DNA of 64,000 nucleotides, taken from positions 32,001 to 96,000 of the IMG/VR virus record IMGVR_UViG_3300032245_000795; one strand, given 5' to 3'. Within the stretch, counting starts at the first letter, position 1. Each line of letters begins with the position of its first letter. Below, piece by piece: positions 1 to 64,000 of this stretch. Under the pieces are notes generated by a model. That model saw nothing but the letters and a program-made list of their open reading frames with translations. It was not told the origin of the DNA and searched no databases. Source of the DNA: a virus. The translations under genes and the position numbers were made by a program.

Positions 1-94
1 CGGAGTAAGACCTGTAGGCAAAGACAGCCCAATTAGATATGTAACTGTTGGGTTTATTAAGGTTAGAGGTTGGTATGAAAATAATAAATATTAA
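1..94 (+). CDS. 3' end of a 2OG-Fe(II) oxygenase (partial)
   Basis: Frame 2 reads GVRPVGKDSPIRYVTVGFIKVRGWYENNKY*. This matches the (H)GVxPV...RY C-terminal strands of P4H-like oxygenases; it is next to another one. Confidence 0.6.
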   Translation, partial: GVRPVGKDSPIRYVTVGFIKVRGWYENNKY

Positions 95-106
95 AGGAGA
101 TACACT

Positions 107-736
107 ATGAACAGAGAGATACTTGAAGAAAAGGTTTATTACTACACAGATGTAATTGAAGACCCAAAGAAACTTGTTGACGCAATTGAAAACGATAACA
201 AAGATCCTTGGGGAGAGTGGATGGCTTGCAGCGGACAAGCCTATGTTTATGGAACCGATAAGACTATTGCTTTAACAGCAAATGCTGATGAAAAAGATAA
301 ATATATTTACAACACTTTACAAAAGGCTTTTGATGATGTAGCAAGAGATTATGCAAATGCTCAGGGAATCACTGATGAACCAAAATTGTTTCCACAGTAT
401 CCTATTAAGAAATACCAGCCAGGAACATATATGGGTGCACACTTTGATCAGCAAGAAGGCGATGAAAGACTAAAGGTTTCTTTTGTAATGTATCTTAATG
501 ATGACTATGAAGGAGGAGAAATATCTTTTACTATTGCATCTCCAAATGGTGTTTTGCAAAATTCTAGTCCAGATCCAGATTTTGCAAAAGCAGAACAATA
601 TAAAAATTATACTTTTGCTGTAAAACCAAAAGCAGGCAGTATTATTGTGTTTCCTCCATCACCACCATATCATCACACCGCTCATTTAGTTAAAAGTGGT
701 GAAAAGATTATGGTTCCACAACACTGGATACACTAA
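107..736 (+). CDS. 2OG-Fe(II) oxygenase, prolyl 4-hydroxylase-like
   Basis: HFD (HxD), YLNDDYEGGEI, distal His (YHHTAH); SD AAGGAG upstream. Confidence 0.85.
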   Translation: MNREILEEKVYYYTDVIEDPKKLVDAIENDNKDPWGEWMACSGQAYVYGTDKTIALTANADEKDKYIYNTLQKAFDDVARDYANAQGITDEPKLFPQYPIKKYQPGTYMGAHFDQQEGDERLKVSFVMYLNDDYEGGEISFTIASPNGVLQNSSPDPDFAKAEQYKNYTFAVKPKAGSIIVFPPSPPYHHTAHLVKSGEKIMVPQHWIH

Positions 737-788
737 ACAATAACCCTAAACAATATATTTAGGTAGAGTTTTACTTTTTTAAAAACTC

Positions 789-797
789 TGCTATACT
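789..797 (+). promoter_or_regulatory. extended -10 promoter (TGCTATACT) for the RNR gene
   Basis: TGnTAnnnT in the intergenic gap; the same motif recurs upstream of many genes in the window. Confidence 0.6.
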
Positions 798-830
798 TAA
801 GACTATTCCGTTTTTGAAAGGACGATACAC

Positions 831-2864
831 ATGTCAGATTTTTTTAGTTTTAAACTTCCAGAAGATTTTGTAGAAAAGTACAAGAATATAGAAAGTCCAT
901 TTGGTTTTAAAGATGCAGCAGAAAATTCACTTGGAGAAATTACTTTTATTCGTACATATTCTCGTATGAAGGAAGATGGAACTAAGGAAAGATGGCATGA
1001 AGTTTGTCGTCGTGTAATTGAGGGTATGTACTCAGTACAAAAAAATCATGCTAAAGAAAACCGATTGCCATGGAATGATTATAAGGCTCAGAAGTCAGCA
1101 CAAGAAGCATTCCAAAGAATGTTTGAATTAAAGTGGACCCCACCAGGTAGAGGTATGTGGGCATTTGGAACTCCTATGACTATGGAGAAGAAGAACTCAG
1201 CAGCACTACAGAACTGTGCAATGGTTTCAACAAAGGACCTTGATAAGAACGATCCAGGAGCATTGTTTGCTTGGGTAATGGATGCATTGATGCTTGGCAT
1301 TGGTGTGGGGTTTGACACGGTAGGACAGGATAAGAATTTTTCAATCTATGCCCCAACAGAACCAGAACAGGTGTTCGAAATTCCAGACACTCGTGAAGGA
1401 TGGGTAGAGTCAGTTAGACTTCTAATCAACTCATATCTTAGAGCAAATCAGAGCATTCAGAAGTTTAACTATGACTTGATCAGACCTCTTGGAGCACCTA
1501 TTAAGGGCTTTGGAGGCGTTGCATCAGGACCTGCACCTCTTATCAAGTTGCATGACCAGATAGACCGTGTAATAGGCTCCAGAGGCGGAGAAACACTAGA
1601 CTCTCGTGCCATTGTAGACCTGGTAAATCTAATTGGTACCTGCGTGGTATCAGGCAATGTTCGTAGATCAGCAACACTTGCTTTGGGTAACGCAGGGGAT
1701 GAAACATTTATGAACCTAAAGAATTCAGAGATATTCCCAGAGCGTAACTCATTTGATCCAGAAAATCCAGGTTGGGCTTGGATGTCTAATAATTCTATTT
1801 CAGCAGAAGTAGGAACAAAGTACGAAGACTATGTAGATTTAATTACAGAAAACGGAGAACCAGGTTTTATCTGGCTTGATGTTGCTCGTAATTATGGACG
1901 ACTAAAGGATGCGCCAGACGGTAAGGATTACCGTGTGATGGGATTTAACCCATGTGCGGAGCAGCCATTGGAATCATACGAATTATGTACACTTGTAGAA
2001 GTGCACTTGAATCGTCATGAATCTAAGGAGGACTTCCTGCGTACCCTTAAGTTTGCATACCTTTATGGAAAGACTGTAACGCTTGTTCCAACACACTGGC
2101 CACAAACAAACGGTATCATGCAACGCAACCGTCGTATTGGTACATCACTAACAGGTATTGCATCATTTGCAGATCAAAAGGGTTTGCCAATTGTTCGTGA
2201 GTGGATGGACGAAGGATACAACAAGATCCGTCACTATGACCACCAGTATTCAGAATGGCTTTGTGTTCGTGAATCAATTCGTGTAACAACAGTTAAGCCA
2301 TCAGGATCAGTTTCAATTCTTTCTGGTGCAACTCCTGGAGTTCACTGGGGTCCTGGAGGAAACTTCTTTCTTCGTGCAGTTAGATTTGGAAACACAGATC
2401 CAATGATGCACTTGTTTAAAGCAGCAGGGTACACAATTGAAGATGACGTAGTATCAGCAAATACATCAGTAGTCTACTTCCCAATCAAGTCAGGTCATCC
2501 ACGATCTGAAAAAGATGTAACATTATTTGAAAAAATTGCACTTGCTGCAACTGCTCAGAAGTACTGGTCTGACAATGGTGTTTCTGTAACATTATCATTT
2601 GACAAAGAAACAGAGTCAAAGCATGTTGTCCCAGCATTACACATGTATGAGGGACAATTAAAGGCAGTGTCATTCCTTCCAATGGGAAATGCTGTTTATC
2701 CTCAGCAGCCATATACTCAGATTACTGAAGAGCAGTATGAGTCATATATTGGCAAGTTGAAGCATATTGATTTTGGTGCAATTTATGACGGTATAGATAA
2801 CCTTGAAGCACAAGGAGAATCTTACTGCACAACAGACTACTGTGAAATAAAAATAAACAACTAG
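831..2864 (+). CDS. nrdJ: class II (adenosylcobalamin-dependent) ribonucleotide reductase, monomeric RTPR type
   Basis: RTYSR, PPGRG, NCA, GNVRRSA, NPCAEQ (thiyl Cys), TTVKPSG, C-terminal CxxxxC (CTTDYC). Confidence 0.93.
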   Translation: MSDFFSFKLPEDFVEKYKNIESPFGFKDAAENSLGEITFIRTYSRMKEDGTKERWHEVCRRVIEGMYSVQKNHAKENRLPWNDYKAQKSAQEAFQRMFELKWTPPGRGMWAFGTPMTMEKKNSAALQNCAMVSTKDLDKNDPGALFAWVMDALMLGIGVGFDTVGQDKNFSIYAPTEPEQVFEIPDTREGWVESVRLLINSYLRANQSIQKFNYDLIRPLGAPIKGFGGVASGPAPLIKLHDQIDRVIGSRGGETLDSRAIVDLVNLIGTCVVSGNVRRSATLALGNAGDETFMNLKNSEIFPERNSFDPENPGWAWMSNNSISAEVGTKYEDYVDLITENGEPGFIWLDVARNYGRLKDAPDGKDYRVMGFNPCAEQPLESYELCTLVEVHLNRHESKEDFLRTLKFAYLYGKTVTLVPTHWPQTNGIMQRNRRIGTSLTGIASFADQKGLPIVREWMDEGYNKIRHYDHQYSEWLCVRESIRVTTVKPSGSVSILSGATPGVHWGPGGNFFLRAVRFGNTDPMMHLFKAAGYTIEDDVVSANTSVVYFPIKSGHPRSEKDVTLFEKIALAATAQKYWSDNGVSVTLSFDKETESKHVVPALHMYEGQLKAVSFLPMGNAVYPQQPYTQITEEQYESYIGKLKHIDFGAIYDGIDNLEAQGESYCTTDYCEIKINN

Positions 2865-2871
2865 TCTTCTG

Positions 2872-2880
2872 TGGTAAAAT
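2872..2880 (+). promoter_or_regulatory. extended -10 promoter (TGGTAAAAT)
   Basis: Intergenic, 10 nt before the ATG at 2890; no SD. Confidence 0.55.
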
Positions 2881-2889
2881 AGACTTATA

Positions 2890-5800
2890 ATGTCTAATCC
2901 ATCAAACCTGTATGCAGAGAAAATATACGCAGAACATCCTGTTGCTCTTTGGGCACTGGATGATACTGCAGACTATATAAGTTTGATAACAGAGCCTAAA
3001 AGAAATCTCTTAAATTGGGAAATAGATAACGGATCAGCATCGTCCTATTCTTTATCTGATGAGCCCTTTTCAGAAAGTGGCACATTTAAAATAACGGGAG
3101 ATATAACATCAGAGTTATCTGGTCAAGTTGTATGTGTAAGTGAAAACATTATCAACTTTAGCCTTTTAAATAAAGAACTATCTACTTTTTCAATTGGTGG
3201 ATTCTTTAACTCTCTAAGTGCCTATGCATCTAGTTTTGAAATAGGCTATGAGTATTTTGACACAACCTCTGGAAACAAAGTTCAAAGATTAAAAAGTTAT
3301 CCAGTTTTTCTATACAATGAATGGTTTTTTATATCGGAAACTTTTGAAATGCCAGAAGATAATACAGAGTTTAAAGTTGTCGTAAAGATTAATTATATTG
3401 GTGGAGCAGCAGATACTAGCGATTATACTTTTTTGGTTAATGGTATAAGTGTTGGACAATGGTCTGAAGAGTTTAATTCTTCTTCTCTTGGGGTAACAAA
3501 AGAATTGCTGCCATCTGAAATAGCAATAGAAGAATCTTATGGAGTACCAGCAAGCGCCTATGGCCTTGAAGATAAAAAGGGATACTATCTTGTTTCTAAT
3601 AACAGCCTTATGGCAAAAAACACTGGTATACCTTTAGTATATGGTGCATCAAATCTTACAAAACTTTTACCAAACAAAGATCAAAATGGTCAACCAAAAC
3701 CATCTTTGATTATTCCAGGACTTGGTTTTATGGGAGAAGATGGCCACAACAAAGAATATACTTTGGAGACATGGATAAGAATAAATTCAGACTCTGTAAC
3801 AAAAAAAAGAATTATTGGTCCAATTGGATCTGATGATGGTTTATATGTTGACGGTCCATTTTTAACATTAAAGATAGGCTCAGTCTTTGGCTCATACTAT
3901 GTTGGAGAATGGACCAGGCCAATGCTTACGCATATCAGACTTTCTGAAAATAATGGTTCTCTTTTAGTAAACGGAGAAGAGGTAATATCTTTAACCTATT
4001 TGACCTCAGAGTTGAACTTTCCTAAAAGTATCTTGAATGAAAAAAATCAAGACTGGATAGGCTTTTATGCATACGAAGATGTTTCTCCAATAGAAATTGA
4101 TTGCGTTGCAATATATACTTATCAGGTTCCAGTAGTCCTTGCTAAAAAAAGATTTGTGTATGGCCAGGGAGTTGAATTTCCAGAGGGGATCAATCAAGCA
4201 TATAGTGGATCATCAATCTACATAGACTACCCATTTGCAGACTATACAAACAACTACTCTTATCCTTCACTTGGAAATTGGTCTCAAGGCATAGTAGATA
4301 ACCTTGAAATAAAAAATAATTTGCTTTCTACTCCAGACTATAGTCTTCCAGATATTGTCTTAGGCTCTGGCTCACTCAGTGAAATCTATGAAAGTTTAAA
4401 AAATCAACAAAATGAAAATGAAAATTTCTTTTCTTTTGGAAGTAACTCTGGTCATATGTACTTTGAAAATTTAAATTTCCTAAAAGAAAAGATAAGATCT
4501 TTTTATGGTTCATTTAAATTTTTATCTAACTCTCCAGACAAGCAGGTCTTATTCCGAGTTAATTCTGGAACATCTTCTAACTACTTTGAGATATATTCTG
4601 AAGGTCTTTCTGTTGTCTATAAATTGTACTATGGAGAAACTGAAAATATTCTTTTAACTCTTTCTGCTGTAGAAATAGGAGAAGTGTTTTCTGTAGGTAT
4701 TGACATAGACAAAATTTCTAAATATTTTGGTGGAACGGTTGCGTCGTTTTTTGGAAACTCAAACTCTTTAAGTTTTTATATTGCTGGAAATTCAAACCTA
4801 ACAGAAACATTTAGTGGAAGGATATATAAAGTAGGATTCTGTACCTCTAGAAATCACAAAAAGATAAATCAACTGTTTAATGAAAAAGGAATTGTTATAG
4901 AAAATGATAACGTTTTTCTTGAGTATTTACAAACCCCAGATGTAGAATACAACTCTACAGAAAATTATTTTGGAACTAATCCAGCAGAATGGGATACCCT
5001 GATAAGTGGAGGAGAAGTTTCTTCAGATGGTGCTGCTACACTTCAAGAACATACAGCAAGTTATACTCTATCACCATATTTATCATTTGATAAGTATTCT
5101 CTTGATATAGATATTCAAGGCTACTGGGAAGACTATGTTCCTCTTACATATTTTGCTCAATATGTAAAAGATAAAAAATATAAAGAATATTATGATCTAG
5201 ATTTTATTCAGTTTAATATAAACTATCCTTCACCTTCAGTGTTTGTAGAAGAAGAACAATTTGGATCCTGGACTTATAAGGAGTTGTCAGAAGAATATGG
5301 TAGTCCCGTTCAAAGAGATTATTCTTCTTTAGGAAATCAACTTTTTACTAACTACTTAAACTACGATGATTTAAAAAACAGAGCCTACAAAAACTACAAA
5401 TATGATACAAGTAATTCTCTTGTAAGATCTTACGTTACTTTTCAATATACAAAAAATGGAGCAAACCTTTCATCAGAAAATTTTATAAACATTGAGAAGC
5501 CTTCAAAAGATTCCATAGTTATTCCAGGTGAAGACTGGAACTATACTAAATATGAAGTTGTAGATAACATGATTATTTATCCCCCACTTAATTCAAATAT
5601 TTTAGACATTTCCTTAGTAACTCATTTAGAGTTTAAAGTAAAAGCAATACTAAAAAATAAAGTTTCTTTAAGAAGTTTGGAATATGCATCTCAAGCGTTT
5701 AATGCAACATCTACAAACCCTATAGGAACTAGATTTGGTAATGAGATATATCCATACAAAAAGTCTGGATTCTATTATGATTATAAAAGCCAAAATCCTT

Positions 5801-6600
5801 TTACAATCTATAAAGGAACATCTCCATATCTTTATTTAACAAGATATACTGGTATGGAGTTAAAAGGTTCAATTGATCCATTAGAAAATCGTGGTTTGTC
5901 TATTCCAATTAATAAAGAAAAATCTAACAACTTTAAAGTTTTAGCAATGCAGGCAGCAATTAGGTACGACAAGGATGCTTTCCCATATGCTTCTACAGAG
6001 ATCTTTGAAATTAAATCAAGATACTCGCATATAAAGTTTTACATGGTTGCTATACATCCAACTGGAGAAAGAGCAAAAATTTATGCAATTAACGTAAAGA
6101 CTGGCAGACTAGAAAACGGAATAAACTTTTATTGGAATGGAAAAATTGTAAAGGAGCCAGTCATAACCATTAAAGAATGGGGCTTCCTTGGAATTTCTTT
6201 TCCAAAATTGCTAGATTTTGAAAGCAGAGTTGGGCTTCTTAATTTTAATGGTCCACTAACATTTAATACTGTTTCTTACTATCAGTCAACAAACCTTCAA
6301 GAAATTCAAAAGATAGAGGAGAGACCTTGGTTTGCAGTTGAAAATGCTCCACCAGAAGTCCTTGAATGGGATTACTGGAGATCTACTGCATTCCTTTGGG
6401 AGGGTGTTTTAGTGGTGTCTTCAAAGAACTACTATGGCGTAAGTCCGTCAACAATATATAAAAGTTATACTGGAACAAATAAGATTATTATTGATAGCCC
6501 AGGAATACTTACCATAAGCAATGTTAGATCTAATGATGACTACGAGTATAGGATCTATTCTGGTATAACTTCAAAACTAACAACCGTTACTGCCGTCTAA
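2890..6600 (+). CDS. large putative virion protein with LamG/ConA-like beta-sandwich segments
   Basis: 1236 aa, rich in beta strands and aromatics. The segment YTLETWIRIN...SLLVNGEEV resembles LamG. It lies just before the head module. Confidence 0.5.
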   Translation: MSNPSNLYAEKIYAEHPVALWALDDTADYISLITEPKRNLLNWEIDNGSASSYSLSDEPFSESGTFKITGDITSELSGQVVCVSENIINFSLLNKELSTFSIGGFFNSLSAYASSFEIGYEYFDTTSGNKVQRLKSYPVFLYNEWFFISETFEMPEDNTEFKVVVKINYIGGAADTSDYTFLVNGISVGQWSEEFNSSSLGVTKELLPSEIAIEESYGVPASAYGLEDKKGYYLVSNNSLMAKNTGIPLVYGASNLTKLLPNKDQNGQPKPSLIIPGLGFMGEDGHNKEYTLETWIRINSDSVTKKRIIGPIGSDDGLYVDGPFLTLKIGSVFGSYYVGEWTRPMLTHIRLSENNGSLLVNGEEVISLTYLTSELNFPKSILNEKNQDWIGFYAYEDVSPIEIDCVAIYTYQVPVVLAKKRFVYGQGVEFPEGINQAYSGSSIYIDYPFADYTNNYSYPSLGNWSQGIVDNLEIKNNLLSTPDYSLPDIVLGSGSLSEIYESLKNQQNENENFFSFGSNSGHMYFENLNFLKEKIRSFYGSFKFLSNSPDKQVLFRVNSGTSSNYFEIYSEGLSVVYKLYYGETENILLTLSAVEIGEVFSVGIDIDKISKYFGGTVASFFGNSNSLSFYIAGNSNLTETFSGRIYKVGFCTSRNHKKINQLFNEKGIVIENDNVFLEYLQTPDVEYNSTENYFGTNPAEWDTLISGGEVSSDGAATLQEHTASYTLSPYLSFDKYSLDIDIQGYWEDYVPLTYFAQYVKDKKYKEYYDLDFIQFNINYPSPSVFVEEEQFGSWTYKELSEEYGSPVQRDYSSLGNQLFTNYLNYDDLKNRAYKNYKYDTSNSLVRSYVTFQYTKNGANLSSENFINIEKPSKDSIVIPGEDWNYTKYEVVDNMIIYPPLNSNILDISLVTHLEFKVKAILKNKVSLRSLEYASQAFNATSTNPIGTRFGNEIYPYKKSGFYYDYKSQNPFTIYKGTSPYLYLTRYTGMELKGSIDPLENRGLSIPINKEKSNNFKVLAMQAAIRYDKDAFPYASTEIFEIKSRYSHIKFYMVAIHPTGERAKIYAINVKTGRLENGINFYWNGKIVKEPVITIKEWGFLGISFPKLLDFESRVGLLNFNGPLTFNTVSYYQSTNLQEIQKIEERPWFAVENAPPEVLEWDYWRSTAFLWEGVLVVSSKNYYGVSPSTIYKSYTGTNKIIIDSPGILTISNVRSNDDYEYRIYSGITSKLTTVTAV

Positions 6601-6602
6601 TA

Positions 6603-6611
6603 TGGTATACT
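6603..6611 (+). promoter_or_regulatory. extended -10 promoter (TGGTATACT), likely leaderless transcript
   Basis: Ends 8 nt before the ATG at 6619; no SD. Confidence 0.6.
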
Positions 6612-6618
6612 TTAGTAT

Positions 6619-7023
6619 ATGAACATGCAAGATCCACGTAAAAAGAAGAAAGCATTGCCTAAAATGAAGGGCCAAGTGGGTGAGTCTCGTGCAAAAATTA
6701 TCGAGAAGCACTACGATTGGGGTCTTTATGTATACAAAAGGGCTAACGGAAAGTGGTTTACAGATGGAAATGGCTCAGTCTTAAACATTGAATCCATGAA
6801 GGGTGACATTCTTCAAATATCAAAACTTAAGGATGCTGCAAAATATTACGGGGATGAAGGAGATGGCGAATGCATCTTTGTTCCAGGATTAACTAGAATT
6901 TCAGAAGAAGAATACTCTGAGCAAAAGCAAAGACTTTCAGAAGGACTTATTCCATCAATGAACGACCTTGGTGCAGTTCAGGCAGCAAAAGACACTATTG
7001 CAAAATATGGAAGTGATGACTGA
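6619..7023 (+). CDS. hypothetical protein upstream of the portal gene
   Basis: 134-aa ORF whose stop overlaps the portal start (TGATG). Confidence 0.75.
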   Translation: MNMQDPRKKKKALPKMKGQVGESRAKIIEKHYDWGLYVYKRANGKWFTDGNGSVLNIESMKGDILQISKLKDAAKYYGDEGDGECIFVPGLTRISEEEYSEQKQRLSEGLIPSMNDLGAVQAAKDTIAKYGSDD

Positions 7024-8630
7024 TGAGCGAAGAAAAAGAATTTTTTATTAGAGCAAAGACAGACTCTCCATTACCAGAAGATGATACTTTTACAAAGCAA
7101 GATCCATTTAATCAGACATGGGATGTCATTAAAGATTTGCAAGGTTTGGATGGAAATTTTAAAAGAAGAACCTCTCGTATTGTAAAAACAGAAGCAACAC
7201 AGGGATATATTGATAGTTCACGAGCAGAGAGCGTTGGTATTGACGGTGCAAGATCAAAAGAAATTAATTCTGGAACAGTATATAGAAATGCCTATGGTCT
7301 ATTTGATGTAATTACTCCACCATGGAATCTTTACGAACTTGCAAGTTTTTATGATACTTCATTTGCTAACCATGCAGCAATTGATGCAAAGGTTGAAAAC
7401 ATTGTTGGTCTTGGTTATGAGTTCAAGGTATCCAAAAGAACTATGCTAAAGTTAGAAGCATCAGAACCAAAAACAGCAGAGAATGCAAGGAAAAGAATTG
7501 AAAGAGCAAAGATTGAGTTAACCGACTGGCTAGAATCTTTAAATGATGAAGACTCATTTACTACAACAATGGAAAAAGTATTCACTGACCTACAGTCTAC
7601 AGGAAATGCTTATTTAGAAATTGGCAGAACGGTGCGTGGAGACATTGGATATGTAGGTCATATTCCTTCGACTACAATGAGAGTTCGTAGACTCCGTGAT
7701 GGATTTGTTCAGGTTATTGGAAACAAAGTTGTTTACTTCCGTAATTTTGGAGCAACAAATCCAAATCCAGTAGGAGCAGACACAAGACCAAATGAAATTA
7801 TTCACTTTAAGGAATACTCACCTCTAAATACTTTTTATGGTGTACCAGATATTATGTCAGCAATTGGCTCGCTTCATGGTGATCAACTTGCATCACAGTA
7901 CAACATTGATTATTTTCAAAATAAAGCAACTCCAAGATATGTTGTAACTCTTAAGGGTGCTAAATTATCTCCAGAGGCTGAAGATAAAATGTTTAGATTT
8001 TTACAAACAGGTCTTAAGGGCCAGAACCACAGAACACTTTATATTCCATTGCCTGGAGACTCAGATACAAACAAAGTAGAGTTTAAAATGGACCCAGTTG
8101 AAAATGGTGTTCAAGAAGCATCCTTTAAAGAATATCGCAAGCAAAATAGAGATGACATTCTTGTTGCTCATCAGGTTCCATTGTCCAAAATTGGTGGCTC
8201 TGATTCAGCAGCAATCGCAGCAGCACTTTCTCAGGATCGTACTTTTAAGGAACAGGTTGCCAGACCAGCACAAAGAAACCTTGAAAAAATGATCAACAAG
8301 ATAGTAAAAGAAAAAACAGATATTCTTGAGTTTAAGTTTAATGAACTTACACTTACAGATGAAATTGCTCAATCACAAATTATTGAAAGACTTGTTAAGA
8401 CACAAGTTATGCTACCAAATGAAGGTAGAGAACTTCTTGGACTTCCTCAGATTGAGGGTGGCAATGAGCCATTTGATCCAAAGCCAGAACAGGCAGCAAA
8501 CGATAATGCAAACAGAGCAAGGGACACAGAAAGAACAAACAACCAGTCTGACGGACAGGCCACAGTAAGTGGAAGAAATCCAAAAGGCGAAGGTCGCAAG
8601 TTTGATGATCTGACCAAAATGTCCGAATAG
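7023..8630 (+). CDS. portal protein
   Basis: GNAYLEI, NEIIHFKEYSP..YGVP, LPNEGRELLGLPQIEGG (PBSX/HK97-like portal motifs); position before the protease and capsid genes. Confidence 0.92.
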   Translation: MSEEKEFFIRAKTDSPLPEDDTFTKQDPFNQTWDVIKDLQGLDGNFKRRTSRIVKTEATQGYIDSSRAESVGIDGARSKEINSGTVYRNAYGLFDVITPPWNLYELASFYDTSFANHAAIDAKVENIVGLGYEFKVSKRTMLKLEASEPKTAENARKRIERAKIELTDWLESLNDEDSFTTTMEKVFTDLQSTGNAYLEIGRTVRGDIGYVGHIPSTTMRVRRLRDGFVQVIGNKVVYFRNFGATNPNPVGADTRPNEIIHFKEYSPLNTFYGVPDIMSAIGSLHGDQLASQYNIDYFQNKATPRYVVTLKGAKLSPEAEDKMFRFLQTGLKGQNHRTLYIPLPGDSDTNKVEFKMDPVENGVQEASFKEYRKQNRDDILVAHQVPLSKIGGSDSAAIAAALSQDRTFKEQVARPAQRNLEKMINKIVKEKTDILEFKFNELTLTDEIAQSQIIERLVKTQVMLPNEGRELLGLPQIEGGNEPFDPKPEQAANDNANRARDTERTNNQSDGQATVSGRNPKGEGRKFDDLTKMSE

Positions 8631-8668
8631 TGATACTTTAGCAAAAAAGGGTATATAATATAATAACC

Positions 8669-9985
8669 ATGATTATATCAAAAGCGCATTGGAATTCAGA
8701 TGGCGATAATCTTCGTCTATCTATGCCTTTAACTAAGGTAGACAAAGAACGCAGGATCGTATCTGGCTTTGCGTCGCTTGATAATGTTGATAAACAAGAT
8801 GATATTGTAACTGCAGAAGCAAGCATGTCAGCCTTTGCAAAGTTCCGTGGAAATATTAGAGAAATGCATCAGCCAGTAGCGGTAGGCAAGATGGTAGATT
8901 TTAAAGAAGATAAGTATTTTGATCCAGAAACAAAAAAGTTTTATAAGGGTGTATTTGTTTCAGCATATGTTTCAAAGGGTGCACAGGATACTTGGGAAAA
9001 GGTTCTTGATGGAACACTTACTGGTTTTTCTATTGGTGGACGAATGAATAAATGGGATGATGCCTATGACGAGAAATCAGATAAGACAATTAGAGTTATT
9101 AAGGAATATGATTTGGTGGAGTTGAGTCTTGTAGATTCACCTGCTAATCAATTTGCAAATATTGTTTCAGTAGAAAAAGTTGACGGTGTAGATGTTATCA
9201 AGGGTGACTCCACTGTTTTAGAGAATGTTTTTTATGACAAAGAAAATGGAATAGTTATAGCATCTGAAAATGAATCAGAACTTAGCCCAATTACTGGTGA
9301 GCAGATGGAAAACATAGGATTCGTTGAAAAAACGGATAGCGAAAAAACAAACATGATAAAATTCTTAGTTGATAGTGCTAAAGGCATTAATACTTCTAAG
9401 ATTAACAAGGAGGTACAACCTATGACAGAAAATACAGAAATCGTTGCAGAAGTTATTGAAACAGAAGCAGTAGTAGAAGTAGAAAAGTCAGAGGTCGCTC
9501 CAGAGGTTGATGCCGTAGTAGAGGCACCTACAGATGAAGTTGCTAAGGCCGATGAAGTCCTAGCATCTGAAGAAGTTGCAAAGTCTGAAGAGACTCCTGC
9601 AGTTGATGTAGTTGAAGAAGTTACAGAAGTATCTAAATCAGATGAAGCAGTTGTTGACTCAGTTGCTGAAATCAAGAACACTCTAGAATCAGCCTTTAGC
9701 GATCTAGTTTCAACAGTTAAGTCTTTGCAGGCAGAAGTAGAAATGCTTAAGTCTACAAAGGTAGATGTTGAGACAGCAAAAACATCATTTGAAGCAGTTG
9801 CAAAAGATATTGCAGCAGCAACAAATACATTCAATGAATTTGGTAAGCGTGTGGAACTTGTAGAGCAAGACACTGCTTTCCGAAAGTCTGGCGATCTCGG
9901 CGAGATAGTACAGAATCAACCTGAAACGGTTGAAAAATCCCTATGGGGCGGTAGTTTCCTCAAAACAGCCGACTTATTCAATTAA
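8669..9985 (+). CDS. prohead protease (HK97-like) fused to an acidic scaffold domain
   Basis: IVSGFAS, IREMH, LTGFSIGG, ELSLVDSPANQFA; the C-terminal half is E/V/A-rich with a coiled coil. Confidence 0.88.
   Translation: MIISKAHWNSDGDNLRLSMPLTKVDKERRIVSGFASLDNVDKQDDIVTAEASMSAFAKFRGNIREMHQPVAVGKMVDFKEDKYFDPETKKFYKGVFVSAYVSKGAQDTWEKVLDGTLTGFSIGGRMNKWDDAYDEKSDKTIRVIKEYDLVELSLVDSPANQFANIVSVEKVDGVDVIKGDSTVLENVFYDKENGIVIASENESELSPITGEQMENIGFVEKTDSEKTNMIKFLVDSAKGINTSKINKEVQPMTENTEIVAEVIETEAVVEVEKSEVAPEVDAVVEAPTDEVAKADEVLASEEVAKSEETPAVDVVEEVTEVSKSDEAVVDSVAEIKNTLESAFSDLVSTVKSLQAEVEMLKSTKVDVETAKTSFEAVAKDIAAATNTFNEFGKRVELVEQDTAFRKSGDLGEIVQNQPETVEKSLWGGSFLKTADLFN
9422..9985 (+). CDS. nested in-frame scaffolding protein (internal start in the protease gene)
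   Basis: Perfect SD AAGGAGG at 9407-9413, 8 nt before an in-frame ATG at 9422, at the start of the acidic domain. Confidence 0.6.
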   Translation: MTENTEIVAEVIETEAVVEVEKSEVAPEVDAVVEAPTDEVAKADEVLASEEVAKSEETPAVDVVEEVTEVSKSDEAVVDSVAEIKNTLESAFSDLVSTVKSLQAEVEMLKSTKVDVETAKTSFEAVAKDIAAATNTFNEFGKRVELVEQDTAFRKSGDLGEIVQNQPETVEKSLWGGSFLKTADLFN

Positions 9986-10021
9986 AAAACAAATAAGTAA
10001 AAAATCACAGGAGGTGACAAT

Positions 10022-11167
10022 ATGTCGGAACAAAATATAGAAAAGAACCAGCCTGGAACATCAGGTAATCTTGGTGGAACAGCACCAGGACTGTATCAGG
10101 GACAAGGTGCGTTCGCATCAGGCTCAGACGCAGGTTCAAACGTACCAGGTAATTACACCGATGGTGGCGTGTTAGGAAATATCCCAACAGCACTATCAGG
10201 CGTTACATCTGGACCAAATGCAGTTAACCCTTCAGGTGAGGCTGGATCAGGTATCCTACGCCCAGAGCAAGCACGTCGTTTTATTGACTACGTGTGGGAT
10301 GCAACCATTCTCGCCCAAGATGGCCGTCGCGTTACAATGAGAGCCAATACAATGGAACTCGAAAAGGTAAACGTCGGAGAGCGTGTTATTCGTGCAGCAG
10401 CGCAAGCAGTTGGCGATTACACAAACGCAGGTGCAACATTTTCAAAGGTTGAATTGACTACAAAGAAGATTCGTCTTGACTGGGAAGTATCTGCAGAAGC
10501 ACTAGAAGATAACATCGAAGGTGCAGCACTAGAAGATCACATCGTACGCTTGATGACAAACGCTTTCGGTAATGATATCGAAGACCTTGCAATCAACGGA
10601 GATGGCTCAACAGGAAACTTCCTTTCAATTATGGAAGGTTTCGTAAGCCATGTTAAGAATGACGGAGATGCACATGAAGCAGTTGTAACAGTTGCTAATG
10701 ATACTTGGTCAACAGACGCAATGCAGAAGATCATTCTTGCAATGCCACGTAAGTATCGTGCTATCAAGTCTAACTTGAAGTTCTATGCTGGTACAGATGC
10801 ATTCCAAGGAATCATCAAGAATAACGGTACACTTGCAGACGCAGTAGCAGAAGCATTTGCTAACCGTCCAGCAGGTACTGCTGCAAACCGTCAAGCATAC
10901 CTTGATGGCGCTGGACAGACATTCGGTGGAGCACGTACAACACGTGTTCTCGGAATTGACGTTCAGGAAGTTCCATACTACCCTGCAGGATATGTCGATT
11001 TGACATTCCCACAGAACCGTGTATGGGGATTCCAGCGTGACATTACTGTAAACCGTGAATACAAGCCAAAGAAGGATACTGTAGAATATACAGTCTTCGT
11101 TCGCTTCGGTATTCAATGGGAAGAGCAGGATGCAATCGCATGGGCTGACGCTGCAGCAGATGCATAA
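10022..11167 (+). CDS. major capsid protein (HK97 fold)
   Basis: GILRPEQARRFIDY, VSAEALEDNIEG, EDLAINGDG; strong SD AGGAGGTG; highly-expressed codon bias; followed by a hairpin. Confidence 0.92.
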   Translation: MSEQNIEKNQPGTSGNLGGTAPGLYQGQGAFASGSDAGSNVPGNYTDGGVLGNIPTALSGVTSGPNAVNPSGEAGSGILRPEQARRFIDYVWDATILAQDGRRVTMRANTMELEKVNVGERVIRAAAQAVGDYTNAGATFSKVELTTKKIRLDWEVSAEALEDNIEGAALEDHIVRLMTNAFGNDIEDLAINGDGSTGNFLSIMEGFVSHVKNDGDAHEAVVTVANDTWSTDAMQKIILAMPRKYRAIKSNLKFYAGTDAFQGIIKNNGTLADAVAEAFANRPAGTAANRQAYLDGAGQTFGGARTTRVLGIDVQEVPYYPAGYVDLTFPQNRVWGFQRDITVNREYKPKKDTVEYTVFVRFGIQWEEQDAIAWADAAADA

Positions 11168-11187
11168 TCTGTAAACAGTACATTTTA

Positions 11188-11226
11188 GGGGGAGTAGGAG
11201 TTAGTTCTCCTGCTCCCCTTATTACT
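11188..11226 (+). terminator. stem-loop / intrinsic terminator after the capsid gene
   Basis: GGGGAGTAGGAG-ttagtt-CTCCTGCTCCCC followed by TTATTAC. Confidence 0.7.
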
Positions 11227-11231
11227 TATAA

Positions 11232-11240
11232 TGATATAAT
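11232..11240 (+). promoter_or_regulatory. extended -10 promoter (TGATATAAT)
   Basis: Directly after the terminator and before SD AAGGAGG of 11258. Confidence 0.65.
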
Positions 11241-11257
11241 ACTAACAAGGAGGAATT

Positions 11258-11713
11258 ATGGAAAACATTAATGAAAATCCAATTGTAGAAGAAACACTAG
11301 CACCAGTTGTTGAGACATCAGTTGAAGAAGCACCAGTTGCTGAAGCACCAGTTGAAGCACCAATTGCAGAGCCAGTTGTAGAAACTCCAGTTGTAGAAGA
11401 GGCTGCCCAGGCAGTTGTTGAAGCACCTGCATATCAAGCACCTGAAGAAGTTCAGGCACTTGGATCAGTTGCAGAGGGTGTGATTGGTGCTACTACAGCA
11501 GCAGTTGCTTCCCCAAGAAAAAAGAAGGAAAAGGCTGCAGAAGTTAAAGAAAAGGTAGCACTTTATTCAACAAAGAATGTTACATGGTCAGAGGTAGGCA
11601 AGGTTTATCGTGGCTATAACATTGTTGATAAGGATGCTGCTGAAAAGTGGCTTACTCGTTCACATATTAGAATTGCTACTCCAGAAGAAGTTGCTAAGGA
11701 ATTTGGTAAGTAA
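11258..11713 (+). CDS. hypothetical head-associated protein with EAPV repeats
   Basis: Acidic, Pro-rich repetitive N-terminus (GAAGCACCAGTT units) and a small globular C-terminus; strong SD. Confidence 0.7.
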   Translation: MENINENPIVEETLAPVVETSVEEAPVAEAPVEAPIAEPVVETPVVEEAAQAVVEAPAYQAPEEVQALGSVAEGVIGATTAAVASPRKKKEKAAEVKEKVALYSTKNVTWSEVGKVYRGYNIVDKDAAEKWLTRSHIRIATPEEVAKEFGK

Positions 11714-11716
11714 TCA

Positions 11717-12625
11717 ATGGAGGTTATGAGAGTTCCACCTTATCCTATTGTAACAACATGGGAATTACCTATACAAAACTATACGTATATTCAATATGTT
11801 GAGGATTTGGTGGATCACTCAGTAATGGAAACAGAGGTTCAATCAGATGCCAATGGCATAGTTGAATACGTCTTACAGTTAGAAAAAATACAGTTTGATA
11901 GAAAATTTCTTATTCGTTTTTATGATACAGAACATGAGCATATTTTATATGAAAGCAACTTGGACGTAATTCGTCCATATGTTAATGCAAATAAACTTGG
12001 CACAACGGCATCAGAAATTACAGAATACAGAATGCTTGAACTTGTTTCAAGATCAATCATTGACACTATTATTCCAAATGGTTTTTATAATTACAAAAAA
12101 ATTATTCAGGCAGTTGGTCAGGGATCTGATTATTTCCCATTATGGTATGACACAAATAAGGTTTTAAAAGTTTATGAAAACAATGTTTTGGTTTATGATG
12201 TTGACACTCCAGAACTAAATGAATATGACTATTTAATTACGTTAGATAATTCTGCAATTCAAAGAGTTATTTCTGGTGTATATAATAGATCAGAGCAGGC
12301 TGTTCCAAACCTTCCAGTAGGGAGAGGAGATCTTGGGTATTATGGTTATAAATCAATTGCTTTCCCACAAGGATATGACTATACATTTGTAGTATCTACA
12401 GGGTATCTAACAATTCCATCAGATGTAGAATATGCAACAAAAACTTTAATGGAAGATATTAAATGTGGAAAACTTGATTACTATAAGAGATATGTAACTT
12501 CTTATAATACAGATCAGTTTAAAATTCAGTTTGACAAATCAGTTCTTAATGGAACTGGTAACATGCTAGTAGATAAGATATTAGATAAGTATTCAAATAC
12601 TATTCTTAAACCAGGGATAATTTAA
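11717..12625 (+). CDS. head-to-tail adaptor
   Basis: Position; GY..IPSDVEYAT and GTGNMLVDKILDKY C-terminus typical of adaptors. Confidence 0.65.
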   Translation: MEVMRVPPYPIVTTWELPIQNYTYIQYVEDLVDHSVMETEVQSDANGIVEYVLQLEKIQFDRKFLIRFYDTEHEHILYESNLDVIRPYVNANKLGTTASEITEYRMLELVSRSIIDTIIPNGFYNYKKIIQAVGQGSDYFPLWYDTNKVLKVYENNVLVYDVDTPELNEYDYLITLDNSAIQRVISGVYNRSEQAVPNLPVGRGDLGYYGYKSIAFPQGYDYTFVVSTGYLTIPSDVEYATKTLMEDIKCGKLDYYKRYVTSYNTDQFKIQFDKSVLNGTGNMLVDKILDKYSNTILKPGII

Positions 12626-13071
12626 TGATATGCGAAGAGCCAGACTTTGTCTTTCCATTACAGGCCGATATTTACTATCCAATTGTTGAGCAAGAAATTT
12701 ATGGAAATGTTAAAAAAACTTGGATTTTAGATAAGACGATTGCAGCAAACTTTAATACAGTAGGAACTGCTGGTAAAGAAGAAATTAAACCAAACGTAAA
12801 TATTACACAACGAACAACACTGGTTGGAAGAGTTAAAACAGATCTTCGTATATCAAGTTTGGACTCCCCACATTCAATAACAAACATTATCTTAACAAAT
12901 ATTCGTGATAAAAATTGTAATTATATATACACAGAAACTTCTGGTCCAAGATCTGGAAAATCTACAATATTTGAAATAGCAACGCAGGAACCATTTGTTG
13001 GGCCTTTTGGTGGAATAGAATACTATAACTTGGTAATAAGAAGGTCTGAAAATCAGGCGGTAGATATATAA
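12625..13071 (+). CDS. head closure (stopper) protein
   Basis: Size and synteny in the neck module; translationally coupled. Confidence 0.5.
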   Translation: MICEEPDFVFPLQADIYYPIVEQEIYGNVKKTWILDKTIAANFNTVGTAGKEEIKPNVNITQRTTLVGRVKTDLRISSLDSPHSITNIILTNIRDKNCNYIYTETSGPRSGKSTIFEIATQEPFVGPFGGIEYYNLVIRRSENQAVDI

Positions 13072-13745
13072 TGTTAAAAGTTATTATAGACAGCAAGCAG
13101 TTTCAAAAAGAAATTAGCAATATCATGAACTACTCTACTGGGTTTTTAGAGGGAATTCAAAAAGGTAAGGTAGAACTTTACGCATCTCTAGCACCAAAAA
13201 TATCAGAACTAGCAGCACAGTTTATTGATGTTAATGCAAGAATGTCTCCACAACTACTTCATCATATATATGAGTGGGAAAAAGTAGGAAGTCCAGAAGC
13301 AAGACTATTTGATTTAGATTATAAAATTAGCAATATTGGTATAACATTTACATCGTCATTAAAACAATCTACATCGATTAAAAATGGATCAAATGTTCCA
13401 TTTTATAATAAAGCAAAAATAATGGAAGAAGGAACTTCTATTACTATTAAACCTAAAAAAGCAAATGCTTTAAGGTTTGAAATTGATGGAGAAGAAATCT
13501 ATACTTCAAAAGATGTTATTGTCAAAAAGCCTGGTGGCCAGACACAGGGTCAGTTTGAAAATATAGTCGATAAATTTTTTGGAGTATATTTTAGACAGTC
13601 ATTTTTAAATTCAAGTGGCTTGCTTCAATACTTTCAGACCCCACAGACTTATAAAAAGAATTTGGCATCTGCAAAAAGAGGCGGTAGGGCTCTAGGTCTT
13701 AAGACGGGCTATCGCTGGGTAGTAGATGCAGGAAGGATCTCATAA
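13071..13745 (+). CDS. neck/tail completion protein (HK97 gp10-like position)
   Basis: Synteny; IKPKKANALRF..V..PG motif common in neck proteins. Confidence 0.5.
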   Translation: MLKVIIDSKQFQKEISNIMNYSTGFLEGIQKGKVELYASLAPKISELAAQFIDVNARMSPQLLHHIYEWEKVGSPEARLFDLDYKISNIGITFTSSLKQSTSIKNGSNVPFYNKAKIMEEGTSITIKPKKANALRFEIDGEEIYTSKDVIVKKPGGQTQGQFENIVDKFFGVYFRQSFLNSSGLLQYFQTPQTYKKNLASAKRGGRALGLKTGYRWVVDAGRIS

Positions 13746-14299
13746 TGACAGAATCAACATCAACGCTAAATACTCCAGGGTTATGGGTAAACAAATATTT
13801 ACAAGAAAAAATTTATGCAAGTGCAGATATAGCAATGCCATTTTTTCCAACAGCGCCCAACACAATAGATGATTTAACCGAACAATGGGTAGTAATAAAT
13901 GATGAAAGACTCTCCTACCAAGGGGTTGTTGCTGTATATGATAGATTGATTAGAATGAGAAGATCTCCATTTCCACATATTAAATGCGAACAACTTCTTT
14001 ATTATTTTTATGCAACTCAAAACAATGTTACTAAAAGTATGATACAGGTACAAGAGGCAGTTTTAAGGCTTATGGACCGTGGAGACGAGTCTGCCGAAGA
14101 CATAAACACTTGGGCAAAAGGAAAAACCCTTGATGGAATGTCATGTAAGTTCTATTTTCATAATTTTAAGATATATCAATTAGAGGAAGTTAGGGATATA
14201 ATTGATTTTGGCACAGCCCGTACTTATGGCGGTAACAAGATAATTATTGACTACGACTACCATCAGATGCAAGACATTATAGACTCAGTAATCTCTTAA
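13745..14299 (+). CDS. tail terminator-like protein
   Basis: Directly upstream of the major tail protein gene; size fits. Confidence 0.45.
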   Translation: MTESTSTLNTPGLWVNKYLQEKIYASADIAMPFFPTAPNTIDDLTEQWVVINDERLSYQGVVAVYDRLIRMRRSPFPHIKCEQLLYYFYATQNNVTKSMIQVQEAVLRLMDRGDESAEDINTWAKGKTLDGMSCKFYFHNFKIYQLEEVRDIIDFGTARTYGGNKIIIDYDYHQMQDIIDSVIS

Positions 14300-14368
14300 A
14301 AAGGGTTGTATAATTAAGGTGAGGAAACAAGCCCTTTTAATCCAAAAGAAAAAAAAGAGGTGAAAAAT

Positions 14369-14989
14369 ATGGCATATACACGTGGTAGCAGCAACAATAT
14401 TATTGTTGGAGCAGCAGCCCTCTTCACACATGAAGACGGCGTACTCACAGACGAAGGACTTCCAGCATATGTAGCAGGAACATCATACAGAGAGACACTC
14501 TCAAACGATGCAGACTTCCGCAATGTTGGTTATACAATGAATGGTTTGGAAATTCAGTTCCAGCCAGATTTTGGTGAAGTAGCAGTAGACCAGGTACTTG
14601 ACGTTGCTAAGTTGTTTAAGCAAGGCATGCAGGTAAACCTAAATACTACATTCGCAGAATCAACACTAGAGAACCTATTGTTTGCACTAGCAGGCAAGGA
14701 TGGAGATCTAAATACAGTATCAGGAAACCCAACACTTAACCTTTCAGCAGGAGACATCGGCGAATGCCCAGTCGAACGTGGTTTGGTAGCAGTTGGTCCA
14801 GGAACTGGAGATTGTGCAATTGGAGATGAACTCGAAAGAGTTTACGTAGCATACCGTGCTCTTTCAATCGAAAGCGTAACAGTATCTGCAAAGAGAGATG
14901 AAGCGACAATGTTCGAAGTATCATTCCGTCTTCTTCCAAATGATGATGCGTCATACGGTAAGATCGTAGACCGCACTATCCCAGCATAA
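14369..14989 (+). CDS. major tail (tube) protein
   Basis: NVGYTMNGLEIQFQPDFGEVAVDQ...FAESTLENL; SD GAGGTG before ATG 14369; highly-expressed codons; terminator follows. Confidence 0.85.
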   Translation: MAYTRGSSNNIIVGAAALFTHEDGVLTDEGLPAYVAGTSYRETLSNDADFRNVGYTMNGLEIQFQPDFGEVAVDQVLDVAKLFKQGMQVNLNTTFAESTLENLLFALAGKDGDLNTVSGNPTLNLSAGDIGECPVERGLVAVGPGTGDCAIGDELERVYVAYRALSIESVTVSAKRDEATMFEVSFRLLPNDDASYGKIVDRTIPA

Positions 14990-15004
14990 TACAACTTAAT
15001 ATAC

Positions 15005-15041
15005 GAGAGGCTCAATCCTTCGGGGTTGGGCCTTTCTGTTT
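15005..15041 (+). terminator. intrinsic terminator with a UUCG tetraloop
   Basis: GAGAGGCTCAATCC-TTCG-GGGTTGGGCCTTTC then TGTTT. Confidence 0.8.
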
Positions 15042-15049
15042 GGTATACT
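15041..15049 (+). promoter_or_regulatory. extended -10 promoter (TGGTATACT), leaderless start at 15056
   Basis: The last T of the -10 box is exactly 7 nt before ATG 15056; no SD. Confidence 0.65.
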
Positions 15050-15055
15050 TATATA

Positions 15056-15760
15056 ATGCCTACAGAAATATACAAAACCTCAATCATTGAACTCTTTGAT
15101 GGCACAGAAATTTACATTACTCCATTAAAAATAAAATATTTAAAGTTATTTTTAGATGAGTTTCAAAATGTAAAAGCATCAAAAAATGATGATGAAGCAA
15201 TGTTTTATCTTGCTAAGTGTGCAACTATTACTATGAGGCAATATTGCCCAAGTATAAAAAATCAAGAACAACTAGAAGATAATATTGATATGCCAACAAT
15301 TTATAAGTTGTTAGATTTTTCAGCAGGAATAAAGATAAATGAAAAATCTGAAGAGACAGTAAAATCTCAAGCAACAGAAAGTGGATCTTCATGGGATGAT
15401 CTAGATTTAGCAGAGTTAGAGGCAGAGGTGTTTTTGCTTGGTATATGGAAAGATTATGATGAACTAGAATCATCTATGTCAATGCCAGAAATAATGGCAA
15501 CACTTAAAGTAAAAAGAGAACTTGACTATTCTCAAAAAAAGTTTCTTGCTGCCATGCAAGGTGTTGATTTAGATAAGGCAAGCAACAAAGGCAATGCATG
15601 GGAAGAAATGAAAGCCAGGGTGTTTAGTGGTGGTCAAGCAGCAGACTCTAAAGATATTGTTGCTCTTCAAGGATACAATGCACAAAAAGCAGGGTTTGGA
15701 ATTGGTATGGGCTTAACCTATGAAAAATTAGACGAATCTGTACCGTCCAGCGTGGTATAA
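15056..15760 (+). CDS. tail assembly chaperone, long (G-T-like) form encoded in one frame
   Basis: The first ~100 aa are paralogous to 15790..16116, followed by a C-terminal WDDLDLAELEAEVFLLG domain; lies between the tail tube and TMP genes. Confidence 0.75.
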   Translation: MPTEIYKTSIIELFDGTEIYITPLKIKYLKLFLDEFQNVKASKNDDEAMFYLAKCATITMRQYCPSIKNQEQLEDNIDMPTIYKLLDFSAGIKINEKSEETVKSQATESGSSWDDLDLAELEAEVFLLGIWKDYDELESSMSMPEIMATLKVKRELDYSQKKFLAAMQGVDLDKASNKGNAWEEMKARVFSGGQAADSKDIVALQGYNAQKAGFGIGMGLTYEKLDESVPSSVV

Positions 15761-15761
15761 T
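15753..15761 (+). promoter_or_regulatory. extended -10 promoter (TGGTATAAT) overlapping the upstream stop codon
   Basis: Consensus match upstream of SD AAGGAGG of 15790. Confidence 0.6.
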
Positions 15762-15789
15762 TAATTGTTAACCTACAAGGAGGAAAACT

Positions 15790-16116
15790 ATGGCTAATAA
15801 GCCTTCAACCGATAGAACTATCAAGTTAATAGATGGAACAGAAATTGCAGTAAGACCACTTAAACTATCATTGCTTAGACCATTTATGTCTAAGTTTGCA
15901 TTGCTTTCAGCAGTCTCTGATGATAACGATAAGTCTATGGATATTCTTATTGATTGCGTACAAATTGCAATGAAACAATTCAAGCCAGAATTGGCAGAAA
16001 GTAGAGAGGTTCTAGAAGATAGCCTGGACCTTCCTACAGTTTACGAAATTATTGATGCAGCATCAGGTGTTCAGAACTCTGAGACAAGCGCAGTATTATC
16101 TTCGTTAACAAAATAA
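15790..16116 (+). CDS. tail assembly chaperone, short (G-like) form
   Basis: LIDGTEIAVRPLKL...LEDSLDLPTVYEIIDAASG; strong SD; immediately before the TMP gene. Confidence 0.75.
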   Translation: MANKPSTDRTIKLIDGTEIAVRPLKLSLLRPFMSKFALLSAVSDDNDKSMDILIDCVQIAMKQFKPELAESREVLEDSLDLPTVYEIIDAASGVQNSETSAVLSSLTK

Positions 16117-16137
16117 AATAAAAGAGGTGTTTGAGAA

Positions 16138-19100
16138 TTGGCAGATGTAAACTCTAATATAAATATTAATTTTGATACAACTGCCGCTCTTGCACAACTA
16201 CGTTCTTTACAGGCAGGCCTCAGCAGGTTTCATCAAACACTTGCTGAGGGCAACCTGGCTGCTGCAAATGCTCAAAAAGGTTTAAACGCACAACTTATAC
16301 AATCTGTTGGTGCTACAGGAAAATTCTCAGCAAGCCAAGTTAAAGTTGCTGGAAGCACACTAGCGTTCACGTCTGCATTAGAAAAAAATAAACTATCTCT
16401 TCGTGATTATTACAGATACACCATGGCAGCAGCAACTGCCAATACTCGTGTAATGGGGAAGGCATTTGCAGAAGAACGAGAGATTATAAATCGTGCTCGC
16501 AGAGATAGAGTAAAAGCCTTACAAGCACAATATATCCAGATGAATAAATCCAATGCTGGGTTTATGGATGCAATTAAAATTATGCCAAAAAGCCTTCAAA
16601 TGGCTAGTGGAAAGTTTACAGAACTTGGAACAAGAATTCAGTATGCTGCACAAAAACAACAGTTCTTAAATCAACTATTAAAACAAGGATCAACACAACT
16701 ATTAAACTTTGGTAAGAATACTCAGTGGGCTGGTCGCCAGTTGATGGTTGGTCTCACAATGCCACTTGCCTTGTTTGGATCTGCAGCAGCAAAAGCATTT
16801 AAAGAGTTTGACGCTGAAGTTGTTAAGTTCCGTCGTGTATATGGAAATGCATTTACAAATGATGCAGAGGTTAATGCAGCAGTTGAAAATATAAGAAAAT
16901 TATCAAATGAGTATGTAAAGTATGGAGTCTCTGTTACAAAGACTATGGAGATGGCTGCAACAGCAGCAGCAGCAGGCTTTGAAGGATCAGCACTTACAAC
17001 ACAGGTTGAAACAGCAACAAAGTTAGCAGTACTTGGCCAGATTGAGCAGCAGCAGGCACTTGAAACAACAATATCTTTGCAAACTGCATTTGGTCTTTCT
17101 AGTGAAGACCTTGCAAAGAAAATTAACTTTCTTAACGCAGTAGAAAACCAAACACTTTTATCTATTGAAGATTTAACTATTGCAATTCCAAAAGCAGCAC
17201 CAGTTATAAAGCAACTTGGTGGATCTGTTGAAGATTTAGCCTTCTTCCTTACAGCAATGAAAGAGGGTGGAATTAATGCATCAGAAGGTGCTAACGCACT
17301 TAAGTCTGGTCTTGCATCATTAATTAATCCATCTGACAAAGCAGCAAAGTTTCTTGGCAACTTAGGAATTAATGTTAAAGGACTTGTTGAAGCAAACAAG
17401 GGTGACATAAAAGGAATTGTTGTTGGATTTGCAAGAGCCCTTGATGAACTTGATCCACTTAATCGTGCAAGAGCAATTGAGCAGATGTTTGGTAAGTTCC
17501 AGTTTGCACGTCTATCAACATTATTTCAGAATGTAACTAAGGATGGATCTCAAGCATCAAGAGCATTTCAATTAGCAGGGGCATCAATAGAAGAGTTAGC
17601 AATCTTATCCGAAAGAGAAATGAAGAAGATAGAAGACTCAACTGGTGCTAAATTCCAGGCAGCATTAGAGAACCTTAAGCAAGAAATTATGCCTTTAGGA
17701 AAAGCATTTCTTGAGGCTTTAACACCAGTAGTTAAGTTTTTTTCAGGACTTCTTGAAAAGTTTAATGGTCTTGGAGATAATACAAAAAAGGTTATTGCAA
17801 TAACTGTTGCAGCAGTTGCAGGTCTTGGCCCAGTACTACTTATGACATTTGGTCTTCTAATGAATGGTGTTGCAAACGTTATTAAATTGTTTGCAATGCT
17901 TCGTGGAGGAATTGCTAAGTTAAACGGACAAACAGGTGTAATGGGTGCAGGCTTTAACTATATGACACAAGAGCAGATTGAAAATGCTGCATCTTCTGAA
18001 CAACTTCACCAAACACATTCAAGATTAATACAAGTTTTTAATGTTGAAAAAAGTTCTGTAAATGCTCTTGCTGCATCCTACAATTCATTAAGTACACAGA
18101 TGAGAGGCATGGCAACACAGAACCCCGCGTTATTTGCAGGTGGAGTTCGTGGTGCTAAAAGAGCAGTAAGCGGATTACCACCAGTTAAAAAGTATAGAGA
18201 AGGAGTACTGAGCGTACCAGGTCCAAAGGGTGCAGGAGATGTTGTTCCAGCAATGCTTTCTCCAGGAGAAGCAGTTATTCCTACAGAAACAACTAATAAA
18301 TATAGAGGTTTGATTTCTGCAATGTTCCAAGATAAAGTTCCAGGATTTATGGCTGGAAGACTTCCTGGAGGACCAGGCAGAGGAATACCTTTATCATCAG
18401 GCCCAGAAGCCTTTAGAAAAGCGCAGCAGGCACAATACAGAAGAGTAAACGATGCTCGTCAGGGATATTCTGAACCACATCCAGAAAAGAAAACAGGACC
18501 AACTTTTGTTGGAATGCCAAAGGGATCTCAAGAAGCGTCACAGTCTAGACAAATTTTAGATAAGATTTCAGATCAAGTTAAAATTGGAAAATTTGGATCT
18601 GTTCCACCAACAAACTTTGGAACAATGCTTCAATCATTTTCTGGAAGAAGTTTTCCTGCACGTGGAGTTGGCGGTGTATACAGAAAATCTAATGGACAGA
18701 TAGTAGTAGTAAAACCAACAATAGATGAAAAAACTGCATTGGCAGAAGTTCGTGCTACTCAAATTGCTAGAGAAGTTCATGGACTTGTATCTCCAAAGCA
18801 AACTATTAGAACAATGATGGATCCAACAGATCCAACAGGTCAAAGAAAGTTTATTGTGATTGAGTCCCCATATGATCCAAGAATAGCCTCTATGACTGGT
18901 AAGTTTTCAAAGTCTGACATGGTTAAGCAATTAGTTGCATCAACGCTAAGAGGAGACAAAGATTTACAAAAACCAAACTTGTCTGGAAATGTGTTAGCAG
19001 ATGTTGGAACTGCTGGAGTATTCGATAGGGCATCTGGCTTTAGAGATTTTGCTAAAGTTATGCCAAGCATGGAACAACAAGCAGTTGTAAATCTTCTTGG

Positions 19101-22100
19101 AGTTAAGGGTGGAGCAAAGAAGTTTTTTGCACAAGAAACATCTGGTGTAGCAGCATCTATGTCTCCAAAAGACTATGATTTAGCAATAAAGACAGAAATT
19201 TCTAAATCAATTCCAAGACTAGAAAAACTTCTTAAGACTTGGAATTTAAATCCAGAAGAAAAAATTGTTTATGGAAATATGCTACAAAGACTCAGAGATG
19301 GAGCAAAAACAGATTGGGCAGCATTACAGCCTATACATGCTCGTGCAGGAGAAGGAGTTGCTAAATTAGAATTAGGAAACTTTGAAAAATTCCAAAATGT
19401 TCCAGAGTCAAAAGCACAAGTTGAAAAACTTGTAGAGGGTTTATCAAAAGATGCAGCAGAACAATTGGAAAAGTTACCTAAAGAACAAAGAGATAGAGTG
19501 CTTGCTGCACTAGGAAAAGAAAAACCAGCACCAACACATATGAGCCAAGCAAGGCTAATGAAATTTGTAGAACAAAATATGGTTTACAAAGATGGTCTAT
19601 TCCATGATAAAAAATCTTTAGATGCTGGAAGTACAACATCTGGAAAAACTTATGAAGAAGTTATGAAGAAAGTTTTTTATCAGATGGGCCTTCAAGAAAA
19701 AGATGGTTCTTTTGTAAGCGATAAAAAATTAAATGTTCCATCTAAACTAAAGTCTGCAATGAGCACTGTAGACAAAGCAGGTGGAGGCTGGAGAACAAAC
19801 GTACCAAAAAGTTCATTGCTTTGGAAAGCCTTAGATGCAGAAGAGCAAAGTTTTAGAGCAGCAAATATGGCTGCAGGCAAAAACGATCCATTAAAAAATG
19901 TAAGAGAAAAACTTAAGTCTCTAGGTTATAATGAAAAACAAATTGCTACTGCGCTAAGATCTGAGTTATCGCATGTAGAAAAAACTGGAGAATCTGGAAG
20001 AGGTCCTGCAAAGTATTCAAAGGGATCAGCAATGTTCGACTTAAGACTACTAAATAACTACATGAATACAAAGACTAGACCTCAAAGTATTTTAGACTGG
20101 AACGCAAAAAATGGAAATGCTCTTGGATTAACAGCAACACAGATTAAAGAATTTCAAAAAGCAGCAAACTATATGAAACCTGGGGCACACCCAATAACAT
20201 TAGATGATATAAAATTAGTTCAAAAATCCGCACAACTTGATGTTTTAGCAGATGAATATCTAAAACAACAAAAGGTAAAGCCAAAGGGTTTTCCAAAACT
20301 AGGACAAGTTAATGCTTCTAAGGGGCTTTTGGCACTTCTTGATGACAGAATTGGAACAGGATACTACAAATCTTCAAAACCAATTTTTAATTTATCAAGC
20401 GGTGTAGATCAAAGTCAAAAGGTTTTAGTAGATCCAAATAACGAATTTAAAGTCGATACTAAGACTGGAAAAGTAACAAAGTTAACAAACGCTAATACAG
20501 GAGCAAAGCCTGCTGGAGCAGTTGCTAGTAGTGGAAGTTCAAGAGACAGAAGGACTACGACAGAAACACCAACACAAAGAGTTGCAACAAGAAGTCAACT
20601 TACAAGTTTCCGCAGAGGGTTTGGTAAAATTCCTGGATTCTCTATGCCTGGAAAAATCAAGGGAGACCCAAGACTAACAAACCCTACAGTAAAACAAGGA
20701 CAGTTAGCATTGCAGTTACGTGGCAAAGGATATAGCCAGGTAGAAATTGATAGAGCACTTAGAAGGTTTGCAGAAAAAGAATTAAAAAATAAAGAATCAC
20801 AGGTTCGTGCTGCTGAAAAATCAGCAAGAGCAGAAGCAGCAAGACAAAAAGAACAAGCAGCAATACAAAAAAAACAAACAGATGTTGCAAGAAAAGCATT
20901 TATAGAAAATGAGCGCAGATCACAACTAAATGCAGCACAAGCAAGAACATATGATGCTGCAGTAAAAGAAGATCAAAAGAGAACAATAAAAAATCAAAAA
21001 CAAACTGAAAAAGTAAATGCTAAACAAACAAGAATAGCACGTCAAGAAAAGGTTGGTAGATTCTCTGGCGGTGCATCTATGGCTCTTGGAACTGTTGGTA
21101 TGGGTCTTATGATGTCTGGGAATACAAATGCTGGCATGGCTGTATCAGGTTTGTCAGCCCTTGCAGGAATGGCCCCGATGCTTGCTGGTATGGGACCAGT
21201 AGGAGTAGCCCTGACTGCTGTAGCAGCAGTTGGTGGAGGGCTTTGGATGCTAGACAAGGCAGCAAAGAAAGCAGCAGAATCACAGTCTAGACAAGTTGAT
21301 GCAACAAGAGCAACAACAGAAAAAATGAAAACCATTGGAGAAATGAATGGCAAAGTTGGAGCATCTGAAATTTATGCAAGAAAAAGAAAAGAATCGGTAG
21401 CCAATAGATATTCTATTGGTTTTGAAAGAGGAAAAACCCAATATGGATCAGACTTTTTAAAAGAACAAGTTGGAAAAGATATGTTTTCTGGCATTATAGA
21501 AAGTTTAAAGTCTGGTTCTAAAAATGTTGCATCTCAGGTAGCAACAGAACTTGCTGGTTATATTTCTGATGGAATATTAACTGCACAGCAAGCAAACAGT
21601 ATTGCTGATCAGATTGGAATTGAGTTAGGCAATACTACAATTGGTGCAGATATTACTGGAAAACTACTAGAATTGGTCGGTCCAAATGGAGAAGATTTAT
21701 TAACAAATCCACTAGAAGTAAGAGTTAAAATAGTTAAAGAACAACAGAAAAATACTCAATTAGTTATGAGTGAGTTAGAAAAGTATTATAATTGGTCAGG
21801 TAAAAACAATAACGGTTTTGATGACAAGTCCGATGCTGCAAACGCTGCAGAAGTTTTTGCATCTCAGGCTGCAGCAGCAAATGTACAGGATTTAGAGTTT
21901 AATCAAGCGCAAATAGATTCTTTAAATCTTGAGTACGACAATAAAATAAAAATACTTGAAGCACAAAAAGCAACTACATCAGACAAAGCAAAGCAGTTAG
22001 AAATTCAAGGAAAAATTGATGCTGCTGAGAAAGATCGTATAACAGGAACAAAAAAATTACGAGAAAATAATAGAAAAATTATACAAGAACAAATGAAAGC

Positions 22101-25100
22101 CCTTAAGTTTGTAAAGACAAATCAAAAACAAGGTTCAGAGGCAAGTGTAGAAACTGCATACTTTGAAGCATTAAAAACTCAAGTTAGGGACAAGTACAAA
22201 GACGATCCAACACAAAATGCATTTGTAGATAAATTTTTTCAAGTTGCACAGAATGCAGGTAGCCAAGAAATAGAAGCAAAGATTATGACTGTTGTTGGTT
22301 CTGGTCAAATGCCAGTTACATCAGCAGTTAAGTTAATGGAAATGTTTGCTGGAGATGAAAAAGGACTTAATAAGATTCTTAATGTAACAACATCAATTGC
22401 AGATCCTGGAAAAGTAACAGAGTTCTTAAACTCTATTGAATTAATAACAGATCCCAATACAAAAAAAGAGATTATGGTAGAACTAACACAAAAGTCTCCA
22501 AAAGAAGCAGAAGGAATAATGTCTGCTTTTAATATGATGAAATTATTAAATCCAGAAATAAATATAGACTTCTTTTTTAAAGATGGTGGCGCAGCAGGAA
22601 TTGGAAAACTTAAGGAAATTGCAGACAAACTTGAAGAAGTTCAAAAAATAAAAGAGCCAATAACAACAAAGTTTTTGCTAGAGACAAAAGAAATTGGTGG
22701 GGTAAACCTAGAAGATCTTATTCCAATTATGGAAAAATACAAAAATCAACCAGATGTTATAAAAAAACAAGTTATTTCACAATATATTGTTATAAAAGAA
22801 ACACTTAATCCAGGAGAGATTGCAGCAGAAAAGAAAAGGCTTTTAGCAGGATATAAGGGAAATCCAAAGGGAGCCGAGCAGTATTCGGAGTACCTAAACT
22901 CTCCAGAAGGAACAAAATATGTTACAAATAAGGTTGTTGAAAATAAAATTGCACAAGCCATTAAGCCTGAGATAGAAGCACTAGAGGCAGCACGTCTTGA
23001 AGCAGAAAAACTAAAGGGAGATAAAGTTACTGACCCATTTGAATGGATGTTAGCAGCATTAAAGAATGTTCGCAACGCTGCAATAGATGCAAAGGGTGGA
23101 ATTGAAGAATTAAAAAGAGCACTTGCAAAAATTGGTCCAAAGGCTGTAGGAGATAAGTTCTTAGGAATAGATCAACAAATGATTGCTCAAGGACGTAATA
23201 AGCAGTTTATTGATTACGCTATGGGATTAACACCTGATGAGCAGGCAAAACTTTTCACTACCGCTGGACCTAAAAATAAAAGTGGTAAAAACAAGGGAAG
23301 AATACAAGACCCATATAACAAGGGCAAATTATTACCAGAGACAGCAAAACAAGGCGATGTAGTACTATCTAGCCTTGGAAAAACATATAATAGTTTCTTT
23401 GATGCAAAAGTCATTGGAGATTTCAATGCTGCAATGGGCAGATCTCTTTCATCAATAAAAGATCAAGAGAAGGCAAGAATTAAATTAGTTGCTGCTGGAT
23501 ATGATTCTGCAACAATAGAAGGTCTAATATCAGATGAATATACTACACAGTTAATTGCTTCAGGTAAAATAACAGAAGGTCAACTAAAGCAAAATGTTGA
23601 AATTTCTAAAGAACTTGCCAATAGACAAAAAATTAATAGCCTACTTTCTAGAGGTACATCAGAATTGCAAAGGCAAGCAGATATGTCAAGAGCAGCACAG
23701 GCTGCAAAGTTCTTACGTAGTCAAGGTGTTTCAGAAGATGGTGTGAGGGCAGCCCTTGCAGATGCAGGTTCATTGTCAGAAGCAATTGCTGCTATGGATC
23801 AATATAACTCTTCTGCTGGGCTTGCTGCTGGTACACTTAAAACCATTGTTGATGGACTTAACGCTATAAAGGCAAACTCAAATATAGAATTAATTCTTAA
23901 ATTTACAACAGCAAATGTTTCAGGGCAGATTCAGCAAGGAGCAGAAGCAGCCAAAAAGATAATGGACTCAAAGAGAACAGTCTACAATAATCTAACTGCT
24001 GACAAATTAAAAAATGCAACTTCGGCATATACAGATTCAAGTAAAGCCCCTCAACAAGTTGGTAAGATTGCAACAGCAACTGTAGATGCAAGGTATAAAG
24101 CAACAAATACTCCAATACCAGTGATATCAGAAGGCGCAACAATAAAGAGTCTTCAAAAAGCAATGGAAACTAAGGCTAAAGAAATAGATCTTTCATCTTC
24201 AAATCTTAGCAAGGCTAAATCTGCAGCGTCTGCAGTAAGAGATCAAATTTCAAATGCAGAAAACGCTTTGCAGACAGCACTAGATAATGCTAATGCAGGC
24301 GTTGATAAAGCAATTAAGGGAGTTCAAGATGTCATTAGAGGTTATGAAAATCAGATCAAGTCAATAGAAAAAACTATAAAGTCCAGAGAAGATGAAATAA
24401 AGAAAAGATTTACAGATAAAATAGAGGCATTTAATAAAGAAAACCAAATGCTAAGTAATGACCTTGCAATAATGGACAAGGCTGCAGAAGATATTAATGA
24501 GAAGTATGATAAGCAAGTAGAAGCCTTGCAGGAAGTAAACAAATTAAATCAAGAAATTATTGATGCACAGGGACAGCAGTTAGACCTGGCTGATGCTCTT
24601 TCTCAAGGTGATATCGCAGCAGCAGCAAGAGTTGCAAATGAGATGTCAGCATCTTATGCAAACAATCAAGCAGACACAATAATGCAGGGTATTGAACTTG
24701 CCAGAACTAATGATTTGTCAGCCTTAACTGGTGCAGAAAGCGGACTAACTGCAGATGCTATTTCAGAAAGACAATTTGCTATAAGTCAAGAAATTTATAA
24801 ACTAGAAACAGATCCTGCAAGATTGGCAATTGAAGCAGAAATACTAGCACTAAATGAAAGTGCTCTTGCAGTACAAGAATTAATTGCTGCAAAACAAGAA
24901 GAGATTGATCAAATTGAGGCTGGAAGAGCAAATATTTTAGCAGGTGTAGAGGCAGCCCATGCAGCAAACCTAAAGGCTTTGAATGATTCTTTAGTTCCAC
25001 TTGATGAGGCAGTAAAGAAAAATGAAGGAATATTAAAAAAGTTAGAAGATGAAGAAGAAGCATTGTCAGCACAAAAAGGATATCTTGAAGCAATTGCAGA

Positions 25101-28100
25101 TGAAGCAGTTGATATTGATAACACTACTGGAATGACCCTTGATGATTGGGTAGACACAGAAGACAAAGTAAAATCAATTGAAGAATTAGCAGCAGCATAT
25201 GCTCTTTCAACACTTGCAGCCCAAGCAGCAGTTGCAGCAGCAAGTACATCCTGGGGTGAAATTTTAAATTCCATTAATAAAATTCCTGATAGTATTGAAA
25301 CAAAATTAATAGTTGAGAAGATTGAGAATATAACACAAAATATTAAAAAAACATATACTGATGATGGTAGCGCAGCATCTGCAGCAGCAGCAGCAACTGC
25401 TGCAACTGCACAAGCAGAAGCAAAAGCAAAGGCCATTGCTGCAGCACTAAGAAAATTAACATCTGGACAAGCCTTAACAGCAGAAGAAAAGGCCCTGCTT
25501 TCAATAAACGGAGATGCAGATACATCAGCAGCAGACAAAGCAGTTAAAGATGCAGCAGATGTAAAGGCTAAGGCAATTGCAGATGCTCTAAGAAGATTAA
25601 ATAGCGGTCAATTGTTAACATCACAAGAAAGAGAACTTCTTGGTATGGCACCTGCTACAGACATGTATGATCCAAATGATCCATCTCACAAGGGTTCTTT
25701 TGAAACAGGTTGGTCATTAAATTCATGGGTTCATGCAATGGGCAAAGAATCAGCAGCACCCATACTAAAGAGCATGGGCTACTGGGCAGATGGTGGAGTT
25801 GTATATAGAAAAGCAGGAAGTCCTAGCCCAGAGTTTAAGGCAAAGGGAACAGATACTGTTCCAGCAATGCTAACTCCTGGAGAGTTTGTAATTAATAAGG
25901 CTGCAGTAAAAAAGTACGGACCAAAATTCTTTAAAATACTTAATGACAAAAAGTATCCAAAAAAGACTTCAGCAACAACTCCAACAGAAGTACTTGACAT
26001 AATAAGAAACCTTGGTTATTCAGTACCAGTTAAACCAACTTCTGCTTACGATTCTAACAATCAACCTACTGGAAGTGCAACTGGAAGATACTGGGGAGAG
26101 TTAGAAAGACTTTACGAAAGTTCTCCAATTGGTTTTGATGGCAAAGGAAAGCCAATACTTAACACTACAGGTAAAGATCCTTGGGGTGGTACAGAGATCC
26201 CAGGCCTTCCATTTAATGGAACAGTTCCACAATTTTCAGACTACTGGCATCAATTAGCAGAACAACCACAAAAGTTTAGTGGGCCTGCAATGGGTATAGA
26301 CAAACCTGTGGACCGCTATGCAGGATCTGGCGCATCTATGGGTGGTATTGGTAACGGAGCATACGGCTTGACTGGCCTACAGATGCTTTCTAGAGGCGGT
26401 ATGGTTAATCCATTAATGATGTCTGAAGGCGGTTCAGTGCCTTGGTATAAAAAGGCAGGAAATTTCCTAGTAGAAGCAGTTAAGGAAACTGGAAGATCTA
26501 TTGACTGGTTAACTGGAATGTATACAGCAGGACAAACTGGACAAAGAGATCCTATGATGTTCAGCAAAGACAATAAAGTTCTACTTAAGAATATCAATGC
26601 AGCAGTAGATGCTGGGTACGGCTCAGAAGCAACTAAAGTTTTGGCAACCAAAACTGCTATGAGCGGAGTAAATGTAGGATCACTTTTTCTTGGTGGGGCA
26701 TTAGGAAGCGCAACAGCAAGAGGTGCAGTTGGTGCATACGGAATATCAAAAGGAATTCCAGCACTTGAAACACTCTTGCCAACAGGATCTTTGTCTTATG
26801 CTACAAAAACAGGATTAGGGGCTGCATCTAACTTAGGATCTAGTACATATTTAAAGACTACAAACCCATTTACTCCAAAAACCACAGTATATGCCAAGGG
26901 GCCTGGAGGAATAGAAGATATCCCATTTCTTGATAAGACCAGAAAAGCAAGATTCTTGGAATATGCTAAGGGACTTAATAATAAAGATGCCAACTATTTA
27001 TCTCCAGATACTATAGCAGGAATTAAAAAAGTTGAAGCAGACGTAAAGAAAAGATTTGATGAAATTGAAGAAATAAAAAATGGAACACTTAATGGTAATC
27101 CATTGCCCGATCCAGAGAGAACCCTAGGATACTGGACACGTTATAACACAGACGATTTAATGCAAATTGCATTGGCAAAAAAATATAATATTCCACCTAT
27201 TAGTCAAGATTATTTAGCAGAGTATGCAAATATGGGATTAACTGCTTTCTATGATAAAAATTGGGCAGAGATTCATACAGCACTTGGTAGACAAACACTT
27301 GGTAGAGAGTTTGTTGGATACAGAGGTCTTAGCCACAAAGACCTTGCTGATATTGTTGGTTATAAAGAAGTAAACAAATTAGAAGATTTTACAGGAAAGG
27401 TTATAGGTAAAGAATCTGCATACCTCGGTAGCAGGGGATACGGACCAACACCTGGAGCCACACTTAAGCCTAACTGGGAAGAACTTTTAGCAGGAAGAGA
27501 CGCAAGAATTGCACCGTACGACTTTATAAATAATAAAGATCTTTTTGATTTAGAACCAGGAATAGGGGGAGTAGGAAATGCCTGGGTACCAGATGTTGCT
27601 AAATCATTTACAGAAAACCTTGATTGGGCAAAAAGAATAACAACAAATAATGATACTGGAGGAGGAGGTGTCTCTGCAATTGCAAAGGTTAACTTTGGTT
27701 CAGATGTTTTGGGGATTGACAGTATAACAAAATTAGGACTTGGTGGTTCACATGCAGACCCAACTCTTACAGAGCCATTTGTTTCTGCCTTTACTGAATT
27801 TATTCTTAAAAAGGTAACTCCTATGGCTCACAGAATTCCAGATGATACTGGGGAATTTATAACTAATGACTATGGTACCAAATGGGTTAATGGACCAGGA
27901 TATTCAAGATTAATAGATGAGTATGAATTTGATGCAGTAAGAACTTTACCTAAACCATATATAATTCCAGAAACTTTTCCTAACACAACAACGGCAAGCA
28001 TTGATAATTTAACCTTAGCAGCAAAATCACAAGCAATAGCGGATGCTATTAAAAAACAAGGTCTTCAAAATGCAGCAAAGGCAGAGGGTATGGCAAAAAG

Positions 28101-28407
28101 ATATGGAATGTCATCTGGTGGAGTAGTTCCTAAATATTTTGCTGCTGGTGGATACGCCTCTGGAACAGACATAGTACCAGCAATGCTAACTCCAGGAGAA
28201 TTTGTAATGAGTAAGTATGCTGTTGAAGCACACGGTGCAGATACTATGAAGGCAATTAATAATGGATCTTCCGTTGGTGACTCAGTGTATAATTATAGTA
28301 TCAGTGTAAATGTAAAGTCTGATTCAAACCCAGATGAAATTGCAAGAGCAGTAATGACTCAAATAAAGAGTATTGATTCACAAAAGATTAGAGGAGTTAG
28401 AATATAA
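16138..28407 (+). CDS. tape measure protein (TP901-type core) with inserted enzymatic cargo domains
   Basis: TTG start with SD GAGGTG; TP901-like core (AMKEGGINASEGANALKSGL); long Ala/Lys/Glu helical regions and hydrophobic segments; three PAML(S/T)PGE motifs. Confidence 0.92.
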   Translation: MADVNSNININFDTTAALAQLRSLQAGLSRFHQTLAEGNLAAANAQKGLNAQLIQSVGATGKFSASQVKVAGSTLAFTSALEKNKLSLRDYYRYTMAAATANTRVMGKAFAEEREIINRARRDRVKALQAQYIQMNKSNAGFMDAIKIMPKSLQMASGKFTELGTRIQYAAQKQQFLNQLLKQGSTQLLNFGKNTQWAGRQLMVGLTMPLALFGSAAAKAFKEFDAEVVKFRRVYGNAFTNDAEVNAAVENIRKLSNEYVKYGVSVTKTMEMAATAAAAGFEGSALTTQVETATKLAVLGQIEQQQALETTISLQTAFGLSSEDLAKKINFLNAVENQTLLSIEDLTIAIPKAAPVIKQLGGSVEDLAFFLTAMKEGGINASEGANALKSGLASLINPSDKAAKFLGNLGINVKGLVEANKGDIKGIVVGFARALDELDPLNRARAIEQMFGKFQFARLSTLFQNVTKDGSQASRAFQLAGASIEELAILSEREMKKIEDSTGAKFQAALENLKQEIMPLGKAFLEALTPVVKFFSGLLEKFNGLGDNTKKVIAITVAAVAGLGPVLLMTFGLLMNGVANVIKLFAMLRGGIAKLNGQTGVMGAGFNYMTQEQIENAASSEQLHQTHSRLIQVFNVEKSSVNALAASYNSLSTQMRGMATQNPALFAGGVRGAKRAVSGLPPVKKYREGVLSVPGPKGAGDVVPAMLSPGEAVIPTETTNKYRGLISAMFQDKVPGFMAGRLPGGPGRGIPLSSGPEAFRKAQQAQYRRVNDARQGYSEPHPEKKTGPTFVGMPKGSQEASQSRQILDKISDQVKIGKFGSVPPTNFGTMLQSFSGRSFPARGVGGVYRKSNGQIVVVKPTIDEKTALAEVRATQIAREVHGLVSPKQTIRTMMDPTDPTGQRKFIVIESPYDPRIASMTGKFSKSDMVKQLVASTLRGDKDLQKPNLSGNVLADVGTAGVFDRASGFRDFAKVMPSMEQQAVVNLLGVKGGAKKFFAQETSGVAASMSPKDYDLAIKTEISKSIPRLEKLLKTWNLNPEEKIVYGNMLQRLRDGAKTDWAALQPIHARAGEGVAKLELGNFEKFQNVPESKAQVEKLVEGLSKDAAEQLEKLPKEQRDRVLAALGKEKPAPTHMSQARLMKFVEQNMVYKDGLFHDKKSLDAGSTTSGKTYEEVMKKVFYQMGLQEKDGSFVSDKKLNVPSKLKSAMSTVDKAGGGWRTNVPKSSLLWKALDAEEQSFRAANMAAGKNDPLKNVREKLKSLGYNEKQIATALRSELSHVEKTGESGRGPAKYSKGSAMFDLRLLNNYMNTKTRPQSILDWNAKNGNALGLTATQIKEFQKAANYMKPGAHPITLDDIKLVQKSAQLDVLADEYLKQQKVKPKGFPKLGQVNASKGLLALLDDRIGTGYYKSSKPIFNLSSGVDQSQKVLVDPNNEFKVDTKTGKVTKLTNANTGAKPAGAVASSGSSRDRRTTTETPTQRVATRSQLTSFRRGFGKIPGFSMPGKIKGDPRLTNPTVKQGQLALQLRGKGYSQVEIDRALRRFAEKELKNKESQVRAAEKSARAEAARQKEQAAIQKKQTDVARKAFIENERRSQLNAAQARTYDAAVKEDQKRTIKNQKQTEKVNAKQTRIARQEKVGRFSGGASMALGTVGMGLMMSGNTNAGMAVSGLSALAGMAPMLAGMGPVGVALTAVAAVGGGLWMLDKAAKKAAESQSRQVDATRATTEKMKTIGEMNGKVGASEIYARKRKESVANRYSIGFERGKTQYGSDFLKEQVGKDMFSGIIESLKSGSKNVASQVATELAGYISDGILTAQQANSIADQIGIELGNTTIGADITGKLLELVGPNGEDLLTNPLEVRVKIVKEQQKNTQLVMSELEKYYNWSGKNNNGFDDKSDAANAAEVFASQAAAANVQDLEFNQAQIDSLNLEYDNKIKILEAQKATTSDKAKQLEIQGKIDAAEKDRITGTKKLRENNRKIIQEQMKALKFVKTNQKQGSEASVETAYFEALKTQVRDKYKDDPTQNAFVDKFFQVAQNAGSQEIEAKIMTVVGSGQMPVTSAVKLMEMFAGDEKGLNKILNVTTSIADPGKVTEFLNSIELITDPNTKKEIMVELTQKSPKEAEGIMSAFNMMKLLNPEINIDFFFKDGGAAGIGKLKEIADKLEEVQKIKEPITTKFLLETKEIGGVNLEDLIPIMEKYKNQPDVIKKQVISQYIVIKETLNPGEIAAEKKRLLAGYKGNPKGAEQYSEYLNSPEGTKYVTNKVVENKIAQAIKPEIEALEAARLEAEKLKGDKVTDPFEWMLAALKNVRNAAIDAKGGIEELKRALAKIGPKAVGDKFLGIDQQMIAQGRNKQFIDYAMGLTPDEQAKLFTTAGPKNKSGKNKGRIQDPYNKGKLLPETAKQGDVVLSSLGKTYNSFFDAKVIGDFNAAMGRSLSSIKDQEKARIKLVAAGYDSATIEGLISDEYTTQLIASGKITEGQLKQNVEISKELANRQKINSLLSRGTSELQRQADMSRAAQAAKFLRSQGVSEDGVRAALADAGSLSEAIAAMDQYNSSAGLAAGTLKTIVDGLNAIKANSNIELILKFTTANVSGQIQQGAEAAKKIMDSKRTVYNNLTADKLKNATSAYTDSSKAPQQVGKIATATVDARYKATNTPIPVISEGATIKSLQKAMETKAKEIDLSSSNLSKAKSAASAVRDQISNAENALQTALDNANAGVDKAIKGVQDVIRGYENQIKSIEKTIKSREDEIKKRFTDKIEAFNKENQMLSNDLAIMDKAAEDINEKYDKQVEALQEVNKLNQEIIDAQGQQLDLADALSQGDIAAAARVANEMSASYANNQADTIMQGIELARTNDLSALTGAESGLTADAISERQFAISQEIYKLETDPARLAIEAEILALNESALAVQELIAAKQEEIDQIEAGRANILAGVEAAHAANLKALNDSLVPLDEAVKKNEGILKKLEDEEEALSAQKGYLEAIADEAVDIDNTTGMTLDDWVDTEDKVKSIEELAAAYALSTLAAQAAVAAASTSWGEILNSINKIPDSIETKLIVEKIENITQNIKKTYTDDGSAASAAAAATAATAQAEAKAKAIAAALRKLTSGQALTAEEKALLSINGDADTSAADKAVKDAADVKAKAIADALRRLNSGQLLTSQERELLGMAPATDMYDPNDPSHKGSFETGWSLNSWVHAMGKESAAPILKSMGYWADGGVVYRKAGSPSPEFKAKGTDTVPAMLTPGEFVINKAAVKKYGPKFFKILNDKKYPKKTSATTPTEVLDIIRNLGYSVPVKPTSAYDSNNQPTGSATGRYWGELERLYESSPIGFDGKGKPILNTTGKDPWGGTEIPGLPFNGTVPQFSDYWHQLAEQPQKFSGPAMGIDKPVDRYAGSGASMGGIGNGAYGLTGLQMLSRGGMVNPLMMSEGGSVPWYKKAGNFLVEAVKETGRSIDWLTGMYTAGQTGQRDPMMFSKDNKVLLKNINAAVDAGYGSEATKVLATKTAMSGVNVGSLFLGGALGSATARGAVGAYGISKGIPALETLLPTGSLSYATKTGLGAASNLGSSTYLKTTNPFTPKTTVYAKGPGGIEDIPFLDKTRKARFLEYAKGLNNKDANYLSPDTIAGIKKVEADVKKRFDEIEEIKNGTLNGNPLPDPERTLGYWTRYNTDDLMQIALAKKYNIPPISQDYLAEYANMGLTAFYDKNWAEIHTALGRQTLGREFVGYRGLSHKDLADIVGYKEVNKLEDFTGKVIGKESAYLGSRGYGPTPGATLKPNWEELLAGRDARIAPYDFINNKDLFDLEPGIGGVGNAWVPDVAKSFTENLDWAKRITTNNDTGGGGVSAIAKVNFGSDVLGIDSITKLGLGGSHADPTLTEPFVSAFTEFILKKVTPMAHRIPDDTGEFITNDYGTKWVNGPGYSRLIDEYEFDAVRTLPKPYIIPETFPNTTTASIDNLTLAAKSQAIADAIKKQGLQNAAKAEGMAKRYGMSSGGVVPKYFAAGGYASGTDIVPAMLTPGEFVMSKYAVEAHGADTMKAINNGSSVGDSVYNYSISVNVKSDSNPDEIARAVMTQIKSIDSQKIRGVRI
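25420..25650 (+). repeat. tandem ~29-aa repeat inside the TMP
   Basis: AKAKAIAAALRKLTSGQALTAEEKALLSI versus VKAKAIADALRRLNSGQLLTSQERELLGM. Confidence 0.75.
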
Positions 28408-29066
28408 TGGCAACCAATGTATATATGGCAGGTCGTAAAAAATATCAAAGACCTCAAGGACTTCTCTTTGCAGACAACCAGGGGATAAAGGTAGACGGAT
28501 TTCATATCCCAGAAGGAAACGAAATAGGGTCATTAGCAGCCTCTGCAGAGGGATCTGGAGAGTTTTTAATACTCTCTGATGATAATAGGTCGCCAATAGA
28601 CTTTAGTACCACCAGAATTGAAAAAAGGGAGAGAATGATCAATGGTCGTATGAGGTCATATCATATTGCAGATAAACTACAAATCAATGTTTCCTGGGAT
28701 ATGTTACCATCAAGAGCGTATGATACATATGCTAGGTTTGATTCTAATGGACAGCCAAACTTAGTAAAGAATATAAATACTAGACCAACCCCTTTAGAGT
28801 TTACAACAGATGGTGGAGCAGGAGGAGTAGAACTGCTTGATTGGTATAAAAACCATAAAGGATCTTTTTGGGTTTATCTTGCTTATGATAAGTACACTAA
28901 TTTTAATAATGATATACAAACCACACAAGATGATAGATTTAAAAATATAAACAAATATAATGAAGTCATTGAGGTTTTCTTTGCAGACTTCAACTATTCT
29001 GTACAAAAAAGAAGTGGCTTAAACTTTGATTTTTGGAATGTGTCTTTAACACTGGAAGAGGCATAA
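28407..29066 (+). CDS. minor tail protein (distal-tail position)
   Basis: Immediately after the TMP; RERMINGRMRSYHIADK..VSWDMLPS and WNVSLTLEE. Confidence 0.65.
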   Translation: MATNVYMAGRKKYQRPQGLLFADNQGIKVDGFHIPEGNEIGSLAASAEGSGEFLILSDDNRSPIDFSTTRIEKRERMINGRMRSYHIADKLQINVSWDMLPSRAYDTYARFDSNGQPNLVKNINTRPTPLEFTTDGGAGGVELLDWYKNHKGSFWVYLAYDKYTNFNNDIQTTQDDRFKNINKYNEVIEVFFADFNYSVQKRSGLNFDFWNVSLTLEEA

Positions 29067-32000
29067 TGTTTCAAGACAAAGATTTATTAAATCATATAGA
29101 AACAAGTTCGTCTATTAGCACAAAATCTTTAGTTGTTCTTGAATGGAATATGAATATTGCTACAAATATATTAGAACTTGGAAACTATAGATATCGTCCA
29201 AATAATTCCGAGTCTATATACAGAACCATTCCTAATACTTTTGTTAAAGAAACTAAAACATCTTCTCCCGCATTTTATTATGGAGCAACAGATGCAGATG
29301 TTCTTGTTGATGGAGGATTTGAAGACAATGATACTCCAGTATTTTTTTCTTCTAATAAAGATAAATTAAAAATGTTATACTCTCTTGAAGATTGTTTAAA
29401 ATCTTTTAGACCAAGATCTGGGATTAATAAAGCAACTTTTCTTAATGGTAAGTTTTTACACAGCCCAAATATAAATATGGCAAGAAGACCAAGATATTAT
29501 ATGGCAGATAAAAAAGATCCATTTAAATATTGGACATCTTTTAGAACAGAGTCTGGAATAGAGTATGGAGTTTCTAATAAAACTATAAATGGAAAGCATG
29601 CAATTGAAGACACTGCTCCATTTGTTGTTTATAAGGAAAAGGTTCCAGCAAATAGAATTGTTGTAAAGATGCAAACTAATGTTGGAGATTTTAACTCTGG
29701 TACATATGCAAACAATAGCGAATCTTTTTTAGACCCATATTTTGGAGAATCAAATCAAACTACTCCAGAAAAATGGAAAATACAAGTTTTAAAAAATAAC
29801 AGTTGGTCAGATGCAATATCTTTTTCTGGTCAAGAAAAAAGAAAAAACGGAAGTTCTATCATAGGCTCCGATGGTTATTTTGAATTATCTTATGGCTTGG
29901 TTGTCCCAAAAATATACTCAGATATTTTTAATGATTGCGGAGAACTTTCTTCATCAAGCCTTATACCAGAGTTTGGAAATAAAGAAGGTGACGCTTTTTT
30001 AATTATTGAAAATTCTGAACAGGTTGGATCATATCATATATGGTATAACCAAGAATGGAAAACATTTACTCCAAATTATTCATGGCAATTTAAAGAATCA
30101 GATGTTGAAAGTTCAGCGAGTTTTGTTACTGAATTAAGTAATCCAGCATCGTATATGTATAATGGAGCAAAGAAGTATAAAGAATTTGAATATATTTCTG
30201 GAATAAGAATTGTTATTGATACCATGAAAAAGTTTGACTCTACTTTTGATTTGATAGAATTTTCTCCAAGGCTTGCAGCAGATCTTTCTGATATGGTAGA
30301 GTCATTCTCTATAAACAAAAGCGCTTCAGATCTTGGAGTTAGTGGAATGCCAGTTGGACAACTTCTTGCATCTACAGGAGAACTTTCACTTTTTGATTTT
30401 GAAGACTCATTTAATCCTTTAAATAAAAATAGTATTATATCTGGATATGTTTTAAAAAATATTCAGGTAAAGATATACGAAATATTAAAAAATAGTTTAA
30501 ATGTAAACTACTATGTTCCAATTAAGACAATGTATTCAGATGGATTCCCCAAGGTAGATAGCCAGTCTAAAAAGGTTGGATTAACACTAAGAGATCTCTA
30601 CTTGTATTTTGAGTCACAAACAGCACCAGAAATTTTGATGACTAACGTATCTCTAAGTGTTGCAGTTTCAATACTGCTAGATTCAATTGGCTTTTCTAAT
30701 TATATTTTTAAGAGGGTAGAGGGTGAATCTGAAATTGTTATTCCATACTTCTTTATTCCTCCAGACAAGAGCGTTGCCCAGATATTAGAAGATCTAGCCC
30801 TATCTACGCAAACTGCAATGTTCTTTGATGAATACAATAACTTTGTTATGATGAGCAAAGATTATATGATGCCTACAAAAACTCAAAGACCTACAGACCT
30901 AACTCTTTATGGATCTTTAGACTCTGAAAATTTTGAGGTAGTTAAAAATAAAAATACAAAAGATAAACTTTCAAATATTATAGAAGTTAATTCACAAGAT
31001 AATCAAGTATATAATGATGGGAAAATATCTTATACAACAAGAAGCATGCAAAGAAGCGTAGGAACAATAAGAGAAGCATCACTTGTTGACAATGAAAAAT
31101 CTTGGATATATAAGCCAGTTCTTCTTTGGGAGGTTCAAGGTACAGAAAACACAAAGTCAATTAACTCAGAAGTTAATGATATGTCAAGTTATGCACTTGC
31201 AGCAATTCCACTAAACTCTAATTTATCTTCTAACCCTCCAAGCGTATCTGCTGGTAGGGTAATTGACAACATAATAGATCTTGGAGAGGCAGTCTATTGG
31301 GTAACAAGATACAATGGATACTTTTACTCTAATGGAGAAATAATAAAATATGATGCTGTTGAGTATAACGTAGCAGGGTCTAACGATGTTTGGATAAACA
31401 GCGTTCAAGAATATGACAAGTATTTTTCATCACTACCATTCAATGGAAAAATTTATCCGACTGGAAGAGTAAGAATTTATTCTGAGCCAAACTATGAAGA
31501 TATTAATGGTCTTAGCAAATTAAAAAATGGAGCGGTAGCAAAACATGGAAGAGGTCAGTTTGGAACTCCTATTGTTAGTCACTCAGCAGGAATAGATCCT
31601 TATTGGTCAAACAATGATAATCTTCGTGGATGTAATATGCAGTCTAAATATTTATTTAAGAAAGATCAAACCCTGCCTACAACATCTATTGGGCCTGCTG
31701 GAACAAAGGTTACAGATATTTTATTATCAAATGTCTTTGCTCAAAATTCATCAAGAAATGGAATTATCAAAAATATGCTTTCATCAAAGTATATCTCAGA
31801 GTCTGACATTAACAAGATGATGGTTACACAAACTGGAGCGGTTCAGGCTTCTGCCTTGGTTATAAATGGCCCAGGGTTTAAAACAACAGAACCAGCAGCA
31901 GACTTTATTTCTTATGTATATAAGCCATTGCTAAATAGTTTTAAACATTTTGGAACAAGAGTTAGAATTGTAGGTAAAATTGATAATGATCCTCAGCGTG

Positions 32001-33367
32001 GCCAAACTGCAGTCGGAGCAACAGATCTTTTTATTGTTCCAGGAACAACTGCAGACAAAGATATAAAGATATCTGGTGGCTCTGGAGGCCTTGGAGTTAT
32101 GGTTAATCCAGAAACAAATAATGGCTACTACTTTGAAATTATTGCTTTGGGTGCAACAAGTTTAAATACAAAAGAAAGAGAAAATGTTAACAACGTTATT
32201 TTTTACAAAATAGAACAAGGAGAGAATCAGAGTGCAGTTCCAATTACACTATATCAGGGACTTGCTAATATACTTGTAGATGACGGAAAATTCACTGGCA
32301 AGTATAGAATGTCAGCAGAGCAAAACCCAACAGTCTATGACCTTTCTGTAGAGTATCAGGATGTCGGCTCTAAAAGAAAGTTCTTTTTATATATAAATGG
32401 AAATTTAATTGCTACTGTTTTTGATGATAAACCACTTCCAGCATATAATAATCTTGCACTTTTTGTCAGAGGGTCTTCTAGAGTTATGTTTGAAAATGTT
32501 TATGCTTTGGCAAACAACTACTCAGAGAATACATCATTTAAACTAAACACGCCAATATCAAATGCTTTTGGCCAAGGTGAAATAAATGCAAACGAATCAT
32601 TAAGAAAATATGCAATGAGTGGAGCAGTACAATCATCATATCTATCAGGAATAAGTTCTTCAGAACCAACCAAGTTTAGTATGTACTTTGATGAATTTGG
32701 AACAATAATGCGAGAGGCTGCATCATTTGATTTTAAATATGACATTGCTTATCCAGCATTGTATGCAACAATTGCACCAACTTTTAATAGTATAAAAGGG
32801 TATGTTATATCTGGATTTAAAGCAGGATCATACGGGGCAGAATTTTTAGTCTTTAATGCCACAGATAGAATTCTTAACTTAGATGAAACTAGCGGAAACT
32901 ATTTAAGAATACAAGGTGTAACATTTACACAGCAATCATCAAATACATATAGTGTAGATGATTATTTCTTAAAAAATAGCAATCTTTCAGATCCACAGTT
33001 TGAAGAAACTGGACTGATAACCTCTGTAAATAAAGTTGCAAGAAATTATCAAGACATAAAGACAAGTAGAATGCTTTATGGCAAACAGGATTTTTCTTTA
33101 GATGTTCAATATATTCAGTCACAAGATGATGCAGAAAATTTAATGTCTTGGCTAGTCAATAAAATAACAAAGCCAAGAAAATCTTTAGGTCTTAAAATAT
33201 TTGCAAACCCAATGATTCAACTTGGAGACATTGTTTCTATAGACTATGCTGAAAATGGTATTGAAAAGGTTGCATCAAAAGATTCCAGATTTGTTGTGTA
33301 TAATATAGAATACTCTAAAACAGTTAATGGTCCAGAAATGTCAATATTTGTAAGCGAGGTAGTATAG
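29066..33367 (+). CDS. large minor tail / baseplate hub (Tal-like) protein
   Basis: ATG overlaps the upstream stop; LEDLALSTQTAMFFDEYNNF and FANPMIQLGDIVSI are hub-like motifs. Confidence 0.7.
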   Translation: MFQDKDLLNHIETSSSISTKSLVVLEWNMNIATNILELGNYRYRPNNSESIYRTIPNTFVKETKTSSPAFYYGATDADVLVDGGFEDNDTPVFFSSNKDKLKMLYSLEDCLKSFRPRSGINKATFLNGKFLHSPNINMARRPRYYMADKKDPFKYWTSFRTESGIEYGVSNKTINGKHAIEDTAPFVVYKEKVPANRIVVKMQTNVGDFNSGTYANNSESFLDPYFGESNQTTPEKWKIQVLKNNSWSDAISFSGQEKRKNGSSIIGSDGYFELSYGLVVPKIYSDIFNDCGELSSSSLIPEFGNKEGDAFLIIENSEQVGSYHIWYNQEWKTFTPNYSWQFKESDVESSASFVTELSNPASYMYNGAKKYKEFEYISGIRIVIDTMKKFDSTFDLIEFSPRLAADLSDMVESFSINKSASDLGVSGMPVGQLLASTGELSLFDFEDSFNPLNKNSIISGYVLKNIQVKIYEILKNSLNVNYYVPIKTMYSDGFPKVDSQSKKVGLTLRDLYLYFESQTAPEILMTNVSLSVAVSILLDSIGFSNYIFKRVEGESEIVIPYFFIPPDKSVAQILEDLALSTQTAMFFDEYNNFVMMSKDYMMPTKTQRPTDLTLYGSLDSENFEVVKNKNTKDKLSNIIEVNSQDNQVYNDGKISYTTRSMQRSVGTIREASLVDNEKSWIYKPVLLWEVQGTENTKSINSEVNDMSSYALAAIPLNSNLSSNPPSVSAGRVIDNIIDLGEAVYWVTRYNGYFYSNGEIIKYDAVEYNVAGSNDVWINSVQEYDKYFSSLPFNGKIYPTGRVRIYSEPNYEDINGLSKLKNGAVAKHGRGQFGTPIVSHSAGIDPYWSNNDNLRGCNMQSKYLFKKDQTLPTTSIGPAGTKVTDILLSNVFAQNSSRNGIIKNMLSSKYISESDINKMMVTQTGAVQASALVINGPGFKTTEPAADFISYVYKPLLNSFKHFGTRVRIVGKIDNDPQRGQTAVGATDLFIVPGTTADKDIKISGGSGGLGVMVNPETNNGYYFEIIALGATSLNTKERENVNNVIFYKIEQGENQSAVPITLYQGLANILVDDGKFTGKYRMSAEQNPTVYDLSVEYQDVGSKRKFFLYINGNLIATVFDDKPLPAYNNLALFVRGSSRVMFENVYALANNYSENTSFKLNTPISNAFGQGEINANESLRKYAMSGAVQSSYLSGISSSEPTKFSMYFDEFGTIMREAASFDFKYDIAYPALYATIAPTFNSIKGYVISGFKAGSYGAEFLVFNATDRILNLDETSGNYLRIQGVTFTQQSSNTYSVDDYFLKNSNLSDPQFEETGLITSVNKVARNYQDIKTSRMLYGKQDFSLDVQYIQSQDDAENLMSWLVNKITKPRKSLGLKIFANPMIQLGDIVSIDYAENGIEKVASKDSRFVVYNIEYSKTVNGPEMSIFVSEVV

Positions 33368-33864
33368 TGGCAGTTGACGCAACAGCAAATCAGGCTACAG
33401 CAACACAAAAGATTGATCCAAAAGAAGCAATAAAGGTTGCATCACCATCTTTGCTTCAATTAAGCAATCCTCCTTTGTCTAAAGAGGCTATGGTTGAGAT
33501 TGGTTTTCAGGACATTGGAGGCCATGAATTAATAAATATATCAAGATCTGATGCAATAAATGGTCAGGACATTATTTATAGCATTGTCAAAAACTTAAAA
33601 AATGTATTACTTGAATACAACTCTAATAATATTATTAAACTTCAGGGAACATCAGACAATTATTTTAAAAATTTTCCAATAAGACTTGAGCAAAAGTTGC
33701 CAAAAGATGGCACAGGACCTAATAAAGAGATAGTGTATATTGAAGAATCTACAGGAAACCTTATAATAAACTTAGTAAACCTTGAAAAAGGAGAGCAAGT
33801 AGATATAGAAATAATCAACCAGGGAGAAACTTTTGATGATACAATTAGGGTTAGTGAGGTGTAG
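33367..33864 (+). CDS. minor tail protein (hypothetical)
   Basis: Coupled ORF (GTG start) in the tail module. Confidence 0.55.
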   Translation: MAVDATANQATATQKIDPKEAIKVASPSLLQLSNPPLSKEAMVEIGFQDIGGHELINISRSDAINGQDIIYSIVKNLKNVLLEYNSNNIIKLQGTSDNYFKNFPIRLEQKLPKDGTGPNKEIVYIEESTGNLIINLVNLEKGEQVDIEIINQGETFDDTIRVSEV

Positions 33865-33866
33865 AT

Positions 33867-35024
33867 ATGATAACAAGTGACGGACAAAAAATTTTAGCAA
33901 AGTATCTTGTGGGGCAGGCCCCTGCTTATGCTTCATACATTGCTATTGGCTGCGGAGCAAAGCCTGTTGCTTCAGACCATATTTTTTCTACTGAGGAAAA
34001 TAACTCTATAAAAAATAAAACAAATTTAGATTTTGAAATGTTTCGTGTACCAATAACATCAAGAGGGTATGTTAATGAGGACAATGTTAATAAGATTGTT
34101 TTTACAGCAGAACTTCCAACATCAGAAAGATATGAAATAACAGAGGTAGGTCTTTGGTCGGCAGGTTCAAATCCAACAGCAGGATCAAATGATAGTCGAA
34201 CAATTTTTTCATTCAGCGATGCTGAAAATTGGCAATATCATGGAGCGGGTCAACCAGCCTCAATCCCATCCTACGAAGAGGAACTACACTCAGGAAATAA
34301 TGTTATAAATAAAACAGAAATTGCTTTTCAAACAAATGCAGATAATCCAATCTTTACTACTACAAAACGTGAGGCAAGAGGAGAAAGATGTAGATTTTTA
34401 AATAATATGATTGCTATACGTGGAGACATGTCAACGATTAGCGTTGAACAAAATGGAAAACTTCAAATTGACCCAGCGTCTAAGCATATACATCTAACAG
34501 GAGCATCGTTAGATTTTGATAAGGCATCGCCTAAAGATGAGTTAAGACTAGCATTTTCTTTAATAAATAAAGATGGCCAGTCTGATGTCCAGCCAGATGA
34601 AATAAGAATAATGTTAGAGTTTGCTCAAGGAGATCTTCATAACACTGGCCTTGATGCAACTAACACTAGCCAGTATGCAAGATTTGAAACAGTTATAAAA
34701 GATTCTGATTTAGATGTAGACTTTGCTACAGGAAGATATTTTGTATCTGTTAAAAAGTTTGAAGAGTTAATTAAGAGTGATGGATTTACTTGGAATGTTG
34801 TTGATGTAGTAAAATTTTATGTATCAGTAATAAAAGATGAAGTAGTCTCTGACGATTATTATGTTTGTCTTGATGCCTTGAGATTAGAAAATACAACATC
34901 TTCAAACCCTCTTTATGGACTAACTGGGTACTCAGTTATTAAAAACACAAACTCAAAACCAATTCTAAAGGCTCCAAATAGCACAAATCACATTGAGTTT
35001 AGATTTGGTCTGGATGTTTTGTAA
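33867..35024 (+). CDS. minor tail/baseplate protein
   Basis: N-terminal MITSDG..ILAKYL..YIAIGCG...EITEVGLW, typical of tail-collar/baseplate proteins. Confidence 0.6.
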   Translation: MITSDGQKILAKYLVGQAPAYASYIAIGCGAKPVASDHIFSTEENNSIKNKTNLDFEMFRVPITSRGYVNEDNVNKIVFTAELPTSERYEITEVGLWSAGSNPTAGSNDSRTIFSFSDAENWQYHGAGQPASIPSYEEELHSGNNVINKTEIAFQTNADNPIFTTTKREARGERCRFLNNMIAIRGDMSTISVEQNGKLQIDPASKHIHLTGASLDFDKASPKDELRLAFSLINKDGQSDVQPDEIRIMLEFAQGDLHNTGLDATNTSQYARFETVIKDSDLDVDFATGRYFVSVKKFEELIKSDGFTWNVVDVVKFYVSVIKDEVVSDDYYVCLDALRLENTTSSNPLYGLTGYSVIKNTNSKPILKAPNSTNHIEFRFGLDVL

Positions 35025-35506
35025 TGGCTGACCAAGGAATCAAAAAGGCTATAATTAAAAAAGAAGATTTTCCACCATTGAACGGAGAATCACAAAACTA
35101 TTTAGTTAGATATCGTGTGGTATCAGAAGACAAAAATAGAACATCTCATTGGTCTCAATACTACGAGGTTAATGTTGTTCCTGAGATAGATAGAGAAAGA
35201 ATTGTGGATGGAGAAGCATCGCCAGAGCCCTGGATTTCACACTCTTTGGTATTAAGTGAAAATAAACAAATAATTAATGTTGTTTGGACTCCTCCAATAA
35301 ACCTAAAGTCTGATTTTGATTTATATGTTAAATGGGGTGCAGATGATTTTAAATATGTTGCGTCTATTCAAACATCGTCATACACTATTCAGACTTTATC
35401 AGGATATGCTACAGTTGAGTTTGCTCTTCAAGTTCCAACATTTCCAAAAAAGAGATTTACCAAGGCTACTCTTTTTGAGTCTGATCCATTAAGCCTAGTG
35501 GTATAA
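35024..35506 (+). CDS. minor tail protein, FN3-like
   Basis: YLVRYRVVSEDKNRTSHWS and NVVWTPP are FN3-like strands. Confidence 0.5.
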   Translation: MADQGIKKAIIKKEDFPPLNGESQNYLVRYRVVSEDKNRTSHWSQYYEVNVVPEIDRERIVDGEASPEPWISHSLVLSENKQIINVVWTPPINLKSDFDLYVKWGADDFKYVASIQTSSYTIQTLSGYATVEFALQVPTFPKKRFTKATLFESDPLSLVV

Positions 35507-35507
35507 T
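35499..35507 (+). promoter_or_regulatory. extended -10 promoter (TGGTATAAT), leaderless start at 35514
   Basis: Exactly 7 nt before the ATG; no SD. Confidence 0.6.
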
Positions 35508-35513
35508 AGTATT

Positions 35514-35957
35514 ATGGCACAAATTCCTCTACCTGAGCGTGGTCAACCACTAGATGTAGCATATATTTCTAGACTGGCTCAAGAAATAAATAATTTATCA
35601 AGAGATGTTTCAACAGCAAGGTATGATTATGTAACTATTGATACAAAAGATTCTGGTCAGCAAAATAAAAAAATGTCAGAAGTTAGAGTTTTAGGAGTTA
35701 TTAAAAAGTTACCAGCAGGTAAAACAGTTACCGCTGCAGAAGAAATTGGTTTTACTCATTCTTTTAATGGTGAGTTTAAGTTTGCTCCAATTGTAACTGC
35801 TACAGCAATAAATGTAGGAGGCGGCACTGCTGGAGGAAATGTTACTCTAATATTAAAAGACCCAACAACTTCTGGAGTTGAAGGAACTGTAAGATTTAAT
35901 GAATCTGGAACTGCTACCGTAAATGTTAACCTTATTATTATTGGCGTACCTAACTAA
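35514..35957 (+). CDS. tail tip/fibre-like protein (H-type lectin-like C-terminus)
   Basis: F..EFKFAPIVTAT ... VNLIIIG pattern seen at the C-terminus of fibre proteins. Confidence 0.5.
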   Translation: MAQIPLPERGQPLDVAYISRLAQEINNLSRDVSTARYDYVTIDTKDSGQQNKKMSEVRVLGVIKKLPAGKTVTAAEEIGFTHSFNGEFKFAPIVTATAINVGGGTAGGNVTLILKDPTTSGVEGTVRFNESGTATVNVNLIIIGVPN

Positions 35958-36148
35958 TGCTGAAATGTAAAAAATGTAATGGAAGAATGTTTCTTGATAG
36001 ACAATACAGTACCGTTGGTCACCTTGAAACATATTGTATGGCTTGCGGATCAAGAGATTTTTTTAATCCACCAACAAGTTCTGCGGAGGGTTTATGGCTA
36101 TTAAAAAAGGAAGTATCGAGAGCGAAGGCTACAATGTCCTACCTGTAA
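35957..36148 (+). CDS. small zinc-ribbon protein
   Basis: CKKC...CMAC. Confidence 0.65.
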   Translation: MLKCKKCNGRMFLDRQYSTVGHLETYCMACGSRDFFNPPTSSAEGLWLLKKEVSRAKATMSYL

Positions 36149-36636
36149 TACCAGGAAATAAAAAAGTTTGGTTTTTAAATGGAGACCTTGTAAGAATTCA
36201 CCATTTAAATAAATCTAATGGGATTATGTCTGTTTATAATATTACAAAAGATCAAATTGAAAGTTGTTTAATTAGTGACTTTAAAAAGAAACGTGAAAGA
36301 GCATACACCGTTAAAGAGACTGCTGATTTAGTTAATCGTCATAAAAAGTATATGCCATCACTAATGAGACGAGGAGTCATTCCTTTCCCCACGGGATCTC
36401 AAAAAGGTGGAGCAAGAGGATTTCAAGTAAGATCATATTACTCAGAATCCCAAGTAAGAGAGATACGTGATATACTTGCTACATACCATATTGGTAGACC
36501 AAGAAAAGATAATTTAATAACAAACGATATCACCCCAAGCAAACAAGAGTTGACACGAAGAATGGGCGATGGTATACTTACATATACGAGAACTGAAGAT
36601 GGACGATTCATTCCTATCTGGTCTGAATCTATTTAA
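36094..36636 (+). CDS. MerR/excisionase-like HTH DNA-binding protein
   Basis: AYTVKETADLVNRH...RRGVIP...RSYYSESQV. Confidence 0.65.
   Translation: MAIKKGSIESEGYNVLPVIPGNKKVWFLNGDLVRIHHLNKSNGIMSVYNITKDQIESCLISDFKKKRERAYTVKETADLVNRHKKYMPSLMRRGVIPFPTGSQKGGARGFQVRSYYSESQVREIRDILATYHIGRPRKDNLITNDITPSKQELTRRMGDGILTYTRTEDGRFIPIWSESI
36550..36578 (+). promoter_or_regulatory. sigma70-type promoter inside the HTH gene, driving the replication genes
   Basis: TTGACA-N17-TATACT with an extended TG. Confidence 0.7.
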
Positions 36637-36649
36637 CGAAGGGTATGAA

Positions 36650-36856
36650 ATGGAAAACGAAGACACAAAGGTATCTGTCACACTTGGATACACACTTAAC
36701 CTTGGCAACTTTCAATCTCTAAGACTTGATCTTGGTGTTGTAGATTCACGCAAAAATGGAGAGAATGTTAATCAAGCATTTGAGCGTGTGTATAAGTTTG
36801 TTGAAGATAAGTTAACTGAAAAGATTAACGAAGCAAAGTCTGAAATTAACGAGTAA
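36650..36856 (+). CDS. hypothetical protein
   Basis: VSVTLGYTLNLGNFQSLRLD; start placed at ATG 36650. Confidence 0.7.
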   Translation: MENEDTKVSVTLGYTLNLGNFQSLRLDLGVVDSRKNGENVNQAFERVYKFVEDKLTEKINEAKSEINE

Positions 36857-37164
36857 TGGCAGAACGCAAAGACCGTATGGCTTTGCTTTCAAGATACAGC
36901 AAGTATCATACCGCAAGGTACGAGTCAAAGCCATCACTTAATTTAAATGTAGAACAATGGGCTTCAGATGGGCTTGTCGAGTCATACGGACTATCTGGCT
37001 GTTACGATATACTTGAGTATTACTTTTCGGTTTCAGAAAATCCTTCTTGGAATTACTTTGCATACAATGCAGAAAAGATTTTACAGGCACAAAAAGATAA
37101 AAAGAAAGATGATGAAGAGAGAGCAGAGCGTAGAAGAATGGCAAAGGAGTGGCTAAGTGAATAA
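36856..37164 (+). CDS. hypothetical protein upstream of the helicase gene
   Basis: Coupled ORF. Confidence 0.7.
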   Translation: MAERKDRMALLSRYSKYHTARYESKPSLNLNVEQWASDGLVESYGLSGCYDILEYYFSVSENPSWNYFAYNAEKILQAQKDKKKDDEERAERRRMAKEWLSE

Positions 37165-38377
37165 TACAGAGTCTAAACTAATTACTGCAGTTCTTCAAGA
37201 CAAACAGATCCATGTACTTCTACAGGCAAATATTGATAATCTTCTAAGAACTCACGGAGATATCTGGAACTTCATTAGACTATACTTTGAGAACAATAAA
37301 TCACTTCCTCCTGCAGAATTAGTTACAGAAAAGTTTAGAGACTTCTCACCAATAGCAAATGTTGGAGCAACTAAGCACCACCTTGAAGAGTTACAGGGTG
37401 AATACTTAAACGATAGTTTAAAGGACATATTAAGGTCTGCTGCAACTAATGTTCAAAACAATCAGGGCAATGTTGCATTAAATGATCTAATTACACAGAC
37501 ATCAGAGTTAAAGAAAAACACTTCAGCAATCCGTGACATTGATGTAACAGATCTTGAGTCAGCAATTGCTTATTTTGAAAATCTTAAAGTTCAGCAGGCA
37601 GCAGGTCATGTTGGAATAAAAACTAATCTTCCAGGTTTTGATAACTATCTTCCTTCTGGAATTATGCCAGGGCAGTTAGGAGTCTTCTTGGCATACCCAG
37701 GTATAGGAAAGTCATGGATGGCTTTATACTTTGCTGTACAGGCTTGGAAACAGGGTAAGACACCTCTTGTAATCTCACTTGAGATGTCAGAGACAGAAGT
37801 TCGTAATCGTGTATTTACAATTATGGGTGAAGGACTTTGGTCACACAGAAAGTTAAGTAACGGAGATGTAGAGTTAGATACTCTTAAGGCTTGGCATGAA
37901 AGACACTTAAAGGGCAAGCCAGAGTTTCACATTATTTCTAACGATCAAGGTGGAGAAATTAACCCATCGGTTCTTCGTGGAAAGATTGATCAATACAAGC
38001 CAGACTTTGTAATTGTAGACTACCTTCAGTTGATGGCTCCTAATCAAAAGTCCGATAATGAAACGGTACGAATGAAGAACCTTTCACGAGAACTTAAACT
38101 TATGGCTATTGGTGAAGAAGTACCTATCATTGCTATCTCATCTGCCACCCCAGACGATGTTAACGATCTTAGTGGGGTCCCTACCCTTGGGCAGACTGCT
38201 TGGTCAAGACAGATTGCCTATGATGCAGACTGGGTTATTGCTCTTGGTAGAGCCTCTAATAGCGACATCATTGAGTGTGCTTTTAGAAAGAATCGTAACG
38301 GATTTATGGGAGACTTCCTGGTACAGGTTGACTTTGACAAGGGATACTACAGGTATAAAGATTATGAAGATAAGTAG
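37157..38377 (+). CDS. dnaB: replicative DNA helicase, DnaB family
   Basis: Walker A AYPGIGKS, ISLEMS, VIVDYLQLM, SRELKLMA, KNRNG. Confidence 0.93.
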   Translation: MNNTESKLITAVLQDKQIHVLLQANIDNLLRTHGDIWNFIRLYFENNKSLPPAELVTEKFRDFSPIANVGATKHHLEELQGEYLNDSLKDILRSAATNVQNNQGNVALNDLITQTSELKKNTSAIRDIDVTDLESAIAYFENLKVQQAAGHVGIKTNLPGFDNYLPSGIMPGQLGVFLAYPGIGKSWMALYFAVQAWKQGKTPLVISLEMSETEVRNRVFTIMGEGLWSHRKLSNGDVELDTLKAWHERHLKGKPEFHIISNDQGGEINPSVLRGKIDQYKPDFVIVDYLQLMAPNQKSDNETVRMKNLSRELKLMAIGEEVPIIAISSATPDDVNDLSGVPTLGQTAWSRQIAYDADWVIALGRASNSDIIECAFRKNRNGFMGDFLVQVDFDKGYYRYKDYEDK

Positions 38378-38389
38378 TTATAATATGAT

Positions 38390-38743
38390 ATGTCGAAAAG
38401 TAAGGAAAATATTCCACCTACCTTCTATCATCATAAGCCTATCAAAAAGTTCTACCTTGATGGGGTTATACATGATGAGTCAGCACTTGGTAGGCTTAAA
38501 GCAGAATATGTCAGACTTCTTGAATCAGAGATGCGACTTTCTGGATATGTTCCAAGAATCGATATATTGCCAGACTTTACATTAGACTATAACCACAATA
38601 AAAAATATTTTGAATTTCAATTAACAGTACACGGAACATATACGGGGAGAAAACAAAGCGAATGGATAGCAGGAATAGACGGAAGCACAGCAATCTATAC
38701 ACAAAAGAGCAAATCAAAAGAGTTCTCACAGGAACAGGTGTAA
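38390..38743 (+). CDS. hypothetical protein
   Basis: 117-aa ORF preceded by TATAAT at 38379-38384. Confidence 0.7.
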   Translation: MSKSKENIPPTFYHHKPIKKFYLDGVIHDESALGRLKAEYVRLLESEMRLSGYVPRIDILPDFTLDYNHNKKYFEFQLTVHGTYTGRKQSEWIAGIDGSTAIYTQKSKSKEFSQEQV

Positions 38744-39606
38744 CGATTGAATCTGAGGTTGACTCAGACTATATTATTTTTTGTCCATATCATAACAACA
38801 ATAGAACCCCAGCAGGAGAAATAGATAAGAACAATGGAACCTTCTTTTGCTTTGCATGTCATCACGTAACTGGATTTATTGAATTTGTTATGCACATGTC
38901 AAATAGGACATACTTTGAGGCTGCAAGATTTATAAAAAGCAAAGAGACAGAAACAAGTATTGAAACAGATATTGACAAGGCTTTATATAAAAAACCAGAG
39001 TTCGTAATGTTTGATGAGTTAGTTCTCAAGCGCTTACATAACAATCTTCTATCATCTGACAGAGCAAAAGATTATTTTAGTTATAGGAAAATAACAAAAG
39101 ACTCTACTTCAAAATTTTCTTTAGGCTATTCAGATAAACAAGATATGGTAACAGTTCCAGTTCATAGCCCAGATGGTTTACCAATTGGCTTTGTTGGTAG
39201 ATCAATTGAAGGTAAAGAGTTTAAAAATACTCCAGGACTTCCAAAGTCTAAAACTTTATTCAATTTACACAGGGTAAAAAGTTCTGGAATAGTATATGTT
39301 GTAGAGTCATCATTTGATGCCATTAGACTTGATCAGGTGGGCCTTCCAGCAGTTGCAACATTAGGATCAAATGTTTCTAATATACAAATAGATTTGCTTC
39401 AGAAGTACTTCAATGATATAATTGTTATTGCGGATAATGATGAAGCAGGTGGAAACATGAAAACTAAGATAGTTGAAAAACTTAGTTCTCGTGTATCCGT
39501 AATACAACTAAACAAACAATATAAAGATATAGGCGACATGGACGATAAGTCAATTCAAGAACTGGACTTTCAGTTTGACAAATCAATACAGTCTATGCTA
39601 AACTAA
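38662..39606 (+). CDS. dnaG: DNA primase (CHC2 zinc finger + TOPRIM)
   Basis: CPYH...CFAC, VVESSFD, ADNDEAG, KDIGD. Confidence 0.9.
   Translation: MDSRNRRKHSNLYTKEQIKRVLTGTGVTIESEVDSDYIIFCPYHNNNRTPAGEIDKNNGTFFCFACHHVTGFIEFVMHMSNRTYFEAARFIKSKETETSIETDIDKALYKKPEFVMFDELVLKRLHNNLLSSDRAKDYFSYRKITKDSTSKFSLGYSDKQDMVTVPVHSPDGLPIGFVGRSIEGKEFKNTPGLPKSKTLFNLHRVKSSGIVYVVESSFDAIRLDQVGLPAVATLGSNVSNIQIDLLQKYFNDIIVIADNDEAGGNMKTKIVEKLSSRVSVIQLNKQYKDIGDMDDKSIQELDFQFDKSIQSMLN
39575..39604 (+). promoter_or_regulatory. sigma70-type promoter for the SSB gene
   Basis: TTGACA-N18-TAAACT with an extended TG. Confidence 0.65.
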
Positions 39607-39630
39607 CATAACAACACAAAGGAGAAACAC

Positions 39631-40284
39631 ATGGCAATACTAAGAGGAATAAAGGAAATGGGCCCAGTACTAGATGGCCCAAAGGGTGGAGATGGTCCAA
39701 AGGTTAAGTGGTTAAAACTTGCTGACGGACAATCAGTAAAGATTAGATTCTTAGAAGAACTCGATGAAGATTCAGCAAACTATAACGCAGAGCGTGGACT
39801 AGCAATTGTTGTATCTGAGCACACAAACCCAAAGGACTACAAGCGCAAGGCTGTAGACACAATGGATACAGAGGGTCGTGACTGGGCTGAAGAAATGCAC
39901 CGCAAAGATCCAAAGGCTGGCTGGAGAGCACGTCTTCGTTTCTATTGCAACGTTCTTGTAGACGATGGCATTGAAGCACCATATGTTGCAATCTGGTCAA
40001 TGGGTATCAGCAAGCAATCATCATTCAATACAATTCGTGAGTATGCACTTGAAACAGGAAGCATCTCAAATGTACAGTGGAAGTTAAAGCGTAATGGTCA
40101 GGGAACTGAAACTAATTACACTCTTATTCCATCTGCACCAGATAAGGAACCATTTAACTGGGGAGACATTAAGCCTTACCCACTAGAATCTGCACTACGC
40201 AAGGTTCCATATGCAGAACAAGAAGCGTTCTATTTGGGCTTTGATGGCCCATCTGCCACTTCAGCAACTAACGCTGATTGGTAA
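39631..40284 (+). CDS. single-stranded DNA-binding protein (gp32-like)
   Basis: LKLADGQSVKIRFL, KLKRNGQGTETNYTL, C-terminal ADW; strong SD; lies between primase and polymerase. Confidence 0.7.
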   Translation: MAILRGIKEMGPVLDGPKGGDGPKVKWLKLADGQSVKIRFLEELDEDSANYNAERGLAIVVSEHTNPKDYKRKAVDTMDTEGRDWAEEMHRKDPKAGWRARLRFYCNVLVDDGIEAPYVAIWSMGISKQSSFNTIREYALETGSISNVQWKLKRNGQGTETNYTLIPSAPDKEPFNWGDIKPYPLESALRKVPYAEQEAFYLGFDGPSATSATNADW

Positions 40285-40285
40285 T

Positions 40286-43200
40286 ATGAACTACGTCGGC
40301 TTACATGTCCATACCCATTTTAGTTTATTTGATGGGATTGCTACTCCAGAAGAATACGTTGACCGTGCAGTTGAGTTAGGGATGCCAGCAATTGCCATCA
40401 CTGACCACGGTACTTTATCTGGGCATAGGGAACTGCACCGTATTGCAAAAGCAAAGGGCATTAAGCCAATTCTAGGTCTAGAAGGATACATGTGTGCAGA
40501 CATATCCGATACACGAGATAAGTCTGAAAGAGAAGGTCAACAAGATCTTGTCTACAATCACATTATCCTTCTAGCCAAGAATCAAATTGGTTTAGAAAAC
40601 CTAAACAAGATCAGTGAACTATCTTGGACAGATGGTTTCTTTAAAAAGCCACGTTTTGATTTTAGTATATTAGAAAAGTATAAAGAAGGAATCATTGTTT
40701 CTTCTGCTTGTCCAAGTAGCGTCTTAGTTAAAGCACTTGAAGAAGAAGAGTTTGCTCTTGCTAAAAAGTATCTATCCTGGTTTAAGGAACGTTTTGGAGA
40801 TGATTACTATGTTGAGGTTATGCCTCACAATGAAGCACACATCAATAAGTATTTGATAGAACTTGCAGACGAGTTTGGAATTAAGGTTATTGTCACACCA
40901 GACTGCCATCATGTTGATCCATCACAAAAAGAAGTTCAAGAGTTTAAGTTGCTTATGAACACACACGGCAAATTTATAAAAGATGCAACATATGAAAAAT
41001 CAAAGAAAAAGGGAAACATGATGGAACGCCTTGACTACCTTTATGGCGAAGATCGTCAGATAACATTTAATAAGTTTGACATTCACCTTCTATCATACGA
41101 AGAGATTAAAGCAGCGATGGAATCGCAGGGTATTGATAGACCTGACATCTATGAAAACACAATCTTATTAGCAGATACAGTAGGAGACTATGGAATTCAA
41201 GAAGGTTTAAACCTACTGCCAGTACAATATAAGAGTCCTGATAAGGAACTTGCAAAGGCTGCGCTTGAAGGTTTGGTAGAGCGAGGTTTGTCAGAGAACC
41301 AAGAGTACCTGGATAGACTTGAAGAAGAGTTGCAGATTATTAAGGATAAAAAGTTTGCTCCATACTTCCTTGTTGTAAGCAACATGATCAATTGGGCTAA
41401 GAAAGAAGAGATCATGGTTGGTCCTGGCCGTGGTTCATCTGCTGGCTCTCTTGTTTGTTATGCTTTAAATATCACAGACATTGATCCCATTGAGCACAAT
41501 CTTTTGTTCTTCCGCTTTATTAATCCAGAGCGTAATGATTTTCCAGATATTGATACAGACATTCAAGATACTCGTCGTGAAGAAGTAAAAGATTATCTTG
41601 TTAGACAGTATCGACATGTTGCATCTATTGCTACCTTCCTTGAGTTTACAGGCAAGGGAATTGTTAGAGATGTCTCAAGAGTTTTAAATATTCCTTTGTC
41701 AGATGTAAACAAGGTTTTGAAAACTGTAGACTCTTGGGATGATTTCTGTACATCAAAATCAACTAGAGATTTTCGTGAAAAGTATCCAGAAGTAGAAATC
41801 TACGGAGAACAACTTCGTGGTCGCATCCGTGGTACAGGCATTCACGCTGCTGGTGTTGTAACTGCAAAAGAGCCAATCTTTAGATACGCACCACTTGAAA
41901 CAAGATCATCTACTGGATCGGATGAAAGAATCCCTGTTGTAGGTGTTGACATGGAAGAGGCTGAAAGAATTGGCTTAATTAAGATTGATGCTTTAGGTCT
42001 TAAAACTTTGTCTGTTCTTAAGAATACGATTGATATTATTAAAGAGCGAGATGGCAAGAAGATAGATCTTCTTAAGATTAAAATGGATGATGCAAATGTT
42101 TATCAGATGCTCTCAGATGGATACACAAAGGGAGTATTCCAGTGTGAAGCAGCGCCATATACAAACCTTCTTGTTAAGATGGGCGTTAAGAACCTCAATG
42201 AACTAGCAGCATCAAATGCTCTTGTTCGTCCAGGTGCAATGAATACTATTGGAAAGGACTACGTTGATCGCAAGCATGGCCGTCAAAATATTTCTTATAC
42301 ACACCAAGTACTAAAACAATTTACGGAGGACACCTATGGCTGTATTCTTTACCAGGAACAAGTTATGCAAGCATGCGTACACCTTGGCGGTATGTCCATG
42401 TCGGAAGCAGATAAAGTTAGAAAGATCATTGGAAAGAAAAAGGATGCTAAAGAATTTGATCAGTTTAAAGAGAAGTTCGTAGAGGGTGCATCAAAGTTCA
42501 TCGCTCCAAACCTTGCTCGTGATCTGTGGCATGACTTTGAGGCTCACGCAGGATACTCATTTAATAAGTCTCACGCAGTAGCATACTCAACGCTATCTTA
42601 TTGGACAGCATGGCTAAAGTACTATTACCCACTTGAGTTTATGTACTCAGTACTAAAGAATGAAAAAGATAAAGATGCCAGAACTGAATACCTTATTGAA
42701 GCAAAGAGAATGGGCATTAGTGTTAAGTTACCTCACATTAACGATTCGGATATTGATTTTAAAATTGAGGGTAAAGGCATTAGGTTTGGACTTACTGCTA
42801 TAAAGTACATATCTGATAAAATTGCAGAGAGATATATTGCAGCACGACCTTTTAGTTCATATAAAGAACTAGAAGAGTTTACGTTTACAAAAGGAAACGG
42901 AGTAAACTCTCGTGCACTACAAGCATTAAGAGTTATTGGTGCTGCAACCTTTAATGATAATCCTAGAAATGATCAAGACATTAAGGAGAACCTATACGAG
43001 TACTTAAACCTTCCAGAGTTTAATATTACTATTCCTTCGCACTATTATGCATTCATTCAGGATATTGTAGACTTTGAGGAAAAAGGATCTTACATTTTTA
43101 TGGGTATGGTAAAATCAATTAAGCGAGGAACAGGATGGTCACGAGTTGAAATTTTGGACAAAACTGGCAGTGTCGGTATATTTGATGATGAAAATACAAC

Positions 43201-43561
43201 TATTGAGACAGGTCGCTCTTATCTGGTTCTGTGTAATGATAACAGGATTGTTTCTTTCATACCTTCAGATGAGATAAAAGAATCATCTCATGCTCTTGTG
43301 AAGTTCTTAAGTTATAAACAACTTCCATACAAAGATGATGAAATGTTTGTAGTTTCTTTTAAAACAAGAATTACAAAGACTGGAAAAAAGATGGCATCTC
43401 TTACTCTTGCAGATACAAGTAGAGACTTGCATTCTATTACAGTATTTCCTACATCTTTTGCAAAAGCATATATGCATATCGAAGAAGGAAAATCTTATAA
43501 GTTTGATTTTGGCAAGACTAAGGACGGAACCGTAACATTGGAGGATGTACATGTCAGTTAG
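40286..43561 (+). CDS. dnaE: DNA polymerase III alpha subunit
   Basis: PHP domain LHVHTHFSLFDG and AITDHG; GRGSSAGS; PDIDTD; HAAG; KIDALGL; YSFNKSH. Confidence 0.95.
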   Translation: MNYVGLHVHTHFSLFDGIATPEEYVDRAVELGMPAIAITDHGTLSGHRELHRIAKAKGIKPILGLEGYMCADISDTRDKSEREGQQDLVYNHIILLAKNQIGLENLNKISELSWTDGFFKKPRFDFSILEKYKEGIIVSSACPSSVLVKALEEEEFALAKKYLSWFKERFGDDYYVEVMPHNEAHINKYLIELADEFGIKVIVTPDCHHVDPSQKEVQEFKLLMNTHGKFIKDATYEKSKKKGNMMERLDYLYGEDRQITFNKFDIHLLSYEEIKAAMESQGIDRPDIYENTILLADTVGDYGIQEGLNLLPVQYKSPDKELAKAALEGLVERGLSENQEYLDRLEEELQIIKDKKFAPYFLVVSNMINWAKKEEIMVGPGRGSSAGSLVCYALNITDIDPIEHNLLFFRFINPERNDFPDIDTDIQDTRREEVKDYLVRQYRHVASIATFLEFTGKGIVRDVSRVLNIPLSDVNKVLKTVDSWDDFCTSKSTRDFREKYPEVEIYGEQLRGRIRGTGIHAAGVVTAKEPIFRYAPLETRSSTGSDERIPVVGVDMEEAERIGLIKIDALGLKTLSVLKNTIDIIKERDGKKIDLLKIKMDDANVYQMLSDGYTKGVFQCEAAPYTNLLVKMGVKNLNELAASNALVRPGAMNTIGKDYVDRKHGRQNISYTHQVLKQFTEDTYGCILYQEQVMQACVHLGGMSMSEADKVRKIIGKKKDAKEFDQFKEKFVEGASKFIAPNLARDLWHDFEAHAGYSFNKSHAVAYSTLSYWTAWLKYYYPLEFMYSVLKNEKDKDARTEYLIEAKRMGISVKLPHINDSDIDFKIEGKGIRFGLTAIKYISDKIAERYIAARPFSSYKELEEFTFTKGNGVNSRALQALRVIGAATFNDNPRNDQDIKENLYEYLNLPEFNITIPSHYYAFIQDIVDFEEKGSYIFMGMVKSIKRGTGWSRVEILDKTGSVGIFDDENTTIETGRSYLVLCNDNRIVSFIPSDEIKESSHALVKFLSYKQLPYKDDEMFVVSFKTRITKTGKKMASLTLADTSRDLHSITVFPTSFAKAYMHIEEGKSYKFDFGKTKDGTVTLEDVHVS

Positions 43562-44561
43562 TATAGAAGAAGCGTTAGCACAACTTGATCCCAAGTTAAG
43601 GAAAAGATTGGGTAGCGGAGTGGGTGTTAATTATGAATACCAGCCAACACCTAGTTTTGGTTTAAACCGTGCACTTGGTGGTGGACTGCCATACGGTAGG
43701 CAAGTTCTTATATGGGGATCAAAGTCATCAGCAAAATCTTCTATGTGTCTTCAAATGATTGCTCTTGCTCAAGCAGAAGGCAAGTTATGTGCATGGATTG
43801 ACTCAGAGATGTCATACTCAGAAGATTGGGCCAGAACTCTTGGGGTAGATCCAGAAAAACTTATTTACTCACAGGCAAGAACTATTAGCGATATGGTAGA
43901 TGTAGGTGTTGGATTAATGAACGCTGGGGTTGACTTGATTGTGGTAGATTCTATTACATCAATGCTTCCAGCAATTTATTTTGAAAAAGATACAGATGAA
44001 ATGAAAGCATTAGAAAATACAAAACAGATTGGAGCAGAATCTCGTGACTTTAGTAACGCATGGAAAATGCTTAACTATGCAAACAATAAAGTTAAGCCAA
44101 CTTTGCTTGTTCTTATTTCTCAGTCTCGTAACAATATCAATGCTATGTATACTAGCCAGCAGCCTTCTGGTGGTCAGGCTACTAAGTTTTATTCCTCATG
44201 TATTGTTAAACTCTTTTCTTCAGAGTCAGACAATCAAGCAATTAAGGGCAAGATCAAGATAGGAGACAAATTAATTGAAGAAAAAATTGGTAGAACTATT
44301 AAATGGGAACTACAGTTCTCAAAAACCTCCCCAGGGTTTCAATCTGGCGAGTATGATTTTTATTTTAGAGGTGACGATATTGGTCTTGACACCATCGGCG
44401 ATCTTGTTACTACTGCTGAATTAAATGGTATTGTAGAACGAACAGGAGCATGGTACATACTTCCTGACGGATCAAAGGTCCAGGGAAAAGAAGCATTTGT
44501 TAATCGTGTAAGAGAGGATCTTGACTTGCAAGAATCAATCAAGGCTAAACTAAATGGCTAG
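43551..44561 (+). CDS. recA: RecA/UvsX-like recombinase
   Basis: LGGGLPYGR, Walker A variant GSKSSAKS, WIDSE, IVVDS, GGQATKFYSS, GAWY. Confidence 0.9.
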   Translation: MSVSIEEALAQLDPKLRKRLGSGVGVNYEYQPTPSFGLNRALGGGLPYGRQVLIWGSKSSAKSSMCLQMIALAQAEGKLCAWIDSEMSYSEDWARTLGVDPEKLIYSQARTISDMVDVGVGLMNAGVDLIVVDSITSMLPAIYFEKDTDEMKALENTKQIGAESRDFSNAWKMLNYANNKVKPTLLVLISQSRNNINAMYTSQQPSGGQATKFYSSCIVKLFSSESDNQAIKGKIKIGDKLIEEKIGRTIKWELQFSKTSPGFQSGEYDFYFRGDDIGLDTIGDLVTTAELNGIVERTGAWYILPDGSKVQGKEAFVNRVREDLDLQESIKAKLNG

Positions 44562-44730
44562 TTATACAGTTTATAATGGAAAATTTGTTTGTCATGAGTG
44601 TAAAGCAGAGGTTAAATCTTTAAGACTTTATGCAGATACTAAAACTGCAACATGGATGTGCCCAAGCAAACACTTAAGCACAGTTAAGTTTGGAAAGCAG
44701 AAATGGAAGGGCAATGACAGAGAAGAGTGA
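44554..44730 (+). CDS. small zinc-finger protein (not in the ORF track)
   Basis: 58 aa MASYTVYNGKFVCHECK...WMCPSKH; fills the gap and overlaps both neighbours. Confidence 0.65.
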   Translation: MASYTVYNGKFVCHECKAEVKSLRLYADTKTATWMCPSKHLSTVKFGKQKWKGNDREE

Positions 44731-44995
44731 GTCAAAGAGAATAGGTGCTAAACAGCACAAGAACTCTGGTCGCAATACTCAAAAAGGAGATGCTTCTTGG
44801 AAAAACTTTGTTGTAGACTTTAAAGAGGTTGGAAAATCTTTTACATTAAATAAAGAAGTTTGGGCAAAAGCCACTACGGATGCTATGAAAAACGGTAAGG
44901 ATCCAGCCATTGTTGTGATAATGGGAGAGGGTAATGCAAAGGTTAGGCTTGCTATAATTGAGATGAGCATTTTAGAAGACATGGTGGAGGAATAA
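44714..44995 (+). CDS. small PD-(D/E)XK nuclease, Holliday junction resolvase-like
   Basis: NSGR..KGD ... VDFKE. Confidence 0.6.
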   Translation: MTEKSESKRIGAKQHKNSGRNTQKGDASWKNFVVDFKEVGKSFTLNKEVWAKATTDAMKNGKDPAIVVIMGEGNAKVRLAIIEMSILEDMVEE

Positions 44996-45300
44996 TGGAA
45001 CAACAAGGAACAACAATAGATATGGTAAATGGTCTTGCAGAGATTGCAGACTACATGCAAGATGAAGAACTAACGGTTGCATTGACAATGATTGCTAAAC
45101 TAATTATAAAGCCAGACATTCCAATCAATGTTGCTCACGTTGAGATTGTAAGGCTTCAGGCAATTGCAGCAAAGATGGCTTTTAAGGCTACATGGATGGC
45201 TAATGTTGACAAGTCCGATAGGGGAAAGAAGAATCTTTACTATACTGCAGCAGAATCACTTAATAATTTAGTGTCTGCACTCAAGTATATAACCCGCTAA
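44995..45300 (+). CDS. hypothetical protein
   Basis: Coupled ORF with SD GGAGG. Confidence 0.7.
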   Translation: MEQQGTTIDMVNGLAEIADYMQDEELTVALTMIAKLIIKPDIPINVAHVEIVRLQAIAAKMAFKATWMANVDKSDRGKKNLYYTAAESLNNLVSALKYITR

Positions 45301-45302
45301 TC

Positions 45303-45311
45303 TGCTATACT
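45303..45311 (+). promoter_or_regulatory. extended -10 promoter (TGCTATACT)
   Basis: Intergenic match. Confidence 0.55.
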
Positions 45312-45335
45312 TATACTAATAGAAACGAGTAAAAA

Positions 45336-46136
45336 ATGACAAAAAGTTTATTGCAACAGATTATGGTAAAGCAGGAAAAGCCACCAGTACACTCAATAGA
45401 TGTTGCTGGTTTAACTGAAAAGATTCAGTCTGGTTATACTGTTAATCGTATTGACAAGCAGACACAAAAGAAGACTTTCGCACCATCTACAATTGCCTAC
45501 GGGCATGGAGAATGCCCAAGATATTGGTACCTTGCTTTTGACGGACAGATGTTTGAAGATGATGCAACACCATATAGCGCAGCCAATATGACTGCAGGAA
45601 CAAAATCACACGAAAGAATTCAGGAAGCGATGAGGAATGTTCCAGAATTTTTAGTAGATGAAGAATTTAAGATTACGTATACTGATCCACCAATTTTTGG
45701 TTACGGAGATGTTATGGTTAATTGGCAGGGAGAAGAACTTCTTGGTGAAATTAAAACAATGATGAATGAGGGTTTTGAATACCGTAAGGCTCACATGAAG
45801 CCTAAGACTGGACACCTTGTTCAGTTGCTTATTTACATGAAGATTCTTAATAAAGCAAAGGCTGTTCTTATTTATGAAAATAAGAATAATCACGAGTTGC
45901 TTATTCTTCCAGTAGAAGTAAATGATTATTATCGTCGGTGGGTAGACCAGACGTTTGAATGGATGAGATCAGTTCGTAAGGCTTGGGTCGACAGAACTCT
46001 GCCTGAAAAGAACTATCGCTCAAATTCAAAGATCTGCAAATCTTGTCCTATTAAAAAGGCTTGTGCAGATGCTGGCAAGGGAGACTTTAAACTAAAGTCC
46101 TTGGAGCCTATAGATGAAGAATTGTCAATGGTGTGA
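45336..46136 (+). CDS. Cas4-like PD-(D/E)XK exonuclease
   Basis: N-terminal CPR, GTKSH, GYGD, EIKT, QLLIY, C-terminal CKSCPIKKAC (split four-Cys cluster). Confidence 0.8.
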   Translation: MTKSLLQQIMVKQEKPPVHSIDVAGLTEKIQSGYTVNRIDKQTQKKTFAPSTIAYGHGECPRYWYLAFDGQMFEDDATPYSAANMTAGTKSHERIQEAMRNVPEFLVDEEFKITYTDPPIFGYGDVMVNWQGEELLGEIKTMMNEGFEYRKAHMKPKTGHLVQLLIYMKILNKAKAVLIYENKNNHELLILPVEVNDYYRRWVDQTFEWMRSVRKAWVDRTLPEKNYRSNSKICKSCPIKKACADAGKGDFKLKSLEPIDEELSMV

Positions 46137-46389
46137 TAAACAATTTAAAACAGATATAACATATCAGATATATTGTTCACCAGAGTGTAGAGACATGTCA
46201 ACAAAAGAAAAAATTGCTGCAAGGTATATAATTTCTAGAAGACAAAAAAGAAAAGGTAAGGATAGAAATTGCAAATCATGCAAGGAGCCTTTGTCAATAT
46301 ATAATGACGAAACTCTTTGTGTAAAGTGCAATGTGAACCCTTCTGATGTAGCAAAAGCATTAAAAGAAATTAAGGATAACTTAAAATGA
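46114..46389 (+). CDS. zinc-finger protein
   Basis: CQWC...YCSPEC, CKSC...CVKC. Confidence 0.7.
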   Translation: MKNCQWCDKQFKTDITYQIYCSPECRDMSTKEKIAARYIISRRQKRKGKDRNCKSCKEPLSIYNDETLCVKCNVNPSDVAKALKEIKDNLK

Positions 46390-46982
46390 AACTAGCAGAG
46401 GCAATAGGAACTAAACCTCCAAAAACTATTTGTGCTATAGATGCAAGCACTAATAGTCTTGCCTTTGCTATTTTTGATACACAACAAAAAACTTTAGAGT
46501 CGGTAGGAAAGATTACTTTTAAAGGTAAGAATACTTACGAAAAGGTTATGGATGCAGGACAAAAAGTAAAGTTGTTTCTTGACATGTATGGTGGCTTTGA
46601 AGCAATAGTAATTGAGCACACGGTTTTTATGAATAGTCCTAAGACGGCAGCAGACTTGGCTTTAGTTCAAGGAGCAATTCTTGGATCAGCAGGACAATCT
46701 GGAACTAAGTCTATAGGAAAGGTTGCTCCAATAACATGGCAAAATTTTATTGGTAATAAAAAAATATCTAAAGATGAAAAATTGTATATTAAATCACAGA
46801 ATCCAGGCAAGTCAGATTCATGGCTTAAGTCGTATGAGAGAGACTTAAGAAAACAAAGAACAATAAACTTTATTAATATGCAATACGATAGAACAATAAC
46901 TGATAACGATGTAGCAGATGCCTGTGGAATTGGTCACTGGGCATTAAAGAACTGGAACAAAGCAATAGGAGAGGAAAAATAA
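46386..46982 (+). CDS. RuvC-like resolvase
   Basis: AIDAST, IVIEH, DNDVADACGI. Confidence 0.8.
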   Translation: MKLAEAIGTKPPKTICAIDASTNSLAFAIFDTQQKTLESVGKITFKGKNTYEKVMDAGQKVKLFLDMYGGFEAIVIEHTVFMNSPKTAADLALVQGAILGSAGQSGTKSIGKVAPITWQNFIGNKKISKDEKLYIKSQNPGKSDSWLKSYERDLRKQRTINFINMQYDRTITDNDVADACGIGHWALKNWNKAIGEEK

Positions 46983-47626
46983 TGCCAGAGTTAAATGCAA
47001 ACATACCACCAATAGAATGTTATGTGCGTGGAAACTTTTTAAGAGATCAAGAAGATACCCATGATCAATACTTTCCATGTGTTATTTTTGGTGTGTCAAG
47101 CATTAAAGGAAGAAGCCCACTATTTCATTTCTTAATGGAAGATGGTGGACTGTGGTGGAGAATGCCAATCAATGCTTTTTGCACAAAGCCAGGAGTTCCA
47201 GAAGAACCTATTTACAATCTTGTACTATGGAATTCGTTTTCTCCACATGTAACTGTAACTAAATTTCAAAACTTGGTTAACATGAGAATGTCTTATCTTA
47301 ATAGAGAAAAAGAAAATGTTCCTGGTAAGTATTTATTTACCCTTGATTGGCATAACCCAGAATCAAATATTTTAGATGACGGATACTCTGAAAATCCAGG
47401 ACAACATAAATGTGGCCATGTAATTCAAAGAGATGACGGAAACTTTGCTATACAGCCTAACAATAGAGTTAAACTATATGAGCCTTCTTTTGTAACAAAG
47501 AATAGTTTATTACTGCATAGGCTTGTGAATACAAATAAATGGGATGTTGAAAGTTATGACAAGTGGGTCTTAGAAGATTCAAATGCTTATAACTATGAAA
47601 TTTTTGAGTCAGGAGTTGACAATTAA
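46982..47626 (+). CDS. hypothetical phage protein
   Basis: 214-aa coupled ORF with SD; no recognisable catalytic motif. Confidence 0.7.
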   Translation: MPELNANIPPIECYVRGNFLRDQEDTHDQYFPCVIFGVSSIKGRSPLFHFLMEDGGLWWRMPINAFCTKPGVPEEPIYNLVLWNSFSPHVTVTKFQNLVNMRMSYLNREKENVPGKYLFTLDWHNPESNILDDGYSENPGQHKCGHVIQRDDGNFAIQPNNRVKLYEPSFVTKNSLLLHRLVNTNKWDVESYDKWVLEDSNAYNYEIFESGVDN

Positions 47627-47644
47627 TATCGTGGGTGCTAAACT
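47616..47644 (+). promoter_or_regulatory. sigma70-type promoter
   Basis: TTGACA-N17-TAAACT with an extended TG. Confidence 0.6.
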
Positions 47645-47786
47645 ATATACAAGCGAAACATTTATGCGTAAAAGATATCTTATGGATAAGAAAACACCAG
47701 AAGACATTGCAAAGGAATGTGGCTGCTCATTAGAGACTATATATGTATATCTTGCTAAGTTTGGATTAAGGAAATCAAGGCGATGA
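47631..47786 (+). CDS. small HTH protein
   Basis: KTPEDIAKECGCSLETIYVYLAKFGL; start is GTG 47631 or ATG 47664. Confidence 0.65.
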   Translation: MGAKLYTSETFMRKRYLMDKKTPEDIAKECGCSLETIYVYLAKFGLRKSRR

Positions 47787-47905
47787 AAAAAGTTAAATAT
47801 ATTTTGTTCGTAGCATCACTGGTAGCAGCAGTTGGTATTTCTTATGCAACTGCAACATTGCGTAATATACCAGAGTCTTTTGACTGGGAGGAAGATGATG
47901 AGTGA
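47783..47905 (+). CDS. small membrane protein (not in the ORF track)
   Basis: 40 aa MKKVKYILFVASLVAAVGISYAT...DWEEDDE; ATGA overlap with the upstream gene. Confidence 0.55.
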   Translation: MKKVKYILFVASLVAAVGISYATATLRNIPESFDWEEDDE

Positions 47906-48140
47906 AAACCTTAACATAACAGTTGATCAAGTTAATCATCCAACACATTACACTACAGATCCTTCTGGAGTAGAGTGCATTCAGATTACAAGGCATCGCA
48001 ATTTTAATATTGGTAATGCCTTTAAGTATTTATGGAGAGCAGGGATCAAGGATGAATCAAAAACAATTCAGGATCTTGAGAAGGCAATCTTTTATATTAA
48101 AGATGAGATAAACAGACTAGAGGGCAAGTATGTCAACTGA
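47895..48140 (+). CDS. DUF3310 / T7 gp1.7-like protein
   Basis: VNHPTHY..GVECI...FNIGNAFKYLWRAG.K...DLEKAIFY. Confidence 0.8.
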   Translation: MMSENLNITVDQVNHPTHYTTDPSGVECIQITRHRNFNIGNAFKYLWRAGIKDESKTIQDLEKAIFYIKDEINRLEGKYVN

Positions 48141-48666
48141 AGATGATTTAGTTAAGCACCTTGATCAGGTAAACCAGGTAGTTGAAGAATACTTGAAGGG
48201 TAATGATCCAACAGTAATCTCAAAACAATTGTCTATTCCAAGACAGAAGGTTGTAACACTTATTAATGAGTGGAAAGTTATGGCATCTGCTAATGATGCT
48301 ATTCGTGCTCGTGCTAAAGAAGCCTTAGCAGCAGCAGATACACACTACAGCAAACTAGTTTCTCGTACATATGAAGTTATTGATGAGGCATCTATGACTA
48401 ATAATCTTAGTGCAAAAACTGCAGCAATTAAACTTGTAATGGATATAGAGTCTAAAAGAATTGATATGCTTCAGAAGGCTGGCCTGCTTGAGAATAAAGA
48501 ACTTGCTGAAGAGATGATGGAAATTGAAAAGCGTCAGGAAATTCTTGTCCTTATTCTAAAAGACATCGCATCTGAATACCCACAGGTTCGTGATGAGATT
48601 ATGCGTAGACTTTCTGCATTTGCAAAAGACAATGAGGTGATCACAGTTGTCCACGATGTTCAATGA
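48130..48666 (+). CDS. probable terminase small subunit
   Basis: N-terminal HTH plus helical region; overlaps the large subunit start. Confidence 0.55.
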   Translation: MSTEDDLVKHLDQVNQVVEEYLKGNDPTVISKQLSIPRQKVVTLINEWKVMASANDAIRARAKEALAAADTHYSKLVSRTYEVIDEASMTNNLSAKTAAIKLVMDIESKRIDMLQKAGLLENKELAEEMMEIEKRQEILVLILKDIASEYPQVRDEIMRRLSAFAKDNEVITVVHDVQ

Positions 48667-50428
48667 TTTTCTTGAAGCACTACAGGATGATCATTTTAAT
48701 GAAATGCCAGTAGACGCAAGAACTTTTGTTGAAGGTGAAGCATATCTTGGACAGCCACCGTTATCTGATATTCAGTACGATATTGTTGAAGCAATGAGTC
48801 AGATCTATCGCAAAGAAGACCTAATTAATATTATGGGTGAAGAAAAGGGTACACAATATTATAACAAGTACACAAAGAATGAAATCATCCTGCAACTTGG
48901 CAAGGGATCTGGAAAAGACTTCACATCAACTGTAGCATGCTCATACATTGTATACAAACTTTTGTGTTTAAAAGATCCAGCAAAATATTTTGGTAAGCCC
49001 TCTGGAGATGCTATTGATCTAATCAACGTTGCTATTAACGCACAACAAGCAAAGAATGTTTTCTTTAAGGGTTTTAAGTCAAAGATTGAAAGGTCTCCTT
49101 GGTTTGTTGGTAAATATTATGCAAAAGCAGACTCAGTTGAGTTTGACAAATCAATCACTGTTTACTCTGGACACTCAGAACGTGAGTCGCATGAGGGTTT
49201 AAATTTATTGCTTGCAGTACTTGATGAGATTTCTGGTTTTGCATCTGAAGTTGGAACAGGGAATGAACAAGGAAAGACTGCTGACAACATATACAAGGCT
49301 TTTCGTGGTTCAGTAGACTCTCGCTTCCCTGACTTAGGCAAGGTTGTTTTGCTTTCATTTCCAAGATATCCAGGAGACTTTATTTCAGAAAGATATGAGG
49401 ATGTTATTGCTGAAAAAGAGGTTATAGAAAGAACACACAAGTTTACAATTAATCCATTGCTTCCAGAAGATAACCCAGATAACTCGTTTGAAATTTCGTG
49501 GGATGAGGATCAAATAACATCATACAAATACCCTGGAGTATTCGCACTAAAAAGACCTACATGGGAAGTAAACCCTACACGAAAGATTGATGATTTTATG
49601 ATTGCATTCATGACTGATCTTGGAGATGCAATGATGCGTTTTGCTTGTGTTCCAACCTTTGCATCCGACGCATTTTTTAAGCAGGCAGACAAGGTAAGAG
49701 CATGCATGACACTACGAAATCCAGTAGATACATTTAAAAGGTTTGATGAAACATTCAAGCCAGACCCAACAAAAAAATATTATGTACATGCTGACCTTGC
49801 ACAAAAGCACGACAAGTGTGCTGTTGCTATTGCTCACGTAGAAAAATGGGTAAATATTCAAGTAATCAATAATTATGAACAGGTAGCGCCAATTGTAGTG
49901 GTAGATGCAGTAGCATGGTGGGAGCCCAAGATAGAAGGACCTGTCAATCTTTCAGAAGTTAAGCAGTGGATTCAAAACCTTAGAAGGCTTGGGTTTGATA
50001 TTGGAATGGTTTCATTTGACCGTTGGCAATCATTTGATATTCAGAATGAGTTAAAGCAGGTTGGAATGAGAACTGATACTGTTTCTGTTGCTAAGAAGCA
50101 TTATGAAGACATGGCTATGCTTGTTTATGAGGAAAGACTTGCTATGCCAGCAATTGATTTATTGTTTGATGAATTAACACAGTTAAAGATTATGAAAAAT
50201 GATAGAGTTGACCACCCACGTAAAAAGTCAAAGGATTTGGCCGATGCTGTGTGTGGTGCTATTTTTGGGGCCATATCACATACCCCTAAAAATATAGACA
50301 CTGAGGTAGAGGTTCATACCTTTAGAGACAGATCTAAGCGAGTTGACGAACTGCCTGAGAACGTGATACAATATAAACCTATGCCAGATGATGTAAAAGA
50401 CTATCTGGATAGATTTAATCTACTATAA
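48647..50428 (+). CDS. terL: terminase large subunit
   Basis: Walker A GKGSGKD, Walker B AVLDE, nuclease HADLA, FDRWQS, DHP..SKDLADA. Confidence 0.9.
   Translation: MSTMFNDFLEALQDDHFNEMPVDARTFVEGEAYLGQPPLSDIQYDIVEAMSQIYRKEDLINIMGEEKGTQYYNKYTKNEIILQLGKGSGKDFTSTVACSYIVYKLLCLKDPAKYFGKPSGDAIDLINVAINAQQAKNVFFKGFKSKIERSPWFVGKYYAKADSVEFDKSITVYSGHSERESHEGLNLLLAVLDEISGFASEVGTGNEQGKTADNIYKAFRGSVDSRFPDLGKVVLLSFPRYPGDFISERYEDVIAEKEVIERTHKFTINPLLPEDNPDNSFEISWDEDQITSYKYPGVFALKRPTWEVNPTRKIDDFMIAFMTDLGDAMMRFACVPTFASDAFFKQADKVRACMTLRNPVDTFKRFDETFKPDPTKKYYVHADLAQKHDKCAVAIAHVEKWVNIQVINNYEQVAPIVVVDAVAWWEPKIEGPVNLSEVKQWIQNLRRLGFDIGMVSFDRWQSFDIQNELKQVGMRTDTVSVAKKHYEDMAMLVYEERLAMPAIDLLFDELTQLKIMKNDRVDHPRKKSKDLADAVCGAIFGAISHTPKNIDTEVEVHTFRDRSKRVDELPENVIQYKPMPDDVKDYLDRFNLL
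50343..50372 (+). promoter_or_regulatory. sigma70-type promoter inside the terL 3' end, for the secreted protein gene
   Basis: TTGACG-N18-TACAAT with an extended TG. Confidence 0.55.
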
Positions 50429-50445
50429 ATAAGGAGAAATACCGA

Positions 50446-51585
50446 ATGAATTCATTCAAGAAAATCGCACTAGCCATGGTTGCAGCCATGACTTTGGGCA
50501 CAATCGTAGCAACACCTGCAAGTGCTGCTGTAATGACAGTCGCTGTATCGCTTGACTCTGTAGCAAATACTACAGCATCAGCAATTGCAACGCCTGCATC
50601 ATTACCAGTCCCTGCAGACAATTCAGTTGACGCTGCTGACGCACTTAAGTTCGTCGCAACTGTTGACGTAGGAACAAGCGTTTCTGTTTCAACAACAAAT
50701 GCAACAATCGTGTCTGCACTACACACATCTGCTGCACCAGTAGGAGCAACATCAGGATCATCATCTTTGACAATTGCAACTGGTACAGGAACAACAGCAA
50801 CATTTTATGTCTACACAAAGACAACGGCAATTGGCACAGTTGTAATTAACAACGGTGGAACAACTCTTACATACTATGTACAGGGAACTGCTGGCAAGAT
50901 TAACTCTCTTGTAGTCTCTGCACCTACATCAGGTGCTGCTGGAACAAAGCAGGACATCACAGTAACTGCAACAGATACATTTGGTAACAAGGTATCAGGT
51001 AAGTCAATTACTGCAACAGTATTTGCTGCGACAGCAACACTAGATACAGCAACAGCAACAACTGGTGCTACACTTTCAGACTTTGGAGTTGCTACATTTA
51101 AGGCAACACTTCCAACAACTGGTACACGATCACTAATCACATTTGCACCAACAACTTCAACAGATGCAACATCTGCAGATGTAGTTGGACTACCTGCTCG
51201 TGCACTAGCACCATTTGCAGAAATCGCAGTTCGTGATCTAGTATCAGAACTTGCTGCACAGACTGCTGCTAAGGATGCAGCACTTGCTGCTAAGGCTGTA
51301 GCAGATGCTGCAGTTCTAAAGGCTGCTTCTGATGCTGCTGCTGCTAAGGTCGCTTCAGATGCTGCTCTTGCAGCAGAGAAGGCTGCTTCTGCTAAGGCTC
51401 TTGCTGATGCAAAGGTTGCTTCAGATAAGGCACTTGCAGATGCAAAGGTTGCACACGATGCAGTCGTTGCTAAGTTGACAGCAGATAATGCTGCAGCAAT
51501 CAAGTCACTTAAGGATGCTTTCAACAAGTTGGCTCGCCAATGGAATGCAAAGAATCCAAAGGCTAAGGTTACTCTTGTTAAGTAA
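50446..51585 (+). CDS. secreted Thr/Ala-rich cell-surface protein (Ig-like domains plus coiled coil)
   Basis: Sec signal MNSFKKIALAMVAAMTLGTIVATPASA; TVTATDTFGN Ig-like motif; AKVASD repeats; basic C-terminus; strong SD and terminator. Confidence 0.75.
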   Translation: MNSFKKIALAMVAAMTLGTIVATPASAAVMTVAVSLDSVANTTASAIATPASLPVPADNSVDAADALKFVATVDVGTSVSVSTTNATIVSALHTSAAPVGATSGSSSLTIATGTGTTATFYVYTKTTAIGTVVINNGGTTLTYYVQGTAGKINSLVVSAPTSGAAGTKQDITVTATDTFGNKVSGKSITATVFAATATLDTATATTGATLSDFGVATFKATLPTTGTRSLITFAPTTSTDATSADVVGLPARALAPFAEIAVRDLVSELAAQTAAKDAALAAKAVADAAVLKAASDAAAAKVASDAALAAEKAASAKALADAKVASDKALADAKVAHDAVVAKLTADNAAAIKSLKDAFNKLARQWNAKNPKAKVTLVK

Positions 51586-51600
51586 TTAGTCCAACATTAA

Positions 51601-51631
51601 AGGGGTTGCCAATTACGGTAGCCCTTTTTTT
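51601..51631 (+). terminator. intrinsic terminator
   Basis: GGGGTTGCC-aattac-GGTAGCCCT then a T run. Confidence 0.85.
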
Positions 51632-51642
51632 GTGCAATAAAA

Positions 51643-51651
51643 TGGTATAAT
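51643..51651 (+). promoter_or_regulatory. extended -10 promoter (TGGTATAAT)
   Basis: Directly after the terminator. Confidence 0.65.
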
Positions 51652-51689
51652 CATCCTATCAGACATCCAGTCTGCAAGGGGGAAGGCAA

Positions 51690-53867
51690 ATAAAACGATT
51701 AATACGCATAGTAACAGCGACAGTTTTAGCCTTTGGCTGGCTATTTATATCCCCAACAGAGGCTCATTCTGATGACCCCCTCACAGTTGCAGCCAAGCAG
51801 ATTCAAAACCTTAATAGCGCAGTAGATAAACTAGACTATAAAGATGGTCTAATTAATATGATTGACATAGCAGAAAATAAGTTCATGTATGCTAAAAATC
51901 TGCGGGATGTCAGAGATGAAACAATTGCAGATTATGAGGATGCAGTAGAGGCAGAAGAGTTAGCCTTAGATGCAGTAGACCTTGCTCAGTCAAATGTAGA
52001 TGGCCAGACAGTAACAGTAGAACTTTCTTTTAATTATAAAGAGGATGCCCTACAAGACAAGAACGATGCACAGGATGCTCTCAACATAGCCAACATCAAC
52101 CTTCAAACGGCGCAATCAAATATGCAGAGTGCTGGAGGAGAAGGTTTGGCATATACTGTTTATACTCTTGTTAGACAGGGTAATGTTGCTACCCCAGGAT
52201 ATGTGCTTTGTTCTGGTACTTGGAACTCAAACTATATGAGCCTTCCAGTTTGTGGTAATAGATATGAAAACTTTATAGTTAAATTTACTGGACAGATAAC
52301 AGTTCCAGAATGGTTCACATCAACAAAATTTGCAGGTTACACAGATGATGGTTTTAGGATGTATATTGATGGAAACCTTGCCATTAATAACTGGAAGGAA
52401 CAGGGAACAACATGGAGTCAATACTCTCCAATATATGATGTAACCACAGATAAAACATTTGATGTAGAGATTTGGTGGTACAACGGTGGAGGACCAGGAT
52501 CTTATCATCTTGGATGGGGAATACCCTATGATTCATCTGGCAGTTTAGGTTGGACGGGTGCAGGTTGCGACTATGCTGGAAATCCAAGAGTGTGGGGACA
52601 AAACTTTAGTTGTAATCTTGATACATTTTCTTCTGGATCTGGACCAACACAAGCACAAACAGATGCTTACAATGAAGCACTTGCAACAAGAAATGCAGCA
52701 CAGCAAGACTACAACAATGCTTTGTCAGAATATAATGACAAATTAAATGTTTATAACCAAGAGACTGCAACACTAAATTCATTAAATCAAACATTAACTA
52801 ATAAAGAATCTGAATATGACAACGCAGTAAATGATACAGCAGATGCTTTGTCTGAAAAGAATAATGCCATAAATGATTTTAATAATGCAGTCAATGATGT
52901 AAATGGTGCAATTGATGACGCATGGCGTTACTATGATGAGCAATCACAAAGAGAAATTCAAAGAGCAATTGCTCAAGCAGCAGCCAACGCTGCAGCAAAC
53001 CAGCCTAAACCAGAACCTTCTCCAAAGCCAACTGTTGAACCAGAAAAGCCAAAGCCTTCCCCACCACCAACAGATAAGCCAGAACCAAAGCCAACTAACA
53101 ATACCGCTACAGAAGAACCAGGACCAAAGCCTACACAGCCAGGACCAAAGCCAGAGCCACCAAAAGAGGAGCCTAAGCCTGAGCCAACAAAGCCAGAAGA
53201 GCCTAAGCCTACACCTGCCCCAAGCCCTGAACCAAAGCCAGAGCCCTCTCCAGAGCCTCCTGTTGAGCCCTCTCCAGAGCCTAAGCCACTTCCAAGACCA
53301 GACTTTAAGCCAGCAGAAAATATTGATCCAGCAATTAAGGATGCAGAATTAGCAGCATTGATTCCACAAAAGGGTACAGGAAATTCAGAAGATCTTTCTG
53401 GAGTTATAGCAAACCTTACAAGTAAGGATAATAAATTAGTTAAACTTTCTGTTGAGCAAACAGCAGCAGTTAGCCAAACACTTAAGTCTTTAACACAAGA
53501 GGCAAAGGCTGAAGTAGCAGCAGACCTGGGTATTGCACCAGCAGAAGTTGCAAAGGTGGCGGAGGCAATGAAGTCAAACCCTGCAGTAGCAGCAGCATTT
53601 GTTGAGTTCGCAGAAAGAGCAGGGGATGCAGGAGATACCCCAATGCCATTTACATTAGCAGATGCAACAACAGAAGTACAAACAGAAGCATTCTTAGCAG
53701 ACCCACTTGGAGCAGTGTTTAAAGTGGATGTTACAGAACTCCTATCCAATTTTTCTGAGTTGGGTATGGATATGACAGACGATCAGAGAGAAAAAGCACA
53801 AGAAGTAATTGTCCCAGTGGTCATTGCATCACAAATTGCAGGGGCAGTAATAAGGAGGAACAAATGA
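51690..53867 (+). CDS. exported PA14-domain protein with coiled coils and a Pro-rich stalk (probable ATA start; first ATG at 51858)
   Basis: PA14 motifs FTGQITVP..F...TDDGFRMYIDG and WYNGGG; PEPKP repeats; hydrophobic/basic C-terminus. The frame is open for 56 more codons upstream, up to an SD-preceded ATA that gives a signal peptide. Confidence 0.75.
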   Translation: MKRLIRIVTATVLAFGWLFISPTEAHSDDPLTVAAKQIQNLNSAVDKLDYKDGLINMIDIAENKFMYAKNLRDVRDETIADYEDAVEAEELALDAVDLAQSNVDGQTVTVELSFNYKEDALQDKNDAQDALNIANINLQTAQSNMQSAGGEGLAYTVYTLVRQGNVATPGYVLCSGTWNSNYMSLPVCGNRYENFIVKFTGQITVPEWFTSTKFAGYTDDGFRMYIDGNLAINNWKEQGTTWSQYSPIYDVTTDKTFDVEIWWYNGGGPGSYHLGWGIPYDSSGSLGWTGAGCDYAGNPRVWGQNFSCNLDTFSSGSGPTQAQTDAYNEALATRNAAQQDYNNALSEYNDKLNVYNQETATLNSLNQTLTNKESEYDNAVNDTADALSEKNNAINDFNNAVNDVNGAIDDAWRYYDEQSQREIQRAIAQAAANAAANQPKPEPSPKPTVEPEKPKPSPPPTDKPEPKPTNNTATEEPGPKPTQPGPKPEPPKEEPKPEPTKPEEPKPTPAPSPEPKPEPSPEPPVEPSPEPKPLPRPDFKPAENIDPAIKDAELAALIPQKGTGNSEDLSGVIANLTSKDNKLVKLSVEQTAAVSQTLKSLTQEAKAEVAADLGIAPAEVAKVAEAMKSNPAVAAAFVEFAERAGDAGDTPMPFTLADATTEVQTEAFLADPLGAVFKVDVTELLSNFSELGMDMTDDQREKAQEVIVPVVIASQIAGAVIRRNK
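53003..53312 (+). repeat. Pro/Glu/Lys-rich low-complexity repeat (PEPKP / PSPEP)
   Basis: Repeated CCAGAGCC / GAGCCTAAGCC units. Confidence 0.8.
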
Positions 53868-54091
53868 AGATAATCAAAAAAGCCTTTAATCTCTTAGGTA
53901 AAATTCTAAAGGGATTAATTAAATGGTTTAAAGACGCAGGAATGGAATTAATTGCACAGGCATTCACCCTCCTTGGCTTCTTTATTGCATGGCTAACTTT
54001 GACGGGATCAGCAAGAGATATTGTTGGACTTGCAGTACTTGCAACCACAGTAATCTGGCTTATAACAATCCCGCTAAGAAAGGAGGACTAA
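53864..54091 (+). CDS. small two-TM membrane protein
   Basis: Amphipathic basic N-terminus, two hydrophobic helices, SD AAGGAGG. Confidence 0.65.
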   Translation: MKIIKKAFNLLGKILKGLIKWFKDAGMELIAQAFTLLGFFIAWLTLTGSARDIVGLAVLATTVIWLITIPLRKED

Positions 54092-54093
54092 AT

Positions 54094-54378
54094 ATGGCAA
54101 CTAAAAAGGTAGTAGAGCCTCCTAAGAAGGAGCACCCACAAAAGGCAATCACAAATATCTTGATGAGAATAGTAGCAGTCTTTGCAGCATCTGGTCTATC
54201 AGTACTTGGTGCTGGAGCAGTTGTAGGAATTGACACAGTTCAAGCAGTATTCTTAGCAGGACTATTAGGCGTAGCAACAGTAATTGAAAGACTAGCAAGG
54301 GCTTTTTTGGACGATGGAAAACTCACATTGGCAGAGATCAATGATGCGTTTAAAACGGTAGACAAAAAGGCTAATTAG
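54094..54378 (+). CDS. holin-like membrane protein
   Basis: Two TM helices and a DDGKLTLAEIN tail; SD AGGAGG before ATG 54094; near the endolysin gene. Confidence 0.5.
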   Translation: MATKKVVEPPKKEHPQKAITNILMRIVAVFAASGLSVLGAGAVVGIDTVQAVFLAGLLGVATVIERLARAFLDDGKLTLAEINDAFKTVDKKAN

Positions 54379-54394
54379 TAATTATTGACGGTAG

Positions 54395-54450
54395 TTGACA
54401 GCCCTCTCTGGGCAATGGTATACTTAAGTATCACCTATCTGGAGAGGGCT
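54395..54450 (+). promoter_or_regulatory. sigma70-type promoter embedded in an inverted repeat that covers the downstream RBS
   Basis: TTGACA(54395)-N18-TATACT(54419); arms AGCCCTCTC 54400-54408 and GAGAGGGCT 54442-54450. Confidence 0.65.
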
Positions 54451-54455
54451 CTGTT

Positions 54456-54980
54456 ATGACCTGTATTGTTGCTTTACGCCATGAAGAAAAAGTTTATATG
54501 GCAGGAGATCGTGGAGCATCAGATGACGGTGTTATTCTTGCACTTGAATCTCCAAAGGTTTGGAAAGTTGGACCTTACTTAATTGGATATGCTGGCTCAA
54601 TGGATGGCGACAGAATTAGACACAACTTCAGACCATCGGCACCTAACATTAAAGACACAGACAAATATATGCACACCAAGTTCATTAAGGAACTTCGTGA
54701 ATTTTATAATGAGTTCTGGGTTGATACATCTAAAGATGGCGAACTTAGTTTGATCATTGGTATTCGTGGAGAAATATATGAACATAGTTCTGGAGATATG
54801 TCTTTATCTAAATATTCATTACCATATGTTTCTATAGGCTCTGGATCAGAATATGCATATGGAGTTATGTATGCAACAGATAAGCAAAAAAATGCAAGGA
54901 ATAGAGTTCAGCAAGCAGTTTCTGCAGCAATTAAATTTAATCCATCGTGCATGGGTCCAGTTGACATCATAAGTGCTTAG
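54456..54980 (+). CDS. Ntn-hydrolase, HslV / proteasome-beta-like peptidase
   Basis: N-terminal M-T-CIV nucleophile, MAGD, PKV, IGSGSEYAYG. Confidence 0.8.
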   Translation: MTCIVALRHEEKVYMAGDRGASDDGVILALESPKVWKVGPYLIGYAGSMDGDRIRHNFRPSAPNIKDTDKYMHTKFIKELREFYNEFWVDTSKDGELSLIIGIRGEIYEHSSGDMSLSKYSLPYVSIGSGSEYAYGVMYATDKQKNARNRVQQAVSAAIKFNPSCMGPVDIISA

Positions 54981-54995
54981 GGGTATAATTGTTAT

Positions 54996-55214
54996 ATGAA
55001 CGAAGAATTTGAAGAGATTTTAAAAGACATTCAAAATATAGAATCAGATTTTGATGAATTTGAAATTTGGCTTGATAACGGTATTCAGCGTGGTTGGATA
55101 ACAGAGCCATTCTGCAACACTCATGAAGGAGATCCTTACATGACAGAAGAAGAAGAAGCAGAGTGGGAAGAGGGCGGAGACCCTTGCCAATTAGTTTTAA
55201 AAATAAAACAATAA
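54996..55214 (+). CDS. acidic hypothetical protein (likely leaderless)
   Basis: TATAAT ends 7 nt before the ATG; CNTHEG...GGDPC. Confidence 0.7.
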   Translation: MNEEFEEILKDIQNIESDFDEFEIWLDNGIQRGWITEPFCNTHEGDPYMTEEEEAEWEEGGDPCQLVLKIKQ

Positions 55215-55230
55215 AAATGAGGAGAACAAA

Positions 55231-56121
55231 ATGAAAAAGTTACTACTATCACTACTATCAATCGCAGTTGCATTTACAGCAATAACACCAGCACAAGCAC
55301 AAGATGAAAGGGTCTTAGCAATTATTGACACAGCAATTAATGCAAAGAACTTTCCATCAATTATCCACGAGGTTTGCTTTACTACTGTAAAGTCAAAAGA
55401 TCCAAAGCAGGATATGTCTTGCCCTAATGGAGAATACTTTATGGAAGGTCCAGGAGCAGCCAGTGCTCCATGGCCAACACCTGCTACTGATAAGATGTGG
55501 CTTAACAACGCAACTTTTCACGGAGATCAAATGGTAAAGTCTGCACTAACAGTTGATCCAAATTTAAAGATTGTATTTATTAGATTTAATGATGTTACAA
55601 GTCTTGGAAACTCAAGAGGAGACATCAAAGCACTGACTTCAGCAATGGACTGGGTATCAAAAAATGCAGGAAAGTACAGCATCGATGCTTTATCAATTAG
55701 TCAGTCATCAGTAAGTACAGCAAACCTTGCCTTATGCTCAACAAGCACAGTAGCAATTAATGCAGTAGCATCCTTAAATGCAAACAACATTCCAGTATTT
55801 GCTGCAACAGGAAATGATAAAAGAAAAGATGTTGTAGGATTCCCTTCATGCGTTAACGGTGTGATTGGTGTAGGAGCATTAGGAAGTGCAACACAACTTG
55901 AAGGATTAACAAACACAGGTCCTGGTCTTGATATGGTTGCATTTGGTAAGGTAAGCATCACGAAGTATAATGGTTCGCCAATCGATACTGCTGGAAGTTC
56001 TGTAGCAACTGCAGTATCTGCAGCATCATACGTAAACAAAAATACAAATAAAACTTTTGGAGAATATCTACTATCTCTTTCAAAGATTTTAATTAACAAC
56101 GTATCATATATTCGTAACTAA
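55231..56121 (+). CDS. secreted subtilisin-like (S8) serine protease
   Basis: Signal peptide (..PAQA); triad IIDT / FHG / GSS; oxyanion ATGND. Confidence 0.8.
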   Translation: MKKLLLSLLSIAVAFTAITPAQAQDERVLAIIDTAINAKNFPSIIHEVCFTTVKSKDPKQDMSCPNGEYFMEGPGAASAPWPTPATDKMWLNNATFHGDQMVKSALTVDPNLKIVFIRFNDVTSLGNSRGDIKALTSAMDWVSKNAGKYSIDALSISQSSVSTANLALCSTSTVAINAVASLNANNIPVFAATGNDKRKDVVGFPSCVNGVIGVGALGSATQLEGLTNTGPGLDMVAFGKVSITKYNGSPIDTAGSSVATAVSAASYVNKNTNKTFGEYLLSLSKILINNVSYIRN

Positions 56122-56156
56122 ATAATAGTCCTAGGCATGACTTAAAACTGCCCTAT

Positions 56157-56229
56157 TGCCCTATAACTCAGTTGGTAGAGTGCCGAACTGTTAATTCGGA
56201 TGTCCCTGGATCGAGGCCAGGTGGGGCAG
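56157..56229 (+). tRNA. tRNA-Asn (GTT)
   Basis: Acceptor TGCCCTA/TGGGGCA, D arm ACTC/GAGT, anticodon arm CCGAA-CTGTTAA-TTCGG, T arm CCTGG-ATCGAGG-CCAGG, discriminator G; CCA not encoded. Confidence 0.9.
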
Positions 56230-56231
56230 CG

Positions 56232-56240
56232 TGATATAAT
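56232..56240 (+). promoter_or_regulatory. extended -10 promoter (TGATATAAT) for the endolysin gene
   Basis: Match directly after the tRNA; SD AAGGAGG downstream. Confidence 0.6.
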
Positions 56241-56270
56241 TGTATTGTCATACCTACAAGGAGGAATCAA

Positions 56271-56915
56271 ATGGCAGCAAAAGGCAGTGTAGAAGCAATC
56301 ATTGAGGTTGCAAAAAAGGAAGTGGGCACAATTGAAGGCCCAAAGGATAATGAAACAAAGTACGGTGCATGGATTAAAGTAAACTTCCAACCATGGTGTC
56401 AGTCATTTGTTTCTTGGTCAGCATTTACTGCAGGGGTAAAATCATTCCCTAAGACTGCATCAACAGTAGCAGCAGCAGATTGGTTTAAGAAAGCAGAGCG
56501 TTGGTCAGATGCTCGTAACGATGACCCACAAGCAGGAGACTGGATTTATTTTGATTTTCCAGAAGATGGTGTGAATCGCATTTCACATGTTGGTCTTTGT
56601 ATTAAGAATAATGGAGATGGAACCATTCAAGTTATTGAAGGAAACACTTCAGGAACCGCAAAAGGAGATCAGCGCAACGGAGGAATGTGCGTTGAGAAAA
56701 CTCGTGGCTATGTAAAGAATAACAAGAAGAAGTTAGTTAATGCTGTAGTCGGTTGGGGTCGTCCAGTTTATGCTGGTGAAGAAAACGCTCCACTACTAAA
56801 TAAGGTCGCAGTATCTGTTAAACCAGCACCTGCTAAACCATCAGCACCAAAAGAAATTAAATCAGTAGCAAAAAAGTCTTCTGGTGGCGGAGGAAAGGGC
56901 TCTGTGGCCCTATAA
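56271..56915 (+). CDS. CHAP-domain endolysin
   Basis: PWCQSFVSW (catalytic Cys), SHVG (His), IEGNT. Confidence 0.85.
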   Translation: MAAKGSVEAIIEVAKKEVGTIEGPKDNETKYGAWIKVNFQPWCQSFVSWSAFTAGVKSFPKTASTVAAADWFKKAERWSDARNDDPQAGDWIYFDFPEDGVNRISHVGLCIKNNGDGTIQVIEGNTSGTAKGDQRNGGMCVEKTRGYVKNNKKKLVNAVVGWGRPVYAGEENAPLLNKVAVSVKPAPAKPSAPKEIKSVAKKSSGGGGKGSVAL

Positions 56916-57133
56916 TGGAATCAACTAAAAGAACTTTGCTAAAGACAGCAAGTTGGGAAACTTTTCATCTTCTTGGTGTTGCTGGTATTATTTCTCTTGT
57001 AACATGGAGAATAACTGGAGAAGTAGATTATGAATATGCAAGTCTTGGGGCATTAGGATATATTGCTTGGGAGGCACTTGGATATTTCTTGCATGAAAGA
57101 GTTTGGGTTAGGTTTGGAAAGGGTATAAAGTAA
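56915..57133 (+). CDS. DUF2061-like small membrane protein
   Basis: KRTLLKTASWE ... YFLHERVW. Confidence 0.75.
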   Translation: MESTKRTLLKTASWETFHLLGVAGIISLVTWRITGEVDYEYASLGALGYIAWEALGYFLHERVWVRFGKGIK

Positions 57134-57243
57134 TGCGTATTAAAATTATTAAGTTTGTTGTAAAATCTTTAGGCTACGAGTGGTCTGGAGATGAACTCAA
57201 ACTGCCAGTATGGTATGTAAAAGAAAAGAAAAAATCTAAATAA
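57133..57243 (+). CDS. small hypothetical protein (not in the ORF track)
   Basis: 36 aa MRIKIIKFVVKSLGYEWSGDELKLPVWYVKEKKKSK; fills the gap exactly. Confidence 0.5.
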   Translation: MRIKIIKFVVKSLGYEWSGDELKLPVWYVKEKKKSK

Positions 57244-57429
57244 ATGGCATTATACGAGTACGACTGCATGCCCTGTGGTAAACGGTATATAAAAGAAAGA
57301 TCAATTAAAGACAACGATCCAGGATATAATTGTGAAACTTGCAATCTACCGCTGGTTCGTGTATACTCTAATGTAGGAGCAGTATTCAACGGTAGTGGAT
57401 TCTATTCCACTGATAACAGAAAGAAGTAG
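57244..57429 (+). CDS. FmdB-family zinc-ribbon protein
   Basis: MALYEYDCMPC...CETC...FNGSGFYSTD. Confidence 0.85.
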   Translation: MALYEYDCMPCGKRYIKERSIKDNDPGYNCETCNLPLVRVYSNVGAVFNGSGFYSTDNRKK

Positions 57430-57442
57430 TATAATGTTTACA

Positions 57443-57661
57443 ATGATTAAAGATGAAGTAAAGCAAGAATGGCAACTATCTCCAGCAGATAGATGCGACA
57501 GATGCAATGCTGAGGCTTTAGTAAAGGTCTCTGGTATTAGCGGAGAACTACTATTTTGTGGTCATCACTACAACGGAATTATGAATGATAAAGAAGGATA
57601 CAAAAAGATTATGTCCTTTGCTTTGACAGTACTTGATGAGCGAGAGAAACTAATCAGTTAA
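57443..57661 (+). CDS. small actinobacterial-type zinc-binding protein
   Basis: DRCDRC...LLFCGHH; TATAAT ends 8 nt before ATG 57443. Confidence 0.65.
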   Translation: MIKDEVKQEWQLSPADRCDRCNAEALVKVSGISGELLFCGHHYNGIMNDKEGYKKIMSFALTVLDEREKLIS

Positions 57662-57667
57662 AATAAT

Positions 57668-58252
57668 ATGCTAATAAATGAGAAGGAATACTCTCAAATT
57701 TTATTTGTTCACATACCAAAGACTGCTGGATCTTCAATCTCAAAGGTACTGAAAGATAATAATTTAGATAACTGGAATAGGGCATGGCCAAGACATCATG
57801 ATCCATATTCATATCTAAAAGATGTAAACAAAATTGATGGCAGTGTTTTTTCTTTTTCTGTTGTAAGAAATCCATACACAAGAACATATAGTTGTTATAA
57901 GCAGTTCAATAAGGTTAATAAAACAGATATATCTTTTATAAAATATTTAGAAAATATTAAAGAAAACAATATATCTCCTATAAGTCCACTGCTTCATATA
58001 CCACAGTCGTTCTATGTTATGGAAAATAATGTTGTTCAAGTTGACAGACTTTATAAGTTTGAAAATCTAAAGGAACTGGAAGACGAACTTGGATGGACTC
58101 TTGGTTTTTATAACGTAGGAAACTATGTGGTAGAATCATATATGGAAGATTATACAGAGTATGCAGTAGTTATGACTCAGGACCTCTATAGTTCTGATTT
58201 TATAAACTTTGGATACTCTAAAGATTTTAATGAAACCCTGGAGAAAAAATGA
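57668..58252 (+). CDS. sulfotransferase (Sulfotransfer_2-like)
   Basis: 5'-PSB FVHIPKTAGSSI, 3'-PB VVRNPYTRTYS, KFENL, Y..DFINFGY. Confidence 0.85.
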   Translation: MLINEKEYSQILFVHIPKTAGSSISKVLKDNNLDNWNRAWPRHHDPYSYLKDVNKIDGSVFSFSVVRNPYTRTYSCYKQFNKVNKTDISFIKYLENIKENNISPISPLLHIPQSFYVMENNVVQVDRLYKFENLKELEDELGWTLGFYNVGNYVVESYMEDYTEYAVVMTQDLYSSDFINFGYSKDFNETLEKK

Positions 58253-58812
58253 AAAAGATATTAGAAGACTTTAACTTTAAGCATCATGTCAATTATGAGG
58301 TTGAGTCAATTAAAAATTATATAGATAGTTTTTCTGAAGAATGGTTTCTTAACACATCAAGACAAGATAATCACTATGTTCATAAAGATACAAACTCATA
58401 CTTTGTTTATACTGCAGATCTTAGATGGAAAGAGGGAGATATTTTTTCTACTCAAAAAACATCTAATGACAGCGCCTTGCTTGAACTTCTTGAGCCAATA
58501 ATCTCAGACCTTGAAAAGATACATGATGGTGTTAGAGGCATGGTGCTTTTAATTAAGTTGAAGGCAGGTCAAGATATAGCGCCACATCACGACTCAGGAG
58601 ATTACCTAATGCTGTCAAGAAGAAACCATATACCAATAGTTACATCTGATGATGTATTTTTTGGTGTAGGAGATGAAAAGATTAAAATGAAGACTGGAGA
58701 ATGTTGGGAAATCAATAACTCAAGAACTCATTTTGTAAACAATGGTAGTAAAATAGACAGGGTACATCTATTGATTGATATTGTGCCAAACACAGAGATA
58801 GGTAAAAAATGA
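58249..58812 (+). CDS. aspartyl/asparaginyl beta-hydroxylase-like 2OG-Fe(II) oxygenase
   Basis: IAPHHD, RNHIPI, WEINNSRTHFVNN, RVHLLID. Confidence 0.8.
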   Translation: MKKILEDFNFKHHVNYEVESIKNYIDSFSEEWFLNTSRQDNHYVHKDTNSYFVYTADLRWKEGDIFSTQKTSNDSALLELLEPIISDLEKIHDGVRGMVLLIKLKAGQDIAPHHDSGDYLMLSRRNHIPIVTSDDVFFGVGDEKIKMKTGECWEINNSRTHFVNNGSKIDRVHLLIDIVPNTEIGKK

Positions 58813-59570
58813 TTATTCAAATTATAGGTCTTCCAGGTTCAGGAAAGACAGAGTTGGCCAAGGCACTTAAAGAAAGAATTAATGCTATTCATCTCAATGC
58901 AGATGAGGTTCGCTCAACAGTAAATTCAGACTTAGGATTTGCACCAGAAGATAGGCTTGAACAGGCTCGCCGCATGGGGGAGATGGCAAGACTAATTGCT
59001 AAGCAAGGTATTGCTCCAGTAATAGTAGACTTTGTATGTCCTACTGATCTAACTCGTGCAGCATTTGGCAAATCAGATATCTTGGTATTCATGGACACAA
59101 TTGCTGAAGGTCGCTTTGAAGACACAAACAAAATGTTTGAGCGCCCAACAGAGTTTGATGTGTCTTTTATTAGTCACAACTTAGATGCAGAAGCAAAAGC
59201 ATCTCACATAATTCAAAAGTTTAACTTACATGATTGGTCTGCACCTACAACTCTAATGCTGGGCAGATACCAGCCATGGCATGAAGGCCACCACGCCCTT
59301 TATAAGGAGGCAGGAAAGAGAACTGACCAAGTACTTCTTGGAGTCCGCAATACCTATAACACAAGCGAGAAAGATCCACTTAAGTTTGATCAGGTAAAAG
59401 AGTATATTGGCAAAGATGAATTTATGGATGGCGCATTAGTATTAAGACTACCTAACATTACTAACATTGTATATGGCAGAGATGTAGGATATAAGATTGA
59501 GCAAGTAGACTTAGGTGCAGATATTCATGCTATTTCTGCTACGCAAAAGCGTAAAGATATGGGAATCTAA
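58809..59570 (+). CDS. adenylylsulfate kinase (CysC)-like domain fused to a HIGH-type nucleotidyltransferase domain
   Basis: GLPGSGKT, NADEVR, DLGFAPEDR, DFVCP, FERP; then GRYQPWHEGH and ISATQKR. Confidence 0.8.
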   Translation: MIIQIIGLPGSGKTELAKALKERINAIHLNADEVRSTVNSDLGFAPEDRLEQARRMGEMARLIAKQGIAPVIVDFVCPTDLTRAAFGKSDILVFMDTIAEGRFEDTNKMFERPTEFDVSFISHNLDAEAKASHIIQKFNLHDWSAPTTLMLGRYQPWHEGHHALYKEAGKRTDQVLLGVRNTYNTSEKDPLKFDQVKEYIGKDEFMDGALVLRLPNITNIVYGRDVGYKIEQVDLGADIHAISATQKRKDMGI

Positions 59571-59678
59571 ATGTTAGAAAATGTTATTGCAATTGTTGTT
59601 TCGCTTATGGTCGCTGCTATTACTGTCTACTTTGTTGACAAAAAGTGGGGTGGATCTGATGACAGTAACCAAGGCTAG
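59571..59678 (+). CDS. small single-TM protein (not in the ORF track)
   Basis: 35 aa MLENVIAIVVSLMVAAITVYFVDKKWGG... Confidence 0.5.
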   Translation: MLENVIAIVVSLMVAAITVYFVDKKWGGSDDSNQG

Positions 59679-59862
59679 ATCTTTTACTAAGGCATTAAGT
59701 TATCGCATATGGGGAACACTATCTTCGTTTGTTGTTGCTTATGTAATTACTGGAGATGCAACACTTTCAGGAGCAATTGCCTTTTGGGAAACGGTAGTTA
59801 AAGTATTTATCTACTACGCACATGAGCGTGGTTGGAACTATATTCAGTGGGGAAGAAAATAA
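59659..59862 (+). CDS. DUF2061-like small membrane protein
   Basis: RSFTKALSYRIWGT ... YYAHERGWNYIQWG. Confidence 0.8.
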   Translation: MTVTKARSFTKALSYRIWGTLSSFVVAYVITGDATLSGAIAFWETVVKVFIYYAHERGWNYIQWGRK

Positions 59863-61385
59863 TGAATAAGGACATAGTAGTTGTTGGTGGTGGAAGTGCT
59901 GGATGGCTGACTGCTTTAGCAGCAAAGCACAAGTATCCCAACCTTAATGTCATTGTTATAGAGTCAAAAGATATTGGAATCCTTGGCGCTGGAGAAGGAT
60001 CAACCCCATACTTACCTGCATTTTTAGACAGCATAAACATAAGTCTAGAAGATTTAGTTAAAAATTGCGACGCAACTATAAAGAATGGTATTAAGTTTAC
60101 TAATTGGAACAATGACAATGATTTTTACTATCATGGTTTTGGTGCTACAGACCTACCACTTGGAACAGAGGCTTTATCATCAAGATTTTTATCTGTAAGC
60201 CCAATGTTAGTATCAAGTCTTGTACTTAATAATGGCATAAGAGAAGTAGACTTTACGGAAAATTTATCAGAAAATAGCAAGGTTCCTTTTGTTCTTGAAA
60301 AAAACAAGGTTGGCAATGTAGTTTCAGACTATAAAAAATTAGCGCAGATATCTATTCATTTTAATGCTACAAAACTTGCAGTAAGGTTTAAAGAGATAGG
60401 CTTAGAAAGAGGTATTCAGGTTTTTGAAAATACAATAACTGAAGTATCCTTGGATGAAGATAATAACGTTAAAAGTCTGCAGTTGGATAATAATAAAACT
60501 ATCCTATCTGATTTTGTTTTTGATTGCAGCGGATTCCATAGGCTTATTATAGGCAAAACACTTAATGGCAAGTGGAAAAGTTATAAAGATCATCTTCCAG
60601 TAGACTCAGCCATTCCATTTTTTCTTGATATGACAGACAAAATTCCATCATACACAGAAGCAATTGCAATGAAGTATGGATGGATATGGAAAATTCCACT
60701 ACAGACAAGATTTGGATGCGGTTATGTCTATGATTCTTCTCTTATATCAGAAGCAGAAGCGATCAAAGAGTTAGAAGATTTCTTAGGTTTTGTTCCTCAT
60801 TATCCAAGAAAAGATAAGGGCGGATTTAGTTTCAGCCCAGGAGCATTTGAAAGTCCATGGCAAAACAATGTTGTTGCAGTGGGACTAGCAGCAAACTTTG
60901 TAGAGCCATTAGAGGCAACATCTCTTTGGGTTACAATGGTAGAACTGACTGAGATATTTAATAGTCCAGACTTCTTGCTAAATAATTCTCAAGAAATTCG
61001 AGATGAGTTTAATAAGATTGTTATTAGTATGAACGATGACATTCTTAGTTTTATTTATTTCCATTACATGTCCTTAAGAAAAGATACTGAGTTTTGGAAG
61101 AAGTTTTCTTATGAAAATGCTCCAGATAATTTAAAAAAGAAAATAAATATTTGGCAAAAAAGACTTCCTGGAAAGCAAGATAATAGCAATCATTGGAATT
61201 CAAAGAGTTGGTTTTTGGTTGGGTCTGCACAAGAAACAATAAATAAGTCTATTGCAAAGGGTTACACAGATCTTTCAGAAGAGTATAGAAAAGCAATTGA
61301 TACGTACGATTACTATAAAACATACAGAGAGTACAAGGTATCAGAATGTGTAGATCATAGACAATTTTTGGAGGGACTAAAATGA
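59862..61385 (+). CDS. flavin-dependent tryptophan halogenase-like protein
   Basis: GGGSAG, GEGS, ATIKNGI (catalytic Lys position), DCSGF, WIWKIP, FVEPLEAT. Confidence 0.85.
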   Translation: MNKDIVVVGGGSAGWLTALAAKHKYPNLNVIVIESKDIGILGAGEGSTPYLPAFLDSINISLEDLVKNCDATIKNGIKFTNWNNDNDFYYHGFGATDLPLGTEALSSRFLSVSPMLVSSLVLNNGIREVDFTENLSENSKVPFVLEKNKVGNVVSDYKKLAQISIHFNATKLAVRFKEIGLERGIQVFENTITEVSLDEDNNVKSLQLDNNKTILSDFVFDCSGFHRLIIGKTLNGKWKSYKDHLPVDSAIPFFLDMTDKIPSYTEAIAMKYGWIWKIPLQTRFGCGYVYDSSLISEAEAIKELEDFLGFVPHYPRKDKGGFSFSPGAFESPWQNNVVAVGLAANFVEPLEATSLWVTMVELTEIFNSPDFLLNNSQEIRDEFNKIVISMNDDILSFIYFHYMSLRKDTEFWKKFSYENAPDNLKKKINIWQKRLPGKQDNSNHWNSKSWFLVGSAQETINKSIAKGYTDLSEEYRKAIDTYDYYKTYREYKVSECVDHRQFLEGLK

Positions 61386-61666
61386 AATTTAGAACAGAGT
61401 GGATTAATGCTCTAAAGACAATGAGGCATAAGTCTTATTGGGACCTACCAAATACTGTAGAGTTCTTTGCTTTTATGACCAAGGCAGCAATTATTGTCCC
61501 AGGTCTTATTTTTGGTGTACAGTTTTGGTGGCTATACATCTTTGCACTAATAACCAGTTTATCTTTAATCTGGTCGTCAACAGTTAAAACATTACCAACA
61601 ATTATTTGGTTTAATATAATCTGGTCAATTCTTGCAGCAACTGCTATAATTAAGTATTGGGTCTAA
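61382..61666 (+). CDS. membrane protein
   Basis: Three hydrophobic helices; ATGA-type overlap region with the upstream gene. Confidence 0.7.
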   Translation: MKFRTEWINALKTMRHKSYWDLPNTVEFFAFMTKAAIIVPGLIFGVQFWWLYIFALITSLSLIWSSTVKTLPTIIWFNIIWSILAATAIIKYWV

Positions 61667-61676
61667 GGGGGCACAA

Positions 61677-62084
61677 ATGTTTGAATATTATGTAAAAAAA
61701 GTAACAAAGGTAGTTGATGGAGATACCATTGATGTTGATATTGATTTAGGGTTTGACATTTCTTTTAGTTCAAGAGTCAGACTTGCTGGTATTGATACAC
61801 CTGAGTCTCGTACAGCAGACAAGGCTGAAAAGGCTTTAGGACTAGAAGCAAAGGCTTATTTGAAGGCTGCTATTGACAGTGCTAAGTCTGTAGTAATTAA
61901 GACAGAGAAGATGGACTCTTCAGAAAAATATGGTCGTATTCTTGGTTGGGTTTATCTTGATGGAGATACCGTTTCTATTAATGATAAGATGATCAATGAT
62001 GGACATGCCTGGGGATACATGGGAGAAACAAAGGTCAAAGATTTTGACGCTTTGAAGAAGGCCAGAGCAAAGTCAGGTAAATAG
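61677..62084 (+). CDS. thermonuclease (SNase-like)
   Basis: VVDGDT, VRLAGIDTPE, KYGRILG. Confidence 0.88.
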   Translation: MFEYYVKKVTKVVDGDTIDVDIDLGFDISFSSRVRLAGIDTPESRTADKAEKALGLEAKAYLKAAIDSAKSVVIKTEKMDSSEKYGRILGWVYLDGDTVSINDKMINDGHAWGYMGETKVKDFDALKKARAKSGK

Positions 62085-62085
62085 A

Positions 62086-62310
62086 ATGGGGCTTAAAGAA
62101 GAAGCCATGCTTGAGCACCTGATGCTTCAGGGTGCTGTTGAATTTCAAGGTATAGATGAAGCAACTGGCGAGATGATGTATACCATCACTGATAAGATGA
62201 AAGAAGTTAGTCCAGATATATATGAAGAACTAAAAGATCAGTATGAGCACCATATGTTTCAACTAATTGAGCAAGGTCCTACAAGAATGACATGGAGAAT
62301 TCGTGGATGA
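62086..62310 (+). CDS. hypothetical protein (paralogue of the next gene)
   Basis: LMLQGAVEFQGIDEATGEMMYTITDKMKEVSP. Confidence 0.7.
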   Translation: MGLKEEAMLEHLMLQGAVEFQGIDEATGEMMYTITDKMKEVSPDIYEELKDQYEHHMFQLIEQGPTRMTWRIRG

Positions 62311-62645
62311 ACTTCAAAGATGAGGATGACGCAATAGATCAACTAATTCTTTCTGGTGCCCTTGAGGTTGCTGGAATAGACATGAATACAGGAGAGCCTA
62401 TTTATAATTTTACAGAAAAATTAATAGAGGTAAGTCCAGAGTTACATAAAGAAGTTTCTTTGTATTTTTCTCGTGAAACCATGTCTTTATGGAGTCATGG
62501 GTTTTTGGACATGGATGTGACTGAAAAAAATCCTATAGTAACACTAACACCAAAGGCCTTAGATGATGCTGAAGTATCTAAACTAAGCAAAGAGTCTCAG
62601 GCTACGCTGAGCGAAATAATAAGAGTTATTCTTTCAGATAAGTAG
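62307..62645 (+). CDS. hypothetical protein
   Basis: LILSGALEVAGIDMNTGEPIYNFTEKLIEVSP; ATGA overlap. Confidence 0.7.
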   Translation: MNFKDEDDAIDQLILSGALEVAGIDMNTGEPIYNFTEKLIEVSPELHKEVSLYFSRETMSLWSHGFLDMDVTEKNPIVTLTPKALDDAEVSKLSKESQATLSEIIRVILSDK

Positions 62646-62665
62646 TATAATTGGTTTGGAGAAAT

Positions 62666-63088
62666 ATGGAATACTTTTTGGGGTCTGCTATAACAATGAT
62701 TGCCATGTTCATTACGACAAGGCTAATATTGCCACGCAAACTAAATGCTAAAGTAAATAATTTTAGATACAGCCAAAGCCATATTCATACATTAATTATG
62801 CCACTCATTCCAGATATCAAAAGTTATAAGAAAAAAATGATTACTCAGTCCAGCAAACATGATGAAAGAGTAAATATAAAAGTTGTAATATTTGACAATA
62901 AAGCATACTTTGTTAAAGATGGTAGTTTTTATTCCGCTGATATGGACGGAAACTTTATTGATAGACAGACGGCAACTGTAGTTGACACGATAGGTATGGA
63001 TAAGGTACAATTAGATAAGATGCTGTTTATAATGGATCAACTTAGGGATGGGAAGAAAAATGATAGTGGGGATTCAAGGAACCAGTAG
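62666..63088 (+). CDS. hypothetical protein with an N-terminal membrane anchor
   Basis: SD GGAG before ATG 62666; hydrophobic N-terminus; TATAAT at 62646. Confidence 0.65.
   Translation: MEYFLGSAITMIAMFITTRLILPRKLNAKVNNFRYSQSHIHTLIMPLIPDIKSYKKKMITQSSKHDERVNIKVVIFDNKAYFVKDGSFYSADMDGNFIDRQTATVVDTIGMDKVQLDKMLFIMDQLRDGKKNDSGDSRNQ
62982..63011 (+). promoter_or_regulatory. internal sigma70-type promoter upstream of the whiB-containing block
   Basis: TTGACA-N18-TACAAT. Confidence 0.5.
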
Positions 63089-63410
63089 TTTTGATGACTA
63101 CCATGTCTTCCTTAGAGCAATGGCAGTTACTATGTCTTCTTTAAAGGAAGATGATCCATACCTTTATATATATTCTGCAGGACCTGCAAATATTAATCTT
63201 ATGGCTATGGAGTTTACAAACTTGTCTGAGCGTGGCTTAAAGGCTCGTGGAAAAAGTATTAAGTATAAGCCTGTTCCTCCTTCATGGATAGCAGAAAACA
63301 TTTCAGATGTAAACTACTTTGCTTTTTTAAGTAAAGAAAAAGAGCAGGTCTCAAAACTTGTCGATGAAGCAAAAAACAACAATGTCGAATACGGCATTTT
63401 CAGATACTAA
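63060..63410 (+). CDS. SLOG/YspA-like protein
   Basis: MIVGIQGTSSFDDY N-terminal strand-loop resembles YspA/DUF2493. Confidence 0.45.
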   Translation: MIVGIQGTSSFDDYHVFLRAMAVTMSSLKEDDPYLYIYSAGPANINLMAMEFTNLSERGLKARGKSIKYKPVPPSWIAENISDVNYFAFLSKEKEQVSKLVDEAKNNNVEYGIFRY

Positions 63411-63423
63411 CAAAGGAATAAAA

Positions 63424-63633
63424 ATGCAAATTAAATCATTAGAACAGATGGAAAAGATTGTTAATTCAAACAAGTCTTTGGTATGGGATGGATGGACAGT
63501 GGTAAATACTTATCCCTCTGAGAAGGGTAGAACAGCACCACAAGGTGCATTCGTAGATGGTAAGTGGCACCTACAGCGTCGTTTTGTACCTTCTAAGAAT
63601 GGATGGGACATACCAGACAAGTTTGTAGGTTAG
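63424..63633 (+). CDS. hypothetical protein
   Basis: SD AAGGA before ATG 63424; LVWDGWTV. Confidence 0.7.
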   Translation: MQIKSLEQMEKIVNSNKSLVWDGWTVVNTYPSEKGRTAPQGAFVDGKWHLQRRFVPSKNGWDIPDKFVG

Positions 63634-63634
63634 T

Positions 63635-63919
63635 ATGCCTAAACATGAATGGAAAGATGATGCTTTGTGTTTGGACTATGATACAAATTTATTCTTTGAA
63701 AAGTATGAAGATGATGAATTATTAAGGCCAGCAATAGATAAACTATGTTCTATGTGTCCAGTATCAAAGATGTGTTTTGCTGTTGGTGTTTCTCAAAAAG
63801 AATGGGGAGTTTGGGGTGGTGTTTATCTTGAAGCGGGTCAACTATCTAAAGAATTTTCTAAGCATAAGTCTAAATCAGACTGGGCAAATACATGGCAAAG
63901 ACTGACAACGGAGCAATAA
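63635..63919 (+). CDS. whiB: WhiB-family Fe-S transcription factor
   Basis: W...ALC...LFF, CSMCPVSKMC, GVWGG. Confidence 0.9.
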   Translation: MPKHEWKDDALCLDYDTNLFFEKYEDDELLRPAIDKLCSMCPVSKMCFAVGVSQKEWGVWGGVYLEAGQLSKEFSKHKSKSDWANTWQRLTTEQ

Positions 63920-64000
63920 AGTGTATACAGATTCAATGAGAAAAGCGTTTCATTCACTTAGAGGGCCAAAAGGTTTTTATCTTCAAGTAATTGATCATGA

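Follow-up and report, generated by a model that had tools for sequence, protein, structure and literature searches.

In the tail locus described here, the lambda-type G / G-T tail assembly chaperone system has probably been hard-wired into two genes. The locus lies in the window, i.e., the whole stretch of 64,000 nucleotides that was analyzed, which has about 36% G+C and carries all its genes on one strand. The T domain, which relatives of this phage would reach by a -1 slip, is joined here in frame to a G domain, and the resulting gene (15056..15760) would yield the long G-T protein only. A second, paralogous G gene (15790..16116), located between the G-T gene and the tape measure protein (TMP) gene, would supply the short form. 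The high-G, low-G-T ratio would then probably be set at initiation instead of by frameshifting.

In phage lambda, gpG and gpGT are produced by programmed -1 frameshifting (Levin 1993; Xu, Hendrix and Duda 2004, 2013, 2014, reviewed in PMC5009743), at a G : G-T ratio of about 30:1 that is crucial (PMC5009743). The G / G-T frameshift is among the most conserved recoding events and is present in nearly all long-tailed phages. Here a large natural clade has two genes in its place.

Organization of the Tail Locus

The window belongs to a 115 kb IMG/VR record rated complete by CheckV. Its source is an uncultured freshwater phage known from metagenome assembly, and parts of the stretch occur in sequencing runs of freshwater and lake metagenomes belonging to 15 studies. 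The main features of the locus are as follows:

14369..14989, + strand: major tail protein (MTP) gene; matches phrog_2175 (E 1e-30) and phrog_885 'major tail protein' (alignment A3)
15005..15036, + strand: GC-rich, terminator-like hairpin between the MTP gene and the fused chaperone gene, with a T-rich run after it (to about 15047)
15041..15049, + strand: extended -10-like box TGGTATACT (P1), 6 nt before the ATG of the long gene
15056..15760, + strand: long (fused G-T) gene, 234 aa, in one frame from ATG 15056 to TAA 15758-15760
15056..15355, + strand: G (chaperone) domain of the fused gene, residues 1-100; paralogous to the short gene, phrog_10504
15356..15391, + strand: junction/linker of the fused gene, residues 101-112 (alignment A1)
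15392..15760, + strand: T domain of the fused gene with the stop codon, residues 113-234; phrog_10474 (E 1.5e-15)
15753..15761, + strand: extended -10-like box TGGTATAAT (P2), overlapping the stop of the long gene, 28 nt before the ATG of the short gene
15777..15783, + strand: AAGGAGG, the Shine-Dalgarno sequence of the short gene, 6 nt ahead of ATG 15790
15790..16116, + strand: short (G-only) chaperone gene, 108 aa
16138..28407, + strand: TMP gene, 4089 aa, with a TTG start after AAGAGGTG

The order MTP, long gene, short gene, TMP places the two genes at the site expected for tail assembly chaperones. The MTP start was set at a conserved M-A-Y at 14369, the ORF list having GTG 14360 instead; the phages Braelyn and Circinus have a syntenic gene with the annotation 'major tail protein'. 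The TMP gene is likewise syntenic with the annotated tape measure genes of these two phages. The gap between the short gene and the TMP ORF is 21 nt, and the ORF list of the window contains no + strand ORF of at least 40 aa overlapping the end of the short gene. This layout agrees with the first-pass annotation of the stretch, in which the TMP gene followed the short gene directly, with no T-frame ORF.

Two Related G Domains and a Fused T Domain

Both a short and a long product are encoded, and their G domains are paralogous, not identical. Residues 11-98 of the long protein and 11-100 of the short protein share 39% identity and 71% positives over 90 aa (BLASTP, E 3e-22), which bears out the earlier statement that the first ~100 aa of the long gene align with the whole short gene. 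Both N-termini match phrog_10504 (G; E 4.6e-19 and 6.6e-16), and the motifs DGTE, PLK, C..MKQ/MRQ and LED..D.PT.Y are common to the two G domains. Residues 130-187 of the long protein account for the match to phrog_10474 (T). No Pfam match was obtained for either protein. As had also been noted from the sequence, the long gene continues in frame into its extra domain: the T domain is in the same frame as G within a single ORF, and no overlapping ORF follows either G domain.

Within the long gene, the median dN/dS was 0.23 in the G domain and 0.12 in the T domain, and the short gene had a median of 0.18, all estimated with dS near saturation. Purifying selection acts on all three.

Predicted structures may be compatible with a chaperone fold for G, the matches to solved chaperones being weak in absolute score (Z <6). 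The AF2 model of the short protein (pLDDT 74.7) was compared with 48,161 PDB representatives. YqbN (3klu_A), an XkdN-type chaperone, ranked first (Z 5.8, rmsd 4.8, 85 aligned), followed at rank 2 by the HK97 tail assembly chaperone (2ob9_B; Z 4.7, rmsd 4.4, 84 aligned), both Z values being low. Residues 1-93 of the AF2 model of the long protein aligned with the same YqbN structure (Z 5.4, rmsd 4.0 over 84 residues). Among the predicted viral structures of BFVD, the short model matched best with an entry named 'Tail assembly chaperone' (E 5e-7, TM 0.77), a name shared by many of the weaker matches. A Foldseek search of PDB with the full-length long model returned nothing at E <=0.001, the HK97 chaperone appearing only at rank 35 (E 3.3).

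Relatives With a Split, Frameshift-Type Layout

Among sequenced phages, the closest to this one are about 130 Streptomyces phages (Stanwilliamsviridae) and a few Rhodococcus phages. In Braelyn (gp56/gp57) and Circinus (gp34/gp35), phrog_10504 and phrog_10474 are found as adjacent genes between MTP and TMP. Several Streptomyces phage records name the G/T genes tail assembly chaperones, with no frameshift annotated. In both Braelyn and Circinus the T ORF is in the -1 frame relative to G, and this frame is open from 55-60 nt before the G stop. The conserved motif W-D/E-E-L...FLLG(I/M)WK begins before the G stop in these phages, and the annotated TTG start of T lies inside it; in the split relatives T has no start codon of its own ahead of the motif. 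As read from the sequence, this is the classic G / G-T layout, and the arrangement of the frames suggests that the Streptomyces relatives use frameshifting. The Stanwilliamsviridae records probably carry an unannotated -1 frameshift, the start of the second gene having been set inside the conserved motif.

Candidate slip sites are located near the end of G. Circinus has C_CCA_AAT at a proline codon, and L091, an environmental relative, has C_CCA_AAA at the homologous proline codon, 12 nt before the G stop. The sequence C_CCA_AAG has been described as highly shift-prone (PMC5009743). At the expected slip site of Braelyn we found C_CCG_GAA, which is not a canonical heptamer.

With a conceptual -1 slip, L091 yields a product of 239 aa and Circinus one of 220 aa. 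Both could be aligned end to end with the 234-aa fused ORF, and the alignment is colinear across the junction at residues 101-112, a segment that corresponds to the frameshift region of the relatives. Because the products align straight across the junction, the long gene encodes G-T in one continuous frame. The alignments show homology between its T domain and the T ORFs that Braelyn, Circinus and L091 carry in the -1 frame. The first-pass annotation, which had taken the C-terminal domain for a T domain, therefore holds up in the comparison with the frameshift-type chaperones of related actinophages.

Distribution of the Fused Layout

In total, three scans of IMG/VR gave 166 related loci, in which each stop-to-stop ORF was assigned by BLASTP comparison with G, T, MTP and TMP, the last represented by its first 300 residues. 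The complete order MTP, G+T, G, TMP was present in 146 loci, and 20 further loci had the same order cut by contig ends. The layout with a fused G-T gene followed by a G gene recurs in 163 of the 166 related loci. The two-gene arrangement, for which the first-pass annotation had raised the question of whether it is shared by the clade, is therefore clade-wide. The split layout was found only in L091 among the IMG/VR loci, and in the two Streptomyces records.

A HMMER pass over 1.84 billion cluster representatives revealed 360 relatives, only about a dozen of which span the junction in one ORF. Most other matches were T-only ORFs of 80-140 aa, some with an upstream overlap, or G-only ORFs. Since so few representatives span the junction, the fused form is a minority state in a mostly split family.

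Start Signals of the Two Genes

The hairpin at 15005-15036 consists of 14 pairs, seven of them G-C, closed by a UUCG loop. Each of the 72 unique upstream regions of the relatives has a stem of at least 6 bp. The stem-loops comprise 45 different sequences, and compensatory changes can be seen between them. In 64 of these 72 regions the stem is followed within 10 nt by at least six T, as determined by direct stem search. An RNAfold terminator test (at least six T in 11 nt) was passed by only 18 of the 72, owing to interruptions in the T-run and to an over-extended fold; the direct search was used instead.

At P1, TGGTATACT, 6 nt separate the box from the ATG of the long gene, the A of the ATG being the seventh base after the hexamer. 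In all relatives listed, this gene starts 6-9 nt downstream of a TGnTAnAAT or TATACT box. No Shine-Dalgarno sequence was detected in any of the 68 unique upstream regions of the long gene, even at a 4-nt match; the start codon is ATG in 65 of them and GTG in three. The long gene thus combines a -10 box 6-9 nt before ATG/GTG with the lack of a Shine-Dalgarno sequence, the sequence features of a leaderless gene, and its layout suggests that it is leaderless. Actinobacteria commonly have genes with leaderless ATG or GTG starts, and such starts are functional there. The same genome encodes WhiB, detected above the Pfam cut-off, and this gene points to a putative actinobacterial host.

The motif TGGTATAMT occurs seven times in the window, always on the + strand, against 1.35 copies expected. 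Three copies are located 6-7 nt before an ATG, namely those of the genes at 6619, 15056 and 35514, and the box/ATG pairs 6603/6619 and 35499/35514 have the same spacing as the long gene. Thus, the phage seems to use leaderless starts repeatedly.

The short gene is preceded by signals of another kind: P2, TGGTATAAT, is followed after about 15 nt by AAGGAGG and, 6 nt further, by ATG 15790. Of 84 unique upstream regions, 83 contain a P2-type hexamer at a distance of 19-28 nt from the start, with TGn ahead of it in 80. A Shine-Dalgarno match of at least 4 nt is present in all 84, and a 6-nt match in 75. The positions given in the first-pass annotation for the start of the long gene, 7 nt after TATACT and behind a terminator, were confirmed together with the hairpin, the term 'leaderless' being a reading of the layout. 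Its description of the short gene as having its own -10 box and a perfect AAGGAGG also proved correct, and both elements are kept in the relatives.

Codon Usage and a Model for Setting the Ratio

The codon adaptation of the two genes, expressed as CAI with the capsid and tail tube genes of the window as reference, differs in the same direction as their start signals. The short gene has a CAI of 0.534 and the long gene one of 0.396, compared with a median of 0.498 and a minimum of 0.357 for 35 other ORFs of the window. Over 108 unique pairs of the two genes, the short one has the higher value in 104. The contrasts in start signals and codon usage would fit abundant G and scarce G-T.

The following scheme may be proposed. 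Transcription from the MTP gene would largely stop at the hairpin. For the G-T gene, which has no Shine-Dalgarno sequence, translation would proceed chiefly from a leaderless message, or at a low level from read-through RNA. The G gene would be served by its own extended -10 box, with a leader of roughly 20 nt and a consensus Shine-Dalgarno sequence, and would also be present on the transcripts starting at P1. By analogy with lambda, G would coat the tape measure, T would recruit the tail tube protein and neither would be part of the virion. In this scheme we infer the promoters, the transcript starts, the G:G-T product ratio and the protein binding.

The earlier proposal that the ratio is set by the mode of initiation is in keeping with the sequence data. 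The sequence contrast on which it was built is conserved (Shine-Dalgarno sequences in 0/68 versus 84/84 upstream regions, the -10 spacing, codon usage), and the product ratio itself is a prediction. It should be mentioned that leaderless messages in actinobacteria can be translated efficiently, so that 'leaderless' need not mean 'scarce'.

Origin and Divergence of the Two G Genes

To place the two types of G, a quick maximum-likelihood tree was built from 95 G domains (101 columns) and rooted at the midpoint. A branch of the tree sets the G domains of the long genes apart (SH-aLRT 80), and another does the same for the short genes (94). It follows from this split that the ancestor of the entire fused clade already had two distinct copies. 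The G of L091 joins the short genes (SH-aLRT 87), and the Streptomyces G joins the G domains of the long genes (87).

Both tandem duplication and the acquisition of a second related G gene are possible origins of this pair, as far as the sequences tell. In the second case, a G gene would have come from a related frameshifting phage by recombination and the resident G-T would then have been fused, or the reverse, with the function unchanged. The positions of the L091 and Streptomyces G proteins in the tree speak in favor of such an event, as does the 45% identity of the short protein to the G of L091 (alignment A2). However, the tree comes from a quick search on 101 columns, has long outgroup branches (0.6-0.8) and a midpoint root, and a relative with an intermediate layout was not found among the 166 loci. 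We regard acquisition as a possibility to be taken seriously, albeit not the likelier course of events. The 'gene duplication' of the first-pass annotation should be reworded in this light: the second, paralogous G gene is indeed present, and with a midpoint-rooted tree duplication is not proven over acquisition.

Within a genome, the two G domains share 29-49% identity, with a median of 40%. A side observation that goes against the main reading is that G domains so different may not be interchangeable. It is conceivable that the two have become subfunctionalised, the G of G-T binding one special TMP site and nucleating the tube, and the short G coating the rest or another segment. The second gene would in that case be a distinct partner, and binding specificity would outweigh the expression ratio. 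Besides the low identity, the separation of the two G types for the entire history of the clade, under purifying selection, and the unusual length of the TMP (4089 aa) argue for this possibility; the same predicted fold and the conserved motifs in both G domains argue against it, and the contrast in Shine-Dalgarno sequences and codon usage points to a difference in amount. Subfunctionalisation is compatible with the two-gene reading, not exclusive of it, and as an explanation of the locus we consider it improbable.

A combined scheme may be suggested as a speculation, to which we would give a rather low probability. According to it, hard-wiring has uncoupled the G domains into different jobs, G-T nucleating on the TMP and the short G coating the rest, and the stoichiometry is maintained by two promoters with leaderless and Shine-Dalgarno starts, respectively. 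If true, this clade would show by a natural example that the near-universal frameshift has no role beyond setting the ratio, and escape from the frameshift would allow new chaperone specialisation in very-long-tailed phages.

A two-gene system with a G-T gene read in one frame also has to be weighed against residual recoding, i.e., the long gene still giving both forms, by a -1 slip or by proteolysis, with the short gene as an accessory. After the GAAAAAT run near the junction the -1 frame stops within about seven codons, as would suit a slip, but no X_XXY_YYZ heptamer was found at the junction, and the A-run is not conserved, the relatives varying there (INEKS, INKKS, VNGEV). Neither a retained slippery site nor a reverse frameshift in the long gene is conserved among the relatives. 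Moreover, the short gene is intact and has a strong Shine-Dalgarno sequence in every complete locus. Recoding of this kind is therefore very unlikely.

Finally, the window is part of a metagenome-assembled virus record, in which an assembly indel at the G/T junction, named in the first-pass annotation as a possible source of the fusion, might have joined the two genes, but this explanation is refuted by the recurrence of the fusion in 163 loci, with 107 distinct long proteins at 46-96% identity to that of the window and more than 100 metagenome ids among the contigs, would leave the second G gene unexplained, and has a practically negligible probability. The short proteins of the census are represented by 92 distinct sequences, and even relatives whose long proteins are only about 46-60% identical to that of the window keep the layout. 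The preferred reading remains that of a fused G-T gene accompanied by a separate G gene.

Comparison With Known Chaperone Systems

The two-gene locus resembles that of lambda in its position between the tail tube gene and the TMP gene, in the G-type N-terminal domain shared by the short and long forms, in the T extension of the long form and in the low long-to-short ratio to be expected. Unlike lambda, it has no overlapping frame or slippery site. There are two genes here, with G domains about 40% identical, whereas in lambda G and the G part of G-T are identical, and transcription and initiation would take the place of recoding in setting the ratio.

The phages closest in sequence provide the most direct comparison. 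The Stanwilliamsviridae (Braelyn, Circinus) and L091 have homologous G (phrog_10504) and T (phrog_10474) in the order MTP, G, T, TMP, but they contain a single G gene, and their T is in the -1 frame and overlaps the end of G.

According to PMC10274946, which cites Vladimirov, Gautam and Davidson (2022, Virology 566:9), some T4-like phages have one short chaperone gene and one longer fused gene, without frameshifting; the content of that study is described differently by the papers citing it. As an idea, the two-gene solution is thus already known and not new. The T4-like phages have contractile tails, infect Proteobacteria and are unrelated in sequence to this locus, whereas the gene set described here is of the non-contractile, long-tailed type and is related to Streptomyces phages. 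The present clade also stands apart from them in having a close relative of the frameshift type and in the conservation of its contrast between leaderless layout and Shine-Dalgarno start. Microbacterium phages of cluster EA, in which two chaperone ORFs are reported to be expressed with no evident frameshift (PMC7302621), are likewise actinobacteriophages departing from the frameshift rule. They have, as compared by description only, two separate ORFs, not a fused G-T gene and a duplicated G.

What is new here is the occurrence of the two-gene solution in a siphovirus-type, actinophage-related clade with well over a hundred members, the existence of a close relative with a slippery heptamer at the homologous codon, and a conserved regulatory contrast suggesting how the ratio is kept. 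The fused clade and its frameshifting relatives together form a clean natural experiment on the purpose of the frameshift, i.e., the setting of the ratio. The same experiment covers other routes to a ratio: leaderless as opposed to Shine-Dalgarno starts, the placement of promoters and codon usage. In annotation, fused G-T genes accompanied by a free G gene should be anticipated by gene callers and by programs that predict frameshifts.

Contigs From RNA Libraries

The RNA-library data consist of assembled contigs of relatives (at least 85% likeness), which cannot show transcript starts or levels. One contig (14507-15163) bridges the hairpin, and therefore either termination there is incomplete or DNA was carried over. 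No RNA contig begins at 15056, the contigs being assembled ones that cannot show starts. Contigs from two studies begin downstream of P2, at 15772 (directly after adapter sequence) and at 15782, and these ends may be taken as a weak hint of a start at P2.

Layout of the G and T genes in related phages

In the GenBank annotation of the Streptomyces phages Braelyn (L001, 3285–3375) and Circinus (L002, 3297–3390), the tail assembly chaperone domains are assigned to a separate G gene and a separate T gene. The annotated T start in the Stanwilliamsviridae records is a TTG codon located within the conserved FLLG(I/M)WK motif. The heptamer C_CCA_AAT is found in Circinus, and at the equivalent place Braelyn carries the non-canonical C_CCG_GAA. 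Together, the frame layout and the Circinus heptamer indicate a putative −1 frameshift that was left unannotated in the Streptomyces phages of this family.

The structure predicted for the 108-aa product of the short G gene of the window (15790–16116) was matched in BFVD, at rank 2, by the 215-aa viral protein A0A9E7LT63 (E = 8.8e-6). The matching region comprises its first ~100 residues. A0A9E7LT63 may represent a further G-T fusion, or the annotated frameshift product of a deposited phage.

L091, the sole environmental relative with split G and T genes, contains two tandem major tail protein genes:
774–1454, first major tail protein gene
1590–2537, second major tail protein gene, with a ~90-residue insertion after the N-terminal segment

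Putative promoters and transcript ends

The motif TGGTATA(A/C)T is present in seven copies in the window, all on the plus strand, against an expected number of 1.35:
6603–6611, +
15041–15049, +
15753–15761, +
35499–35507, +
36570–36578, +
51643–51651, +
54416–54424, +

Three of the seven copies lie 6–7 nt upstream of an ATG (6619, 15056 and 35514). The pattern suggests that the seven copies form a set of putative extended −10 promoters and that several of these drive genes without a leader.

Upstream of the major tail protein gene, TATAAT (14309–14314) is enclosed by the inverted repeat AAAGGG...CCCTTT (region 14299–14337). Contigs from RNA libraries of two different studies both start at 14335, on the 3' side of this repeat and 25–34 nt upstream of the major tail protein start, one of them directly after adapter sequence. 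This position could be a transcript end or a processing end.

Predicted tail length and putative host

Two further features of the window were considered:
16138–28407, tape measure ORF (4089 aa)
63650–63823 (G000:C1:95650-95823), gene of the WhiB family (Pfam score of 42.7 bits, which exceeds the cut-off)

The tape measure protein is about twice as long as those of the Streptomyces relatives (~2100 aa; Braelyn, 33863–40174). Tail length usually follows a rule of about 1.5 Å per tape measure residue, so the predicted tail would be roughly 600 nm long.

Despite the 36% G+C content of the phage, the WhiB-family gene suggests an actinobacterial host. The runs holding the window DNA originate from freshwater and lake metagenomes.

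Follow-up and report, generated by a model that had tools for sequence, protein, structure and literature searches.

Results

Gene context and layout of the tape measure protein

The window, i.e. the whole stretch of DNA that was analysed (64,000 nucleotides of viral DNA, positions 32,001 to 96,000 of IMG/VR record IMGVR_UViG_3300032245_000795), contained a single open frame of 4,089 aa with repeated motifs and inserted domains. The features recognized in this gene are listed below by position in the window, with strand and type of evidence.

16138..28407, plus strand: whole tape measure protein (TMP) gene, 4,089 aa, TTG start (single open frame)
16138..18177, plus strand: N-terminal TMP core, aa 1-680, including a strongly hydrophobic segment at aa 549-589 (all TMP family matches fall here; hydropathy)
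18169..18351, plus strand: joint module modA (M1), aa 678-738, KKYREG..SVPGPKGAGDVVPAMLSPGEAVIP..KVPGFMAG (motif; module HMM E 1e-36)
18496..19341, plus strand: cassette K, protein-kinase-like in its predicted fold, aa 787-1068 (AF2 model, fold search, conserved residues)
19363..20628, plus strand: cassette U, a conserved domain, aa 1076-1497, ending in IPGFSMPG (alignment of relatives)
20635..25752, plus strand: long Ala/Lys/Glu/Gln-rich region, aa 1500-3205 (composition)
25780..25962, plus strand: joint module modB, internal copy (M2), aa 3215-3275 (motif and DNA repeat)
25960..26373, plus strand: Gly/Pro/Trp-rich segment (GPW), aa 3275-3412 (composition)
26383..26433, plus strand: left junction, MLSRGG and MMSEGG, aa 3416-3432 (end of nucleotide homology)
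26404..28161, plus strand: swappable cassette, aa ~3423-4008, comprising the hydrophobic stretch and ART (nucleotide breakpoints)
26434..26952, plus strand: Gly/Ala/Ser-rich, mildly hydrophobic stretch (MEM), aa 3433-3605 (composition)
27172..27954, plus strand: domain with a predicted ADP-ribosyltransferase fold (ART), aa 3679-3939 (AF2 model, fold search, conserved residues)
28105..28404, plus strand: terminal modB (M3), aa 3990-4049, and conserved C-terminal tail, aa 4050-4089 (motif, conservation)

The product matched the Pfam family PhageMin_Tail (PF10145; E 2e-28, 100 bits, cut-off 33.2), TIGR01760 tape_meas_TP901 (E 7e-34, 117 bits, cut-off 28.8) and TMP PHROGs, with matches reaching E 1.5e-98, in agreement with the original prediction that the frame encodes a TMP. 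The gene was flanked by two tail-chaperone-like ORFs on one side and by tail-tip genes on the other, where the chaperone and distal-tail assignments were based on gene order and PHROGs of unknown function, with no named families. HMM scores above the curated cut-off, gene position and hydrophobic segments all pointed the same way. The gene is a genuine siphophage TMP in a normal siphophage tail module.

The N-terminal core shared 66-99% identity with the best 80 of at least 595 relatives in IMG/VR. The Ala/Lys/Glu/Gln-rich region was colinear in most relatives, gave only weak coiled-coil-type Pfam matches and included a Gly/Ala/Met-rich hydrophobic stretch at aa 1644-1708 (hydropathy); from its composition, it may be read as a helical ruler. 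The conserved scaffold is made up of the TP901-type N-core, the hydrophobic segments, the Ala/Lys/Glu/Gln-rich ruler and the terminal module with its tail. Among 50,697 phage records, neither megablast with the whole gene nor tblastn with aa 655-1521 returned a match, and the C-terminal 905 aa matched only the motif module of other phages.

Cassettes K and U

Four inserts had been predicted within the TMP (kinase-like, unassigned, Gly/Pro/Trp-rich and membrane plus ART-like). They proved real, with limits close to those proposed, and AF2 modelling with Foldseek, run on K and ART, returned enzyme folds for both.

The model of K had a pLDDT of 87.6, and the top matches listed by Foldseek were all kinases. 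With VIA-align, 50 out of 50 listed matches were kinases of the protein-kinase-like (PKL) superfamily, with Z scores of 12.2 for CotH (rmsd 3.9 over 212 residues), 10.3 for MavQ, 10.2 for PI4KIIa, 9.7 for CtkA and 9.4 for HipA. Residues G846, Y848, K859, E870, D940, D942, N947 and D955 were invariant in 20 sequences of 43-93% identity. They match the Gly-loop, the VxK Lys, the helix-C Glu, D-x-D-x4-N and D-x-G, with roles set by order in the sequence, without superposition. No Pfam, NCBIfam or PHROG match to named families (CotH PF08757, HipA_C, PI3_PI4_kinase) was obtained at E≤5, and phmmer and profile searches against PDB sequences gave nothing relevant. By its model, K has a bilobal PKL superfamily fold with conserved catalytic residues, so that the earlier kinase-like call was borne out at the level of the fold. 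K occupied other positions in other TMPs and was precisely absent from relative L096.

Cassette U ended in IPGFSMPG, which resembles the tail of modA, and its alignment contained an invariant S-H pair, D, N and H-P. It had no Pfam, NCBIfam, PHROG or PDB-sequence match and no usable ESM Atlas match. U was seen only inside these TMPs; a profile search among proteins of similar length yielded two TMP fragments only. A divergent allele of U was present in L022, L031, L044 and L003, the flanks of which still matched (72-90% nucleotide identity), and U was conserved in L016.

C-terminal segments GPW, MEM and ART

GPW was 67-88% conserved in six relatives and led straight into the terminal modB in L017. 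MEM was found without ART in other long TMP-like proteins, and in L003 it was placed after ART and modB. It lay below the hydropathy threshold applied to the TMP; the precedent of glycine zippers (PMC10240207) suggests that it may have a membrane role. Neither GPW nor MEM had a Pfam, NCBIfam or PHROG match. The order GPW-MEM-ART-modB recurred, at 72% identity, in the independent ENA contig P0034.

The model of ART was of moderate confidence (pLDDT 71), with long low-confidence loops. Foldseek returned 109 PDB matches at E≤1e-3 (best E ~1e-6, probability 1.00), and the top 50 listed were R-S-E ADP-ribosyltransferases or the ART-like domain of anthrax lethal factor. VIA-align gave Z 14.0 with VIP2 (rmsd 3.8 over 157 residues), 13.8 with an ART-ARH toxin and 13.0 with C3; ranks 1-19 were all ART folds, and the next tier was at Z 7.4. 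Across 21 sequences of 24-78% identity, E3928 was invariant and R3729, S3823 and T3825 were nearly so. R3729 (in YRGLS), S3823-x-T3825 and E3928 occurred in the right order and on strands, their roles being assigned without superposition. An E-x-E motif occurred only in the window and its nearest relative, with E-Y-V in the others. Viral fold matches were phage ARTs and fusions of ARTs to head proteins, none of them annotated as a TMP. ART had no match in Pfam (including PF03496), NCBIfam or PHROG, phmmer and profile searches of PDB sequences found no ART, and the ESM Atlas offered a weak lead only (0.88, with PF03496 on 20% of members). The model thus places aa 3679-3939 in the R-S-E ADP-ribosyltransferase fold, with R, S-x-T and E conserved, and the original ART-like call held at that level. 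Their folds and conserved residues suggest that K and ART are active enzymes.

The repeated joint module

The motif VPAML[ST]PGE occurred three times, as had been predicted, at aa 703, 3241 and 4013 (nt 18244, 25858 and 28174), and had no further copy in the 115-kb genome. At the DNA level, M2 and M3 shared 82% identity over 62 nt in their cores, against 65% for M1. The eight xxxGG-type linkers listed earlier were likewise all located where described. GG dipeptides as such were not enriched, at 32 in 4,089 aa compared with ~28 estimated from ~8% Gly. The GG motifs adjacent to modules were kept in relatives and belong to the module itself; only these module-associated GG boxes are meaningful among the GG dipeptides. 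The "linker motif" of the original prediction is therefore a true repeat but not an 11-residue linker, as it forms the core of a module of ~60 aa. This module consists of two GG boxes, G-T-D, VPAMLxPGE and a short helix-like tail, and it exists in two flavours, modA and modB.

The module was widespread near the C-terminus of unrelated TMPs, ~60-130 aa from the end, including those of Clavibacter CN1A, Caulobacter Seuss and many PHROG TMP families. In relatives L050-L055, two modA copies bracketed a cassette, and in the short relatives L004, L005, L007, L008 and L057 the internal and terminal modB were one and the same module. A literature search for the motif string found no paper.

Exchange of cassettes among related phages

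About 100 related TMPs had a common scaffold and differed in their cassettes. Because the initial relatives were collected by searching with the kinase domain, the near-universality of K among them is biased; the search with the N-core partly corrects for this.

Nucleotide homology to L022, L031, L016, L044 and L003 stopped at 26390-26432 (MLSRGG/MMSEGG, aa 3418-3432). At the protein level, divergence began directly after GLQMLS(R/E)GG in L022 and L031 and a few residues further on in L044. The left junction is the first GG box of modB, split by insertion. Homology resumed at exactly 28162, in the GTDIVPAML core, in four of these relatives (L022, L031, L016 and L044). In these, an unrelated stretch of 400-640 aa took the place of the MEM-ART cassette between flanks of 79-90% nucleotide identity. 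Each unrelated cassette had its own GG box at its right end, where nucleotide homology was absent.

In L053 and L055, the two modA copies enclosed a HAD-IIIB phosphatase (PF03767, E 1e-17 and 3e-18, above the Pfam cut-off). Across twenty alternative cassettes from relatives and the cassette of L121, Pfam matches were limited to the HAD phosphatase and a primase zinc finger that fell just below threshold (28.1 bits, cut-off 28.8).

Among related phages, whole cassettes are gained, lost or exchanged, with breakpoints on the GG boxes and the GTD-VPAML core. The alignment of relatives thus confirmed the predicted swapping of inserts on a kept scaffold with kept motifs. It also supports the proposed role of the motifs as recombination anchors: modA and modB appear to act as recombination joints, since the nucleotide breakpoints (26390-26432 and 28162) lie on motifs, K is absent in L096 and a HAD phosphatase sits between modA copies.

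Discussion

Proposed mechanism

Given that kinase and ART cassettes are gained, lost and replaced at a joint motif, the tail probably carries pre-formed enzymes into the host. Overall, the best explanation, to which we assign a probability of roughly 60%, is that polymorphic enzyme cassettes are traded at the modules, carried out with the TMP and act in the host. The joint module would be an ordinary near-C-terminal TMP module. By analogy with T5 pb2C and lambda gpHC, its terminal copy would remain attached to the hub at the tail tip. Internal copies could have arisen when a unit of cassette plus module was added via recombination between module copies, which would make the modules the sites at which a polymorphic payload is exchanged. 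The cassettes would exit the virion with the TMP as it leaves the tail ahead of the DNA and inserts into the envelope, and hydrophobic Gly-rich stretches may help the adjoining enzyme to reach the cytoplasmic face. The kinase (ATP) and the ART (NAD+) would then modify host proteins as infection begins, either to take over the cell or to counter its defences, whether still tethered to the TMP or cut free; dependence on ATP and NAD+ would imply a cytoplasmic target. Such a function would be akin to those of T4 Alt, T7 gp0.7 and the TMP-fused RNA polymerase of P23-45. In favour of this reading, TMPs exit the tail and come to span the envelope (PMC12617516), and a glycine zipper is common to TMPs and a T6SS effector and is required for translocation (PMC10240207). 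Against it, three folded domains of ~30 kDa per trimer would be too large for a tail lumen of ~4 nm, so that the cassettes would have to be stored unfolded or at the tip.

Alternative explanations

The TMP may instead be a true polyprotein that is cut at the GG boxes or modules by a tail-assembly or host protease. Its products would be free kinase, U and MEM-ART polypeptides, released separately, and a hub-bound C-terminal piece of ~100 aa. This possibility, which we hold only tentatively, would refine the best explanation rather than exclude it. Cleavage of T5 pb2 occurs after R1127, and the resulting 92-aa fragment, pb2C, remains bound in the cup of the hub (PMC10038345). The terminal modB and tail together (~100 aa) are similar in size to pb2C, and the sequence AEGGMMYP that follows the T5 cut forms a box of GG, two hydrophobic residues, x and P, comparable to SRGGMVNP and SSGGVVPK here. 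However, a profile comparison revealed no significant similarity between the terminal module and T5 pb2C (hhalign probability 0.3%), pb2 escaped detection by the module HMMs even without filters, Pfam matched no protease domain in the TMP, and neither the lambda cut site nor any TMP protease is known (PMC12617516). That unrelated cassettes retain their own right-end GG box despite the absence of nucleotide homology suggests selection on the motif itself, but common descent of the modB halves would also explain it. A wider form of this idea, held just as tentatively, is a tail lumen that would work as a programmable delivery device, in which the modules are both the joints for trading cassettes and protease sites, and a variable mix of free enzymes (kinase, ART, phosphatase and others) precedes the DNA.

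It is improbable that the enzymes are not delivered, and either act late in the producing cell before tail assembly or are decayed passengers that add ruler length or bulk. The TMP is a late protein made in a cytoplasm rich in ATP and NAD+, length is clearly tolerated, as TMPs of the clade range from ~2,860 to >4,380 aa, and a delivered TMP-borne domain would have to cross the inner membrane. The (near) invariance of the catalytic residues across 43-93% (K) and 24-78% (ART) identity argues against decay, however; an enzyme of the producing cell has no obvious need for fusion to the protein that leaves the tail first, and the enzyme fused to the TMP of P23-45 is active in the cell that has just been infected. 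We also considered whether the giant ORF could be a metagenomic chimera joined via the repeated motif, as the 82% identity of M2 and M3 over 62 nt could in principle mislead an assembler. Yet sequencing reads are much longer than these repeats, the same colinear architecture with complete ORFs of ~2,860-4,310 aa is seen in dozens of contigs assembled independently from different samples, and ENA contig P0034 independently repeats the order from GPW to modB, which leaves an assembly artefact a negligible chance.

Comparison with known systems

Among known systems, the TMP-fused virion RNA polymerase of Thermus phage P23-45 comes closest. The protein, gp96, is a fusion of TMP and RNA polymerase of 5,002 aa; virions contain it, and it acts on the incoming genome, from which it transcribes pre-early genes (Chaban et al. 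2024, PMC10770324). Both proteins are giant TMPs with membrane segments and an in-frame enzyme that acts, or here would act, in the cytoplasm; only the architecture is common to them, as the enzymes differ. P23-45 gp96 has one N-terminal RNA polymerase and a metallopeptidase, and neither cassette exchange nor a repeated joint module has been described for it. In the TMP studied here, the predicted kinase and ART folds are internal and C-terminal cassettes that are polymorphic at modA and modB. Given this published fusion of a TMP with an enzyme and the known ART fusions to head proteins (PMC7302621), the original claim of an undescribed system was overstated. In the largely open-access literature searched, we found no description of a TMP with kinase, ART, polyvalent or polymorphic-toxin cassettes.

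T5 pb2 and lambda gpH resemble the TMP in having a C-terminal piece of ~90-130 aa beside a Gly-rich region (PMC10038345, PMC12617516). In T5 pb2, the cut splits the enzymatic part from the ruler and is followed by the GG-hydrophobic box. Unlike the present TMP, pb2 has a single cut and a cell-wall hydrolase, and pb2C has no significant sequence or profile similarity to the module. The present TMP has several copies of the motif and putative enzymes that need cytoplasmic cofactors, and it comes from an uncultured phage. TMPs with embedded peptidoglycan hydrolase motifs, e.g. that of mycobacteriophage TM4 (Piuri and Hatfull 2006, as cited in PMC13277306 and PMC12617516), likewise indicate that enzymatic motifs are tolerated within a TMP and used at entry, but the cell wall on which they act lies outside the cytoplasm.

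Virion proteins can also carry conflict enzymes that are exchangeable, VIP2-like ARTs among them, as in the polymorphic ART toxins fused to MuF, portal or minor capsid proteins (PMC7302621) and in phage "polyvalent proteins" (Iyer et al. 2017, as cited in PMC7824862); these enzymes are proposed to be co-injected with the DNA. Their carrier is a head protein instead of a TMP in the tail lumen, and the joint modules differ. The Sle1/Tme TMP-related effectors of contractile injection systems (Nagakubo et al. 2026, PMC13277306) combine a TMP-like coiled-coil carrier, a swappable functional C-terminal domain and loading in the tube lumen. They are cargo of bacterial contractile injection systems, whereas the TMP here is a ruler in an infectious phage, and no modA or modB joints have been described for them.

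Among polymorphic toxins, pre-toxin motifs (VENN in CdiA, the end of the Rhs core) mark the point at which variable toxin domains are exchanged by recombination. These systems have one motif N-terminal of a terminal toxin. Here, by contrast, internal cassettes have a motif at either end, and the carrier still needs a docking module of its own at the C-terminus.

Significance

Pre-made enzymes are known to enter the host before phage gene expression as proteins packaged in the head, e.g. T4 Alt or MuF-toxin fusions. Should delivery of the cassettes hold, the TMP would offer a second such route, with a payload that is shuffled between phages at defined joints. This would bear on how phages overcome abortive infection and other early defences, on why some TMPs far exceed the apparent need of tail length, and on the use of the joints to load chosen proteins into phage tails. 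With at least 595 N-core relatives in IMG/VR, the family is large, and the arrangement seems to be widespread among uncultured aquatic phages and not an oddity.

Tape measure gene and genomic setting

The tape measure protein (TMP) was encoded by a single uninterrupted ORF of 4,089 codons in a 115-kb IMG/VR virus genome, complete according to CheckV. All TMP models tried (Pfam, NCBIfam, PHROG) matched within aa 1–680: PhageMin_Tail at 100 bits, TIGR01760 at 117 bits and TMP PHROGs with E-values down to 1.5e-98. Beyond residue 680, no Pfam, NCBIfam or PHROG family match was obtained, a repeated module excepted. The gene order was that of a standard siphophage: portal, protease, capsid, major tail, two chaperone-like ORFs, TMP, a 219-aa ORF directly after it in the distal-tail position, and a 1,444-aa minor tail protein.

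2890–6600: 1,236-aa ORF, flanked by ribonucleotide reductase and portal; no PHROG match, only a sub-threshold Laminin_G_3 in Pfam
15026–15760: chaperone-like ORF matching phrog_10504, with an additional C-terminal part corresponding to phrog_10474
15790–16116: adjacent chaperone-like ORF, also matching phrog_10504
16138–28407, + strand: TMP
48647–50428: large terminase, approximately 40 kb downstream of the portal, amid replication genes
51858–53867: 669-aa ORF with a PA14 domain, after the large terminase; no PHROG match

The adjacent chaperone-like ORFs look like a duplicated pair replacing the usual G/GT frameshift. The 1,236-aa ORF may encode a further large virion or ejection protein.

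A repeated joint module

The motif VPAML(S/T)PGE was present at aa 703, 3241 and 4013 of the TMP and nowhere else in the 115-kb genome. Its contexts in approximately 100 related TMPs identified it as the core of a module of about 60 aa, which starts with one or two boxes of the form hydrophobic-x-S/A-x-GG-hydrophobic-V, continues with G-T-D-x-VPAMLTPGEFV and ends in a short K-x-A-V-x-x-x-G...IN stretch. Two flavours were distinguished: modA (SVPGPKGAGDVVPAMLSPGEAVIP...KVPGFMAG; copy M1) and modB, which combines the GG boxes with the middle and end elements (internal copy M2, terminal copy M3).

The module is not peculiar to this phage. Many TMP PHROG profiles matched it in their near-C-terminal part. 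In Clavibacter phage CN1A and Caulobacter phage Seuss, it lay approximately 60–130 residues before the C-terminus of the TMP, and tblastn hits to it in Gordonia, Rhodococcus, Nocardia, Stenotrophomonas and other phages carried TMP annotations. M3 is therefore probably an ordinary TMP end piece, of which M1 and M2 would be internal copies. The 62-nt cores of M2 and M3 were 82% identical, which should be sufficient for short-homology exchange. A modB-like module (58% identity over 52 aa) was also detected at approximately aa 590–640 of a 950-aa virion protein, annotated as 'endolysin', of the T4-like cyanophage Synechococcus phage S-SCSM1 (L059:1234–4086). Its gene has the hub assembly gene on one side and the annotated TMP on the other. 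The module is therefore not confined to siphophage TMPs.

Cassette variation among related TMPs

With an HMM for each TMP part, approximately 100 related TMP ORFs were annotated. The first relative set was retrieved with the kinase-like insert (K) as the query, which biased the apparent ubiquity of K; a search with the N-terminal core corrected this in part. Among the annotated ORFs, the commonest layout was Ncore-modA-K-U-ruler-modB-tail (approximately 3,130–3,340 aa), U being the insert at aa 1076–1497. Longer TMPs had one or two extra 'cassette plus modB' units ahead of the terminal modB. As originally predicted, the scaffold was shared while the cassettes differed or were absent.

Added or exchanged cassettes in the TMP studied and in related viral records (L numbers). 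GPW, Gly/Pro/Trp-rich segment; MEM, Gly/Ala-rich hydrophobic stretch; ART, ADP-ribosyltransferase-fold domain.
TMP studied: added unit GPW-MEM-ART
L022, L031, L016: GPW plus other cassettes
L036, L042, L043, L012: yet other cassettes
L029, L030: two added units
L003: ART-modB-MEM, in a different order
L050–L055 (more distant group): cassettes of 640–1,700 aa between two modA copies
L053:10790–15922: HAD-IIIB acid phosphatase (PF03767, E 1e-17, above the Pfam cut-off) between two modA copies
L055:10826–14686: the same (PF03767, E 3e-18, above the Pfam cut-off) between two modA copies

K was precisely absent from L096, where modA joined directly to the start of U, and an unrelated cassette of approximately 510–570 aa replaced K plus U in L121, L130 and L132. 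A primase zinc finger in L053 fell slightly under the cut-off (28.1 vs 28.8 bits). In an 81-kb relative (L034:7733–17360), two ORFs in different frames (2,034 and 1,181 aa), overlapping at 13815–13837, made up the TMP; a frameshift, an error in sequencing or a genuine split may explain this. The TMP region of a 101-kb record (IMGVR_UViG_3300045125_000031) was apparently in short ORFs (longest 739 aa) with a fragmented K match, likely due to indel errors, with a different genetic code being possible.

Breakpoints were located by blastn against four relatives with 79–90% identical flanks. The left break lay at 26390–26406 (aa 3418–3424), at MLSRGG, and for L003 at 26432, at MMSEGG. On the right, all four regained homology at exactly 28162, where the codon for aa 4009 opens GTDIVPAML. 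In the proteins, the sequence after ...GLQMLS(R/E)GG was unrelated from the first residue onward in L022 and L031, whereas L044 diverged a few residues later. In another relative, L017, the same Gly/Pro/Trp-rich end passed straight into the terminal modB. The cassette was therefore inserted within a modB, past its first GG box. Each of the unrelated cassettes carried a GG box of its own on the right. These junctions directly support two earlier proposals, namely that the modules serve as recombination anchors and that the xxxGG boxes bracket the inserts.

Predicted folds of the cassettes

The inserts had been expected to carry enzyme folds, and AF2 with Foldseek returned two. K (aa 787–1068) was a sharply delimited unit that aligned in 56 viral contigs at 43–93% identity, at different positions in other TMPs. 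Its model (pLDDT 87.6) matched CtkA, actin-fragmin kinase, haspin and VPS34 in Foldseek. VIA-align gave Z 12.2 for CotH, 10.3 for MavQ, 10.2 for PI4KIIa, 9.7 for CtkA and 9.4 for HipA, all 50 matches listed being kinases. The model thus indicates a protein-kinase-like fold and no other among the matches listed. Invariant residues were G846/Y848 (Gly loop), K859, E870, D940/D942/N947 and D955, with roles assigned without superposition.

An exhaustive HMMER search with ART (aa 3679–3939) yielded 23 relatives, all TMP-length proteins (approximately 1,700–3,700 aa) apart from short fragments. Its model (pLDDT 71, with long low-confidence loops) matched Certhrax, CDTa, iota, C3 and VIP2 (Foldseek E ~1e-6). 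Structure alignment gave Z 14.0 for VIP2, 13.8 for an ART-ARH toxin and 13.0 for C3; ranks 1–19 were ART folds, and the next tier was at Z 7.4. An ADP-ribosyltransferase fold of the R-S-E clade is thus predicted. E3928 was invariant, and R3729 and S3823-x-T3825 were nearly so (roles assigned without superposition). The viral structure library yielded ARTs of phages, some as fusions with a MuF, portal or minor capsid protein, and no match there bore a TMP annotation.

Conservation in U included an S-H pair, D, N and H-P, all invariant; no relatives outside these TMPs were detected by the searches made. Five relatives were compared by blastn, and in four of them U was flanked by breaks in nucleotide homology (19318–19359 and 20420–20672). 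Over 19346–20672, U was a divergent allele in L022 (36% protein identity), L031, L044 and L003, and its flanks had nucleotide identities of 90% and 86% in L022, down to 72–84% in the other three. A divergent U between matching flanks suggests allele swapping or diversifying selection. GPW and MEM were each conserved in subsets of relatives and were found independently of ART.

Comparison with known systems and proposed mode of action

TMP-embedded cell-wall hydrolases, one TMP-fused RNA polymerase, head-protein-ART fusions and 'polyvalent proteins' are already published. In Thermus phage P23-45, the 5,002-aa TMP includes an RNA polymerase, which is found in virions and serves to transcribe pre-early genes (PMC10770324), whereas the TMP studied here carries kinase-like and ART folds. 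In published ART fusions on phage virion proteins, the carrier is a head protein (MuF, portal, minor capsid) rather than a TMP. TMP-like CIS effectors have swappable ends (PMC13277306), whereas here TMP cassettes are swapped at repeated modules. Within an incomplete literature coverage, we found no description of kinase- or ART-bearing TMPs, or of cassettes being exchanged at a repeated joint in a TMP.

In T5 pb2, the C-terminal ~92 residues are cut off after R1127 and remain bound in the hub cup (PMC10038345). [quoted passage not shown] The T5 cut (...NSFVPR|AEGGMMYPG...) is followed by a GG-hydrophobic box resembling SRGGMVNP and SSGGVVPK of this TMP. Homology of the GG box to the T5 cut site was not supported: comparing profiles of the terminal module and pb2C gave no significant match (probability 0.3%), and the module HMMs did not detect pb2. 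The resemblance is best treated as a short-motif lead. That the joints are also cut is less likely than not.

TMPs are the first to exit the tail and then span the envelope (PMC12617516), and TMPs share with the T6SS effector Tde1 a glycine zipper on which translocation into target cells depends (PMC10240207). We propose, with a probability of approximately 0.6 for the whole, that the terminal modB plus tail would be the hub-docking piece, that the internal modules would be joints where 'cassette plus module' units are traded, and that the kinase and ART would act on host proteins early in infection, at the cytoplasmic side since they need ATP and NAD+.
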